Shown: positions 1 through 64,000 of the stretch, piece by piece
Numbering within the stretch: the first letter of the stretch is position 1
Layout: every line of letters begins with the position of its first letter
Assembly (NCBI GenBank): GCA_029953675.1
Contig: JAMWBK010000010.1
Span: forward strand, 558,001-622,000
Origin: Rhodosorus marinus CCMP1338
Lineage: Eukaryota; Plantae; Rhodophyta
Direction of reading: 5' to 3'
DNA: 64,000 nucleotides
Position numbers and translations under genes: made by a program
The notes under the pieces: model-generated
Told to the model about the DNA's origin: nothing
What the model saw: the letters and a program-made list of their open reading frames with translations, nothing else
Database searches by the model: none

Positions 1-3000
1 CGCTTTTGCGGAGTGCAGTTTTAAAACGGAAGCCGGGGGAATGGTAAGCTCGTAAACCAATCCAGCCACGAAAACCAAGGACACCACGTTGATGCCGGAA
101 CCTGCCCTCAAAAAACTCGAACAGGACTCGCATAGCACAAGACGTCCCCGGACGGTCTGATGTACAATGCAGAGAGAGATGGATGAACGTCCTCAGCCCT
201 GACGTAAGAAAATCATCCTGGTCTGCCGAAGAGGAACAGCTGCTTATCACCGCAGTATCCAGGTAACTCCAGCACCCCCAACCTCCACCGCAACCATCCC
301 AACAGATTTCCGTCTTCCCACCTTTCTCCCCCCATGTCCACCACTCATCCGTTAGACACCGCCCGTAACTACATCATCACCATCCCTCTGCTTCCTCTGC
401 CATTACTATCGAACCAATCCAGTTTTTCCTCTTTTTTTTATCGAAATCAATTACAGGCATTGCACCGGTTTTACTTTTTCCGTTATTTTATCGTGGACTC
501 AATATTCTTGAATTACCATATTTTCTATGACATTGATTTCTGAAACTTTTTTGGTAGCACTTCCGTATCTAATTTTTAGTAGTTTTTCAATTCACGCCAA
601 AGCAGAAACGAAATAATTGTTGTTTTGATATATTTAAATAGGTTTTCAGGAGGACGCATATTTTTTGGCTTTTTCGGATGAGCGCTGGTTGTATTGAATC
701 TTGTCCATTTCTCAGTCTTTTTGTTTTGTTTTGCTTTGTTTTTACGTTTTGAATCGGAATCTGGTTCACACTCTGGGGAAAGGAAACCGGTTTTGAGGAG
801 AGCGAGGGAGTTAAGGGAATATGATTCTGTCTGTATTTTCGTTCTTTTGTTGATGGATTTCGGAGGATGTGTGTGTCTGTTTTTTTTTTTTGGGGGGGGT
901 AGAAAGAGGTTGCCTGCATTTGTACTCTGGGAATGTAAATAGCTAAGAAGGGAATGGATCTGCGTTTGAAGGCTTGTGTTCTCCCGCGGTGCCGGGAAAG
1001 AGTTCCTTTCACAGTCGTTCGGTGGATTTTGAGTTCTCTTTACAGCTTCCTCGCGCGTTTGTTGTTTTTTCTCGCTTTTGCTTCACCAATGTCTCTTACA
1101 CGAGTGTGGTTTGTTCACAATTTTGCGCTTTGTCAAACAGGTATGGGGAGGGCAAATGGTCCCAGATCGCCGCGGCAGTGGGCCATGGTCGACGGCCGCA
1201 TCGATGTCGCTCACACTGGCAGAAGCATTTGAAACAGAAGCAGCATCCAGCGCTCACATCAGGTAATATATTCCGGGAACACCCCCGCCCACCGCCCCCC
1301 CAAAAACTCCCTCCGCATCTTGCCGATTCCACAACTACCCATACCCTACCGCTGTCTTTGAAATCCGTCCAAACCTCGCAACCTCCGTCTTCAAGCTCCT
1401 AACTGGCCAGAATCTCATTTCAAGAACCCACCACACCAACTGAAATCACCATCTCCTTCGTTTTTTGTTTGTTTTTTTGGCAGCCCCCGAGTTCGCTCGG
1501 AATGATCCCCTTCCGGAGGACGCAACTGCACAGCGATCAAAAAAGAATGCCCTCTAGGTGGGAGAATCATTCGACACGTGTTAGTATTCCACTCGCAGAA
1601 CTTCCAGAGAACACATTTTCATTTGTTATCGGAAGGAAGCCTTGCTTCGATTTTTAGATTATTTTCTTGCATCCGTTTTACAGTATTTAATATTTATTAC
1701 AATTACAATTATCATGTGTCGTAAAACTGTTGTTTTTACCCTCCGGCATTATGGTCGTGACGGGACTGAAAAATATTCTAAATACTTACCGTTTACAGTG
1801 AAAGGAAAAAAAATCTCCAATCACTTGCTGTAAAATTTTTTGTATTCAAATATACGAAAAATTGATCACGGGGAAAAACAAACAAATCGAATAGGCATCT
1901 AAATTATACTTAAAATCAGAAATCCATAACATATGCAAATTCTGCCCAAAAAGGATGAAGTGGTCTGGGCAGTGGTTGTTCGGGGGGTTGGGTGGGGGGT
2001 TGAAATTGTTTAAGATTGCCGAAACCGCCTCTGTTGGCCTGTTTCAAAGGGGGGATCGAAATATTACAATCGTCCCGCAACCAAAAGATCTTTTATTTTT
2101 ACCAACGACAAAAAAGTTCCACTACGTTGTTTTTTTTTGCTTTGTTTTCTAACCCGTTATTGCTGTAAATATGATTCTCCTTTAGAAGAAGAAAAACTAC
2201 TTGACTTTACAGTAAAATGGTCCTTTGCCTCCCCTCGACCGACGAGAACAAACAAACCCAAAAAAACTTTGTAGTTTCTTTTGTTTTTTTAGAAGAACAG
2301 TAAACAACACCTAAATTCAGAATATTCCCCGAATCTTTTTTCCTCTCCTTCCGGCCGAATAATACCATAAGGCCCCTTCCCCCCCCCCATTTCAACGCCT
2401 TCCTTTCAATCGCCAATCGCCATAAACACCTCCCAATTCTGATGGATTTACACGAGAATGTACCCTATTTTTTTTGGATAAGCCGATTTTTTTCATCGAG
2501 GCTGCTTCGAGAGTTACAACCCCGGTTTTTCAGTAGGTTATTGAACATTGAATTATTGAACTTATTTATTACCAAAATTTTACGTTCATTTCGTTGTAGC
2601 GAATGTATCCACATTTTTCAGGTCACGGATTTCCCCCCCCCCTCCCTTTTGAAACTGACCGCAAAGGGCAAATTATACAGTTTTTAGAATAATTTTAACC
2701 CACCTATCTGCTAACACATCTTTTTAGTCGAAACGGCTTGGAATCGAGATATTCGATCGGAGGCTGCTAATGAGGATTGTGAAAAATGGGCTGTTTGGAT
2801 AGTATCAGGACGGAGTTAGACTGCGGACATGGAAAACGGGGGTTTCGGGCTTTTAGTATAAAGTTTTTATTCGTCTTCTGGCGGAGAGGGAGGTTGGGGT
2901 GGGAGGGGTAGTGGTACGGTGGCAGAGCGGATTTGTTTATCGAGGAACGTCTTCGAACTGATTTTTTTTTGTCTTTCATCTGCAAAGCTTTTGAAACGAA

Positions 3001-3273
3001 ATGGGAAACAAGCTCGGAATTGCTCAGACCCGGATCGACGGGACCGACAGGGACATGTACGCCAAACTTCTGGACCCAGCTGGTGTCTGCATCCAGGCGA
3101 CTGACCTTGAGCCGTTTCAGATGCCCGAGGATATCGACGTCGATGCCGATGAGAGTGTGAACGAGAAGCAGGGTGGAGAAGATGCTGAGGTCGACGATGC
3201 TGAGGAGGTCACGGATGAGAACTACGATGACGACGAGATCCCCGCGGAGGTCGTCCCAGATATCGTTGAATAA
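1..3273 (+). CDS. SNAPC4: Multi-repeat Myb protein, SNAPc large subunit (SNAP190)-like; 5' part lies outside the window. Exons about <1-43, 125-262, 1141-1262, and a probable acidic last exon ending at 3273
   Basis: Splicing GT44..AG124 and GT263..AG1140 gives LLRSAVLKRKPGEW-TRIAQDVPGRSDVQCRERWMNVLSPDVRKSSWSAEEEQLLITAVSR-YGEGKWSQIAAAVGHGRRPHRCRSHW, i.e. consecutive Myb repeats. VPGRSDxQCR resembles SNAPC4. The link to the 3001-3273 acidic ORF is inferred. Confidence 0.7.
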
Positions 3274-3752
3274 ACTGCAACAGTGTTTGCAATTCGATGG
3301 TGAACGCCTATAGTACTCCTTCTTGACTCTTCGACCAATAAAATAATGACCTCTAATTAGTATAAGAACACTGCCGCACATCTCGAACCAGACTGTCTCA
3401 GTCACTTTTTTGCCTGACTAGCTACGGCGATGACCCTTACTACATCTTGCTCACTGTGTCGGAATTCATTATCGATCGAACACCCCTGGAGACAAGCGTT
3501 ACGATGACTAGTCGTGATATAGATTGAATGCCGCGATCGCCATCGTGGGGGAAGTATTGCAGGTAGAGCGCACCCTCAAGCTCGAACCGGATCGGTCGTG
3601 CGCAGGAGTTGGGGGACGGCGTGCCTGCATTGCCCGTAGAGGTTCCGAGCGGTGGGTGGGAACGGGAGTCGCCGCATCTGGCTACCTCTGCTCGGCCAGA
3701 GGTGCTGGTGCACTCCTCAGTTGGGTACAGAACTTCATAGAGGTCAAGAGCT

Positions 3753-4474
3753 ATGAGATTGAAGGAGTTGGAATCAGCGCTCTCGGGAGTGAAAACTTTT
3801 TCTCAGCCGAAGGTTGAGTTGGAGCAGTATCCAACCTCGGCCCACCTTGCGGCAAGGATGTTGCATGTAGCTCAGGAGAATTTTGGCGACATTGAGGATC
3901 GGTGCGTTGCGGACATGGGCTGCGGTGGAGGTATCCTCGCCATTGGAGCGTGTTTGCTTGGCGCCTCCCACGTTGTGGGGTTCGACGTGGACGCTGACGC
4001 CCTGGAGATCGCAGCTAGCAATGCGCTTGAGGAAGAGGTAACTCCTTGCACCGCACTGGGTCTGTTGCACTGGTGTTCATATGCAGTTGACTAATCGACG
4101 CTCAGGTCGACATCGAGTTGATCCAAGCGGATGTCCAGGAACTCGGAGCGGGAAGTTCGGGCATAATGTTGGGGAACGGCGAGATTCCATTTGACACGAT
4201 AATTATGAATCCACCATTTGGCACACGTCAGAAATCAATCGACATGGCTTTTGTGAGAACGGCCCTGTCTTTGAGCAGGGAGTCGGTGTATTCCCTCCAC
4301 AAAACGTCAACGAGAGAGCACATAAGGCGGAAGGCAAGAGAGTGGAACGTTGAGGCGCAGGTGGTCGCGGAAATGCGCTTTGACATTCCCAAGATGTACA
4401 AGTTTCATTCACAAAAGTCAAGGGATGTCGCAGTCGACTTTTGGCGTATTTCGAAAACCTGGAAGCGAATATGA
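3753..4474 (+). CDS. METTL5: 18S rRNA N6-adenosine methyltransferase METTL5; 2 exons (3753-4037, 4106-4474)
   Basis: LEQYPTSAHLAA, DMGCGGG SAM motif, NPPF catalytic motif, SLHKTSTREHI and YKFH..KSRDVAVD. Intron GT4038..CTAAT..AG4105 joins the exons in frame. Confidence 0.95.
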
Positions 4475-5203
4475 CAGCTTGCATTTCCTGTCATCAAACA
4501 CTTGCGCGCAGTGGATCGCAAGGACGCGTAACCCTTCGCTAACAGAATCAGCTAAGTTTTGCAGGTGACTGGAAGGCTTCACCGGCGGTTTGTACATCTA
4601 TCACAAACTCAAGCACATCGGTGACGATACTTCAACGCAAAAATTTCCGGCGAAATGCGGCACCCTGGATATAGAACCTCTCTTTCCTTAAATAGGAAAC
4701 GAAGCCATGGCGTAGAGGGTTTCATAGTGCTTGCAGATATTGGAGCACTGCTCGTCTACTCCAAGAAAGAGCTCCTCTGAGATATCAGCAGGTTGGTGCT
4801 TGAGCATACCCAACCGGCCTCTGGCTATATGGACACCTGTCCCCAATAAAATATATTAAAAATAAGCTCGTTAGAACACGTGCAAGCTCTTTATTGGGTG
4901 GTAGAAAAACCGTTACTTTCGATCATTTGAAAATTGGAAGTGAAAGTGAAGGTGAAGGCATCCGCCTCTTGCAATGACTTTTGTACAGTCGCTGCTTCGC
5001 TTCAGAGCGTACGAAGAGACTGGACAGCCTTGGAGTCTGAAGCGGTGCCTACTCTAGGTAAGCGCTGTTGAACGTAAATACTTAGGAGACCTGGATTCTT
5101 GCTCGTTGGGATTGGATTTGCTGCGAGCCTGCTTGCTGGTGTTTTGTTGAACCTCGTCTGAGTGAACCTCTGAGAGGGATTGATTGCTGATCCGTGCGAA
5201 ACC

Positions 5204-6277
5204 ATGCAACGAAAGCCGAACAAGGAGCTGATCGGTTATCGAGATGATCGTGATGTGTTTCTGAACGAGGCTGGGCGACTCGCTAGCGCTGGGTTGATTC
5301 AGAAATCGCGCACCTCCCAGACTGTGGGAAAGATAACCGGCAGCTTGTCAGGTGGATTGTTTCCGAAGACCAAGGGCCGTCGAAATGAAAAAAATGAGGC
5401 GGACGAGCGGCACGAGATCAATAGCTTAAAGCTTCAGCTGCATGAGGTTCGTTTCCAAGCGGCTTCCGACAAAGCGGACAAGGAGATGGCCTTGGAACAC
5501 GCTCAGAAACTGATCCGCGCCCATAAGCAGAAGTCCAAGGAAGTTGCCGCGCTTAGAAAGCACATCCACGAGTTGAAAAGTCACGGAGTTGCAATCCAAG
5601 CTCCTGGAAAGCCAGTGCCATCTTCACCATCTCTGAGCGCTCCCAGTCCTCCTGTCTATAAGCGCCCACCTCCGACATCATCGAAGTTCGAAGATTCCGA
5701 CAGCTCGAGATTCCTTCCTGGTGACTTAGAAAACTCTAGAAGTCTCTCAAACAGGCAAGACGTTGGAGCAACTGTTGCGAGGTTTGAAAACGCTCAAGGG
5801 ACGGCCATAAGTCCAATTGTTGCATCCTGGAAGTCAAAAGAGACAGAAAAGGTTAAGGACTGTCCCAGATGTGCAACCACCACGGACTACGATGCTCTAA
5901 AGAAGTCCAATCATGAGCTCAAGGCCGCCGTTCACATGAGAGAGAATATGATCAGCGAATTGGAAGGGAAGCTTATGGAATCGGAGACCAGATTAGAATC
6001 CGCTAGGAGTATGCTGGAGGAGACCTCCCAGGACGTTTCTTTCGCTTCCGTTCCCGAGTCACCAGGCGTCAACGGCGTCCTGATGCCCAGTCTGGATAAA
6101 GCAACAACAGAAGTGAACGACCTCGTGGATGCCGTTTGCCTAGAAAGGACGCGTCTAGAGGCCGATATTTCCCGTGCGAAGATGCACATGGAGGATCTTA
6201 AGGAGTTACGAGCGCTTCGGGCTAGGAGATATGAGAAACTTCATGAGTATTTGGGAAAGACTCGGCCCATAAGATGA
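5204..6277 (+). CDS. Hypothetical coiled-coil protein (about 357 aa)
   Basis: Long uninterrupted ORF with ATG at 5204. It has two heptad-rich segments flanking a Pro/Ser-rich linker and no recognisable domain. Confidence 0.7.
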   Translation: MQRKPNKELIGYRDDRDVFLNEAGRLASAGLIQKSRTSQTVGKITGSLSGGLFPKTKGRRNEKNEADERHEINSLKLQLHEVRFQAASDKADKEMALEHAQKLIRAHKQKSKEVAALRKHIHELKSHGVAIQAPGKPVPSSPSLSAPSPPVYKRPPPTSSKFEDSDSSRFLPGDLENSRSLSNRQDVGATVARFENAQGTAISPIVASWKSKETEKVKDCPRCATTTDYDALKKSNHELKAAVHMRENMISELEGKLMESETRLESARSMLEETSQDVSFASVPESPGVNGVLMPSLDKATTEVNDLVDAVCLERTRLEADISRAKMHMEDLKELRALRARRYEKLHEYLGKTRPIR

Positions 6278-7059
6278 TCACAAGGCCGCTGTGAGGGGGA
6301 GCTACTGAGCGCCGTAGTCAGCACCCTCCTCCAACTTTCGTCCGTCATGAATGACGTGCGTAAGAGCACGAGGAGGGATGAGATTCTGTATATTTAAGGT
6401 CGAGGGCTTGGATTTTGCGCGGAAGAGGCGTTTCCAACTTTTATCGATGGCTTCTGTTGATGTATATAAATGAAGGGAGAACGAGAGCTTGAAAACATAC
6501 TCCAGGAAATGTTCAAGTAAGCTGCAGCAAGGGCATTAACGAAGAGACTAAATCCTACAGATCAAGACGCTGGTCAATCTTGTTCTGCCCACACCCTAGC
6601 ACACCTTCCACCTTTCTAAGCTTCAGGAAATTTCAATCGTGGCCATAGGGTCAGTGGGAATAACACATGAACAAAGACTATCTCTCTGACTTATGTATGT
6701 GTGCAGCACGGGAGCCGGAGCCGGGGAATTTCCAAAAGTACCAATCCCGACTCTCAGTTTCCTAGACGGTGCATATCGTACTCTTAGGGGAGCCGAAACA
6801 CGTGAGCCTTAGGTTAAGTACCTGTTCCAATTTCTCGCCCAGCCTCTATCTAGCCTACCCCGTCTCTCGGCAGACCAAAACTTAAGCACATAGACCCGCG
6901 TGCTCTGAGCGAGGCTGTTCGAAGTCGTATTCGCTATCCAGGGACCGGGACAGAGGCTTTTCTTGGATGAGAATCGAACCAGGCAAAATTATTAACACTG
7001 TCCACCACCTTCAACCCTCAACCAGTACAAGTGTAACGCTCCTAGCAAAGCAGGGCGTC

Positions 7060-7680
7060 AGCGAACAGTTGCACATATAAGCTTCCTAGTCTTACCGCGA
7101 GTTGGAGCGAGGAGAGGACGGAAAGGAACGCTTGGGATATTCAACCGTCAACCAATAAATACATACACAGTTACCCTACTTCGTCTCTGAGCCGGGCGAA
7201 ACCAGGAACAAAGCACCACCACCTAACCCAAGCTCCGTAACATGGCTCCGCGGCGCTGTCCCAAAACTGTTGCTCCTAGTCGGAAAGAGGAGAACGAGGA
7301 GAAGAGAAACTTTGGGAAGGGATGCTTCGGAGATTTTTAGATTTAATTATCAAGCAATCCAAGCGTAGGCTTTTCCTTCCCGACAGGCGATGCCGAGCAC
7401 CAAGCCCGAATACTTAGCTAGAGTATCTCGTACGTCTCCGCGGGCTGCTCTCATAGCTAGTCCACGTTGGTGAGAGTTACTAGAGAGGAAAAGAGAAACT
7501 TGGGGAAGAAATACTTTGGATATGCAATTATCAAGCAATAGAAGCGTGAGGATTCTCCCTCTCTGACCCGGCACCAAATCCCCTCTACTTGTCAACGAAG
7601 CATCTTGTGCGGCTCCGTCGGGCTGCCCTCATATATAGTGCGTCTTGGTGAGTTGGGGACGGTGGGAATGAAGGGAGCGA
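7060..7680. repeat. Degenerate tandem repeat, period about 180 bp, 2 clear copies plus 1-2 decayed copies
   Basis: AAGAGAAACTT at 7302/7491, AATTATCAAGCAAT at 7345/7526, GGCTGC(T/C)CTCATA at 7443/7621, TTGGTGAG at 7467/7645. Confidence 0.75.
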
Positions 7681-8276
7681 GGAGGGAGAGAGAGGAAGGA
7701 ATTTGTTCGAAGGTTTGAAGAGAAGGAGGGATAAAACATGAATAACAGGGTTGAATCAAAGTTTGCGAGAGATATGAGGTTGTTTAATGAAAGGAGGAGG
7801 GAGGGAGGAGGGGGTTTTAGTAGCGTTGGAGTGAGTTTGTGAGTGGGAAACCGGCGGTTTTGGGAGGGGCGGAGGGGGTTGGTAAGAAGGAATTGGAGGC
7901 GTGGCCATTTTGATATTGGCTGTGTTGAGTGCTTTGGAAGGGGAAAGGACGGCGGGTTTGGTTCTTCGGAACTATGAGCGGAGGCGGCCGCAGAGATGGG
8001 GAGTGGAACTCCGGGGACAAGGAAAGGTAAACGTCATGGGTTTTCTGGAAAGGGAATGACAGCGTGCAAGTCGTACTGCGTTTCCATTCTTCTCGCGTCT
8101 TGTTTCTTGCTTTATTGGGTTTGGATTTCCTGTTTATTTTTGGCTTTAGTGTGGAGCCTAGTCCCCTGTTTCGTCAACTCGAATGAACTGGGATTGAAAA
8201 ACTAACTCTTTGTTGTGTCGTATTCCCTGTGTGGAACTGCGATAGATTTGAACCCTACGACAGTAGAGGACAAAAA

Positions 8277-11200
8277 ATGCCTTACCTGGACAAGCAGTCC
8301 CCAGCACCGCCCAGGCGTTCCTTTAGCACAGCCAGCGGGTACGTAGTCGAGGTTAGCGACGGGCATCGACTGCTACATAGGGACTCGAGGGGATTTGGAG
8401 GTGGAGTGAATTCTATGAGGAGACAAGATTATGCAGAGAGTAGGGGCTCAAGTCCGACTCGAAGTCAGTCGCCTCATAGAGCAAGAGACGAGGCCCCTCG
8501 CTCAATTCGAAGAATATCTACCTCTGTGCCCGGAAGAGGGGGTTTCCGAATCGAGAATGAACCCATGAGAGAGTATGTGGAAGGTGCGCCCTATCGCAGG
8601 AGGCCTGGACCAGCTCGCGACGACTATCGTCCGCCGTACCAACGACACCATGATAGGACTATAAAAGATTCAAGGTTTATGTCTTATGACGAAGACGATT
8701 ATAGTAGAGGAGGCTTTCGCGGGGGTAGAGACATGCTGGGGAGGAGACTGTACAATTCTAACGAGGATGACAAGCGAAATAGGTACGTTCTTCGATTGCT
8801 TCGTGCGGACGCAAGATCAAGAAAGCGCACGTGGACTTTCAAACTGACAACCCATTCATGCTCGTCTCGTAGAGCTCCTGATAGAAGGCTGAACGGCCTA
8901 GATGACTCTGGCCATGGTTCTTCATACTATTCAAAGCGCAACTGGGACACTTCCCCGCAAATCAAAGTCGAAGGAAACAGACCTGGAGAACAGAAGAAGG
9001 TCATAATTACCACTCAGAAAGGAAGCGTGCAAATAGATGTGGGCAACGGCTCGACTATGATATCAAAAAGGCCCGAGTTGGATCCGCACAAAGCGGTGCG
9101 GAGTACCCCTGGAATTGGATTCAAAAGAATATCAGACAGACTTGGTGGAGAGCTGAAGGCAGTTGGTCGTGATGGGGAGCCTACAAACAAATTCAACGCG
9201 AGTTCGCATAGTACACCCGTAATCGGCAAGGACTCTACGGAGTTCAGACCGAACGCGAGTTCGGGGTCCAAGTTTTCCGCTCCCAATAGTCAGGAAGTCC
9301 CTGTTCGGAAACAGCCGAGAACTGAAATAGACCTCGCCCACGTTGTGCACCCGAAGAGAACTGAACCGACGTCGGCGAATGTCGACCATGCGGAGGCGGT
9401 GTTGGGTAGGAGCAGAAGCGATGTTGTCGTTGCGTCCTCCTCACTGTCTACAGGCAGCGCCGCGCCGGGGAGGGTAGCTGTTGAGTCGTCGTCATCAAGG
9501 AAGGTCGTTGCGCGTGATTCTGCGAGTACGTACAGATCACACTGTTTTCGCGCTTCCCAAGATCCCCTTTGTCGGTCTAACCGGACTGTAATTCTTGCCC
9601 ATCAAGGTCCGAACTTACCAAGCTCGAAAACAAGGGATTCAGGGGATGGTACGGCGATTCCCGAAAAGTCATCATCTGACTACACGCCGATTTCGAAAGA
9701 TGTGAAAGAGTTGGACCATGGTTCAACGTCGAAAGTTGGCAAACCACTTCAACCCTCAGTGTCATCAAAGGAAAAGGTGCCTATCGACGCAATGGATGTT
9801 GGACAAGCAGAGGACGTTGCACAAAAGGTCGTCGCTGACCAAGGGTCACTTGTAGAGTCGAAATTGAAAGACCCGAAATTCCTGATTAGAACGGATCGCC
9901 TTCAGGAGACTCAAAACGAACGAGGAAGTACCGCGATGGAAAACAAGACGGCACCTTCAGAAGCGAGCTCCGAGGACGATGACATGGACATGTCGCCGGA
10001 AGAACCTGAAGCTGATCACGTCCAGGGTGAGGGGTCAGCTGCGGAAGTGGATCCAATTGTTGAACGAGGGCCGCAGGCGGAGCTGTCAGCCTCCATCACG
10101 GAAGCGGTTGCGAATTACAATTCACGGCCCCAGCCTGATCACACTATGACCTTGGAAGCTGTTCCGAAAGAGAATGCAAAGGAAATGCAGAGCTCGCCTT
10201 GTGCACAGAATGTATTTAAGGTCGGAGCAGTCCCCGGAACTTCTACCCCTATAAAACCAGATGCTCCTGAGCCCAGGTTGGAATCTGTAGAAAGACGGGG
10301 GGCTGCTCCAGCACGGCAGGACGAAGATGTCGGGTTGAGAAAAGGGTACCTATTCTTAGAAGAGGAGGTAGAGCTCACCAAGGGTGACCTAGCCTCTGCA
10401 AGACAGGTCGACAGCGAAAGAATGGAAGGCATACGAGAGGCTAGGCCCTCTTCGGGGAGGGACGCTGCAGGAGACAGACAACCAAGCGAGCCCGCTGAAA
10501 AAGACGCTTCACTGGTACTCACTGAAAAAAGGTGGATCAACGAAGGCACAAGCGCACGGAAGAACCTTTCAGCCCGAGCTCCACTTGCATCCCCTGTGGC
10601 AGTGAGTCGCTGGGGCCGTTCCTCCGTGCTAGCCAGTGAAGAAAACCATCGAAATAGGGGGAAAACCCATGAGCTAGAGATCGAGAGCGATGCTCCTGAC
10701 AAGAACGGACATGTCATGCACGAAGATCAACAATCAGTCGTAGAAGCCGGAGCCCAAAACAAGGGGAGTACCAGGCCGAGCACGCGGAAGTCCGCGGTCT
10801 ACTCAGGAGCGAATGAGTCTGACCGTGAGGGGAAGAAGCCCCAAAAGGCTGAGCAGGTGGACATCGAAGTCAATAACACTGACTCCGAGTCTATCGCCCT
10901 CCCCACTAAACGCTCAAAACCCGATGAAGATTCTTCTGGGAAGCAACAGAAGGAAGCTAAACGGTCCCGGTCCGTCGCGGATGCTGCGCTTGCCGAAATA
11001 TCCTGGGGTGACCTCGCGAGCTCTTCGAAGGTTGAAGTGAAAGTTGGATTAGCGAAGCCGGACTTGGCGTCCAAAACTCAAGAGGTTCGATCACATCCGT
11101 TCCGAGATCCGGGCGCGATTCCAGCCAGCGAGGAACGAGGTGCCGTAAGGAACAACGCGACTCCTAACCTGTTTTCGAAGAACATTCGGCAAATGTCGGT

Positions 11201-12729
11201 TACTGAGGAGGGTGGCAGTTTGCCAGATCGCCAGTCGAAAGATGACGTTCTCGCCGAGATCAACAGGGTGGAAAAGAAGCTTTCGGCAATAAGAAAGAGC
11301 ATCACGAGCCTTAAACAGGATGTACCTCAGCGGAAGGTGGAGTCCAAGGTTGAGAGTACGCCTCCTCAGGATACCCGTGATACGCAGGTCTTAGTTTCTG
11401 AAGGGAAGGTTCCAGCGGAGACTCTAGCAGCTAGCGGTGTAGTTGAAGCTGCAGAGGCAAAGGACGTGGAAGGAAGGGAAAAGCTGCAGACGGATCTTGA
11501 GAAACGGCCTTCGTCCACAGAGCGAGTGACGGCTTCTAAGGAGGAGTTTCCCAAGGTTCAAAAGGCAGTAAAGCGCAAGTTGAGCAGGCTAGAGGAGATG
11601 ACAAGAGCGATAACTCAAGACGGGCAAAGTCTGGCTGAGTCTGCTCAGAATTCTCTCAATCGCATCTGCGGCAAGGGACAGCTCGTGGCGGATAGCTGGA
11701 TCTCGTTGAAAGAACCTGGAGAGCTTGAAGACGTGCGAAAAGTTGCCCACGATGCACTCCACAGACCCCAAAAGCTCAGAGAGGGTATTATAGCGGAGAA
11801 AAAGCATCGTCGAGAAAGGACTAAGAGGCTTCACGCGAAGTACAGGATGCTTGAGAAACAGTGGAAATCTGATCTGCGAAATATGAGGGACAAGCGAAGC
11901 AGGGACAAACGCGAAATAAGCAGAGATCGAGACAGGTATTTGATGATGGCGATCCGTGGTACGGACATGATACCGACGTCGAGAACTGGCAGTGGTAGAG
12001 TCACCTACAAACCCAGCGGTGAAGGTGGTGCGCCGGGAGCGCCGAGCTCTCTGCAACAAGTGGACGTGATGCTTACTCAGGTGGAGTCAGCGGGGGGTAC
12101 TCCTGGAGGTAGGGATCGCTGGAAGAGGACGCTAGCAACGGTCCCCGACCAGGACCCTGATCATCGACCATTCGAAGGTGGATCGGTTCTCATTGAGGAT
12201 CCGCTCGCGGAGTTTTACGGACGTCGTGTGGAGAACCCGTGGACCAGAGAGGAGCGCATATGCTTTCTGAAGAACTATTTGGAGTACAACAAGGACTTCC
12301 GGTGAGTTTGCGAACAATGACATGCTTTCTTGTAACAGTGAAGAAGTCTTTTCCTATCCTCAAGTCACCGAATTTTTTTTCGTGCGACGAATGGTGCAGG
12401 AAAATCGCCCAGTTCCTGGAGAATAAGTGCACGGAGGACGTAGTTCGCTTCTACTTTCAGAACAAGCTATGCCTAAACCTGAAGCAGCTCACAAAGGAGA
12501 ACATGAGGAGGCGTGGAAACGGCAGCAGGAAGACACCTCGGCTAACTCGATTTGGACCGGAGATCGCTCGAGGAGAACCAAGGTAAGAGGGACCTCCCCC
12601 CCCCCCCCAAAAAAAACAAACTTGTCGCTTTGGTTTCAGGATTTGCACTTATACGCGAAGCTCTTTACCATTGTACACAGCTTAATCAAGAACGAAGATG
12701 ATGCTGACGAAGCGGATGACGAGGAGTGA
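8277..12729 (+). CDS. N-CoR/Snt1-like SANT-domain protein with a long disordered N-terminal region
   Basis: 1358-aa ORF (ATG 8277). Intron GT12302..AG12399 joins NPWTREERICFLKNYLEYNKDFR to KIAQFLENKCTEDVVRFYFQNKLCLNLKQL, a SANT domain of the N-CoR/Snt1 type. A last intron, about 12583-12680, gives an acidic end at 12729. Confidence 0.8.
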
Positions 12730-13030
12730 GCAAGGACTGGTGGAGGAAACCCTTGTTCGATCAGAGATACGATGTGAATACTTTTTTTGTGTGTGATTTA
12801 TTGTTTATATTGTCTGTTTTAGACGATTGAACTATTTATTAGTGCCGCGCAGTATAGCGCGACAAAGCTCTGAGCGCGACAAAGCTCTAAGCCGTATCTG
12901 CACCTTTTGTCGGTTGTGTGTTACATAAACTCATTATTGAAGATCGAGAGTGGGAAAAAGGTGGTGTGGGTCACCCATCAGGTTTTGAAACCTAGAACAC
13001 AACCGAAAGGATGGTCAGTACTCTTATTTC

Positions 13031-13891
13031 CTAGCTGTGCCAAGCATTGCCATTCTTGCGTAAAGAGTTTGAGAGATTGACGTGTACTCCTACGACGTGG
13101 TCTTGATCCGAGCTTAGATACAGAGTGGCGAGTCCCATCCGCTCGCGTGGTTTCCAACGGGGTAGATCAAAGCGGTTCGTTACCACCATTTGGTTTCTGG
13201 TCACCTCTCTGTCCAGCTTTCTCTCAATCTCTTTCATCATCTCCGATCCAAGGAACATGTAAACAACGTCAAAATCTGCTAGGTTCACCTAGGACGAGGG
13301 CATAACAGGGATCGTGACGAATCAGAGATCGGAATGGAAGGGTGGATCCACATGATCGTCGGGTGTAGAGCCAACCTTCCATATGTCCGCGGTTTTGAAA
13401 GTGGCTCTGGTTCGTAGTCCAGTTCTCCACGCTACAAGTTTGGAGTAAAGTACAAGCCATCTGTTGAGCTCGAATCCAAAGCCAAGTACTGGGTTGCTCC
13501 GTACCGCCGCAAGAACCACTCTTCCGTCTCCAGATCCTAGATCTACTGCTCGTATCTGCCGATTCGATGGCTTCAAGCGTGCCAACCCGAGCCTTGTCAA
13601 CTCCATAGCATCTGAAAGTTGCTTGTCTGTTGCTGGGATGTACGGTAATGCATGCCTGTGATAAAACATCTTCTTAAACTTAAGCAAGGGACAAGCTCGG
13701 TAGTTCACGCCTAATGCCTGCGTATTTAGATCGTCATACCGTCTAAGTCCGGGCGAAACGAAGGGCCACAGAAGTACGCCAATTCCACCGACGAAGCCAG
13801 CGCAGATAAGGACCGGTTTGAACCGGTTCCAAGACCGTGCCTCTGGGCTTGTTTCTTGCTTCTTCGCTGTAGCCCCAACCCCATCTTCCAT
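13031..13891 (-). CDS. ATPSCKMT: FAM173/ATPSCKMT-type protein lysine methyltransferase, 3 exons
   Basis: N-terminal hydrophobic segment, PFVSPGLRR/HALPYIPATDKQ, VDLGSGDGRVV, GFELNRWLVLYS, ADIWK/VNLADFD, TNRFDLPRW. These are FAM173A/B motifs; which paralogue is uncertain. Confidence 0.85.
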
Positions 13892-15649
13892 TGTCGCCAG
13901 TCTATGCTTGGGATCTGCTCCAAGACGCCGCACGCGTTTTCCGATCAATCGCGGTCGAAAGGTTTGACGAGAGCGAGTCTGTGCAGCTCATTCCAGAACA
14001 GTACACAGCTGACGCTTCAAACGATCTCCTTACGACCTGTCTCTGTCGTCAAGCAGCACAGCTCAAGAGAGGGAACCCGGCGACGGTGACCAAAGGCTCT
14101 TGGTTGAACCTGCAGGGTTATTAGCCTCGGCTCCTCTTCTCTGGGACCTCAGGTGATGCCTTTCTTCTTTCAATGAGCAGGAGATTTAACCCATTCGACG
14201 GATCAATGTCTTGAGGATCTCGCACTAACGCTTCGGTTCAAGCAAGTTTGAAGAATGGGAAGAACAGGTGTAAAGAAGCTGCTATGCTGCAAACCTCAAT
14301 ACTTGCACCTGATCGCGCTAGCTCCAGTCACATACGTACGGTAACACGTGGAACCGAATTCATGGCACCCCTGTGAAACCCAGTAAAGTGGGGAGCAGGA
14401 TTTCTTCTCCATTTTGTAGAGACCGGAATCATCTAAAACTTCTCTAGTCTCGTCGATCCTGTCCATCCTTGCCACTGGTATCGGCAACCCTTCAGAGGCT
14501 AGTTTCGACGGCTTCACTGGCCAGAAGCACATACACCCGCAAGGGGGGTAGACGAAGTGAAGAGAGAGGGAAACGCCGGCACATCCCTCGCGGAGCTCTG
14601 ACCGTCCCGATCCATGGTCCTCGACTGTGTTCAGCCCACGCGAAACCAACTGTGCTACCTCTAAGCTGCACGAGTATGTGTTCATATTATGAAACGTCTT
14701 CAATACGGGGATTGGTAAAAAGTGTAAGGGGCTGTGCAGCACTCTACCAAACATCGTAAGGGTGCCTCTTAGCTCCTAGTTGGTGGCTCGGTTTGGGACA
14801 AGTGGATGGGACAAGAGCATGGGACATTAATAAAAACTGGGACAGCTACGAGAATTCTTTTTTTTAATACAAAAGTGCACTGAGCCGTAAATACTGAATC
14901 ACAATGAATGAAATTGATTCGGTAATCTTACAATTAGCAATAATTTTATAAACAAAATCCAAGGCATATCAATGATATAGCCAATGAAAACTTGATAACA
15001 CCGGCATTCGCTCAGTAATTGGCAAACAATATATTAGATAATCATAATATTTACATAGTTACAACTGGTTTGAAATCGGAAATTATAAATTATTTGCGTT
15101 ATTCATATATTGGCGATTTCCTACATGAACCGAAGAAGAAAAAATATCCCGACCCCGGATGAAAAATCATGATTTAGATGTTTTTAGCCTCAGAAAGAAT
15201 TGAAATGTTTCTATTCTACCATCAAGTATCTAATTCTAAGGATTAGTCGCAGATTAAGATCTGTGACGACCACAGGATGACACCAGAGTATGTCTGGCCC
15301 GCACTCGGTCAGCCACTGAACACCGATGCAATTTAAACTTTGAATCGTACTACCCGTAATTTTGGTTTCGTATTGGGCATGAATAAATTGAATCTAAATA
15401 TGTTATGATAGTTTTTGGGACTTGTTTTGCTTTAGTATTAGGGGTAGAAATATTCTCATCCAGACAATGATGGGATTTTCTGTTCCAGCTCTCCAAGCCG
15501 CTGGTTGGGACAGTACTGAGTAGTCAGCAGAGTGATATAGGCAGCCGTAGCTTTCATTAGACATGCATATAGTGAGCTAGGAAGGCGGTTGGTGAGTCGT
15601 CTGGGTGCAGAGCATGCAATGGTACTGGTAAAGGTACTGTGAATTTTGC

Positions 15650-16279
15650 TTGGTTCCCTCCTGGATGAGTTTTGGAGCGGGTTGCTGGTTGGTTGTTCGG
15701 GACGAAATGGCGGTGAGGTGCGCTGAGACAGGCCCGTGCTCTGGGTCGTTGGCGGGTCGGGTGAGGTTAATGACGAGTGGCGCTACTGCTCCAACTGTGG
15801 AGGATATTGAATTGCTGGACAGACTCCTGGGCATGAGTCTGTCGAGAAAGCTGAAAGCGCAGCGAGGGTCAGGCTATGGCAAAGGAGTACAGAAAACTAG
15901 ACAACTTGAGCAGCGGTCTCGTACGAGAGACCTCAAAAATTGCACGTGTGTGAAGAAGAGAGTGAATCATTGGGTGTTTCTTCCGAGGTCGATGGGCTGT
16001 CTCAAAAGCGAAGCCTTTCCTTGTGCGGTTGGAGCAGGAGAGTTCGAAACCGTTCGACGATATGTCGATAGTGACTCCGGACTTTCGGATGACCCGGCCT
16101 CCGGAAGCTACGTTTGTGGGGAAGTATTGACAGTCACAGCCAAAGATTTAGCAGTAGCTGACTCTGAGTTTGGCGAACGCACGAGAGTAGTTATTGAGGT
16201 ACAGTCGACGATGGACTCCAGCTACATCGTTCGTGCTTACGCTTACTTGAGGTCTGACGCGATGAGTTACTCATCCTAA
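15650..16279 (+). CDS. Hypothetical protein (209-aa ORF, true start uncertain)
   Basis: Open frame in GC-balanced sequence with no recognisable domain. Confidence 0.35.
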   Translation: MVPSWMSFGAGCWLVVRDEMAVRCAETGPCSGSLAGRVRLMTSGATAPTVEDIELLDRLLGMSLSRKLKAQRGSGYGKGVQKTRQLEQRSRTRDLKNCTCVKKRVNHWVFLPRSMGCLKSEAFPCAVGAGEFETVRRYVDSDSGLSDDPASGSYVCGEVLTVTAKDLAVADSEFGERTRVVIEVQSTMDSSYIVRAYAYLRSDAMSYSS

Positions 16280-17934
16280 CTTTCAACTTACCGGATAGAC
16301 AGAATCGTTGTATTTAAGTGATTTCGTTCGCGGAACTGTTGTACAAGATGTATACATCTATGAATTGTAGAAAAGAGAGTGTGTAAAACCTCATTAATCA
16401 TAGGGAGCGGTCTTGAACATACCATGAAGCCACCTCCTCAACCGAAACCATCCAGGAAACCAGCAACTTCGAAAACCAGCACCTTCTCTCAAGACATAAC
16501 CCCGTCGTCCAAACCGACAGCAATCTAGGTAAACCAGAAAAGAAAAAGCCGGTTTGCCCAAATCCATCTATTTTATTCAACTAAAAACACATTTTTTCCC
16601 GATTAAACCAATTACAATTCCAACAACAAACCTCTAAAACCCAATCAACGCCATCTAATACCACACCCATTAAAAACTTAAATGTTTTCAAGAATATGAA
16701 TGCACCAAAATGAAAAAAAAACACCACCCCAACAAAAAAAACCAAAAAAAATCTCACCCGACAAAAAAAACTGAATTCAATATCCAAACCTCACATTGTC
16801 ATGAAAACAAAATTAAATTAGACGGAAACCCTCCCCCTTTGAATCACCTGTTCGACCGGTAAAGGAGTTTGTCAGTTACCTAGAAAAAAAATAATAACTT
16901 GATTTTCTCGCCGTTTAGTAAGTTCAAAATTTAAAAAAATGACTCACAAAGACAGCTGTCCCTAAAACAGAAAAAGAGGAGTACTCTTTTAGTGGTTGTT
17001 TTTTGTACGGGTTTGTTCTGAAACATGCGTTACAGGGGTTCTGATGCTGGGAACTGTTGTTTTGATTAATCTGTGGTGTTTTTGTTTTTTTCAGCTGCGG
17101 AAAGGGTGTGTGCTGGGACTATAGTGTAGGGTGTTGGGGTTGGTAGTTGCAGGAATCTTTTTCGTTTTACTGGAGTCTAGCAGCCTATACAGTGCTGGTA
17201 GAAGGTAAAAAGCGACGAAAAACCAGACAAAAATACATACAGAGCCACTTGAAAGGGGTCAAGACGTCAGTGGTGGAAACTCTCTGGAGTGGACGTTGTG
17301 CTTGTGTAGTGGAGCTGCTCTTATGGCTGGGTGCTTACTGATGTTTTAATCGGCCAGGAGGATTGGAGAAAGTGTACAGGGTTCTGATTTGTTTCGTTTA
17401 TCTTTGTTGGGGAGAGCAGACTAGTGTTTGGCTCTGCCCGAAGGGTATTGGTTGTGCTGTTGTTGGTTTTGAAAGTTGTTGGTGAAGACCCACGCTCGTT
17501 TTCTCGTCGGAGAGGGTCTTGTCCATTTGGCCATAATTTTTGGTTTTCAGCCTTGCCAGCCGCGTTGTTTGTGGAATCCTCTCTCGTGGTTTGATTTTCT
17601 CCGCTCTGCTTGGAACGGTATTGGTGATGATTGAGTGAAGCGGGACTGCTTGCACAGAGAACAGCAACGACAGGCTTTGCTCTTTGCGGGTTTAAGGGGA
17701 TGTTTGAGGTAAGAAGCTACTATTTGATGTTGTTGGATGAGATGTCGCAAGGGTTGAAGTGAGCAAAATCGGCAGCTCTAGTCCCAGTGCGAGTTTTGCT
17801 TGTGCGGTTGTTCGATAAGATTTGTGGCAAGATTAAGGATTTCTGTCTGTGGGGAGCGGGGAGGGACTGCTAGTATTTCGATTGTTTGGACCGAGCAGGA
17901 CTTGCACTGTGTGCGAGTAGCGGAGGTTTGCTCC

Positions 17935-20900
17935 ATGTCCCTCGCACTAGAGAAAGAGCCGAGCTTCACGGACTCGAGCTTCGCTGTGTCTGAAACCGAC
18001 GAGGAGAGTGACGGAACGGAAACTTTCTCGTTAATCCATAATGATGTTTCACTGGCTATTGATCAGCTTAGAAGTCAGCTGCAAGTCCTTCAGCAGGCTG
18101 ACGGATCGGAGCTTGAGGTAATCAGATCAAATCACACTACTCCAAAATAGCAATTTCGGCGCTTTAGAGTCATCTGTCGGAAGCATGCGATTGCTGAGCG
18201 AGTGCACTTCATTCAATTTCAACGACTTTCAGGCCGAGCTTGGAGAGGCTAAAATATGCGCCGACGAAGCTAAAGAGGCATATGACGTCATGAAGAACAC
18301 CGTGCGTGAGATGGGACCCGATGCCAGGGCTAGATGGCTGCCACATGCGAAGATTCAGCAGGAGACACTAAAGGGTTTGATGTCAGAATACTTGAGTACT
18401 AAGCGTCAAGTAGCTCGCTCCGCTGTCTCAGCTGACCGGCGCAACACTGAGCAAGCCGATTCTGAGGAAGACGAAGAACCCGAGACTCCGGCAGTGGACC
18501 CAGTTACAGCGGAGAAAATTAGCGAATACCTTGACCAGTTGGACAGGGCGATGGACGAGATAGACAATAGCATAGGACGGAAAGAAATCGATAATACAAC
18601 GAGAAACCAAGTCAAGACAGCACAGGAAACCTATGACGGGCTAAAGGTACGCTGAGTGTGCTTGAGTATATTCCAGTCTCATGTTACTGTTTTGGAACTA
18701 CAAGTACTAGAAATGACTCTCCTCTGGCTTGCCAGGACCTCGTTCGAAGCATACCACCATTGGCCAGAGCAGAATACGTCGCAATCGCAAAAACAGCTCG
18801 TGATAGGCTACACAAGACGCTGCTGGAGCTCAAGGAAGTGCACATTGTTCCTGAAATCGTGCCAAGCACCCCTGAAAAGTCTCAGAAAGCGAAAGAGGAC
18901 AGCCAACGAAAACCAGACCAGAAACGTCTGGAGCGACTCCATAACGATCTCGCAGCCCTCCTCGTCAAACTCAGACATGAAATAGACGCGGTAAGCTCGC
19001 AAAACAAAAAAAAAAAGCCGTCCGAGAACCTCGGGAGATCCCCGGTCCAAACTCTCACTCGGATCAGCGCAGCTCTGAGGACTGTTTGGAGTCTCTCATG
19101 GGAGCGAGTCTGAGGGTGATCGGAGCGAGAGCTTCGAATAGCTGCTGAGCGTATCCACCTGAGAATGCAAGAAGCCTCCCGCCACAAAACCTGATATCTA
19201 CATGAAGACTGACTACCACTTGGAACTCTGCTTTCTTACGGAGCAGAAGAACTACTATGGAGCCAACTTGATCAGTCCCGAGGCGACGAGAGTGTACGAG
19301 GAGTTGAAGGTTAGTATTCGCTTCTAGAAAGGCTGTCCTTGAACAGCTGCAGTGCCTAATCGATCGAGATCCGGAGTCCAAATCTTCGTTGTAGAAGAAT
19401 GGGATAGTGCTCTGAATCAAAGTTGGGATTGTCACTGACAGGATGAGATCAGGCAGCACGGACCTGACGTAAAGAACGTGTGGCTGCCTGAGATTCTGTC
19501 GCAGAAGAACGACCTTCAAGCCTTCGTTCGAGTGTGCGAGGAGGCGGAAGAGAGCGAATTTGGAGTTTCTTTTGGTGATGCTGAAGCTGCGATTGACGAT
19601 GTGAATGACGTACCATATCCACGAGAAGCGACACCAAAGGTTCTCCAGAGAACCGCTGAGGAATCCCAAATGACAGATGACGTCTTGATGGAGAGCATTT
19701 GCATCTCAATTGACAGTCAGGTTGATAGCTTGACAAGTACGAACCATTACCCAATCCTCGCACAGGTCATCCGAGCGCTAATCAAGCGTATGGATATATT
19801 GTATCTTCGCCCTAGTTGCTCTCGACGCCTGCGAGGCTCGAGGTGGGTTGACCCAGCCTGACTACGACGGCCTGAAGAGTCAGGTCGCCGCTTTGAAGGA
19901 GACCTACGAGAAAGCCAAGGTGGGTTGGAACTATGGCCTAATCCGAAGAACTCTATTTCCGAAATGCTGAATACTTCGGACGCTGTTCGTTGAACACTTG
20001 TTCAGAACGAAGTACGGGCGATGCAGTCCGAAGGGAGGGAGAACTGGATTTCGGTGCTGAAGTCGCTCCAAAAGGATCTGCATGAGGTTTTGGTGAGGCA
20101 CGCAGAGTTGATGAGAGCGCTGACAAAGAATGGAGAGACGTTCCTGGCGGTGGATGAGGGTCACCCTCAGGAGCTTCAGACGGGTGAGTTGGAAAAGAAC
20201 CTCAAATTTTTCTTCCAGTGGTGTGATTCTCGAGTTTTCGACTCAGGAGAGGTAACTGAATTTTGGCTTCTCGACCGCGCTTCTTGCCAGAACAACTCTC
20301 AGAGGTATCAGATCACACTCCAAAGCATGAGAAAACTGATGAAGACCCCGCGGGGCTGCAAGTTAGGCACTCGGAGATTGGACCTTCGGCAGAGTTTGAC
20401 ACGCCAATGGTACGAAAAGTCTCAGAACAACCTCATACGACGGGGGTTTTCCATGATACTGAGTATGCAAGCCTTTCTGGGGGGGGTGGCAACCAGGCAT
20501 CGCTCGAGGATCTTCCAGAGCTTGAAGAGACAAGCTCGCATGCACAGCCGAAGGCTGATGAACATGAGCAGAGAACGTTGAGCATTACCGCTGCGAGTGT
20601 AGTCGAAGTTGAGACCAAACTGGAAGCAACTGTCTACGCGATGGAGGAGGACAGCGAGAAGGCAGCTCTGGACTTCACAATCGATCTCTATAGAAGTGCA
20701 ATGGCTGGTTTAAGGAACAGTAGGGGCATCCTCGACGAGTACAAGGTATGAAACGACCCAACTCGCTTATTTTGTTTCATTTGAAAAGGTTTTTATTGCG
20801 TTAGATAGTGCCTGGCTTCCTGCACTTAGAAATTGCTCCTCGCTGTCGTGCAGGCCTTCGAGAGTTCACTGGTTGAAGAAGACATGGACGTCCACAAGAC

Positions 20901-21132
20901 AAAGGTTGTCGAATTTGATGGAAGGATTGTCGCGGTGATGAAATCTCTTGTAGAGTTGGAAAACATGGCAGAGGCTGACAACCGCGTGCTAAGCAGTGTA
21001 CTGGAGGAGAAGTCTGTTAATAGCTCTGTTGTAACTTCCACCCCCACAGCTGCTGCTCCCTCTATCCCGCATGTGAAAAACATCGACAAGAAGAAAAAGA
21101 AAAAGCGAAAAGGCTGCTGTGTCATTTCTTAG
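17935..21132 (+). CDS. Multi-exon helical-repeat protein (at least 4 Vti1 N-terminal-like repeats) with a C-terminal polybasic CaaX motif
   Basis: Phase-0 introns 18118-18232, 18647-18735 and 19310-19441 join in-frame exons. The recurring motif is Y(D/E)x(M/L/A)KxxVRxxxPxxRxxW. The terminal exon ends KKKKKKRKGCCVIS*. Junctions between 18991-19246 and 19720-20290 are uncertain. Confidence 0.7.
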
Positions 21133-21708
21133 TACCCGATGAGACCTTTGCGAAAGTATAAACGCGTGTTTATCAGCGAGCCAAGCAGGCGCAGAGCGGA
21201 TTTGCTGAGTTTTTTGATTACGAAAAGGAGCCGGAAATTCTGTGAACCTCGACTTGAGCATCGGCTTGGAGTTGATGATGAATGCTGGGCTCTTGGGCAC
21301 GGTCTGTGGCCGTTTCGGCGAGACCTAGTGCAGAAGAAGTTGAGCAAAGAACACCATGTACACCAACAAGAAGAGCCCGCGGAGCCCAAGTTTTGCCGAG
21401 GACCGTAGTTGGCTTGATGACGACTGGCGGACGTTGTAGCCACTAGAGACTGTAGTTTTTATCGGGACGGCTTAAAGCAACCCGGACTTTGAGGCTGCGA
21501 AACGCCACCTCTTTTGACAGTGTACTTCAAAGGATGTGCACAGACGTGGAAGACGTTCTCGGGGTGGGGAGGGCACGATAACGGCTTGTTTTCCATTTGG
21601 TTGAAACATCGTGCCGGTCACCTGTTGTACAGTTGCGTTTTATTTTCCTGTCTTTCTCAGTTTTCCCTCTGCGTCTTTCTGACGAATGGGCGCGTTTCAT
21701 ATAGACGA

Positions 21709-22725
21709 TCACTCTTTTTTCGAACTTTCTTTCTCTTCGCCTGGGTTGATAAGATCCTCAGAGCTGTTCAGTTGGTAGGTCGATTTGCCATCAAGCGGTT
21801 TGGTAAACTCATACTGTGCAGGCGAAAGCAAGTACTGGTGGAGTCTAACAGTTATGATAACGTCCCTACGCCGCCTTGTCAAAAATCCACGGGGGAAGAA
21901 GTACGCGTCGCCCCTGATCGTAAACAGTTTGTTGGCCTTCGGAATAATGGTAGCTTTCGGTGGCCCGCCTAGATCGTTGACATGTCGCTTGTAGTCGTAA
22001 AGTCCGATAGGCCCCCCCCAGAACTCTTTCGGGGCATGCGAAAACAGAAGGTCAGTCTGATGCGCAACAACAGCGGGTTTTGTCAAGAAAAGCGCGTCCT
22101 TGAATGTCCGACGCTCTATGTTGGAAAAGGTCGCCACAAAAGGTGGCAAACCTTGCAGCTTGGGTGGATTTTCTCCAATTTCGAACCAGTCCCTCTGGGT
22201 CAACTCTTGAGCACTTCGGACGTTGATAACAATTTGAAAGGCGTTATACTTTGGGGATCTGACCCGCTCGAAGAACGAAGTGAAGCAGCTTAAGCTCTCA
22301 TTCTTATACAACTCTGCGGCTCCCTTCGAAGTGAACTTGATAAAAACAGAATTGGAGTGGTTCTTCCTCCTCTCGGGGGCTAAGCCATTGACTGCCAAAT
22401 CCACAGCGCAATTCTCCAACTCTCTCAGACCCCTTGAATCCGCTGCTGAGAAGAAGTTCTCCGTCTCAACGAGCATCTCCTGCTCGCCCAATTGTGGGAC
22501 TATATGCCTCTCCTCGACGTCTCCAAGCAAGTACCTTACAAGCACTGCTATGATCATGCCGAGCAAGAAGATTCTTCCGCCCAGCTGAACCAACATCTTC
22601 CTTGTCTGAGCAATCTCGTCATCGACCGATGTCCCACGGCCCCTCGAAGCAGGGACTTCATTCTTTGTTTTCGCCCCGTTCTTCTTATGATCTCCTGTCT
22701 TCCTCTTTCGAGTTTCACCGGCCAT
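21709..22725 (-). CDS. Single-pass membrane protein with a 2OG-Fe(II) oxygenase-like domain, probably catalytically inactive
   Basis: Intronless ORF (ATG 22725) with a TM segment GRIFLLGMIIAVLVRYLL. NAF, FWGGPIGL, IIPKANKLFTIRGDAYF and RLHQYLLS match the double-stranded beta-helix pattern, but HxD..H is not visible. Confidence 0.6.
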   Translation of the reverse strand: MAGETRKRKTGDHKKNGAKTKNEVPASRGRGTSVDDEIAQTRKMLVQLGGRIFLLGMIIAVLVRYLLGDVEERHIVPQLGEQEMLVETENFFSAADSRGLRELENCAVDLAVNGLAPERRKNHSNSVFIKFTSKGAAELYKNESLSCFTSFFERVRSPKYNAFQIVINVRSAQELTQRDWFEIGENPPKLQGLPPFVATFSNIERRTFKDALFLTKPAVVAHQTDLLFSHAPKEFWGGPIGLYDYKRHVNDLGGPPKATIIPKANKLFTIRGDAYFFPRGFLTRRRRDVIITVRLHQYLLSPAQYEFTKPLDGKSTYQLNSSEDLINPGEEKESSKKE

Positions 22726-25700
22726 CTTTCTTTCTTTGTCTAAGAGCAAACAAGCCTTGCCAAAATGAAACACCAGATCTTGAACCACCTAGAGACAGTC
22801 TCTCCACCCCGCTCTCAAACACTAAATACAAAATACCTTAACGGATTCTGGTCGTGCTTTGCATCGATTCCTGGAAGGGCAGTTTCAACGGATTGAACCC
22901 CGGAAGGTGGTGGTAGGAGTTGAGAATCGGGTCTTCTTCTCTTTCATGATGGGTCAGGTCTTCTTATTCGCGAGGTTACGTTGGCCATCGGTCAGCGTCC
23001 ACAAAATCTTAAAAGAGATCCAAGCCGAGGGACACGGGAAAGGCGGCGAACAAACAGTTGTCCCGGACATTCGACTGGTCGGGCGTCGCCCGCGAGGGGC
23101 TAGGAGATGGTTCCCCTCACCCTCCCAAACCACCAGCAAACCTTGTTTTTGTAAGCTCAATGAGCCCTGAATACAACGTGAAAAGCAAAAACTCAACCTG
23201 ATGAAGAGCACTGGCTGCAAGAGATTCAGACAGTCCATTTGGACAGACAACCACGGCGGTCAAAAGAGCGAAAAAAAAGGGGAACTAGTACGTTGTACAG
23301 TTTAATATTGTTATACTATCAATATTAAACTGATTGCATATCAGTCAATATAGAACCACCGCCAATTAGGTCCCTCACCCACACTCACACGCGCATTTTT
23401 CTTCTAATAATAGATAATTCTTTTCCACTGGAAGGATTGTTGGAATCTGATTCGTCGGCGCAGATACATGGATTCTTGAGGGGTTAAAAAAACTTTCGCA
23501 AAGCTCCAGAATGCTCTATAGTCTTTAAAATAACTGAGTTTCACAATTTTCAGAAAGAACAGGTAGGTGTGTACCAAAACAATTTCTTTTGTTTTAAAGG
23601 AAGACAGTTTCTTTTTTTGTTTATATATTTTAAGCATAGCTGAGGTACGGCCCCTTTTTTGCCTTTTGGGGTAGGGGTTTTACCCTCATTGCGAGCTCGA
23701 ATACTTAACACTCCATATACACCCCCTTCTTGGTTTCCCATTTGTCACGACAATACCTCCAAAAAAATTATATAAAGCTTATAACGACGACTGTCGCTCA
23801 CGCCTTTTGGGAAAATCCGTTTCAATTCCCACTCCTAAATAGAAAAAGAACACCCCCCCCTAATATCGGAATGAAGATTTCATGCTTTTGAAGAAGCGAA
23901 AAAAAAAAATTCGCTCCTTTTTATTTTGCTAATAATATCAGAGGTAAGTAAAACATTTCCATTTCATTTGTTTCAAAATAGTACCCTTCCCGACGTAACC
24001 CCCCCTTTTCATGAAACTAAAATTTCCAAAGTGTGCTTTATCTATGAATATTGTTCGGCTCTGTTGGATCACCATGATTGATTGTAGGGGAGGGAGTGAA
24101 CAGCAACTTTTAGTGAGATACATCTTGGTGATATGTTTAGCCTGTCTTATGGGACGCGAATGAAAGGGTATAAAAGTGAGTGGGAGAGGAGGTGGGAGGT
24201 TGGCGGGATAGTTGGTGGCCTGGGTGGGGCTTTGCTTTTCTGGGAATTTGACTGGGTTGACAAGGTGGTTACGAACGGGGAGGGGGGGGGAGGGGGTAGT
24301 TTAGGCGCGACCCTGCTTTCTCTGCCCTTTTGGGGGTTATGGTGAGCTTTTGATGGAGTGACTGAGGGTTTATGAGCTTTTGACCATTTTGGTTCGGATG
24401 AGGTGGAACTAGTGGAGCCCTGACCACTATGGCCAAAAAAAAAAGGAGGGCGCTTACCATGGCGAGAGAGTTGCGCATGGTGGGTGATGACGTAATGGTA
24501 ACCCCCGATTTTTTCGATCCCGAGTACCAATGTGAATGAGGTAGGAGACCTGGCATTCACGGATGGCGAGACAGCTGGCAGACTGATGACCACGAGACGT
24601 GCAGGATATATTAGACACGAGATGTGCTGGATTTATATGGCGCGAGATTTGCAGGAAACATGACACAAGATGGCGATGAGACCGACACCGTTTTAGCATA
24701 GCCTCAATAGCCGAATGATCATAGCAAGATGAAACCTGTAGGACCTTTGTCGTAGGGGAACCAGCCCCATGTTTTTAACTACCGTATCCAGTTTCTTTCT
24801 GTAAAAGCAATGCCCCACGCTTTTCTTATATTTTTTCAGAAGACATGCGTGATGCGAACAGAGTTTCGACGCCGCGGTCGCGTAATAGGATTCAGGGTTC
24901 GTCTCGTACTCAAGGTACCAGTCCTCTTTGTAACAAATGGAGCTCTTATGCGGGCAGAGTTACCCCTTTCTGTCCTCCACTCCAACGCTAATATGTAGGG
25001 ACATTTTGTTATCGTCCCCTGTCGCCCATTTAACGCAGGACTGATGATGATGATGATGATGAGCTCTTGCCGGAGTACGCTTGGATCGGCTTCCTTACCG
25101 AGCGACACTGCGCGAGAGATGTGGCTCGCCTCGCAGGATAGGTATTTCAGAGAAAGTCTGTAAACCTGCAGCGAATGTGGAACGAAGTCTACAGAAAACA
25201 ACTCTGGCAACGAAGTGTACAGAAAAAGGGTTAGGGCAACCCCTCCGGTCAGAGCCCTGATCGAATGGTACGGCGAGCAGTTCGCGGTGATCAAGGAGGC
25301 ACAGCGGGTGGGCCTGGGAGATGACGAGAAAGTCCGAATCCTCAAGTCTGGTATCAACGGTAGGGGGAGCTCAAAGTTCACCTCTACACGACTCTGAGAT
25401 TGCTCAGCTCCAGACCTGAGGTGCAGGCATCCTGACATCTCATCATAGTTCACTTTTGTCACTAATGGCATCATTGTTCCAAACAGCCGCGTACGCGAGC
25501 GAGAGCCAGGAGGAGATTTCTACGAGAATTGGGGAACACAGACAATCCGTCGTGTAAATTGAGCAGCGCCACCTGCCCGAGAAACATACCGAAGGCTACC
25601 TGACGCACAGATTGCGTGTATGAAGTAATTTAAAGCCAGCCACTTTCAGGGTTTACTTGCTATGTACAGATATACTACTTCACCCCTGACCCAAGCACTC

Positions 25701-25814
25701 ATGCATAGGCATCGTCGATCGACTCTGACCGTCTACTATACACAAACGTTCTGGGCAGCGCCGAACTATCAGCCAACGGAAAAGAATCTTGGACAATCGT
25801 TGGCAGGATGGCAC

Positions 25815-28800
25815 TCAAAATTGGAGATGGCTCTTGATGACACGGTTCGCGTTCGCCCGTGAACCCACATCCGAGTACAGCCTGACGAGATTATACGCCG
25901 CATCCCTCGATATGTCCTTCTTCGCTCCCCGCATATCTATGGCCAGCACCTGCTCGTACAATGGAGCAGCGACGTGTACCAAATTGCAGAAATGATAAAA
26001 ACGAGCGCAATTGTACAAGACCTCTGCCTTCACTTCAGGACAGCCATTTTCTCGGAGGTGACGATATTCTTGCAGAAAAGTTAGACCCTTTAGAACACAT
26101 TCTCCCCTGTTACGAATTCGCCTGGCTTGGCCCATATGAAGGTACACTAAGGCTAGCAGTAGACTTATCATCGCCTCATTTGGTCGTATTGTGTAGGCCT
26201 GAAGGTATATGGCCTCTGCACATCTAAAAAACGACGGCAGCGAGTCAGGACTATGTTGATCATGGCTTTTAAGAAACTGTCCCTACCTATAGCTCCCACT
26301 TTCGTAGAATCCATTGCCGACGCTTAAAAGACATGGAAGAACTCCCGGATTCTTCGCGCACAGGCGATTGGTGAACTTGAAAGTTGCCTTCGCCAGATTT
26401 CGCCTCTTACCGTTCTTGTGAAGGCCGACAAGAGCTGAGAGGACATACCAGTAAGTGGCCTGATCCGGTTTCTCTGTACACAGGCCCCTTAATTCTAAAC
26501 AAATTGATACCCAATTAAGCCCGCAATAGACCTCGCAATACTGTTTGTCACCCGGCTGCAATCTTACCATCATACGCGTGCATCAACTGGCGACCTCTTA
26601 TCGACGCAGCAACCCCCAGAAGCCGTAAACGTTCAATTAGGCTGACATCTGTTACTTCCTTAAGGTAGACGAGGCGGCTGATGATCAACGCAGCCTGCTC
26701 CTCCCGGTCAATGTCGCACATTGCTCTCCAAAACTTTTCCAGCAGATCCAAGTACTGTTCATCTGTGAGAACCTTGCGAACTGCAATACCGACATCCCTC
26801 ATTGAGAATCCATATTTTTCTTTTCCAGATTTTTTGGCCCTCCGACGGCCTGTAGAAAACTGGAAGAGCCACCCGCCTCCTCCGCCTTCGCTGGGCTCTT
26901 CGCCGTTGCTATCCCGCTCAATGCCGTGAAGAAGTTCTCCCGAGTTCGTTTTCGAGGCGTCTGCTGCGTTCCTTCGAGGTAGGTTACACGCTGCGTCCAT
27001 CAACGGCAGTAGAGTCTCAACATACCTGTGAGGATCCTCTTGTTCGTACCGCTCAGCGAAGCCGAGAATTCGCAGCACCGTTTCCTCTGCGGCCGCAACA
27101 GCGTGTGCTTTTTCCCTCATTGATCCTTCTATTTTCTTCAGGATACCCGTGATCTTTGTCTCCTCGCCTATTTTGGGATACAGCTCCACAAGTTGCATGG
27201 ACGCCTGGGTGAGGAAACATCATGAAATCTTGAGCTCTTGGTTTATCCGTGTCTGATCTCTTCCAGATTGATCTCCATGAACCCACCTCTACCATTCCGT
27301 GAGAGAGTTCCACGGCTTTCTCGAGGTCTAATTTCGCCTTGTCCAGTTGACCAAGCTCCTTGTACGCAGTACCTCTTCTCAACAAGAGGCCAGTGTTGGA
27401 GTGCTCAAAAGCTTCCAGTTCGTTGAAAACCGAGATGGAGAGCTCAAAATGCTTCTCATCCAGCAACGCCTCGCCCAAGTCCCAGAAGAGGGACTTGTAC
27501 TTTGAGTACTGAGATCCTAGCAATCCCAATGCCTGCCTGTAAACCGCAAAATTAGAGGAGTGGCTTCTGTTTGTTAGGGAGTGGTAGTCGTAATCTCCTT
27601 CATTAGAAAGGACCTAAGCTGGTTTCTTGAGCAAGAGGCTCACTCGAGTTCTTCGCTCGGTTTGTTCGACCCGAGTCGAATATTGCATATGGCTTGGCGT
27701 ACACGGAGATCAACAGGAAACTTCTCAGCGTGCCCTGCAGTGACCAGGCAGTAGCGAGTCAGGAGTGCGCCAGCGTCCACATATTTTCGAAGTACGAAGA
27801 GTCCCTCAACCATTTTGTTCATCATTCTGGGGTCTACTTTTTCTAGATCACCTTCACCCAACACCTTCTCCACTGTAGCGTAAAGGACATTTACAGACTT
27901 TTCTGGTAGGGCGATGCTTTCGTACAAATCTGCAATTCGGAACACTATATCATGTCGCTCCGGAGTTCTCCTCAACAGTCGCTCGAAGGTCTCTGCTGCT
28001 TGGCGAATATCACGCCTTTCTTCTCTGAGTTCGGCCAGGCGTTCCAAACTCGCCAAATCCTTTCCTTTCGAGTACTTAACGGCCATGGAGAAGCAGAAAA
28101 TTGCCTGATCGTTATTCCCAAGGGACATGCTGTAGAGCGCGTTCTTCCTCCACAGGGCAGCATCGCTTCTCTCGAGAAGCGCGGCGATCATGTAGTAGTC
28201 CAGGGCTCGGCGTCGGTCGTTGAGCTCCTCGTGGATCAGCCCCAATGTATGGTAAGGAGGGATGGCCTTGGGTGCATCCTTTGCAATTCGTCGGAGAATT
28301 TTCAGGGCATCATCAAATTCCCTCCTCATGTACAGCGTGTTCGCTTCGCCCATGAGGCCCTCCAAATGCTTCGGTAAACCGGAGCTCTTCCTCCGTCGCC
28401 TTCCTGTGCGTTTTGCGCGTTTTCCTTTGCGCTGATCTTCTTCAAGAATTCTATCTACAGCGGCGGACGAGATGCGATCCTCGCCAGCTTTTCGCTTGCG
28501 CTTTCTTGATCGCATGAACTCCAGCTCCAGCTCGTACATGTCCTCTTCCTCCTCGTCATATGCCTCCGTATCCTCATCCTCTGCTTGCTGGTCTCCGCCA
28601 TCAGCTTCGTCTACAGGAGTTTGCTCATCACTGCCGTCGTCCTCCTCATCATCATCCTCATCGTCGTCTTCCTCAGAAAGCTGATCATCTCCGGTGTCAA
28701 AATTCTCCAGTTCTTCGACATCATGCTCATCGAAACGAAAAGTGGAGTCATCGTCTTCATCCTGACCCTCCTCCTCTTCTTCTGCATCTCTCCTTTGTGC

Positions 28801-28830
28801 CTCCTCCATTCCTCGCTTTGCGAGTCCCAT
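25815..28830 (-). CDS. GTF3C3: TFIIIC subunit 3 (TFIIIC102/Tfc4), multi-exon TPR protein
   Basis: Acidic N-terminus followed by LMGEANTLY...PPYHTLGLIHEE TPRs. C-terminal AEVLYNCARFYHFCNLVHVAAPLYEQVL...RDAAYNLVRLY is characteristic of Tfc4/GTF3C3. Confidence 0.9.
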
Positions 28831-29848
28831 CGTTTTCTGAAGAATATGCGTACGAGCTATGTACGCGAAATCCAAAGCATGGATCAAACCAGAACTGCAC
28901 AAGTCTCTAACTACTGACCTACAGACCTCTTCAAAAAGGGTTCTCTATCCCCGCCGAACCAGCAAAAACCCTTTACAATTTACAAGATCTCAAAAAAGTC
29001 CAAAAGGTCGGATCCCAACTCTCGCTTCAACTGATCGCAGCATACACTGTCATTCCAAACTCTCCTGAACTCGGCCTCTGGAGGTCGTCTCTGGAAAAAA
29101 TCTCAAGCTTCATCTTTAGCTACCGTGGCGCTAACCACATCACTAGCATCCAAACCTCGAGAAAGCCAAGACAACCAAAAAGCCTTTCATTCTCGAGTAC
29201 ACCTGCCTGCAGCTGTCAAAGCTTCATGGCAATTGTCGTTTAGTTACCCCATTTACAACTCAGCTCGACCTATTGAACCCAGCTGAAGTATCAGCTGCCA
29301 GGGTATCTCCCCTCACCTTGGCCAAGCGCATTTATCAACGCTTCATGTTATGCGTGGGAGATCACTGCTCGAAGTTTTCTCGTGTTTTCAGAGTCACCAG
29401 AGCTGGAACATTCGCCAGTCTATTTCCGCTTGGCTTGGCCAAGCTATTTCATCAGCGCTTCAAGCGTTCCCTGGACTCCTCGCCTTTTGGCCTTCTGAGG
29501 CAGGTTAGGAATGGAGGAAGTCCTTTTGGTCAGTAGCTCAACTTGCAATCTTTATCGGGCATTTCACGGTTCCTCTAGTCCTTTGGGCTGCTGCATAAAC
29601 AGATATTCTTTCAGCTCTCCATTCAAGAAAGCGGTCGTTACGTCCGCGTAGGAAGACAGGACGTGCTGAAACCCAAGTTCAAGATCAGGAGATTCGTTTT
29701 TTTACGGGTAACAACCGCGAGAAGGGAGAACTACATTCTCTCCGAGTCAAACCTCTCGCACTATCCTATGCACTGAATGTGTAGATCCCAATCCCAGTTC
29801 GCCAGACCCAATATTTCAGTACTTATTTTAGTCAGTTAGTACAATAAC

Positions 29849-31840
29849 TTAGTAATGCCCTGATCTGAGATAGCTCGAAATGGCTTCGTCGGTGTCAGCT
29901 TGTTCAAGAGGTAGCTGCTCGTTCCGGAGGAGGTTGAAAATGCTTGCTGGTATCTCTGGGTCTGCAGCTTCGTGAACGCTCAGTCCATCTATTGATCTAA
30001 AGAGTTCATCAACAACGGTAAGGGCTTTTGGGTCTGGGGCGGTTACGGACAGCCTAGAAAACCTGTCTTGCGTGTTGTCCTCGATCTGCAAGTGAAGCTC
30101 CTCCTGAAGCTTGAGTAGCTCAGATTTAACGGGCCCAATACATCCAATAGCATGGTACACTTTCGTTGTCGAGGGGTCTGCCGGCATTTTCTGTACTGAG
30201 TCAGTGGAGAGCGACACCCAACCCAGTTCATGCAACAACCTTGGCTCTGATCCGACAATCGCAGCGTACACGCGCATACCCGCGCACGATAGAACTGTCG
30301 TGCTCAACAGGGTGAACCCCTCCTCGTCAACAACTCTACTCAACCGAGTCTGGCTCGAGATCTGCTCCCCCAAGAGCACCAGTCGAAGTCCGCCGATCTT
30401 CCGGTTGGTGCGAACCTTCGCCCAAACGACATGCTGCATTTGAAACAGCGTCTTCCCCCAGCCGTGTACGTTGAAAAATACCTCTGGAACTTCTTCTTCC
30501 AGCTCGTGGTCTGATTGTGGTAATGACGACTTGGAGCCTGCTATACACTTGAGATCCTCCCATACGGGTAAAATCGTTGGCATCGATTGATGCCAACCAT
30601 CTTCCTTGAGTCTTGTCCTGGACAGCCGATTCAGGGTTCGAGCCACGCGATCTTGAACAAGTCTTTTCTTCTCTATAGAGTTGGCAATCTCCGAGAGGTT
30701 CTGAATGCCATTGCAAAGCCTCTTCGCCAGGTGAGATTCGATGAGCGAGAATTGGTTGTTTTCCGACTCCGGCTGATAGGACTGGAAAAGGTAGACAGGT
30801 GCGCCTGCATGAACCTCTAGAGAATTTTGAGACGTTTGCAGAGGAACAACCTTTTCCGAATCAAAGCTAAGCACCAGAAGGCAGCCAATAGTTTCGGGAA
30901 TGAACACCTGGTGTGGATCTCCTGCAGATGGACCGCAAATGTGTAGAATTGTGCTGCCCTTCGGACTCTGGGCGATCAAGTATTCGTCGAAGATCGTCAT
31001 GGCTATAGGACAATCTCCGATGGAAGTTACGACTGACCGCGGTGCACTCTTAGAGTAGAGAATGACTTCACCTCCAGCGAAGCAGACAGCAAGACTTCCG
31101 TCAGATAGAAACGCAGCGCACCTGGCAAGTTCGGCTGCGGGTTCGTTGAAATTCGAGACCAGTTCTTTGCTCCTACATTTTCCTGCTTCCCAGCTCTCAT
31201 CACCGAACTCCAATTGAACGATCTTGTCCTCTCCATCAACCTGCAATGTGGCAAGAGGGTTTTTTCCCCCATAGGAAAGCCAATAGTTAGGTTTTTTGAG
31301 TCTGTGGTTGACCTCTAGTACAAGACAGTTCACCTTCGACAGCAGGATATTCTGACCAAGTATCAAGAGTGGCTCGACATGCTCCTCTTCCCATGCATAG
31401 GCACCTTTACAAGTAGCAATCGCCGCTTTGCCATTGCAGATGGTCAGAACTCCTGCACCAGCGCAAGATCGATATGAAAAATCGGAGGATGTGACAATGT
31501 AACCAGGGCAGTCAAACAGCCAGGTCAACCGGAGTCCATCGAGAACGAAGAGCGCAAGAATATTCGAGCTCTTGACCAACACGGCGGTCTGAGGAACACT
31601 CCCGCCTTGCGTGTTTTCAACTACCTCGACACCCACGACCGACCATTCAACATCCAGTCGATCAGGACTTAGGCCAATCTCAATCCGCTCGACCTCGTTG
31701 CAATCGAAATCCAGCAGACGGGCTTCAAGACCTTGAGACAAGACCCCAGACGAAACCCGTAGAAGACCGAGCACTCTACCGCATCCGTCTGCGGCTAATC
31801 CAATACCCAATTCCGAATGCGAAGCTACCACTGCCGCCAT
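29849..31840 (-). CDS. FANCB-like protein (beta-rich N-terminus, coiled coil, beta-sandwich)
   Basis: Intronless ORF of about 663 aa. LAKRLCNGIQNLSEIANSIEKKRLVQDRVARTLNRL...MPTILPVW...VVWAKVRT..IGGLRLVLL resembles the FANCB coiled-coil and sandwich region as recalled; not verified. Confidence 0.5.
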   Translation of the reverse strand: MAAVVASHSELGIGLAADGCGRVLGLLRVSSGVLSQGLEARLLDFDCNEVERIEIGLSPDRLDVEWSVVGVEVVENTQGGSVPQTAVLVKSSNILALFVLDGLRLTWLFDCPGYIVTSSDFSYRSCAGAGVLTICNGKAAIATCKGAYAWEEEHVEPLLILGQNILLSKVNCLVLEVNHRLKKPNYWLSYGGKNPLATLQVDGEDKIVQLEFGDESWEAGKCRSKELVSNFNEPAAELARCAAFLSDGSLAVCFAGGEVILYSKSAPRSVVTSIGDCPIAMTIFDEYLIAQSPKGSTILHICGPSAGDPHQVFIPETIGCLLVLSFDSEKVVPLQTSQNSLEVHAGAPVYLFQSYQPESENNQFSLIESHLAKRLCNGIQNLSEIANSIEKKRLVQDRVARTLNRLSRTRLKEDGWHQSMPTILPVWEDLKCIAGSKSSLPQSDHELEEEVPEVFFNVHGWGKTLFQMQHVVWAKVRTNRKIGGLRLVLLGEQISSQTRLSRVVDEEGFTLLSTTVLSCAGMRVYAAIVGSEPRLLHELGWVSLSTDSVQKMPADPSTTKVYHAIGCIGPVKSELLKLQEELHLQIEDNTQDRFSRLSVTAPDPKALTVVDELFRSIDGLSVHEAADPEIPASIFNLLRNEQLPLEQADTDEAISSYLRSGHY

Positions 31841-34037
31841 CCTGGTCACTTCAAAGCCTCGTCATTGCAAGAGGATGAGCAATCAAGTCCTGAAAAGAAA
31901 GTTCCTTTCTTGAATTAGCATCATCTCAAGATCACACGGGATTCGGGCTGCCTCCGCGATCATACGACCCCGCAAGCTCAATCTATTCCTCTTCGCGGGT
32001 TGATGCGTGGATACCACATGAACACACGGTCGGAATCCTCGTTGATGATCTGTAGTTGGATCGCTAGCAGTGTCCGCGAGTTATCCAAGAGAGGAGTCTT
32101 GAGGACTTAGCACAACTTCACAGCGCAGTCAAAGGAGAAGTCGATGCGGAAGGACCACACAATCCGGGTTACGGGCTCCATTTTCAGATGCTATTCGATG
32201 AATTCTGACCTTCTGCGTGCAGCTGGTAGTGCTTCAAACTTGGTTCCTCCAAAACCATATGGTGAAGAGCACGAACTCCAGTAAAACTATGTAAAGGAGC
32301 CTTCAACTCACGAGTCTTTCCTGGAAGCGCAAAAAAATCCCCGTTCTTGATTGTCAGGGAGCCGGAACAAATTGCGATAAGCATCCTGCAATCGAGCTGT
32401 TACAACTGGCTCCAATATTTGCAAGCGGCTCAAGAACGCTCTACCAACGAGCGGGGCTCGTTACACTCAATCGGATATTCTACACACCACAGTTCCTGCC
32501 AAAGTGACCTGATCAGAAGAGCGTCATACGACTGGGTCCCAGCAAGGCCAAAGTACGTCTGACCAAATGCCAAGACCGGATAGCGATCCTATTTCACTCT
32601 GACCGATCTGAAAACCCAAAGTACTACGCAAGCCTATATTCTTCCAACGACCTGATTTAAGGGGCGCTGGCGACTCCAATTTGACCTGGTACCCTCTTGG
32701 TCAGATTGGCAGCAGAGGATATCGGATGTGCTCTTCAACCCGTAGCGACCCAGGGCCTATAGCTGCGTGACCAGGATATCAATCCTGGTCACGCAGCTGT
32801 CGTTGAATCTCTAGCGTTCAAACATTCCTTTCTAGTTGGACGCGCGTCATCACCGCGGCTTGTTTCTCGCCTCAGGGTAGGGGCTCCGGATGAACGGATG
32901 ATAATATCCGATGCGCACCCACGCGCACCTTCGTGCACTATCCCCAACTATCATTGCAAGAAGCCTTGCTCCATTCATAACTTTCTTTGATGTTTTTATA
33001 TGTGGGATTCCTCCTGGTCGAAGTGTTGACCCCTTGATTCCCATTTCAATGTGAGAGTCTTCGTATGTTGCCCAGAAATAGATACAGAATTCTGATCCCC
33101 AAAATCCTCTCAACAACTCTCCTGAAAACCCGTTTCCTGACAAGACGGGGGCAATAAAACACACTTCCCCCCCTCCTCTCTTCTCCATACCAGCAAACAA
33201 ATTGTTCTAATTTTATTTTATTTTATATTTTATGTCCGTTACTTATTGATGTTGTTTTTATCACCCCTACCCAAACAGCGATTGAGGTCACCAGTAAAAA
33301 GGTCGCTGACAACGAGAATGGTTTTACTTGTATAGCCGAATAAATTGAATAGGACGAAGTACACTAACTGGTCCAAAACAAATCTACGCCCTTACTACTG
33401 TATTCAAAGGTAAGAGCTTTGAGGTGTATTATCTATATCAAGGATTGCCATTTCAGCTTTTGCGTTGGGAGGGGTAGTTTCTAAGACGTCTTATTGTCAT
33501 TTTTTCAATGGCATGGAGAACATATCTCAAGTTGATGGTATTGCATTCAGTGATGGGCTTTTCTGCATGTCAAACGTAATAAAACCTAACAGTCCTCGTG
33601 TTTTCGTATATCTGTACGATGATGATGAGGTTCTGGCTGAAGGCTGGAGTTGTTGTAGGTGTAGAAGAAGATAGAAGGGATATGGGAAGGACAACAAAAA
33701 GATAAAAAGCATACTTAAGATTCTGTGGTTGAGGATCCGTGGTGTTTGACTGTTCTTGAGAATCACCAGAGGAATCAGAAGAGTTGATTGCTTGAAGCAA
33801 TGAGAGGATGTAACGTAAAAGATTACGCGTTTCGATAAGCAAAAGTCTCGTTGGTGATGGATGAGCTCGATCGCGTTGAATAAACCTTGTTGTAAAGTGT
33901 GAACGATATGCTAAGATTGTCGTGCTGCTCTGTTAGGAACATTCTCTTACCCAGGAAGGAGGACAGGTCTTTTTCAACTGAAATATGAGGTAGCTTTTGA
34001 GCAAGTATATGCCCCAGGGCTACTAACTCTGCTGTGA

Positions 34038-34102
34038 ACTAAACACCAACTACTAAAAAGCTAGCTTTTTAGTAGTTGGCTTTTTAGTAGTTGGTGTTTA
34101 GT
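34038..34102. repeat. Perfect palindrome with a 15-bp internal duplication
   Basis: CCAACTACTAAAAAG-CTAG-CTTTTTAGTAGTTGG (34046-34079) is a perfect 34-bp palindrome. CTTTTTAGTAGTTGG repeats at 34080-34094 and continues as TGTTTAGT, which is complementary to ACTAAACA at 34038. Confidence 0.95.
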
Positions 34103-34548
34103 GTTTGCTGTTTGCAGACCCAGAAGCGGTTAAACCTGAGAAAGAGGGAGAGAGGAGGGTGGATTTGGATTGATAGGGCGTGTGGGGTAAGCAAAAAAAA
34201 AGGAGGAAGAGTTTGACTTAATGTATATTGAATAGCTTATGGGGTTGGGTGAAATATTCTATCTTTGTTTATGTGGAAATCCCGTCGTTGTAATTCTGCG
34301 TTGCCGTTGCAGGCGTTGCCGTTGCAGGCGTGTGTTGCGGCCTTGTCGTACCCTGCCATCTGAGCCTCAGATACCAGTCTTCCACATGTTCCTGATGCAG
34401 GCTCTATAGTAATTGTAGGCTCAATAACTGGCTTCGAGCCGGACAGCAACATTGGAGCATACTCCATCACGAAAACTGTGCTCTTGGCCTGGTCAAGAGT
34501 TCTGGCGAAGGAGTTGTCCTCACGGGAGATCAGAGTAAGTAACAGATT

Positions 34549-35039
34549 CCACGCCTCCGGGATTACCCTTCGAATCACCTCCAAAGAATGCGTCCGCGAG
34601 ACGCTGTTGAACGCGTTACGGAAGTCCACCACCAAAACGCCCCAAATCCGGCCTACTGGCTCGCTCGAGCTCGATCGCATGAGTGATCAGTTCGCAACCC
34701 CCGGAAAATCCCACCCCTACCTGCCAAGGCGCCATAAAAGCGGTGACTCGCTGGCATAGGCGCTGGCACACCCGGGTCTCCGGCCGATCGGCATGGTCGA
34801 GAGTCTACCGAAGCTCGCCGGGAGGTGGCTATGCCAGCGAGTCACCGCTTTTATGGCGCCTTGGCAGGTAGGGGTGGGATTTTCCGGGGGTTGCGAACTG
34901 ATCGCTCATGGGATCGAGCTCGAGCGAGCCAGTAGGCCGGATTTGGGGCGTTTTGGTGGTTGACTTTCGTAACGCGTTCAACAGCGTCTCACGAACGCAT
35001 TCTTTGGAGGCGATTCGAAGGGTATTCCCGTAGGCATGG
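34549..35039. repeat. Inverted repeat, 211-bp arms (34549-34759 / 34829-35039) with a 69-bp spacer
   Basis: Arms aligned by eye with about 10 substitutions. Both encode the RT segment GVLVVDFRNAFNSVSRTHSLE. Confidence 0.95.
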
Positions 35040-37040
35040 CCGTTTCTATCCGGTATTTACGGAGGGGGGAGCCTCCCTTACTTGACAACGCAGGGCTCTG
35101 TTTTTGCAGCACGTACTGCGGTTCAACTTGGTGATCCTTGTGGGCCTGTACTTCACGCCTGTGCCTTGCAGCTCGTGCTCCTGCGACTGGCGGCTGAGGC
35201 GCCGGATCTTCGAATCTGTGCCCACCACGACGACGTGACGTTGCTGGCCACCTCTGAGACCTTGGCTCGGGGATTGACCCAGATCGAAGCAATAGCACGT
35301 GGAGTAGGTCTGACCGTGGAACCCGAAAAATGCCGTTTCTCGCCCCGCGTGAAGTTTCGAAGGGCTCCCTGCCCTCTAGTCTCCGAGTCTTTGTTGAACG
35401 TGATGGGCTGGAGCACCATGGCGTCGGTTTGGGGAGTGACAACTTCGTGCAAGACTCCTGCGAACGAGTTTTAGCACGCCATAAGCAGCTCACTGACGCC
35501 GTTGAGTGCATACCGGACAGCATGCTACAGTCTGCATGCCTGCTTTCCCGCTTTTGTGACGCCCCCAGCTGAATTACTGGCTGCGAAGCCTTCCATCACA
35601 TTGGGGCTCGTGGATGGCAGCCAAGGCGGACGAGGCGATGCTGAGGCACTGGGTAACGCTTTTGGATGAACCCCTGGATGTTGCAGCGGCTCCTGACAGG
35701 GACCTAATTCGTGCCCAGATTTTCCTACCGTTGCGATTAGGTGGATTGGGAGTGGCCGACCGTGGACTCGTATCTTCGCCTGCGGCGGTCGCCTGCTGGG
35801 CTACCGCGCTTCGCACCTTGGTGAGTTTTCGCATGCGAAGTGCCTGCCTCTTGGCTAGCGCACTGACTAGCGAAGACCCCGCGACCCTTCCGCCACCGCT
35901 TTTGAGTATCTATGATGCTCTGCAACATGCGTTCAGTAAGTGCAACGCCGTGCCGGACGAGAATCGATCCAAGTTCCGCTCCTGGAGAGAGCTGTTATGG
36001 GGAGGCGATCGAGGACACTCCCATCGACAGAGTCCTCGCAGACGAGGGGGAAGCCAGACCCGGGTCACCTGTTCCAGATTACCCGGTTCTGAGCCGATTG
36101 TGGAGCTCGCGCACTGATGTGATTCAACATAGCCTCACCTGGGGCCAACACAGTGCCGCTCAGGCAATCTTGCTCAACTCTCCCCTCACACTGCCTACCA
36201 CCGCCGCTCGCCTCCGCGGCATGGGAGGCAACCTGTCGCACTTGTGGTTAACCACGCTGCCTTCGTTACTGGGTCACCGTCTCGATGCCTTTCAGTTCCG
36301 CTCTGCTGCACGGATCTATCTGGATTTTGCCAGTGCTCCGTGGCACTCTAATCGGCCGTCTTTCTCTCAGGGATGTGAGAGTCGGATCGATGCTTGTGGT
36401 TACCACTTCTTAGGTTCATGCGGACTGTTGAGAGGTCTTCGTACGAGGCGTCACACTCGCTTCAAGTACATTCTCAGCGAATGTTTGACTCGGGTAGGGC
36501 AAACGGGTGAGGTGGAATCGGAACTGCCCAGATCGGTCTCGGACACGGCACCGCCCCGCTGTATCGCAGATCTTCTCGTCTCCGATGCTGCCGCCAGATG
36601 ATCAGCATTTGTTGACCGCGCGACTACATGTGCTGTGGCAAGCGCCCATCTCACGGCTGCCGCCCGCCGCCGGGGAGCAGCGGCTTCGGCCCTTCGCCGC
36701 GTGAAGGAGCGACGGTATGCTGGGAGTATGGCCAGTCTGCCTCGCGCTGAGGGTCGCTCCCACCGGTTCCAGCCTTTCATTGTGGAAAGCTTTGGTCACG
36801 TGGAGAAGTCGGGTTTGGAGTGATTTCCCGGAAATGTTTTACTGAGCATCCTGTTGAATACTTGGAACTTTTGCAGCGTTTAAGTGTCCCTCTATGGCGA
36901 TATTCGAGTAGCATGCTTGCCGAGGCGCGACATAGGCGCCTGGGTTTGCACGCTTCCCTACCTAGTTCTTAGCTCCTTTTCACGCTTTGCGTAGCGCTTC
37001 AGGCTATGCCAATAAAGCCAGCCAAAGCCAATAAAGCCAG
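34549..37040 (+). mobile_element. Decayed, 5'-truncated CRE-like non-LTR retrotransposon (RT + CCHC zinc finger + restriction-like endonuclease)
   Basis: RT motifs DFRNAFNSVSR, VQLGDPCGP (from QQGDPLGP), HHDD (from YLDD) and GLTVEPEKC, plus LPLRLGGLGV. C-terminal DACGYHFLGSC, RTRRH, IADL, KERRY and FQPFIVESFG. In-frame stops and frameshifts are present. Repetitive tail GCCAATAAAGCCA twice at 37008-37040. Confidence 0.85.
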
Positions 37041-37976
37041 TAATCCCAACTCTTGTCAGAAAAGCATGATACTATTGTAATCAGTCAGGACGACATCAGT
37101 AAATTTATATCACCTCAATAGATGAATCCCCGTCAAGAAAAAGTTTCATAGAAGAAAAACAAAGCTTGGTTATCGAATCTGATAAACGATATATATCCAG
37201 CTATAAAACGAATATCCCCTTGAAAAAAAAAACAAAAAACGAAGGTATTCAATCCATATCTCAGTCAATTTATATCACCTCAGTTAACAAACCCGGTCAA
37301 GAATCATTGTTTTCATAAATCTAATAAACGATATAGATAGCTATTAACTCCGTACATTTGCCTTGCCTTTTCGGTTTTTGCGTCAAAGAAGATGAAAGCC
37401 GGTTGGAGTGATGTCGATGGCTGGTAGCCCGGTTGTGGTAGCCTCAGAGGGCAAAAGTCATTCAGCCAACCCCGATTTCCTTTAGAGCTCGGAGGGGGCA
37501 GCCAAGTGCATAGTTTCTGAGGCAGACAGAGGAATTTTGGGTGATACGGACAACTGGTAGCCCTGGTGGTGGTAGCCTTAGGGGGCTGAACAATCTCAGC
37601 TAAACCTGGCTTCAAGCAGAGTTCGGAGTGGGCACCTTTGTGCCGACACTGCTGAGGTGCAGGATCTACCTGTCCGTGTTTTTTTTGATCGTGACAGCGA
37701 TATGCTCTCAACGGGTACACGTCATCCTTTCTACGGAGACTATTCCGTGGCATTCGAAAAACAACTGATTTACGCAGTGCTGAGGCCTTCATGGGGTTCG
37801 TGTTCGCGTTGGGAGCCCAGCCGGGCTCGGAGCTGGAGCCAGTCATCGACATCGCTGTCTCGCCATCCGAATTGGAGCGGGGCGCTCTCGCCTTGTGGTC
37901 CGTAGCTCATTGTCATAAGAGACTTCAGTTCGGGGAAAGCTAGCTCGATAATCAGAAGAGTTGATTGCTTGAAGCA

Positions 37977-38640
37977 ATGAGAGGATGTGACATACAAGAT
38001 TACGCGTTTCGATACAGAAATCCCAACTGTTCCCAGAAGATCAAGGTTTTCTCTAGAAAATATCAGCAGGAACACGCACGAGAGGATCCGATGAATGACC
38101 TCACTCTTGCCTGGCCCTGGTGGCATCCTAGCTTCACGTGGAAGCCGACCAGGTATGAACACGTGCAATTTTGCAACGAAGATAACATGCAGGATCTGCT
38201 CCTACGGACTGAGGGGTTTACCCTTCCACCAAGCAGGCTCAGACGATCTGGCCGAGCTGGTCGAAGAGGTCACCATTTACGATTCGGAGTGCGGGGCGGG
38301 TCGAGACTCTGAACGCCTTGGCCCATGGGATCACGAGTTTGTGCTACCCGCTACCAGGAGACTTCAGAATGAAGCCAGAAGGATCCAATACGTGTGGGAC
38401 ACTTCACGTGCAAGCTCACCAGATTTGAAATTTGATATGGAAGCTCGATCAGGGCCCGTGGTCATTGTGCACATGAAGGCAGAGACGCAGGCTGAGGATG
38501 ATTGGGAAATCTCACGGTCAATTCGAGGCGGGATAGTTGGCAAAGGCAGCGTCTTACATGGTTTTGGTTCTCGTGTAGTGAGTCATTTCCTTTCAGTTCG
38601 CTGGCGTGTGAACGACGGGATCAAGGGATACCCGCTCTGA
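37977..38640 (+). CDS. Hypothetical protein or pseudogene (overlapping frames; intron or frameshift unresolved)
   Basis: ORFs 37965-38312 and 38095-38640 overlap. ATG 37977 lies inside the duplicated 65-bp segment. No domain recognised. Confidence 0.3.
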
Positions 38641-38706
38641 TACCATTTCCCACGCGTACTCGCTATCTGATGATCATTATTGTGAACTTGTCCCAGACAG
38701 TACCAT

Positions 38707-39645
38707 TTAAAACAACACATTTTCGAAGAACTTCAATCTACGGCCTCTTGGCCTTGCAGTCCTTTCTCGCGCCGGTTTTTCCTTTTGCTGGCTTATGTAG
38801 GAGAAGAAAGCGGTGTAAATTTCATCTTGTTGCGCAAGCCAGCGACCATTCCAGTGGCACGGCGCCCATTGACTAAGATTTCCACATTTACTTCCTGCGA
38901 ACACAGACGACAAAACGTCCGTACGCAATTCAGCTGCAGGTGCCCCTATGACGGCCTTCTCGTTTGCACAGCTTGGAGAGCAAAGCTTCTTTCCCACTTA
39001 CTTGAATTCCAAACCTCTTCGGGGACAGTTCGTTCTGACGTACGCGTCCACTGCGTCATCCATTTTCGGTTGGTACTTTCCCTTCACAAGTTCGCGATCT
39101 TTCTCATCTAAGATGGTCATCAGCTTTTGGAAATGGTCTGTGAGATCTACGATCGCCTTCTATGGAATTCAAGCCACGACATCAGTTCTTGGGGTCTCAT
39201 TGCAGGAAGAACCGCTCTAGTTTCTAAGAAGACAAGCGCAATATTGACGGTTCACTGGTCTCAATGTGCTTACTTTTATGTTCTGTTCGTCTTCAAGGAC
39301 ACAAGACCAATCCAAAGCATCTTTTATCGTGAGGTCGAAAATCTTTATGGTTTCGTCGAAATCTCGAACGAGCAAAACTGCCTTCGGGCCACTTAATGTG
39401 TTCTCAAAGTCGTTGAGGGTGTCCTCCTCTCCTAGTTCGTATACCTCTTCTTCCTCTACTTTCGGTGTTTCTGTCCACTTAATGAAACCCCTGCTCGGCA
39501 CAAACCTCTGCCTTCCCAGAATCTGCACCCTCCTTAAGTAAACGCAAACCCTCGTCAACAAGCTCATTCTCCAGCTCGGCACCCGCTCCCAACTCCCGTT
39601 TTTCTTAACAATTCTCGTGAAGGCTTCTATTTGTTCGTGCTCCAC
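38707..39645 (-). CDS. Hypothetical multi-exon protein
   Basis: 142-aa ORF with a donor-like AAG|GTAAG near its end and further open frames downstream. No domain recognised. Confidence 0.3.
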
Positions 39646-41151
39646 AGCATCTCTCCCTCTCTAACTTCACTCAGCAAAACACAAGCTCACAAAAACAAAC
39701 AAAACCCTCGCTTGATGTATCCCTTCCTCCAACGCCACAGCGTCTATTCTGCAACCCCACGCCCTAACGGAACCTCACAGAGAAGGTGGCGGTACCACCG
39801 AATGCAGCTTGAAGCTTCTACAATCTAAAGAATGCCAAAAGGCGGAGACAATTCTGGACCTCAACCGGCAAGCCTAATGCAGAGCAAGCCACCATATCTG
39901 GTGGCCACTGAACTCCTTCAAGAGGATGGTGAACGCCTACTACAAATGCGAAGCTCGAAAATCACTGTCTGGCCCCGGGGGGGTGGCTCTGTTAGGACTG
40001 TAGCGTGGTAGCCTCCTAACAGGATCCTTATTGTCTTCTCCGGTATCTACGGACTTGGCACGGGCCCTTCGAACACTCTTGTACTATCTTCGATCTTCAA
40101 AGAACAAAGTCTTCCCCCGCGTGGGACAGATTTTGACACGGCAACGAAACCCGGTGGGGTGGCGAAGTGGTCGCTGCTTGATGAGAACAGGGACGGGATA
40201 TGTTCTGGTTGTTTTCGCGCGGGCAAGACGAACTCGGTTTGCCATTGCCTCGCGATAAACAGGTTGACCACAGAAGGCTGTTTAGTGCGTTGGGCATAAC
40301 GTGGATGTTTGGATGGAGCTAGATGAAGAGAAAGCGGACGAGGTGGATGATCACTCCTCTACTTCGAGTCACCTCGAGGTTGAACCGTTCTCAAAGTGGA
40401 TTGAGAGGTATTGGAACGTGGAGGCCAGTGGAACGGAACTCTGGCTGCAGGGATGTCGAGAGTGTACGCTGTGCTTTACCAGATCGTCAGAACCTAGAGC
40501 ATCGACCTGCCTATTGAGCAGCGCGTGAACAATGAAGGTCATCGAGATCCCAAGAGAGTCCGGACTCTATCATTATCGTTCAGATTTAGCGCGAGCTAGG
40601 TGACCGGAGGACACGCCAGCAGGCCTAAAGAGTTGTTTTTTGTTCTCTGGCGATTGTTTACAGCTGAATTCCATGCTACTCGGAAGACGCCAAGGAGAAA
40701 CTCGCCATGAAGTGACCAACCGAAGCTCCGAAGGCTCTCAGAGCAAAGCAGTGGAAAAAAAAAAGTGGCAAGGGGCAAAGGAATGACAAGCTACTTTTTT
40801 CAACCCGTGAATGGCGCGCGCAGCGAGCATCGACCTGGATCCTTCGCTTTCTAGATGCTCTGGTCAACGAACAGCAAATAGTTCCACTTCGCTTCTTAGC
40901 GAGCTTGCTAATATGCAGCTCAACAAGCTTGTTCATCTCCCTGTCCCAATCAATGACCTAGTGAAATCCTAGCGTTGACGGATCCTTGCAACTTTCAGGA
41001 CGACCTCAGAATACAGGTTCATTCTACGTTGCTGCATCCGCCTAGGGCCATATGCAAATGACCAAATCTCCCTGGCGGTTCATGCAAACCAATTGTCTCT
41101 GAACGGCAAGGGTTCTAGATCCTCTTCATCCAAACCCCTGGGACGGTCTTC

Positions 41152-42317
41152 TTATGCCGGCTTCTTCAACATGAGATACTCTTCTTGTCCGATCATAACC
41201 ACTCTAATGTGCTCCCTCAGCATTTCAATGTCCGCCACCGTAAACCAGTCAGGTCTGTTCACATCTTTCTTTTCTTGGAGTGCCTTCGGCGTGTCTTGGA
41301 GGAAGGAAATGATATACTGGAGAATGTAGAGCCCACAGTCGAACTCGTTGCTCTGAGATGGAACTCTTGGTATCCACGCAGTCATCCTGGAGAAGTCTGG
41401 AGCCGTGAAATCCGGTTTGCCAGCGAATTTGCTCTCATATTCCTCTGCCAAATACGCCTTCAACGCGACGGCATAAGACGACGCTACTGGACTAGTCCTC
41501 AGGGAGTCGTAGATCAACATCATTGGCCTATCTTCTGGATTGTTCTGGTCCTTCTTCCACCCGGGAAGCTTTCCACAGTTGCAGATAACGATCAACGTCC
41601 AGTGAGAGTTTCTGCATATTGGAACGAAAATGTATTTTTTGGTGAACAAGTCCACCTCTTGTGTCCATCGTTTCACGTTCTTGTGGTGGATGACCTGTGG
41701 CACAATATGCAGACCATTCAGTCCTTTTCCAGAGTATGGGGAGAGGTTGGTTGTTGTTGGATAGGTCTAAGAGTTGGGTGGCGACTTACCTTTGGCGACG
41801 TGAACAACAAGTTGAAGAAAAAGCTGTTGAAAAAGTAGCACTGATCTCTGAGCGACGGCGGCGTCGCGAACATTTCAATAAATTTAATATAAAAGTCGAT
41901 AACACTGTCGTTTAAATACTTCTCTGGCGCAAGGCGGTCGCGGTCCGCGGCAGTGAGTTTGATGGATCCTTTTTTCGAAGGAGGGAACTCGAACAAAACT
42001 CGGCTATCCTCAGAGGCCACTTCACCATCCGCAACGGACCCATCAGGCCCGATCTCTTTCCCTTCAACCAGCACGTCCTCTATCAAGTCAATAACAACAT
42101 CCTCCACCCTTTCTCCCGTCTTCTCCTCATCTAGTTCTATCAAACCATCCTTGACATGTTCAACGCTCGTGTTGTTCACGTCCTTGCTCATCCTACCACT
42201 TCCATTCTCGTACTTGTCCACGTCCACAATTCCGTCATTCAAGCGCTTCCTCTTCCTCCATGACTGCCGTCCCACTTCTTCAGAACCAGCACCAGAAGGA
42301 GAGTGGTCTCCAGACAT
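41152..42317 (-). CDS. ULP/SENP SUMO protease (peptidase C48, Ulp2/SENP6-7-like)
   Basis: YLNDSVIDFY, YFFNSFFF, VKRWT..VDLF.KKYIFVPI, SHWTL (His), YDSL (Asp), PSQSNEFDCG (Gln, Cys). Intron 41695-41789 joins the two ORFs in frame. Upstream exons are possible. Confidence 0.92.
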
Positions 42318-43806
42318 CGCTTGTTAAGGCCAGCTCGCCTTCCCCATATTCACGAAACTTTAGCCCTCTCTCAAACCCGTTTTCTTCTTCAACACAAGAT
42401 AAGCAACGAGACTCTCTCCGCTGCTTCAAAAGTTAATCAGATGCTGCAAGAAGCTGCCGAGGATGGATTCTCGGTTCCAACTGTTGTCCTTTCCTTTCCT
42501 TCAAAGGACAAGCTTCTCAAGCCTAAAAGAGGAAATCGTTGATACATACATGCCTTCTCCTGGAGAGCTGCAACTTCGAAGCTAGGTCCACATGCAACTG
42601 GCAAAATGGTTTGGCTTCGCCTCTGTGGACACATTCAGTCCGAAGGTGACCAATTGCCTCAAACAGGACAGGGGAGCTCGCCGAGCTCGGTTCTCATCTT
42701 GTACATGCGATCGAGAACCTTGCCCACCGCTTGCTTGCTGGAAGCGGCCCAGAGTCGTTGTACGATGTTCCCTGTCATCGTGAAGGGGGCTGAAGATCAT
42801 CTCAAGAAGGAACATTGTACTTCTCGCTACTCGCCTTGGCTCAGCTGAAACCTATCCGTTAAGCACTGTCCTCGATCTGGATTCAAAACGAACGACGAAC
42901 GGGGGTTTTCGCATGGCTCCTATGGTGACGAAGGCCCATATCCGGTTCAGAATCGCTAAGGGTAAGCTTGCTTTGCCGGGTTGGCCTGCACGTTTGCGGC
43001 CAGTCGGGACACTGCGAACCTCGTTTTCCATGTGTTTTTGCCATGCCGTCCATCGGCAACCACTGAAAGCAAATCGGTCTGATGGGCTTTCACGTCCTAA
43101 AAACTTGAGGATGCTGCCAGCATGTTATCAAAGTGCGTCTTTTGAATAGCTGGGGAACATGCAAGCGCCTCTTCTTGAAGACGGACTGTCGTCCCACACG
43201 CTTCCCATCCTCAGCATTCCTTGTCCGGGGCTTCTTCAGACCTTACGATGGGCAGTCGGAGGCGGGGGGGGGTGCGGGGGTGGGTCCGCCCTTTGGGGGG
43301 CGGAAGGAATCCAAACCACCTCCTTCACTATGAGCAGATTGGCAGCGTTTCTTGGGAGCACTGACTAGCCATCCAGACGTCTCTGTGGAGAACTAAAGGT
43401 GCTGCCTCAGAAGATCCTCCCGCAAAATACAAACCTGAAGCAGGTTCATCAGAAAACTTAGTCCACAATTTCCCGCGAAAATTGATTTTCGGCCAAACGT
43501 TTTTGCGGATGCATAAAATTATGATTGATTTTTTTCCCTCAAAATTTCCCGAAAATAAAAACAAAAAGAGTCATGCTCTTTTTGCGGATGCATGGCTACT
43601 TGGTATCATTCTCATTTTGGTATATTTCTATTATTTTATGATAGTGCTGGAAAATCAGGAAAAGGGATGTTGAGCTTTTGGCTTAATGAGGGGGATGGTC
43701 TTGATCGTATCAGCAGGGATGGGGGGGGGTTCGGGACGATGTAAGGGTAGTGAGCGGGTCCTTGATGACTGGGCAGTCAGAATTATCTTAGCTCTAGAAG
43801 AAGCGA

Positions 43807-44956
43807 ATGGGCTCTACAATGGAGGAGCATGAAGTTCGGTACTCGATGGGATTCGATCCGAGAGAGTATCGATTGGTTGAGCTTCCTGAAGGATTGACTG
43901 ACGACGAGGCTTGGGTTGATGGCGCGTGGATGAAGGGAGGTGTCGGTCAGGAGGCGCTGTTGTGCACACGGAAGAGGACATATGCGGTGAATTTTTTGGA
44001 GTCTTCGAATACTCAGATGTTGCTCGACGACCAGCATCGAAACGCGAAGGGGTATGAGATGGTTGGGGACCTCAAAGGAAGGGTGGTGCTCTACGAAACG
44101 AATCCGCGGATTGATCAGTTGAGGGACTTACTGAAGATGTACAAGTTTTCTGAGCTTAGTGAACCTTCCGAATTGAAAGGAATTACTTTCGAAGAGCTAG
44201 TAGAGGCGGTAAGCTTGGAGCTTCAGATTTGCAGAACACTTTGACTTGTAAGGTCTGCTGACAAAGCAAGGTTCCTTTGATCGACAGGTGCAAGCTAGCG
44301 AATCTGAAATTAAACAGGGCCTTGACGAACTCCACGCACTAAAATATGGCGGGTCCTGGTTCAGCGTGGACGAGAACGACGAGGACCAGATTCTGTCAAT
44401 TGTTGGTGATACATTGTCAATTCTTGACATTAGGCAGAACAACTTCAACCCCGTTGAGTTGAAAGCTAAACTTCCGGAAGAATTCAACGAAGTGCTCGTT
44501 GATCATTGCCTTAACAAGTTCTTCGAAGTGTGTGCATCTGGTGAATCTCGTGCAAGACGCGACCGAATACGATCCTTCTATGCTGAGAAAGTGCTCCGAG
44601 CAAGAGGAGGAAGCATGGGCTATGAATCATTCTTAGGAGCATGGGTTGAAGCAATCCCCGAGAATTTTCTGGAGGAAGATCCTAAGGTGAGTTCCTTGGC
44701 TGGTACTGCTATTGAAGACTCCGAAAAGGACTCCAGCCGCAGAGTGGTTAGACTTGTTTCGAAATCCGACCTGCCCTCTGAGTCAAGCCAGCGTATGAAG
44801 AAGCTCTTCTCAATCAAAGCACTGTGGTCAAAGGAGGAACTGGAGCCCTATTTTGACAGCGACGTAGAGTCACTGCTGGTCAAGCACGCGAAAGTTGTGA
44901 GGACTATTCTCGATGACGGTACCACTTTCAAGAGGTATCGACGTCGGCATACCTAA
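43807..44956 (+). CDS. DSCC1: Sister chromatid cohesion protein DCC1; exons 43807-44208 and 44288-44956
   Basis: YRLVELP, EALLCT.KRTYAV...ESSNTQML, LP.ESSQRMKKLFSIKALWSKEELEPY. Intron GT44209..AG44287 is in frame. Confidence 0.9.
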
Positions 44957-46315
44957 GCTTGACTGTACTTCCTCCTTCCAAAACGGGTTGTACGTTACTC
45001 CCCCTCCAGGCAATAGCATAACTGACTGAGTCGGGTTCGTGAACCCCGACCTAACACTAAACCAATTACTACGCAGTTGTCCAGGTTTTGGACTCCATAC
45101 TTCTACACTGAGGACCGAATTGCCATTCTCGCATGGCAATTCCGTCCTCAACATGCTACCACCTGGCAGTGAAGCCTTGCCAAACACATCACAAACTGGA
45201 TTCAGATGCCAGCCATCAACCACTTCGATGCCGCTTCTTACTCACCATTGCAACAGGGGCGTCACTTTGTTCCTCCAAGAATCACTTGTTTTCCTCTGCT
45301 CTTGACACCAAAACGGTATTGGATCCTTTCAGGCCTGTTGGATGACAATATCGGATAGCATCGAGCACAAATTCCTCTTCCTAAGGCAGCTATGAAGCCC
45401 CCATCCCAAGCCCAGTTCATTCCCACAAAATCAGCCACAGTTATGAAAAAGCAACCCTCCCAAAATAAACACATCTAATCAATAAAACATTACCGGAACC
45501 GAGAAAGTTATGAAAAGTATTCAAATTCAAATTAATATTTTCATATATATAATTACTAAAATAAGTAAACATGTTTTAGCCAATCATAATTTGTGAATAT
45601 GACACGTATTAGTTTTTAACAGGATAAAGATCTTGTTATCTTATTTTATTTCTAAAATAGATTTTATCATCCCAATTCTTTCTAAACCCCCGACAAAGCA
45701 GGATGGCTGTTGGTCTCCTGAAATATATTTTAGTAATACTCATATTGAAATACTTCTTTTTCGAACTATTTTAACTCTCTTTTTCATTTTTTCTCTGTAG
45801 TTGTTTTTAATATAGTTATCTCTAGCAGAAGTTATGAGAGCTGAATATATATTGCATAATATACGTCTGTTAAAAATAGTGCAATTTTTGTTGAGTTTGT
45901 ATGGTGTATTTATGTTCTTATAAGATATATAGTTTAAATAAAGGTATCTATGTAAATATTTTCCTTAGCCCTGTTCACAAGTTTCGTCTTATTGATGGTG
46001 GGAGGGTTTGGGGTTGGGGAAGGGAGGGGGTTGGGAGTGGGGAGTGGGAAGGTTGGAAGGGTGAACTTGAGGCTATGAGGTGTAATTTCTTGCTTCTGAG
46101 ACTGATTCAAAAGGTTTTGGAAGAGTAGTCGTAAACGAGGAAGTCTCGAGGCTAAGTTATAGTGAGTGTTTCTAGTGGGGATTCCGGTTGTGTTTTTCGT
46201 TTCGCTCTTGTTTAGAGTGCAGGTTGACGAGGTTTGTGTTTGTTTCTTCTCATTTTTTCTTATTAGAGGGCGGAAATGTTGTGGTTGGGTACAGATTAGC
46301 GCAGTTTCTTAGATC

Positions 46316-48388
46316 ATGGACGATTATTATGATGACCGCCACCATGATCGCGGTGGAGGTCCACCACCTCGCGACTACCCAGATGATCGCAGAGGTCCTC
46401 CGCCAGGTCCTCCTCCTCCGAACAACCAGGGCATGGCTACTGCCCCAACGGATACGTCCTTGTTTTCCAAAAAGTTTCGAGATGGGTGGAAGAAAGCGTT
46501 CGCTTCGAAGCAGGATCTGTGGAAGGTCGCGGTTTTGAACGCCACTGGGAGGGATACCAGTGCTCTGGATCAGCAGATTGTCTCGAATATACTGGAAGGA
46601 ATAAATAACGGCGGGGATGAAATAGAGAACAGGCAGAGTTCGGTCGGGGCTATCGTACATCACCTCGAGAAGCGCCTCAGAGAACCAGATTGGATAGCTG
46701 CTTTTAAGTCCCAATCTGTATTCCACTATGTGTTCCGACAAACCCATAATTACGGCTTCGTCACGGCCATCTCTAGGTCAAAGCGATCGATGGTCGATGC
46801 GAGCAATTTCAGCGATCTCAACCCCAGTGCAGCTGCTAACGTAAAGACAGTGAAAACCTATGGTGCGTACCTGACGGAGCTGTGCTTCATGAAGGCGGAG
46901 ATTGATTTCCCTCCCACAAGGTTTGAGAACTCCCGCCCCGAAGACGAAGGGAAACTGCACCTAAAGTATCGGCAGGATAGGCTGGGGGACGTGCTCAGGG
47001 ATTTTCCGTTCATAATGCAAGCCTTGGAGGCCTTGCTGCAGATTGACTTGAAAGTTCTGCCAATGACTCAGGCAGCGAGAAACCAGTTAGGGAGGGATTT
47101 CGCTCTTTTCTGGAAATGCGCGCAGGAATGTGCGGAAACGATTACGGACTTGTTCTTCACGATTGACCCGAGACAGCAAAAAACCGAATGCACAGGAGCT
47201 AAGAACATGTTCACGCGATTTGTGTCTGAGTACCCTAGGATTCTGGGCGACGCGAGGCAACGAATGTCGGGAATTCCAGAGATTGAATTGCCTCGCATGG
47301 GAGAACCACCCTTCGATCTTTTGGATGACATGGAGGCATACGTGCGAGACGGTCCATCAAGAATGCTCGGAACCGTTGGAAACTACGGGGGCAGTCTTGG
47401 ACCGGTCGGTATCGGACAAGCGGGCGGGCGCGGCCCTGGGGGTGGGCCGGTCTTGGACAGTGCTTTCTTCTTGCTCGATGATTTCTCCGAGGGAGCCACG
47501 CAGAGTTCAGCGGACGATGCCGCGTTCAACCCATTTGCAGCCGAGGCGCAGGCAGAGGAAACGGCGAAGAAGACCTCTGAAACGAAGGAGGAACGCAAGG
47601 CGAGGAGGAGGAGAGAAAAAGAAGAAGCCGCTGCCCTTGAGAAGCTAAAAGAGCAAGCTGCGTTGCCATACGCCGGCGGGGAAGCTGGGGCAGCACGGGG
47701 AACGTCAGAGTACGAAAAGTTCAGCGACCCTTCCTTCGATCCGTTCACGCAGCCTAGCGCACAGCAGGCATCCAAATCAGCTATTGGGTCCAATGCCGCA
47801 GCTGCCTACCAAACACAGATTGTACAGCAACAGCAGCAGCAAGTCGCCCTTAAACGGAGACAACTGGCACAGCAGCAACTTGCTCTTCGGCAAAGACAGC
47901 AGCAGGCGCAGGTCGCCCTGATTAGGAGACAGCAGGAGGTAGCACTCGTCAAGCAGAGACAGCTGAAGGCGCTGCAGCAACAGCAGCAGCAACAGCATTC
48001 GCAGCAGAAACAAGTCCAGGCCGGGCAAATTTCGCAACAACTGGCGGTGACGCAACGTCAAGCCGCCGCTCAACAACAGACAGCAGCGCAGGGGCAAACG
48101 ACCGCTCCACAGGCGTTGGCCCAAAGACAGGCCGCAGTGCAACAGCAGGCAGTATTGCGGCAACAAGCGGCACAGCAACAAGCAGCAGCTCGACAACAGC
48201 AAGTGGCGCAACAGCAGGCCGCAGCGCGACAACAGCAAGTGACGCAACAGCAGGTCGCAGCGCGACAACAGCAAGCCTCACAACAACAGCTATCCGCTCA
48301 GCAGCAGATGATCAGAGCGCAGCAGGAGCAACAGCGACAGGCTCTCCTCCTGCAGCAGCAGCAGGCGCAGCAGCGCTATGCTCGCTGA
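46316..48388 (+). CDS. ANTH-domain (AP180/CALM-like) clathrin adaptor with a Q/A-rich tail
   Basis: VAVLNAT, HHLEKRL..PDWIAAFKSQSVFHYVF and VKTYGAYL fit an ANTH fold. FNPF and FDPF motifs are present, followed by about 200 aa of poly-Q/A. Confidence 0.75.
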   Translation: MDDYYDDRHHDRGGGPPPRDYPDDRRGPPPGPPPPNNQGMATAPTDTSLFSKKFRDGWKKAFASKQDLWKVAVLNATGRDTSALDQQIVSNILEGINNGGDEIENRQSSVGAIVHHLEKRLREPDWIAAFKSQSVFHYVFRQTHNYGFVTAISRSKRSMVDASNFSDLNPSAAANVKTVKTYGAYLTELCFMKAEIDFPPTRFENSRPEDEGKLHLKYRQDRLGDVLRDFPFIMQALEALLQIDLKVLPMTQAARNQLGRDFALFWKCAQECAETITDLFFTIDPRQQKTECTGAKNMFTRFVSEYPRILGDARQRMSGIPEIELPRMGEPPFDLLDDMEAYVRDGPSRMLGTVGNYGGSLGPVGIGQAGGRGPGGGPVLDSAFFLLDDFSEGATQSSADDAAFNPFAAEAQAEETAKKTSETKEERKARRRREKEEAAALEKLKEQAALPYAGGEAGAARGTSEYEKFSDPSFDPFTQPSAQQASKSAIGSNAAAAYQTQIVQQQQQQVALKRRQLAQQQLALRQRQQQAQVALIRRQQEVALVKQRQLKALQQQQQQQHSQQKQVQAGQISQQLAVTQRQAAAQQQTAAQGQTTAPQALAQRQAAVQQQAVLRQQAAQQQAAARQQQVAQQQAAARQQQVTQQQVAARQQQASQQQLSAQQQMIRAQQEQQRQALLLQQQQAQQRYAR

Positions 48389-49691
48389 GATTCGTGGCGA
48401 ACTCGCTGCGCTACACTCTGGTTCCGAAGTTGAGAACTGAAACGTGTCCATAAGGTTCTAACACCAGCTGTCTAACTAGGAAGCGAATACGTGATCCTCT
48501 GCGCCCGTGAAGTCGATAGATTGACCAGCGAAAGAGATGTAAATGATGAAAAGCGGTTTGCGAGAGAAAAGAAGCCAGTTCAGAAGCTATGTAAAAACAC
48601 GTTTGCACATCACTTGCCCGTCCCTTTTCGAGCCCCGACCCGAGTAAGACCAAGCAGGCCACGCGAAACAGGCAGTCTTCAGTGTTGCGCGAGTTCTTGG
48701 TTCCCGTTCATGAGCCATGCATAGCATGAACACGTAGACGAGCACGCGGAACTATTCTCCGACGCTCGTATTAAGTTCCCTGCCTAGAACGTACTTCCGT
48801 TTTGTTTGCCTTCGGGTTCGTCAGTGGGTGAGGAAGAGTTTTTGATGGTGGCCGCCCATGAAGACAGAGAGTCCGTGAGAATTTACGACGTGCCCCTTTG
48901 TGAATGGACTCTGTGGCACTTTCCTAATATCAATCCGGGCAAATAGAAGAGAAGTAGTCCCCACACGACCTCATCCATTCCAATACTAGTTGCCACAAGC
49001 GCGACATAGCCTTGTTCTACGTTCGGTGGTCACAATAGGACGACCACGTGGACTCAACATCCTCACCAGGCGGCCTGTGAGGATGTGAGGCTACTAAGTT
49101 GTCTGTGCTGACACTCAGCAGCTCCATAACTTGGTTACCAATTGCTCCGACAAGGAAACAAAACAGTTCAAAACATAACATGATGCAGTGATTTTCGATA
49201 CGGTGGAAGCCGCAGACCAGCGTCCAGGTCAGAGATTCCCACAGGACTGATCCGAACACACATTACTATCTACCTGCATAACTATCACCATCGATAGAGA
49301 AGGGACCAGTATCTTCCCAAGCAGTGAAGTGAGAGAAGGGAACTTCCTGGCTGCGGGTCAATGTACAACTCTTAGCCGAGGCAGGTTCTGAAGGTCAAGA
49401 TGGTTTCGTAGCCACTTCACGGAAACCGCAAGGCCACCATGAACGAGGGTACGAGCTAAGGAGCTCGAGCTTCTGGCTTTTGCCCTCCCTATCCGCCTCT
49501 CATGGTCAGGCTTGGTCTTCTTTAGAGCTGGACTTAGGGGACGCTTTTGAGGAGTACCCAGGACAGGTTTTGTCGTGGTGTGGTCGCCTTCTTCGAGCTC
49601 GAAAGCTGTGGAGGAGGCTTCAGAGAGGCGTTACGTGGTTTCGTTCCACTGATTTCATTGCAGGGGACTCTGCAGCTTTTCGAAAAGCGCT

Positions 49692-50396
49692 ATGGCTGGA
49701 ACATCCATGCAACGTGTAAATTTTACAAGCGAGGATAGTATAAACTTGGAAGCCAAGTTTTATTATGATCGTAAACCTCTGGTGGCTGATGGACGGCGCA
49801 GCTGCGTGCTGGTTGTGCATCCACACCCCAAGCTTGGCGGAACCTGTGACAACCCAGTAGTGGTGGAGATGGCCCTAAGCATGGTAAAGGAGGGTGGGCT
49901 GGGTATGTGTTTGAATTTGCGTGGTGTGGGCAGGTCCGGAGGGAGTTCGTCATGGAGAGGAGACAACGAGGTCAAAGATGTGATAGCGGCAGTGAAATAT
50001 CTGAAAGAAAGGGATGACGTTGGGTCTGTGTATCTCGTGGGGTACTCATTCGGAGCTTGCGTCGCAACGACTGCGATGCTATCGCTTCGCGACTCAGTCG
50101 ACGGATTTTCTCTGCTGTCACCCCCGTGGGGGAGAATTAGCTCGATAATACTCGGACACCATTTCAAGAACGAGTCTCAAACAGGACAAATCCCGAAGAT
50201 GGTAGTCGCCGGAACAGATGATATTTTCTCGTCCGAAGGGGCTTTCAAAAAGCACTTCGAAGCCCTTCCTGAGCCGAAGACTAAACTGGTCGTGAATCGA
50301 GCTTCTCACTTCTGGGTCAACGAAGAACAGAAAGCTACCACACCGATCGCAAAGTTCTTCTCCAGTCTGGAGGCGGCTCGCGATGAGAAAAGATGA
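49692..50396 (+). CDS. Alpha/beta-fold hydrolase, bacterial-like family
   Basis: HPHPKLGGTCDNPVV, NLRGVGRSGG, nucleophile GYSFG, GTDD acid and ASHFW His. Intronless. Confidence 0.9.
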   Translation: MAGTSMQRVNFTSEDSINLEAKFYYDRKPLVADGRRSCVLVVHPHPKLGGTCDNPVVVEMALSMVKEGGLGMCLNLRGVGRSGGSSSWRGDNEVKDVIAAVKYLKERDDVGSVYLVGYSFGACVATTAMLSLRDSVDGFSLLSPPWGRISSIILGHHFKNESQTGQIPKMVVAGTDDIFSSEGAFKKHFEALPEPKTKLVVNRASHFWVNEEQKATTPIAKFFSSLEAARDEKR

Positions 50397-51457
50397 CAAA
50401 CTAAATCGAAGGCGAGAGCAATCGACTACATCAAAACCAGTACAAATCACGCGAGCGTTGGAGGAGTGGCGAGAATTCGATCCTGCCATAAATTCTCTGA
50501 AGCACCATCCAAAAGATCAACGTACCTGGGTTCACGACCTTGAGGACTGTGTAATTAATAACCTCTGGCAATACCTCCTTTTCTAAATATTTTCTATTGC
50601 TGTACCTTCCTCCCAACCAGATCAACAGACACAGGTCCAGGTCCACCTAAGCAGTGGTCCGGAACCTCTTAACTAGATCGAAGGTGGTAAAGCAGACTTA
50701 CTAAACCGACACCAGTACTGCCAGAACTAGACCCCTCTCTTCGCTAATGTACCCGCTGGGATTAGGTGTAGTATCGGTTCTTGCATCAGCTCGATGGTTT
50801 GCCGAGTTTAGTTCACTGAAAAACTAGCAACCCGGGGGTGGGCGTCGGAGGACATGGAAAGGTGTTTGCGCTACCCCCAGGTCTCCTTCTAACCACCAAT
50901 CTTCCCGCAAAAAAGGAGAAAAACACAGTCATAATACTCGCAAGAAGAAGGTTGATTGAGTCAGAGATCCTTCCGCGGCTCTCCGTCTGGTCAGCAGAAA
51001 TACGTCAATACAAGGCCTGGCATAGCAGAACTTTGTCGACTATGCTAACTCTGGGATGCCATTCCCACGCCCACCCCGCTCAGCCAGAAGTCATTTAACT
51101 ACCAGGTCTTCGTCGTTGCGTATGATACCTGTCATCCCGCGTTGGTTCATGAACACTTCAGCTGTTTGTTCACTCGTCAGAATATTCCAGCAGGTCCTGT
51201 AACTTTCTCCGTCCCTCCCATGGATGTGACAAAAATTTCATGTATCCAAGTGCTCAGTTGGCACCGTGCCTCCTTCCCAAGGGAGCTCGTCGTGCGTGCC
51301 CTCTTTTTCCATTTATAGCGAAGGAGGCCATCAGCAGGGGACCTCAGGCTGGAAGAGGGATACTCTCTTGGAAAAGCAAATTTGTCTCTTTGTGCACGAA
51401 AAGTTGTGGTTTGAGAAGGTGAACTTGCGGGCCAAGAGCAAAATAACACAAGAACCG

Positions 51458-53090
51458 ATGGGGTTCCTGGTTAATGCGAGCAGTTTTGCGAAATCGCAGG
51501 GCCGTTCGCGTGTAGTACAGGATTGTACACCGTTGGTTGATGCCGTTTCGGAGACGTTTAAGAGAGTACGGGCGCCGTTCTTCTGTCCAGGGCATAAACG
51601 TGGAGTAGGTGCATCTCCGGAGGCCATGGATCTGATCGGACGAACAGCGTTCCAAGCGGATCTGTGTGAACTTCCGGAACTGGACAGTCTGTCCTCACCG
51701 AATGGCGTGATCATGCAGGCGGAGACGGCAGCTGCCAAGGCGTTTGGAGCGAAGCGGACCTTTTTTCTAATTAATGGGTCGACGGCTGGAGTTATCTCAT
51801 CTATTGTCGCTGCCGTTCGGCTGGGGCGGAAGAAGATTGTGCTGCCGAGAAACGCGCACCAGTCCGCTGTGCATGCGCTGGTCGTCTCTGGAGCTGATGG
51901 TGTTTTCCTTCTCCCAGAATACTCAGAAGCCGAAGATGTTCTACACGGAGTTACTCCAGATGCGGTAAAAAAAGCGCTTGAGGAGAACTCCGATGAAATT
52001 GCAGCCGTGTTCATCGTCTCACCAACGTATCACGGCGTCACCAGCGACATAGCTGCCATTGCAGACATAGCGCACCAACACGGCGCTCTACTGATCGTAG
52101 ACGAAGCTCACGGGGCCCATAGCAGCTTCCACGAGAAGCTGCCAACTCCAGCTCTGGAACTGAACGCTGACGTGGTAGTACAGTCGACTCACAAGACGCT
52201 CGGATCACTAACCCAGTCGGCAATGATGCACTTGGGAAAACAATGCTCGCTTCACGACGCAGATATCCACTCCGCGCTCTCGCTCGTTCAGTCCACCTCC
52301 CCATCATATCTACTGCTTTCGTCATTGGATGCTGCGAGAGCATACGCTGCCAAAGAAGGCCCAACCATCTACGATAATGTTGTTAGATTGGCTCAAGATG
52401 CCAGGAGGTAAAGAGACCCGAGCATGACAGAGAGGATCACGACAGATAGCTCCGAAAGCGATTTCGGATTAGCAGCTGAACTTGAGCTTCTTTCCGCTGT
52501 CATTTGACAGGAGGATTAACGACATTGAAGGATTATCAATACTAGAGAAGCCAGAGTCGATGAGTGAGATCGACCCGACGAGACTGACTGTCTGTCTCGG
52601 TGAGCTGACTGGCAGCGGATTTGATGTAGACGAGTTCCTGTGCGAAAAGCACGGAGTCTATGCCGAGCTCCCTTCGTTCAGGCACATAACTTTTATTCTG
52701 AGCATCGGCACGTCCGAGGAGGACGTCGAAAGACTCGTTAGTGGATTCGAGTCCGTGGCGTCACACTTTCGCAGACCTGAGGGTGATCAAGGTCTAAACG
52801 TGAGTGCACTTGTTCCGCAGACGCCCGCGTTCGGAGAGCCGGTGATCTCCGCACGTGATGCGTTCTTCAAGATGAACGAGCAGGTGTCACTTGATGACGC
52901 CGTGGGACGGATCTGTGCTTCGCCAGTTTGTCCGTATCCGCCAGGGATCCCAGTGCTCCTTCCGGGTGAGAAAGTTTCAGCAGAGTGCGTCGACTATTTG
53001 AAGTTGGTTTTGGAAGTTGGCGGCTCCGTGACAGGTGCACAAGGAGACATCATTAGCTGCCTTATCCTTGAAGGTATGGGAAAACCGTAG
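51458..53090 (+). CDS. Class I PLP-dependent Orn/Lys/Arg decarboxylase, probably plastid-targeted; intron 52408-52510
   Basis: PGHK, FLINGST, RNAHQS, DEAHG, QSTHK (PLP lysine), STSPSY and PYPPGIP. ATG 51458 begins MGFLV. Confidence 0.92.
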
Positions 53091-53689
53091 GTGTTCTCTT
53101 CAACTTTCAGTGAATCCGTATGAACTGAGTGTTGTTTTCGTCATCAAGGCAACGAATAGATTTGAAACGAGTTACAAGTGCGCATAGGTAGAGTTACAGG
53201 CGACCCGGCGACAAACTAGCACGTAAGCGAAACGCACCGCCTTGACTAAAGTAAACAGGATATAATCGATTCTTCCCCCCGCACAATGCTCAACTTTCAA
53301 CCGAGGATAGTCACCAGGATGGTCTTCGAGCCGTTCAAGGGCTTTGCCATGAGCTTCGAACGAAGCCTTTCCTGAAGGGAATGGATCGACCGACTTTCAA
53401 GGCAAAAAATAATAAAGCTGCCTCCTGCTCTACGTCTCTCGCACTTGGGCGCGCTTCACATTTTGCGGCCGTGTCGTGGAGCTCACTCCAATCTCTCTAC
53501 CACGGAGACCCTCGGAAGCTCCAATATAAGTTAAATCTGTCTGTTGTGGACCCGCTTCAAAACTGTAATGAACAGTCGAACCACCGCCTGATCTGGAGAC
53601 CATGCCAAGGTGAGAGCCCCTGAGATGGTCGCGAAGAGTACAAATTGAAAGAATCGAGCACCGCCCTGAGCTTCTTCCACGAATATCCC

Positions 53690-55282
53690 TCAATTCTTCC
53701 ATAACTTCATGGTGTGTAGCATTCTGTCCCCCTCGGGCCGTTTAGATACCTCGAGGAGTGCTTTGCTGAGAGCGTCGGATGGCAGTCTACTTGCTATCCA
53801 TTCGTCCACCGAGATGTTCTCGAAATTCTCAACAACGTAGTCCATGCAAGATTCCCTGAGGAACTCCAGTTTGAGCCTCCGCGCCTGCTCCAGTCGCTTT
53901 CCAACCGACTCCTGTGAAATCGACACAACAGCTACTTCTTTGCAGTGCTCTTTCAGGTACGTACTACCATGCCGATCCGCAAGCGGTATCATCTCTATAC
54001 AAACGTCTTCGAGATGTGGCAATCTACCAGTATATAAATATTGCAGAAACTCCAGCAATAGCTCCCTGGATACACCGCCAACCTTGAGGTTGGTAACGCC
54101 GTCCTTCTCTATCCCATTGGAAAGGACGGACCTGAAATAGAGCGAGCGAGCGGCTAGAACGAATCCGTGTGCGGAAATTGTTGAATCATCGTCACAAACA
54201 AGCTTCACATCTGACATTGACTCATTGTCAACCATCTTCTCCAGTTCAGACACCAGTGAGGACAGGCTTTTTAGCTCTTCGTGCTCAATGCTGTGAGCAG
54301 TACCAAGCTGATACGAATATAAATCGTTCATCAGACCTCCGTCGGCGCCTCCAAATATATACATTTTGCCCGAAACAACCATGGCACCGTGGTAGGAACG
54401 ACCTCTTGGGGCAAAGCCATCGTCCGTAACTGGATACTGCACTTCAACGTAGCCGGTTTCGGTGTCACAAACTACCACATCGTTGAGGTACTTCCCATTG
54501 AAACCTCCGAAAATATACAGTTGTTTGCCAAAGGCTACTAAGGAGTGGCCTCGGCGGGCGAATCTACGTCCGAAATAGAGCCGAGCTACCCTTCCCGCTT
54601 GATCCATCTGCATAAGATCGAACAGGTACTTTCCATTGTATTCACCACCTACGATGTATATGTGCTTGTCAATCGATACGGCTGCATGACCACGACGAGG
54701 AAGCTCCGATGAATCTTCCAGTGCTGTAACTCTCCCCGTTTCCACATCGATCTTGAACGGTTGCCACAAGTATCCAGCCTCGTTTACACCGCCAAAGACA
54801 TACAGACTGCCATCCAGGAGACTCGCCGCGTGCGAACATCGGCGAGTCGCGACCGAAACGTCACCAGACAGCTTCATACGGGTCCATCTGGGGCTTATGG
54901 TGCTTAAGAAAAGCACATAAAGGACATCTCCATGGTACGACGTGCCATCGAATCCACCAAAAACGTAGAACAGGCCTTTCCTGCTGTCGAAGGTTCCGGA
55001 AAACCCGAAACAAGCTGGCGGCGGATCTCCATCTGGACGATCGGAGTTCCAATACTGCTCTTGTACGTCTAAGCGGTAGGTATCATTCAGGTAGCTGTTT
55101 CCTTCCCCACCATACATCCAGAAGGAGTCGCCATCCTGGTACCCGTACAGGACGCAGGACCTCCTCCTCGACGGAAATTCGGCGTCTTCTTTAACAGAAA
55201 ATTTATTCTCGCTCCACATACGAGTATGGTCGTAACGTAAATTCTTCAGCCTGTTCCATCGAGTAGTATCAATGACATCCAT
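53690..55282 (-). CDS. Kelch-repeat + C-terminal BTB/POZ protein (paralogue A)
   Basis: Repeated YxFGG/GG Kelch motifs and RRGH; SDVKLVCDD..ISAHGFVLAARSLYF BTB. Confidence 0.9.
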   Translation of the reverse strand: MDVIDTTRWNRLKNLRYDHTRMWSENKFSVKEDAEFPSRRRSCVLYGYQDGDSFWMYGGEGNSYLNDTYRLDVQEQYWNSDRPDGDPPPACFGFSGTFDSRKGLFYVFGGFDGTSYHGDVLYVLFLSTISPRWTRMKLSGDVSVATRRCSHAASLLDGSLYVFGGVNEAGYLWQPFKIDVETGRVTALEDSSELPRRGHAAVSIDKHIYIVGGEYNGKYLFDLMQMDQAGRVARLYFGRRFARRGHSLVAFGKQLYIFGGFNGKYLNDVVVCDTETGYVEVQYPVTDDGFAPRGRSYHGAMVVSGKMYIFGGADGGLMNDLYSYQLGTAHSIEHEELKSLSSLVSELEKMVDNESMSDVKLVCDDDSTISAHGFVLAARSLYFRSVLSNGIEKDGVTNLKVGGVSRELLLEFLQYLYTGRLPHLEDVCIEMIPLADRHGSTYLKEHCKEVAVVSISQESVGKRLEQARRLKLEFLRESCMDYVVENFENISVDEWIASRLPSDALSKALLEVSKRPEGDRMLHTMKLWKN

Positions 55283-56123
55283 TCTTGTCTAAACCTTTGT
55301 CCGGGCACAGCCCCCTCCTGCCTCAATCCCGTCGGTCGCCTACCCCAAACGAAAACCCTAGTTTAGATAGTCATTATTTATTTGCCTTTTAATTTATATT
55401 GTCCAATTAACATCCATGGGAAACCATAAAGCTTAATAATTGGCCTTAGCTTAACCGAATTTACCAACTAAGAATTGTAATTGGATAGAATAAAAATTTG
55501 GGGAATAATAATTGGATTAATCGTTTTAGGGCACGCGCTCTTTCGTAGCCTCAACCGTGACTGGCGAGCATCGCTAGTTGAACACAAGGCTTGGAAAAGT
55601 TGTATGAAATAACAGATGGATGTAAATCGTTTCGAACCAGCCCGCAGATGAGATACAAGAGCTCCCTCAGCTGATCTTCCGAGGGGCGATGTGGCTCGGG
55701 GCTTTCCTCTCGGATCTGATTCGGCTCTTTGGCTATTTAGAGAAGTCGCTATCTTGAAGATCGTGGTGGACACAGTCTCAAGCGGCTCATGCATACCGCT
55801 GGCGAGAGTTCATCGTCTGTACGGGGCTGTCCACTGGCAGGGATTTGCCCTCTGACACTACGGCTCTGCGGTTCTGCTGCGGGGGTCCTGGGCGTCAGCG
55901 ACCCCGCACGTCGATGCTCACGGCATTCCTTCTGATCCCGGTCGTTCACAGGCATTAATTCTAATCTCGAACGTTGCAAGGGTTCACCTCCGGGAGTCTG
56001 ACCAGCCTTTCTTTTTGTTTGAATAACGCATCCGAAGTTCAGCAGAAGGCCGATGATGCTGTTCCGATGATGTGATAATGTCCTAATTAGTAATTTAGTA
56101 CAGATTTCAAGTCTGAGTACAAG

Positions 56124-57707
56124 TTAAGAGTTGGAAGAAGGCCCTGCCTCCGTCTGAGGACGCCTCCTGAGCACTTCGTCCTGGACCTCGTTTAAAATAC
56201 TTTGGGGAAGTTCTGCGATAACTTCTTCATTGACGAGCAGATTATCGTATCTCTCAATTATGTAGTCCACGCAGGCGTCCCTTAGAAAATCAAGGTCGAA
56301 ATATTCTGCCTGTTCCAGCCTTTTTCGCAGCGTGGAAGTACCAATACTTGAAACAGCTCCCATTTTACAGTGTTCCAGGAGCTCAATTGTTCCGTGCAGG
56401 TCCGCAAGGTCCATCAGTTCAATCGTAGTGTCCAATGTTTCACGCTTTGTAGGTAAACGGCCACTGTACAAGTAAGTCACGAATTCTAAGAGAGCCTTCC
56501 TTGAAACCCCTGGTACCTTGACTTCGGCTGCCACAGACTCTTTCATTCGACTTGAAAACATTCTGGCAAAGTACGGCGATCGAAGCGAAAGCATAAATCG
56601 ATGACCGAAGACTCTTGAGCCATCGTCACAGGCAAGCTTAACGTCTGAGAGCACCTCGCTGTCTACCATCCTCGCAAAATCGAGCCCGAGCAAGCTCAAG
56701 CTTCGTACTTGCTCCTTGCCATCGGATGCCGACTCTCGAATCTCGTAGAAATACAAATCGCTCAGTTGCTCTTCGTTTGCACCTGCAAAAACGTAGATCC
56801 CGTTCTCTACTATTGCTGCTCCGTGGTGAATGCGACCGCTTGGGGCGGATCCACCGTCCGTACATGGATATTGAACTTCGATATAACCAGTGTTCAAGTC
56901 ACAAAGGACCACGTCGTTGAGGTATTCGCCGTTGAAGCCACCAAACACGTAGAGCTTTTCTCCATACGCAAGAAGCGAGTGTCCTTGACGGGCGAACCTC
57001 TGACCGCTATAGAAACGTGTAATTGTACCCGAGAAATCCATTTGCATCAGGTCAAAGAAGTGATCACCTTCGTTCTCTCCTCCAACGATATAAATGTGTT
57101 CCCCGACAGTCACGGCATCATGACCGCGGCGTGCAAGCCCCGGGCAATCATCGAGAGCAGTTGTAGCTCCGGACACTAGGTCGATACGGAAAGGCCGCCA
57201 AAAATATCCCTCCGCGTTGACCCCACCGAAGATGAAAAGATGGCCGTCCAGAAGAGCAGCGCTGTGCGAGCAGCGGAACAAATCAACGAACACATCTCCA
57301 GAAAGAGCTAAACTGCTCCAAGAGTACTTGTTTGCAACACTCACGTCGAGAACATAAACTAGTCCTCCAAGGTACTCCTCTCCGTCAAAGCCGCCGTAAA
57401 CGTACAGCTTTCCTTTCTCCGCGTCGTAGGTTCCTGAAAACCCAAAGCACGAGGGTGGTGGATCACCCTCGACCGTAGCAACCTCTGACCAACCAACCTG
57501 TTCATTAAATATGCACAAATCGTTCAGGTAGTCGTCCTTGCCTTCCCCTCCGTAAGCATGTAACGACTGGGAATCTTCGTGCCAAAACACGGAGGGTCCC
57601 CATCTCCTCGATGGAAACGACCCAACATCGTCACTTCGTTCGCTCCTGACCCTACCAGATCGTCGATTATCAAGTTGCTTCCATCGTGTGCTATCAAAGA
57701 AATCCAT
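56124..57707 (-). CDS. Kelch-repeat + C-terminal BTB/POZ protein (paralogue B)
   Basis: Collinear with paralogue A throughout (e.g. PPSCFGFSGT, FGGFNGEYLNDVV); SDVKLACDD..VFGHRFMLSLRSPYF BTB. Confidence 0.9.
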   Translation of the reverse strand: MDFFDSTRWKQLDNRRSGRVRSERSDDVGSFPSRRWGPSVFWHEDSQSLHAYGGEGKDDYLNDLCIFNEQVGWSEVATVEGDPPPSCFGFSGTYDAEKGKLYVYGGFDGEEYLGGLVYVLDVSVANKYSWSSLALSGDVFVDLFRCSHSAALLDGHLFIFGGVNAEGYFWRPFRIDLVSGATTALDDCPGLARRGHDAVTVGEHIYIVGGENEGDHFFDLMQMDFSGTITRFYSGQRFARQGHSLLAYGEKLYVFGGFNGEYLNDVVLCDLNTGYIEVQYPCTDGGSAPSGRIHHGAAIVENGIYVFAGANEEQLSDLYFYEIRESASDGKEQVRSLSLLGLDFARMVDSEVLSDVKLACDDGSRVFGHRFMLSLRSPYFARMFSSRMKESVAAEVKVPGVSRKALLEFVTYLYSGRLPTKRETLDTTIELMDLADLHGTIELLEHCKMGAVSSIGTSTLRKRLEQAEYFDLDFLRDACVDYIIERYDNLLVNEEVIAELPQSILNEVQDEVLRRRPQTEAGPSSNS

Positions 57708-57851
57708 CGGGATCTAACGACGCGCTCACACGCGCAGAAGATCCAGTCCTCTTCGAACCCGCCAACGTATCGGGTTCCGCTTCAACCGAACAACGTCTTC
57801 TGCAGCTAGGGCTGCGAAGACGATCTCCGTCTACGTCCTCTGCCACCTGAG

Positions 57852-58240
57852 ATGACAGAGCATCTCAGGTGCCATTTGATGATATGGAGAAGCCGCAGAT
57901 CTCCTTTCAGACAGTTTTCTGGGCGTAAAGCTGATCTGTATGAAGCGTGTCGCGCGGGCGACACTGATGTATTGGCAGCCGGATTGAGAAGCAATCTGAA
58001 CATTTCAAGATGCGAGAAGGTGAGTGGAGAACCGAATTGCGATGTCTCAAAGTACGCGTTATCTTGACTCGCTGGCACGGTCATGTTCACGCAGGGCAAG
58101 TGCTGCCTTTCTTGGATCAGCTATGTCAGCTGGTCAGAACTGTCCGAGCTACTAATTTCCGTGGAAAGAATCCGAAGTTTGTTTCAGAATGAGTTTCCAC
58201 TGACAGGCAATATCCATCCAATAACCAACGCAAATCTGGA
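57852..58240 (+). pseudogene. Short ankyrin-repeat-like gene fragment
   Basis: LYEACRAGDTDVL resembles an ankyrin helix pair. A GTGAG..CAG intron joins it to GKCCLSWISYVSWSELSELLI, and the frame ends soon after, next to the gypsy relic. Confidence 0.3.
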
Positions 58241-58799
58241 GTTCCATTGAAAAATATTTATTAATTTGATTAGAGGTGACATTTTTTGTCTATACTGAAA
58301 ATAATAATTAGATAGAACCCGCGAAACACGTACAATGATTAGTGTAATGGGAAAATCTAAGCGTGTGGATTGGTTGATCGTCGCCGTCCGGAGTCGAAAG
58401 ATTGATTTTAGTTTCAGAGAAATATGTTTGCTTTCAACAAAGCGGTAAGCTACCTTCCCATCGGGATGGGGAAAAGGGAAGCACGTTCAAGGTGGCCCTA
58501 GGTCGGTCAGAAACGTGCACAGTGGCCTTTGAAGTGACCGATTTTCCGATTGGAAAAAAGCGAGTGCGCAACGGAAAATTAATTTTCTATTTTCTGACAT
58601 TCAGCGCCGGGAATAGCTTGTCCGGGGGACAAGCTATTCCCGGGGCTCAAGAGTACCTGGGACCGCCTGGTACGGGACTATTTGGTCCGCCCAAGGGACC
58701 AGCGGGAGCTGATGTCGGCGGGCTTCAAGGCAAGGGCGCTGACGATATTCAACAACGTTGCCACAGAAATCCGGAGGCGGATGCGGCCACGCTGTAGAC

Positions 58800-59696
58800 T
58801 CGTTTGAGAGCACAGCTCTTCAACCACGCGCAAGTATTTTCCAGAGTGGGGGAGATCGGCGGGATCGAGCACCGTAGCAAACTTGTGGACGGAGCCATCC
58901 TGTCCTGTGCTCCTCTGCGAAGGCAGGCTCCGAAGGAGCTTTCGAGGGGAAAAGAATTAGCCCGCCCGGATGCAGAAGTCCTGGAGCCGGCGGGGTCACC
59001 CTGGGCTACATACAATGTAGTAGTGCCCAAGGGAAAGGGAGGATACCGGGTGACTACAATCTTCCGACGTCTGAATTCAGTCACGGAGCCGGATTCCTTC
59101 CCTTTGGAGGCCGCCGGACTGTTTGGTTTGGTTGGGGTCCAGGAGGGTATCTCCGCAATGGATCTAAAAGATATTATTTCTAGGTAAAATTGGCGTGGAC
59201 TCTAGACCTCTGACGGCCGTCAAGACACGAGAGGGCCTGCTCCAGTACACGCGAATGCCGCAAGGGTTGCGAAATTCGCCGGCAACTTTTCAGAGTGTTA
59301 TCAACGAAACCCGAGGAGAGGGTGCGGAAGAACGTCTGCGTGACCTGAGAGAGGTACTCTCATTATTGAAGGCCCGAGGTGTTCGACTCAATTTGGAGAA
59401 GTTCAGATTCGGAAAACGACGTGTCGAGATCCTGGCACATGAGGTGGGTGCGGGAGGGAGTTAGGCCGAATGAAGGACACCTGAAAGCAATACGTGAGTT
59501 ACCGGAGCCCAGTGATGGCGCATCGTTGCTTCGTTTTATCGGCACGTGTCGATTCTTCGAACCTTTTCTACCTGATTTTTCTAGGAGGATACAACCCCTC
59601 TACGAGGTATTGGCCGGAAGTTCGTGGAACAAGCAGAAGCGGAGGAAACAGCAGAAGGTTGTCATCGAACATTTTAGGCCGAGGCTCCCGGCGTGA
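58800..59696 (+). mobile_element. Decayed Ty3/gypsy pol fragment (RT and connection region)
   Basis: SPWA..VVVPKGKGGYRV...FRRLN, MPQGLRNSPATFQ, RLNLEKFRFG. The YxDD segment is missing, and stops and frameshifts are present. Confidence 0.9.
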
Positions 59697-59699
59697 CAG

Positions 59700-60270
59700 A
59701 AGCCACTTCAACGCTGCTGGTCTGTTACGATCTTCACTGGTTCAACAAGCACATACGCACGGAACTTTTTCAGTGTGAGCACAACACCCAAGCACTCTTT
59801 CTCACTCACAGTATATCTAGTTTCGGCTTCTGTGAATTTCCTCGATGGGAGGAAATCGGTCGAAGGTGACCATCCGCAGTCTTCTGCAGTAACACTCACC
59901 TACTCCTACATCACTCGCGTACGACCACCTTGTCTTTCCTCCTGGTGCCACCGATGCCAACACAATCGGATTCGAGAGTTCAGACCGCAAGCTAACAAAT
60001 GCGTACTTCTGCAGCTGAGTCCACTTCTTGCCAAAATGTTCGATGACAACTTTCTGCTGTTTGCTCCGCTTCTTTAGCTGCCCCGAACTTCCGACCAATA
60101 CGTCGTAGAGGGGTTGTATCCTCCTAGACAAATCAGGTAGGAAAGGTTCGAAGATGCCGATAAATCGAAGCAACGATGCGCCTTCATTGGCCTCCGGGAA
60201 CTCACGTATTGCTTTTAGGCGTCCTTCATTCGGCCCAACTCCCTGAAGCACCAAGTCCCTGAGGCCCACC
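59700..60270 (-). mobile_element. Second Ty3/gypsy pol fragment (connection + RNase H), inverted relative to the first
   Basis: PNEGRLKAIREFP..LLRFIG, ASDVGVG, SRKFTEAETRYTVSEKECLGVV..KKFRAY and VTDQ. Confidence 0.9.
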
Positions 60271-60937
60271 TCATACCCGGGATCTTGTTCTGGCTACCTT
60301 CTGCTGCTTGCTCCGCTTCTTGCTCCGCTTCTTGTTCCACGAGAATGCGACTTTGCAGTGAGGGGTGTTTCATCGAAAGTGTTGCGAGTCCGCAAAGTGG
60401 GAAGCTACCGGGATGAGGCAAGGGAAGAACGTTCAGGGGGTTCCTTGGTTAGAAGCATGGCGCAGTGGCTCTTGAAGGGGCCGATTTTCCGAGTGGAGAA
60501 AGCAAGCGCGCAGCAAATAGGTCGGTTTCTTTTGAACTGCACAGTTCACGGCACCCGCGCTATTGCTGCCTAGTTTGGCCTGCCTTTGGCATAGACTGAA
60601 TGGGTTCGATCCCCCCGACCTTTGTCACTAGAGACCTTGTGGAGTGGTTTCACCCTGCGCTGGGTCAAGTTCCCTGAATTTTGCCCTGGTAAGAGGTGGA
60701 CGTTAGCACTTCGTTTAGTGCCTATTCCTGAGATCGCTTCTGACATATTGCACAGCAAGCTGTTCAGCTGGATAAGCGAAGGCGATCTCCTTGGGGATTC
60801 CTAGCTTACAAGGAGCAGACCTCTCCCGGCAGTAGGCCATCAAGCTTTCAACCGCGAACCCAGACTATTTATATAGATAGTTGTTACAGTGACCAAAGTA
60901 CATATTTAGTTACAAATTAGCTCCTCCTCGAGTTCAC

Positions 60938-63900
60938 TTAGAGGTAGAGGGAGGCTTGGAATGCAACGCCGCGTTTCAATTTTTCGCTCCCGGCCTCGAA
61001 TTTCTCCTGCAGTTCAGTATTTCCTATGCTCTTTGCAGCAGCACGAAGCTGGAGTAGCAGCTCTTCCAGGCGTCGCATGCAGCGAATAATGCTCCCTTCG
61101 AACATCGTGGTCATCTTGCAAACTTCCACAAACGATTTACCGCTAGCCCATTCGTACATTACCGGCATCGCGCCCGGCTCAAAGCTCTGGACGTACTCTT
61201 CGATATCGAGTGGAATTTTGCACTCCTGGGTGATAACCCCAATGCGTGTTGCGACTTCGCGCAGCAGATTCAGAGCTTTCTGCAGGTGAGGCTGAAGCAC
61301 CAATGATTCGTCAGACCGCTCATCGAATACAAAGCACGAAAGCAGCGCGACAACCACTTCTGGAGCCATCTCGTTAAAGTTTCCGCCAAGCATCAGCTCC
61401 GTAATCACGAGCTCATCTGCGGTATTGATCTCACACGCCGTTCTCCCTGTTTCGCGGAAGTTCATAGAATTGAAATCAGCAATGAAACGAGCATGCGGCA
61501 CATCTGCATGTCTTTTAGTGCCAGCAAAACTAGAGAGCTCATCAAACCCACGAAGGGAACCAACCTACCTTTCATTTCGACAACGTCTCCGTGGGAGATG
61601 AAGCCAGCTCGTCGCAGAACTCTCTTCATTCGCTTCAGCTCGTCCTTCATGATGTGACCTCGCGCTAGCTTTACCATTCTCTTAGTCGCCTTGAGGTCCT
61701 CTTCAATCTTCTCCTTTTCTTTGTACAGTTTAAGCATACCCTAGGAAGCGAACAAGACGAGGAATTTTCAGCAATCACGATAGCAGCGAATGCTGTATCA
61801 AGGACTTTTGAGCTAATCGCTTACCTCGAAGTCCTTGCCCTCGGCCTCTACGCTGGTCTTTAGTGATGATGCCGATAGCTTGTCCTCCACCGTCTCCAGC
61901 TTGCGCAACAACGTCGAAAAGTTGTCCTCGTTTATGGACTGGTCCTCCTTTGGATCCAATTCAGGGACGACCTCCGAAAACCTTTTCTCCACTTCCATAA
62001 CGGATTTACCAACCTGAACCATACGAGGCAGCCGCGGTGGCCATGATTCAGAGGATGCCAACCACACTCGCCGAAGGAAACTTCCACAGAGCGAGTATAA
62101 ATTGTCGCTTACCGCCAGGCGATTGTCCTTTGGCTTCAAGTCTTTTGGTATGTACACACGAACAGCACTGATCCTCTCAAACATCTTCAAAGAGCACGGT
62201 ATTACAGCCCACTCCCCTGCCTGCTTGGGTTCTCTAGGACGGACCCGCATTGAGGTTCCACCCAACGAGGTGGGGTCGCAGTTCAATAGTACGTCGACTA
62301 TGTACCTTTCGCCATCGAACGTAAACGGACTTAGCTCAAATGCCGAAACCAGCAGCGGAGGGGAGGTCAATCAACACGAGTTTACATACCGATCTCCTTG
62401 CCCAGAAGAGTTCTTGCTTGGCTTTGTTCTCTTCGTAAAGTTGATAATTACTCCCCACCCGTATTCTGACAGCGGCTCAAAGTCAGTAACCTTCACCAAT
62501 CGACCTATCCAGTGCGGTTCGCATCAGCTACCCATCGAAAGCAAGAGCTATAATTTCCATCTTTGCCTACCTGGCTGCAGGAAAGGAACGATGTACTGGG
62601 GTTTAAAAACATACGACCTTATCTCCTGGAAGAGCGAGTCCTTCTGTGACACCAAGCTAGTGTACTCGGAAATCTGCGTAGTCCCAACAAGAACGAATGA
62701 TATACCGGCTTCAGAACAGTTTCAGTAAAACAAAAACCATGGGATTTAGCCCTCGCATATTCATAGAGGCATATTTGTGGCGTACGTCGTTCTCAAATCC
62801 AGACAGATCAATTTTCGCTTTGGAATCTTCCAAGGACACGAGCTTCGCCTCCGCATCCGGAAGAGCTCTGTCAGCCTGGAACTGCGCGAACGACTTCGAA
62901 ATTATGTATTGAGGGTCCGCCTCGTCTGCGCGGAGTAGATTCAGCAACATATTGTAGCCAAGATGGAAGGACGACTTCAACGGGTCGGTGTTTCCTAAAT
63001 CCAATGAAAACGTAAAGTAAGAAATGATGGTCTGCAACTGACCTGCGTTTTCGGTTCTGTTTGATGCTTACCTTTCAGAATCTTCTTTGCTTGTTCCGGT
63101 TCCATTTTTTCGTCGAACATAAGAATAGTGATACCTCTTTCGTCCAATCCACGACGACCCGCTCGACCACTCATTTGGATATACTCTCCTCCCGTAAGCC
63201 ATCGGAAAGATTCTCCGTCAAACTTTCTGGCGGCCACGAAAACAACGGTTTTTGCTGGCATATTCAGGCCCATTGAGAAAGTCTCAGTGGCAAACAGTGC
63301 TTTGATGAGACCTTCCCCGAACAAAATCTCCACGACCTAAGGCGAATGGTACGGAAATCAGTTTCTAATTCGATAATCGGAAAGACGAAATGCTCAGAAG
63401 CAAGAAATTCGTGCAACGCCTGGCCACGAACTATTGGGGAGAATTACGATATTCGAACATGACCCGAGGCGAGGCGCTCCGCGTAACCTCGGCCAGTGCC
63501 AGGCAATGTAGAAGGTGCGGCCGGACTGCCGTGCCAGTAACTCTCATTCTGGCTGGTGTAATTGCATCGCTGTCAGGCGGTCAAAAACCCGCGTTCGTGA
63601 CCAGCGTGCCATCTAGAACTAGTTTTCAATAGGACTGTTTGCCGTGCACTGCTCACCTCCTTCAGTATTGGTAACAGCCCAGAATGATGAATACCGATTC
63701 CTCGCTGAAGCAAGGGCAAGGCAGCGGTCAGCTGAGGCAGCCGTTGGTCTTCCTCCGACAGTGAATCAATCGCATGAGTGAAGACCTTCGCGAGAAAACA
63801 AGTTTAGAGTTCAAGAGAACCAGCTAATGTTAGCTTTGCCAATCGTACGCATCACGATCGTTTGGTTTTTGCAAACCTCTGCGATTAATCGTTTCTCTTC

Positions 63901-64000
63901 ATCATCAGTGAACTCTAGTTTCGACATCTGCAGAGCCAAACTCTCGCAATCTCGCCTCGAGAACGCGAAGACAATCACTGGATCGTAGTTTCTGTCACGA
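60938..64000 (-). CDS. MTREX: Exosome-associated RNA helicase MTR4 (Ski2-like), 3' part; the gene continues beyond the window
   Basis: [92 protein letters not shown] and C-terminal AFQASLYL*. Many short introns. Confidence 0.95.

Follow-up and report, generated by a model that had tools for sequence, protein, structure and literature searches.

The locus at 17935-21132 on the forward strand of the Rhodosorus marinus window (the whole 64-kb stretch of DNA analyzed) raises the question of whether a series of units resembling the N-terminal bundle of Vti1-type SNAREs and a C-terminal prenylation signal belong to one protein, and what a protein of that composition might do. The earlier note had read the fragmented open reading frames (ORFs) as one such protein, a tandem array of recurring units with a shared phase-0 intron, a polybasic CaaX tail and neither a SNARE motif nor a transmembrane (TM) helix. 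Splicing of the ORF fragments by hand, with GT..AG introns only, gave a 9-exon nuclear gene that fills exactly this interval (Table 1), with an ATG at 17935, a TAG at 21130-21132 and a CDS of 2,226 nt (741 codons plus the stop). All of the peptides quoted in that note were found in the spliced product, namely LIHNDVSLAIDQLRSQL, EAYDVMKNTVREMGPDARARWLPH, ETYDGLK/DLVRSIPPLARAEY, RLHNDLAALLVKLRHEID, RVYEELK/DEIRQHGPDVKNVWLPE, ETYEKAK/NEVRAMQSEGRENWISVL (slashes denote exon junctions) and, directly before the stop, KKKKKKRKGCCVIS, which forms the C-terminus of the 741-aa protein.

The locus is a single, expressed gene. Its exon junctions were matched in transcript-derived proteins of other R. marinus strains, at 8/8 positions in P0002, 8/8 in P0003 and the first 6/8 in P0004, the transcript protein in which intron 7 (20184-20290) is retained. 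P0002 and P0003 are complete transcript ORFs, colinear with the model all the way from repeat R1 through ...KKKKNKRKGCCVVS, which places the 5' repeats and the CaaX exon in the same gene. A third strain contributed the fragments P0005 and P0007, both of which terminate in GCCVIS. The start ATG of exon 1 is kept in all strains, the exon 1/2 junction (SELE/AELGE) is also seen in P0002, P0003 and P0004, and the acceptor of exon 4 was placed at 19246/19247 because the transcripts read EIDA/KNYYG. Additionally, exon 8 contains an optional in-frame 87-nt intron (20410-20496), the removal of which leaves a protein of 712 aa; the corresponding 29 aa (VRKVSEQ...GGGGNQ) are absent from P0003 and from the NCBI model P0001 and are kept in P0002.

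Table 1. Positions in the 64-kb window of the exons, repeat units and C-terminal elements of the gene. Residues are those of the 741-aa protein; AF2, AlphaFold2 model.
Feature	Start	End	Strand	Residues (aa)	Content
Exon 1	17935	18117	+	1-61	Acidic N-terminus and helix a of R1
R1	18016	18415	+	28-122	Vti1-type three-helix bundle; span takes in intron 1
Exon 2	18233	18646	+	62-199	R1 helices b and c; acidic linker; R2 helices a and b
R2	18497	18867	+	150-243	PF05008 match; three helices in full-length AF2 model
Exon 3	18736	18990	+	200-284	R2 helix c, linker, R3 helix a
R3	18922	19564	+	262-346	z = 12.4 vs R1; three helices (AF2)
Exon 4	19247	19309	+	285-305	R3 helix b
Exon 5	19442	19736	+	306-403	R3 helix c, linker, start of R4; phase-1 intron at end
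R4	19676	20131	+	384-480	z = 11.6 vs R2; three helices (AF2)
Exon 6	19816	19919	+	404-438	R4 helices a and b
Exon 7	20006	20183	+	439-497	R4 helix c and start of long disordered acidic linker
Exon 8	20291	20745	+	498-649	Disordered linker and first half of C-terminal helical module
C-terminal helical module ('R5')	20572	20976	+	592-690	Conserved, helical
Exon 9	20854	21132	+	650-741 and stop	Second half of module, disordered spacer, polybasic stretch, CCaaX
Polybasic stretch	21088	21111	+	728-735	KKKKKKRK
CCaaX box and stop	21115	21132	+	737-741	CCVIS, TAG

The repeat array consists of four units of 85-97 aa each. Smith-Waterman scores compared with 1000 shuffles showed significant mutual similarity in five of the six pairs (z = 4.8-12.4; R1-R2 7.9, R1-R4 6.8, R3-R4 4.8, with R1-R3 and R2-R4 given in Table 1), and the unit-versus-unit blastp alignments were in register, which bears out the proposed tandem array; R2-R3 is the sole weak pair (z = 1.5). 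A phase-0 intron follows the lysine of R2, R3 and R4 at an identical position, as had been claimed, four residues past an invariant tyrosine, and it closes exon 2 after ...ETYDGLK and exon 6 after ...ETYEKAK. A second phase-0 intron is common to R1 and R3 and lies 16 residues before the invariant tyrosine. No DNA-level repeats were found in the gene, so the duplications are old; what was duplicated within the gene to give the array was a unit in which introns were already present. No paralogous units were found elsewhere within the window. All Rhodosorus units have K55 and R59 (unit numbering) without exception, and both residues are present in at least 90% of the units when those of the homologue from Purpureofilum are added; heptad reasoning from the sequence places them outside the a/d core positions. 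Between strains, in the comparison with P0003, identity is 84-94% in the bundles and 51-84% in the linkers and N-terminal segment, a sign of constraint on the bundles.

In Pfam, PF05008 (V-SNARE_N; curated cut-off 25.9 bits) was the top family for R1 (21.2 bits, E = 3.9e-4, profile positions 3-82 of 92) and for R2 (17.6 bits, E = 5.4e-3, positions 10-89 of 92), with both scores under the cut-off, as was that of the whole window protein (15.7 bits). R3 and R4 searched alone gave no PF05008 match, and their Pfam matches were weak and scattered. Two relatives scored over the cut-off, the orthologue P0004 (85% identical; 33.2 bits, E = 7e-8, two stretches) and the Purpureofilum homologue P0006 (31.8 bits, E = 2e-7, three stretches), and PF05008 is present for both in precomputed annotation too. 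The best PDB match of a unit profile was Vti1a, which went from E = 0.07 (16.5 bits) to E = 1.2e-4 (25.4 bits) when a more diverse profile was used; a phmmer search of PDB sequences with the whole protein gave no match. An hhalign comparison with three solved Vti1 Habc domains gave 83% probability (P = 9e-6), with helices b and c alone aligned. The hydrophobic core of yeast Vti1p includes positions F12, M55 and W79 (PMC3680383); in the HMM alignment to Vti1a, which is without helix a, R1-R4 carry M/L/L/A at the equivalent of M55, and the column equivalent to W79 is hydrophobic.

The AF2 model of R1 (pLDDT 93.3, pTM 0.82) has three helices, and its best Foldseek match was Vti1b (2qyw; TM 0.77, rmsd 1.9 Å), with Vti1a (1vcs; TM 0.75) and yeast Vti1p (3onj; TM 0.76) at an rmsd of ~2 Å. 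Vti1 was thus the best match in Pfam, in the PDB profile search, in hhalign and in Foldseek, which supports the Habc-like reading made in the earlier note and the homology of the four units to the N-terminal Habc domain of Vti1-type Qb-SNAREs. Weak matches to Sos7, AKNA, GINS Psf1 and SNAP-29 were rejected as coiled-coil noise that falls below Vti1 at the family level. Each unit shares with the Vti1 family (Vti1a, Vti1b, Vti1p; PF05008) a three-helix bundle of ~90 aa, and the family signature ..[LM]K..VR..P...R..[WYF]....K.....L, spanning helix b, loop and helix c, is also found in the units. However, the window protein has four Habc copies where the Vti1 family has one, it is without the Qb SNARE motif and TM anchor, and the invariant Y-x3-K-x3-R signature is the units' own. 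The domains at the N-terminus of syntaxin 6/10/Tlg1 (Pfam STX6_10_61_N), which are Qc-SNARE domains of the same three-helix fold class, formed a second tier (Foldseek TM 0.70-0.72; Pfam E = 0.003 for P0006; Tlg1 E = 0.3) and always scored under Vti1.

The whole protein is very acidic (net charge -58). The full-length AF2 model (pTM 0.24) shows four bundles separated by disordered, mostly acidic linkers (pLDDT <50), with pLDDT values of about 76-86 in R2 and 51-74 in R3; Foldseek matches of this model, at an rmsd of ~20 Å, were uninformative. The bundles are followed by a conserved helical module, a ~35-aa spacer, the polybasic stretch and CCVIS. The helical module, modeled as two long helices (pLDDT 39-53), has a core, EFDGRIVAVMKSLVELE, that is invariant among strains, and it gave no Pfam match and no PDB match. 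A phase-0 intron after ...EYK and the helical content had led to its being proposed as a fifth repeat, 'R5', and this was rejected, with z < 1 versus R1-R4 and an hhalign probability of 1.6% ruling it out as a detectable Habc unit. SNARE-motif families (V-SNARE_C and related) gave no match at E ≤ 10 in the whole protein, its C-terminal 175 aa or the downstream ORFs, and no PDB SNARE match was found for the module. A TM helix was likewise not found: the highest Kyte-Doolittle 19-residue mean is 1.12, inside R4, and the C-terminus is polar and basic. The earlier note was right, then, to see neither element, and a protein that lacks both the Qb SNARE motif and the TM anchor cannot act as a fusion SNARE.

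At the C-terminus, the run of lysines and arginines is followed by a glycine and then CCVIS, with a net charge of +8 over the last 20 aa and C-V-I-S directly before the stop codon. The polybasic stretch reads KKKKNKRK and KKKRKKQK in other strains, and the K-Ras4B-type feature of at least six Lys/Arg upstream of the CaaX box occurs in Rhodosorus strains only, the same region of the Purpureofilum homologue being weakly basic (KADKSKFS). Homologue tails read CCVVS, CCVIS and CCICS, so that CCaaS is found in all strains and in Purpureofilum. The K-Ras-like polybasic CaaX tail reported earlier is therefore present and conserved, and 'polybasic plus CCaaX' is the more fitting description, a CCaaX being seen also in Ykt6 and yeast Ras2. 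The K-Ras4B hypervariable region similarly has a Lys/Arg run just upstream of its CaaX box, with an X residue that predicts farnesylation, but the window protein has an extra cysteine adjoining the CaaX cysteine. Ykt6, a lipid-anchored R-SNARE, and yeast Ras2 share with it the C-terminal Cys-Cys-aliphatic-aliphatic-X; unlike these proteins it has no longin domain, SNARE motif or GTPase domain and carries an additional eight-residue polybasic stretch. No Pfam match to longin or synaptobrevin was found in the whole protein. A CCaaX tail implies a farnesyl group together with a palmitoylatable cysteine, and in Ykt6 the second cysteine is farnesylated, the first is reversibly palmitoylated and the tail stands in for a TM helix (PMC6464585).

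The family was found only in Stylonematophyceae, in Rhodosorus and Purpureofilum, with the CCaaS tail common to both. An exhaustive profile search of 1.84 billion representatives, using orthologue alignment A3 as query, returned only Rhodosorus proteins and one Purpureofilum protein; a word-indexed search with P0006 found no protein beyond P0006, and the only match of a unit-profile search was P0008, a Rhodosorus genomic ORF fragment. Detectability is thus confined to two genera of one small red-algal class. P0006 has three units and ends in CCICS. The best match of its unit U1 is R4 (z = 17), and at least two unit types are older than the Rhodosorus/Purpureofilum split. As P0006 is without a strong polybasic stretch and without the C-terminal module, neither of these is family-wide. 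A literature search found no description of a tandem-Habc or prenylated Habc-only protein, and we regard the gene as encoding a new architecture built of known parts, the domain arrangement being without published description.

The combination of a polybasic stretch and a farnesylated CaaX box targets proteins to acidic inner-leaflet membranes. In the present protein, the last cysteine (CVIS, X = Ser) would be farnesylated and the cysteine before it would be open to reversible palmitoylation, as in Ykt6 and yeast Ras2. Lipids and lysines together would keep the C-terminus at an acidic membrane, on its cytosolic side, with the plasma membrane as the most likely site, and the anchored protein would display four copies of a module of the kind bound by adaptors and tethers, while itself it could take no part in membrane fusion. 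Ligands of Habc domains are the ENTH proteins EpsinR/Ent3p for Vti1, Vps51 for Tlg1/Stx6 and the Dsl1 complex for Sec20/Use1 (PMC3680383). Because Habc domains serve SNAREs as the binding site for sorting adaptors and tethers, a docking platform is the most likely role, and we consider it somewhat probable that this farnesyl/palmitoyl-anchored four-Habc protein acts as a multivalent docking platform, or competing decoy, for Habc-binding trafficking factors. The tether or decoy function offered in the earlier note is purely an inference.

Alternatively, the protein could work as R7BP/R9AP do and anchor a complex without a trafficking role to the membrane, its re-used SNARE-derived bundles holding a signaling or enzymatic partner whose position would be controlled by reversible palmitoylation. 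In R7BP, an N-terminal region with weak similarity to SNAREs precedes a coiled coil, which is followed by a polybasic stretch and a double cysteine that is palmitoylated, and R7BP/R9AP, which anchor RGS complexes, follow this design of SNARE-like helices, coiled coil and polybasic, lipidated double cysteine with no fusion role (PMC2171691). The window protein likewise has its bundles followed by a helical module, distinct and conserved, and by a polybasic-CC tail. However, none of the Pfam and PDB searches showed similarity to R7BP/R9AP, the specific resemblance of the units is to Vti1, and the presence of four copies points to multivalency more than to an anchor with 1:1 stoichiometry, which makes this reading rather unlikely. 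R7BP itself has one bundle, is palmitoylated but not prenylated (CCLVSS), occurs in animals only and has no detectable sequence relationship to the window protein.

Three-helix bundles are common, and the Vti1 likeness might also be convergent, the units being generic three-helix or coiled-coil bundles, spectrin-like or structural, in a flexible acidic linker or spacer of the membrane skeleton. Such a reading would fit the Foldseek E-values of the R1 model (0.02-0.3, none <0.01; 0.02-0.1 for the Vti1 structures), the TM score of 0.75 that a designed three-helix bundle reaches against that model, near the Vti1 values, the weakness of R3 and R4 in Pfam, and the presence of spectrin and plakin among the weak Foldseek matches of the full-length model. 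These last matches, at the rmsd given above, are nevertheless meaningless, and no spectrin was among the 50 Foldseek matches listed for R1. Methods that use sequence only independently rank Vti1 first, two family members exceed the Pfam cut-off, and the Vti1a score rises with the broader profile. Pfam Spectrin gave no match at E ≤ 10 with the window protein or its units, and spectrin repeats, of ~106 aa, are joined by continuous helices, whereas the linkers here are disordered. Generic bundles are therefore quite unlikely.

A degenerate or inhibitory SNARE, in which the C-terminal module still pairs with SNARE helices as a non-fusogenic competitor, is very unlikely. The module sits where a SNARE motif would be relative to the anchor, shows strong conservation between strains and is modeled as a pair of long helices, and Ykt6 offers a precedent for a CCaaX anchor in place of a TM helix. 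However, neither a SNARE-family Pfam match at E ≤ 10 nor a PDB match was obtained, the heptad run extends for ~10 layers by eye and not 16, the Purpureofilum homologue is without the module, and the AF2 confidence of the module is low. Finally, a gene-model artefact would have the repeats and the CaaX exon come from separate genes, or the CaaX end removed by splicing, which is what happens in NCBI model P0001; that model treats 21031-21132 as an intron, loses the tail and stop codon and ends in an 89-codon ORF without homologues. Such an artefact is hardly credible given that colinearity in P0002 and P0003 extends from residue 1 up to the CaaX box, that P0005 and P0007 preserve the same terminus and that the Purpureofilum homologue ends in a double-cysteine box as well.

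Beyond a multivalent docking platform for Habc-binding factors, it is possible, and we suggest it tentatively, that the protein is the founding member of a hitherto unrecognized SNARE-derived class in which a freed and multiplied Vti1 Habc domain, on a switchable farnesyl/palmitoyl anchor, would serve as a multivalent receptor or decoy that places ENTH-type clathrin adaptors or tethers. If this were true, it would constitute a SNARE-independent way to regulate vesicle sorting. To our knowledge, Habc-type domains have been described solely as parts appended to SNAREs for regulation or sorting. A lipid-anchored four-Habc protein would show that the Habc domain can be an autonomous, membrane-tethered interaction module, and it would offer a naturally occurring means of finding out which partners Vti1-type Habc domains bind apart from fusion. 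Public annotation is without the end of the lipid-anchor exon, and proteome-wide prenylation surveys would therefore miss this gene. Since the set of trafficking genes is reduced in red algae, lineage-specific inventions such as this one may reveal how that reduction is compensated.

Splicing of the ORF fragments at 17935-21132 at GT..AG introns gave a CDS of 2,226 nt (741 codons plus stop) with eight introns of 79-256 nt, whose product ends in ...NIDKKKKKKRKGCCVIS followed by TAG. All of the peptides read in the earlier note were found in this product, and the interval proposed there runs exactly from start codon to stop codon. The DNA is eukaryotic nuclear, from the red alga Rhodosorus marinus, and the top database match of the product was the NCBI model "hypothetical protein NDN08_003900 [Rhodosorus marinus]" (P0001) on a 1.69-Mb contig. 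The gene is expressed: transcript-derived proteins of other R. marinus strains in MMETSP/EukProt, P0002 (779 aa), P0003 (712 aa) and P0004 (519 aa), are 79-85% identical to the window product. All eight model junctions were matched in P0002 and P0003, and the first six in P0004, which retains intron 7 (20184-20290). As P0002 and P0003 are complete ORFs from MS.ELEK through to ...KKKKNKRKGCCVVS, and the tail end is shared by two third-strain fragments, P0005 and P0007 (...KKKRKKQKGCCVIS), a location of the repeats and the CaaX exon on different transcripts is refuted, and both belong to one gene as the earlier note had assumed. An origin of the architecture as a gene-model artefact is likewise contradicted by the transcripts. 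The other-strain transcripts also contradict the 3′ end of P0001, which takes 21031-21132 as an intron, loses the polybasic-CaaX end and stop codon, and reads on to 21408 through an 89-codon ORF for which no homologues or domains were found; its 5′ end gains a 3-codon mini-exon at 17700-17708.

Additionally, an optional in-frame 87-nt GT..AG intron inside exon 8 (20410-20496; 29 aa, VRKVSEQ...GGGGNQ) has been removed by splicing in P0003 and P0001, whereas P0002 keeps it. P0002 also carries an extra duplicated segment of ~67 aa, which looks as if both isoforms had been merged during transcript assembly. Retention of intron 7 in P0004 brings an early stop, leaving 519 aa with all four bundles, but lacking the C-terminal module and the lipid anchor; this product may represent a soluble isoform, or P0004 may just derive from unspliced RNA.

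The tandem repeat proposed in the earlier note is real. The four units (R1-R4) can be aligned in register with pairwise identities of 21-38%, and their local alignment scores against 1000 shuffles gave z = 12.4 (R1-R3), 11.6 (R2-R4), 7.9 (R1-R2), 6.8 (R1-R4), 4.8 (R3-R4) and 1.5 (R2-R3). Invariant among the units are a Leu of helix a and the Y-x3-K-x3-R that closes helix b; next come a loop, usually with Pro, and R/K-x2-W/Y/F in helix c. By sequence-based heptad reasoning the invariant Tyr would occupy a core position with the Lys and Arg flanking the core, making these two residues candidates for a conserved surface site. A phase-0 intron lies exactly four residues past the invariant Tyr, after the K of ...Y-x-x-x-K, at the identical position in R2, R3 and R4, as had been noticed earlier, and R1 and R3 have another phase-0 intron in common, 16 residues ahead of the Tyr. 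Given ~285 possible position/phase sites per unit, these coincidences are not expected by chance. The array arose by duplication of an intron-containing unit, and the duplications are old, since no DNA-level repeat was found in the gene. No further units were found elsewhere in the 64-kb window.

Other ORFs of the window include two adjacent intronless ORFs, each with a BTB/POZ domain after a Kelch beta-propeller, that look like a tandem gene pair. Another ORF strongly matched the Orn/Lys/Arg decarboxylase major domain (PF01276, E=2e-61), a type of PLP decarboxylase best known from bacteria. The uninterrupted 1358-aa ORF lies where the window is richest in purines (AT skew 0.26, GC skew 0.13 at 10-12 kb), and the 690-aa ORF contains a 36-nt tandem repeat (48164-48275; 3.1 copies, 88% matches).

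Coordinates of the gene, its repeat units and other ORFs in the window
Feature	Position	Strand	Product
Exon 1	17935-18117	+	
Exon 2	18233-18646	+	
Exon 3	18736-18990	+	
Exon 4	19247-19309	+	
Exon 5	19442-19736	+	
Exon 6	19816-19919	+	
Exon 7	20006-20183	+	
Exon 8	20291-20745	+	
Exon 9	20854-21132	+	
Unit R1	aa 28-122		
Unit R2	aa 150-243		
Unit R3	aa 262-346		
Unit R4	aa 384-480		
ORF	8229-12305	+	1358 aa, no Pfam match
ORF	21709-22788	-	no Pfam match
ORF	27640-28902	-	420 aa, TPR-repeat protein
ORF	29849-31849	-	no Pfam match
ORF	46316-48388	+	690 aa, no Pfam match
ORF	51266-52411	+	match to Orn/Lys/Arg decarboxylase major domain
ORF	53690-55282	-	530 aa, Kelch-BTB/POZ
ORF	56124-57707	-	527 aa, Kelch-BTB/POZ

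The units are very probably genuinely homologous to the Vti1 Habc domain, a likeness first suggested in the earlier note and supported by Pfam, profile, hhalign and structural comparisons. The top Pfam family for R1 (21.2 bits, E=3.9e-4, profile positions 3-82 of 92) and R2 (17.6 bits, E=5.4e-3, positions 10-89 of 92) was PF05008 (V-SNARE, "vesicle transport v-SNARE protein N-terminus"), which was matched by 6 of 12 unit sequences, more than any other family. The whole window protein scored 15.7 bits, under the Pfam cut-off of 25.9 bits, and higher scores were obtained for the orthologue P0004 (33.2 bits, E=7e-8) and the Purpureofilum homologue P0006 (31.8 bits, E=2e-7, in three stretches). 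An HMM of the Rhodosorus units placed the mouse Vti1a N-terminal domain (1vcs) first among PDB sequences (E=0.07); with the three Purpureofilum units added, this match scored 25.4 bits (E=1.2e-4) and led second-placed GINS Psf1 by ~100-fold, on a scale where genuine Vti1a and Vti1b Habc domains reach only about 25 bits. Alignment of the units to three solved Vti1 Habc sequences by hhalign gave a probability of 83% (P=9e-6) over 47 columns covering helix b, loop and helix c. The AlphaFold2 model of R1 forms three helices (2-27, 32-60, 63-94; pLDDT 93.3, pTM 0.82), for which Foldseek against the PDB ranked Vti1b (2qyw, TM 0.77, rmsd 1.9 Å), yeast Vti1p (3onj, TM 0.76) and Vti1a (1vcs, TM 0.75) at or near the top, all Foldseek E-values being 0.02 or above. 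Syntaxin-1 Habc, syntaxin 6 and 10 and BAG domains had lower TM scores than Vti1, and the designed bundle 7xad, itself matched by the Vti1a sequence (E=6e-4), a similar one.

The C-terminal tail consists of K728-K735 (KKKKKKRK), a G, and C737-C738-V-I-S. CVIS is a canonical CaaX box, and Ser at position X predicts farnesylation from prenyltransferase specificity. The extra Cys directly upstream creates a CCaaX tail of the Ykt6 and yeast Ras2 type, so that of the K-Ras-like polybasic CaaX tail suggested earlier the lysines stand, while polybasic plus CCaaX is the better description. In Ykt6 the second Cys is farnesylated and the first reversibly palmitoylated, together replacing a TM helix (PMC6464585). 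The window protein has this tail logic in common with Ykt6, Ras2 and K-Ras, although homology is undetectable. All homologues have CC-aliphatic-x-S (CCVVS, CCVIS, CCICS), and the strong lysine run is Rhodosorus-specific among them. The reported lack of a SNARE motif or TM helix held: no SNARE motif was detectable anywhere in the protein even at E<=10, and no 19-residue segment exceeds a Kyte-Doolittle mean of 1.12, so that the protein has no TM helix. The full-length AlphaFold model of P0003 scores low overall (pLDDT 54.9, pTM 0.24), with four separate three-helix bundles (block pLDDT 51-90) and joining segments of pLDDT < 50. The whole protein carries a net charge of -58; its acidic parts include the N-terminus and three of the four inter-unit linkers. 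In the comparison with full-length P0003, identity between strains is 84-94% in the bundles, versus 51-84% in the N-terminal segment and linkers.

An exhaustive HMMER search with a full-length profile against 1.84 billion representative proteins yielded only three proteins, namely the Rhodosorus cluster, a Rhodosorus C-terminal fragment and P0006 (407 aa, E=5.5e-7) from Purpureofilum apyrenoidigerum of the same class, Stylonematophyceae; further searches gave no additional members. P0006 has three units and ends in ...KADKSKFSCCICS. Its unit 1 is nearest R4 (z = 17) and its unit 3 nearest R2 (z = 11.6), matches that exceed those between most Rhodosorus units, indicating that at least two unit types are older than the Rhodosorus/Purpureofilum split. 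The middle unit of P0006 has diverged strongly, with z < 3 in every comparison. The order of units differs between the two proteins, and shuffling, loss and independent duplication are alternative histories of the array.

In SNAREs, Habc-type domains act as handles for other proteins: the ENTH adaptors EpsinR and Ent3p bind Vti1 Habc, VPS-51 binds C. elegans VTI-1, Vps51 of GARP binds Tlg1 and Stx6, and the Dsl1 complex binds Sec20 and Use1 (PMC3680383). On this ground the best-supported mechanism is that the protein would be lipid-anchored and act as a multivalent platform on which trafficking factors that bind Habc domains dock, or as a decoy for them, while itself unable to fuse membranes. 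Farnesylated C738, optionally palmitoylated C737 and electrostatically bound lysines would hold the C-terminus at an acidic membrane (probably the plasma membrane) on its cytosolic face, from which the four bundles would reach out on flexible acidic linkers. Taken alone, the docking or decoy function is tentative and somewhat doubtful; joined to the established architecture, expression, conservation and absence of fusion machinery, the statement as a whole is slightly favoured. The protein may instead anchor a non-trafficking complex like R7BP, which has the same plan of a SNARE-like region, a coiled coil, and a polybasic stretch with lipidated double Cys (PMC2171691); the overall design logic is shared, although homology is undetectable. 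A generic structural bundle protein is a further rival, and spectrin was absent from the 50 Foldseek matches listed for R1. Finally, an inhibitory SNARE might work through the C-terminal helical module (aa 592-690), which follows a disordered stretch of about 110 aa and is highly conserved among strains, with EFDGRIVAVMKSLVELE invariant. This module has low AlphaFold confidence, no match in Pfam or PDB, and no counterpart in P0006. Its phase-0 intron after ...EYK had suggested a fifth unit, which was rejected for lack of significant similarity to R1-R4 (z < 1; hhalign probability 1.6%).

The protein holds Vti1-type Habc domains yet falls outside the Qb-SNARE family, as it has neither the SNARE motif nor the TM anchor that help to define that family. 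The gene carries a hypothetical annotation, and literature searches turned up no account of proteins with tandem Habc domains or of prenylated proteins with Habc domains only; known modules are here combined in an undescribed architecture. Its significance is limited by confinement to a small lineage and by a function that we infer. Nevertheless, a SNARE specialist would find the architecture surprising, and in it Habc function is naturally separated from fusion.
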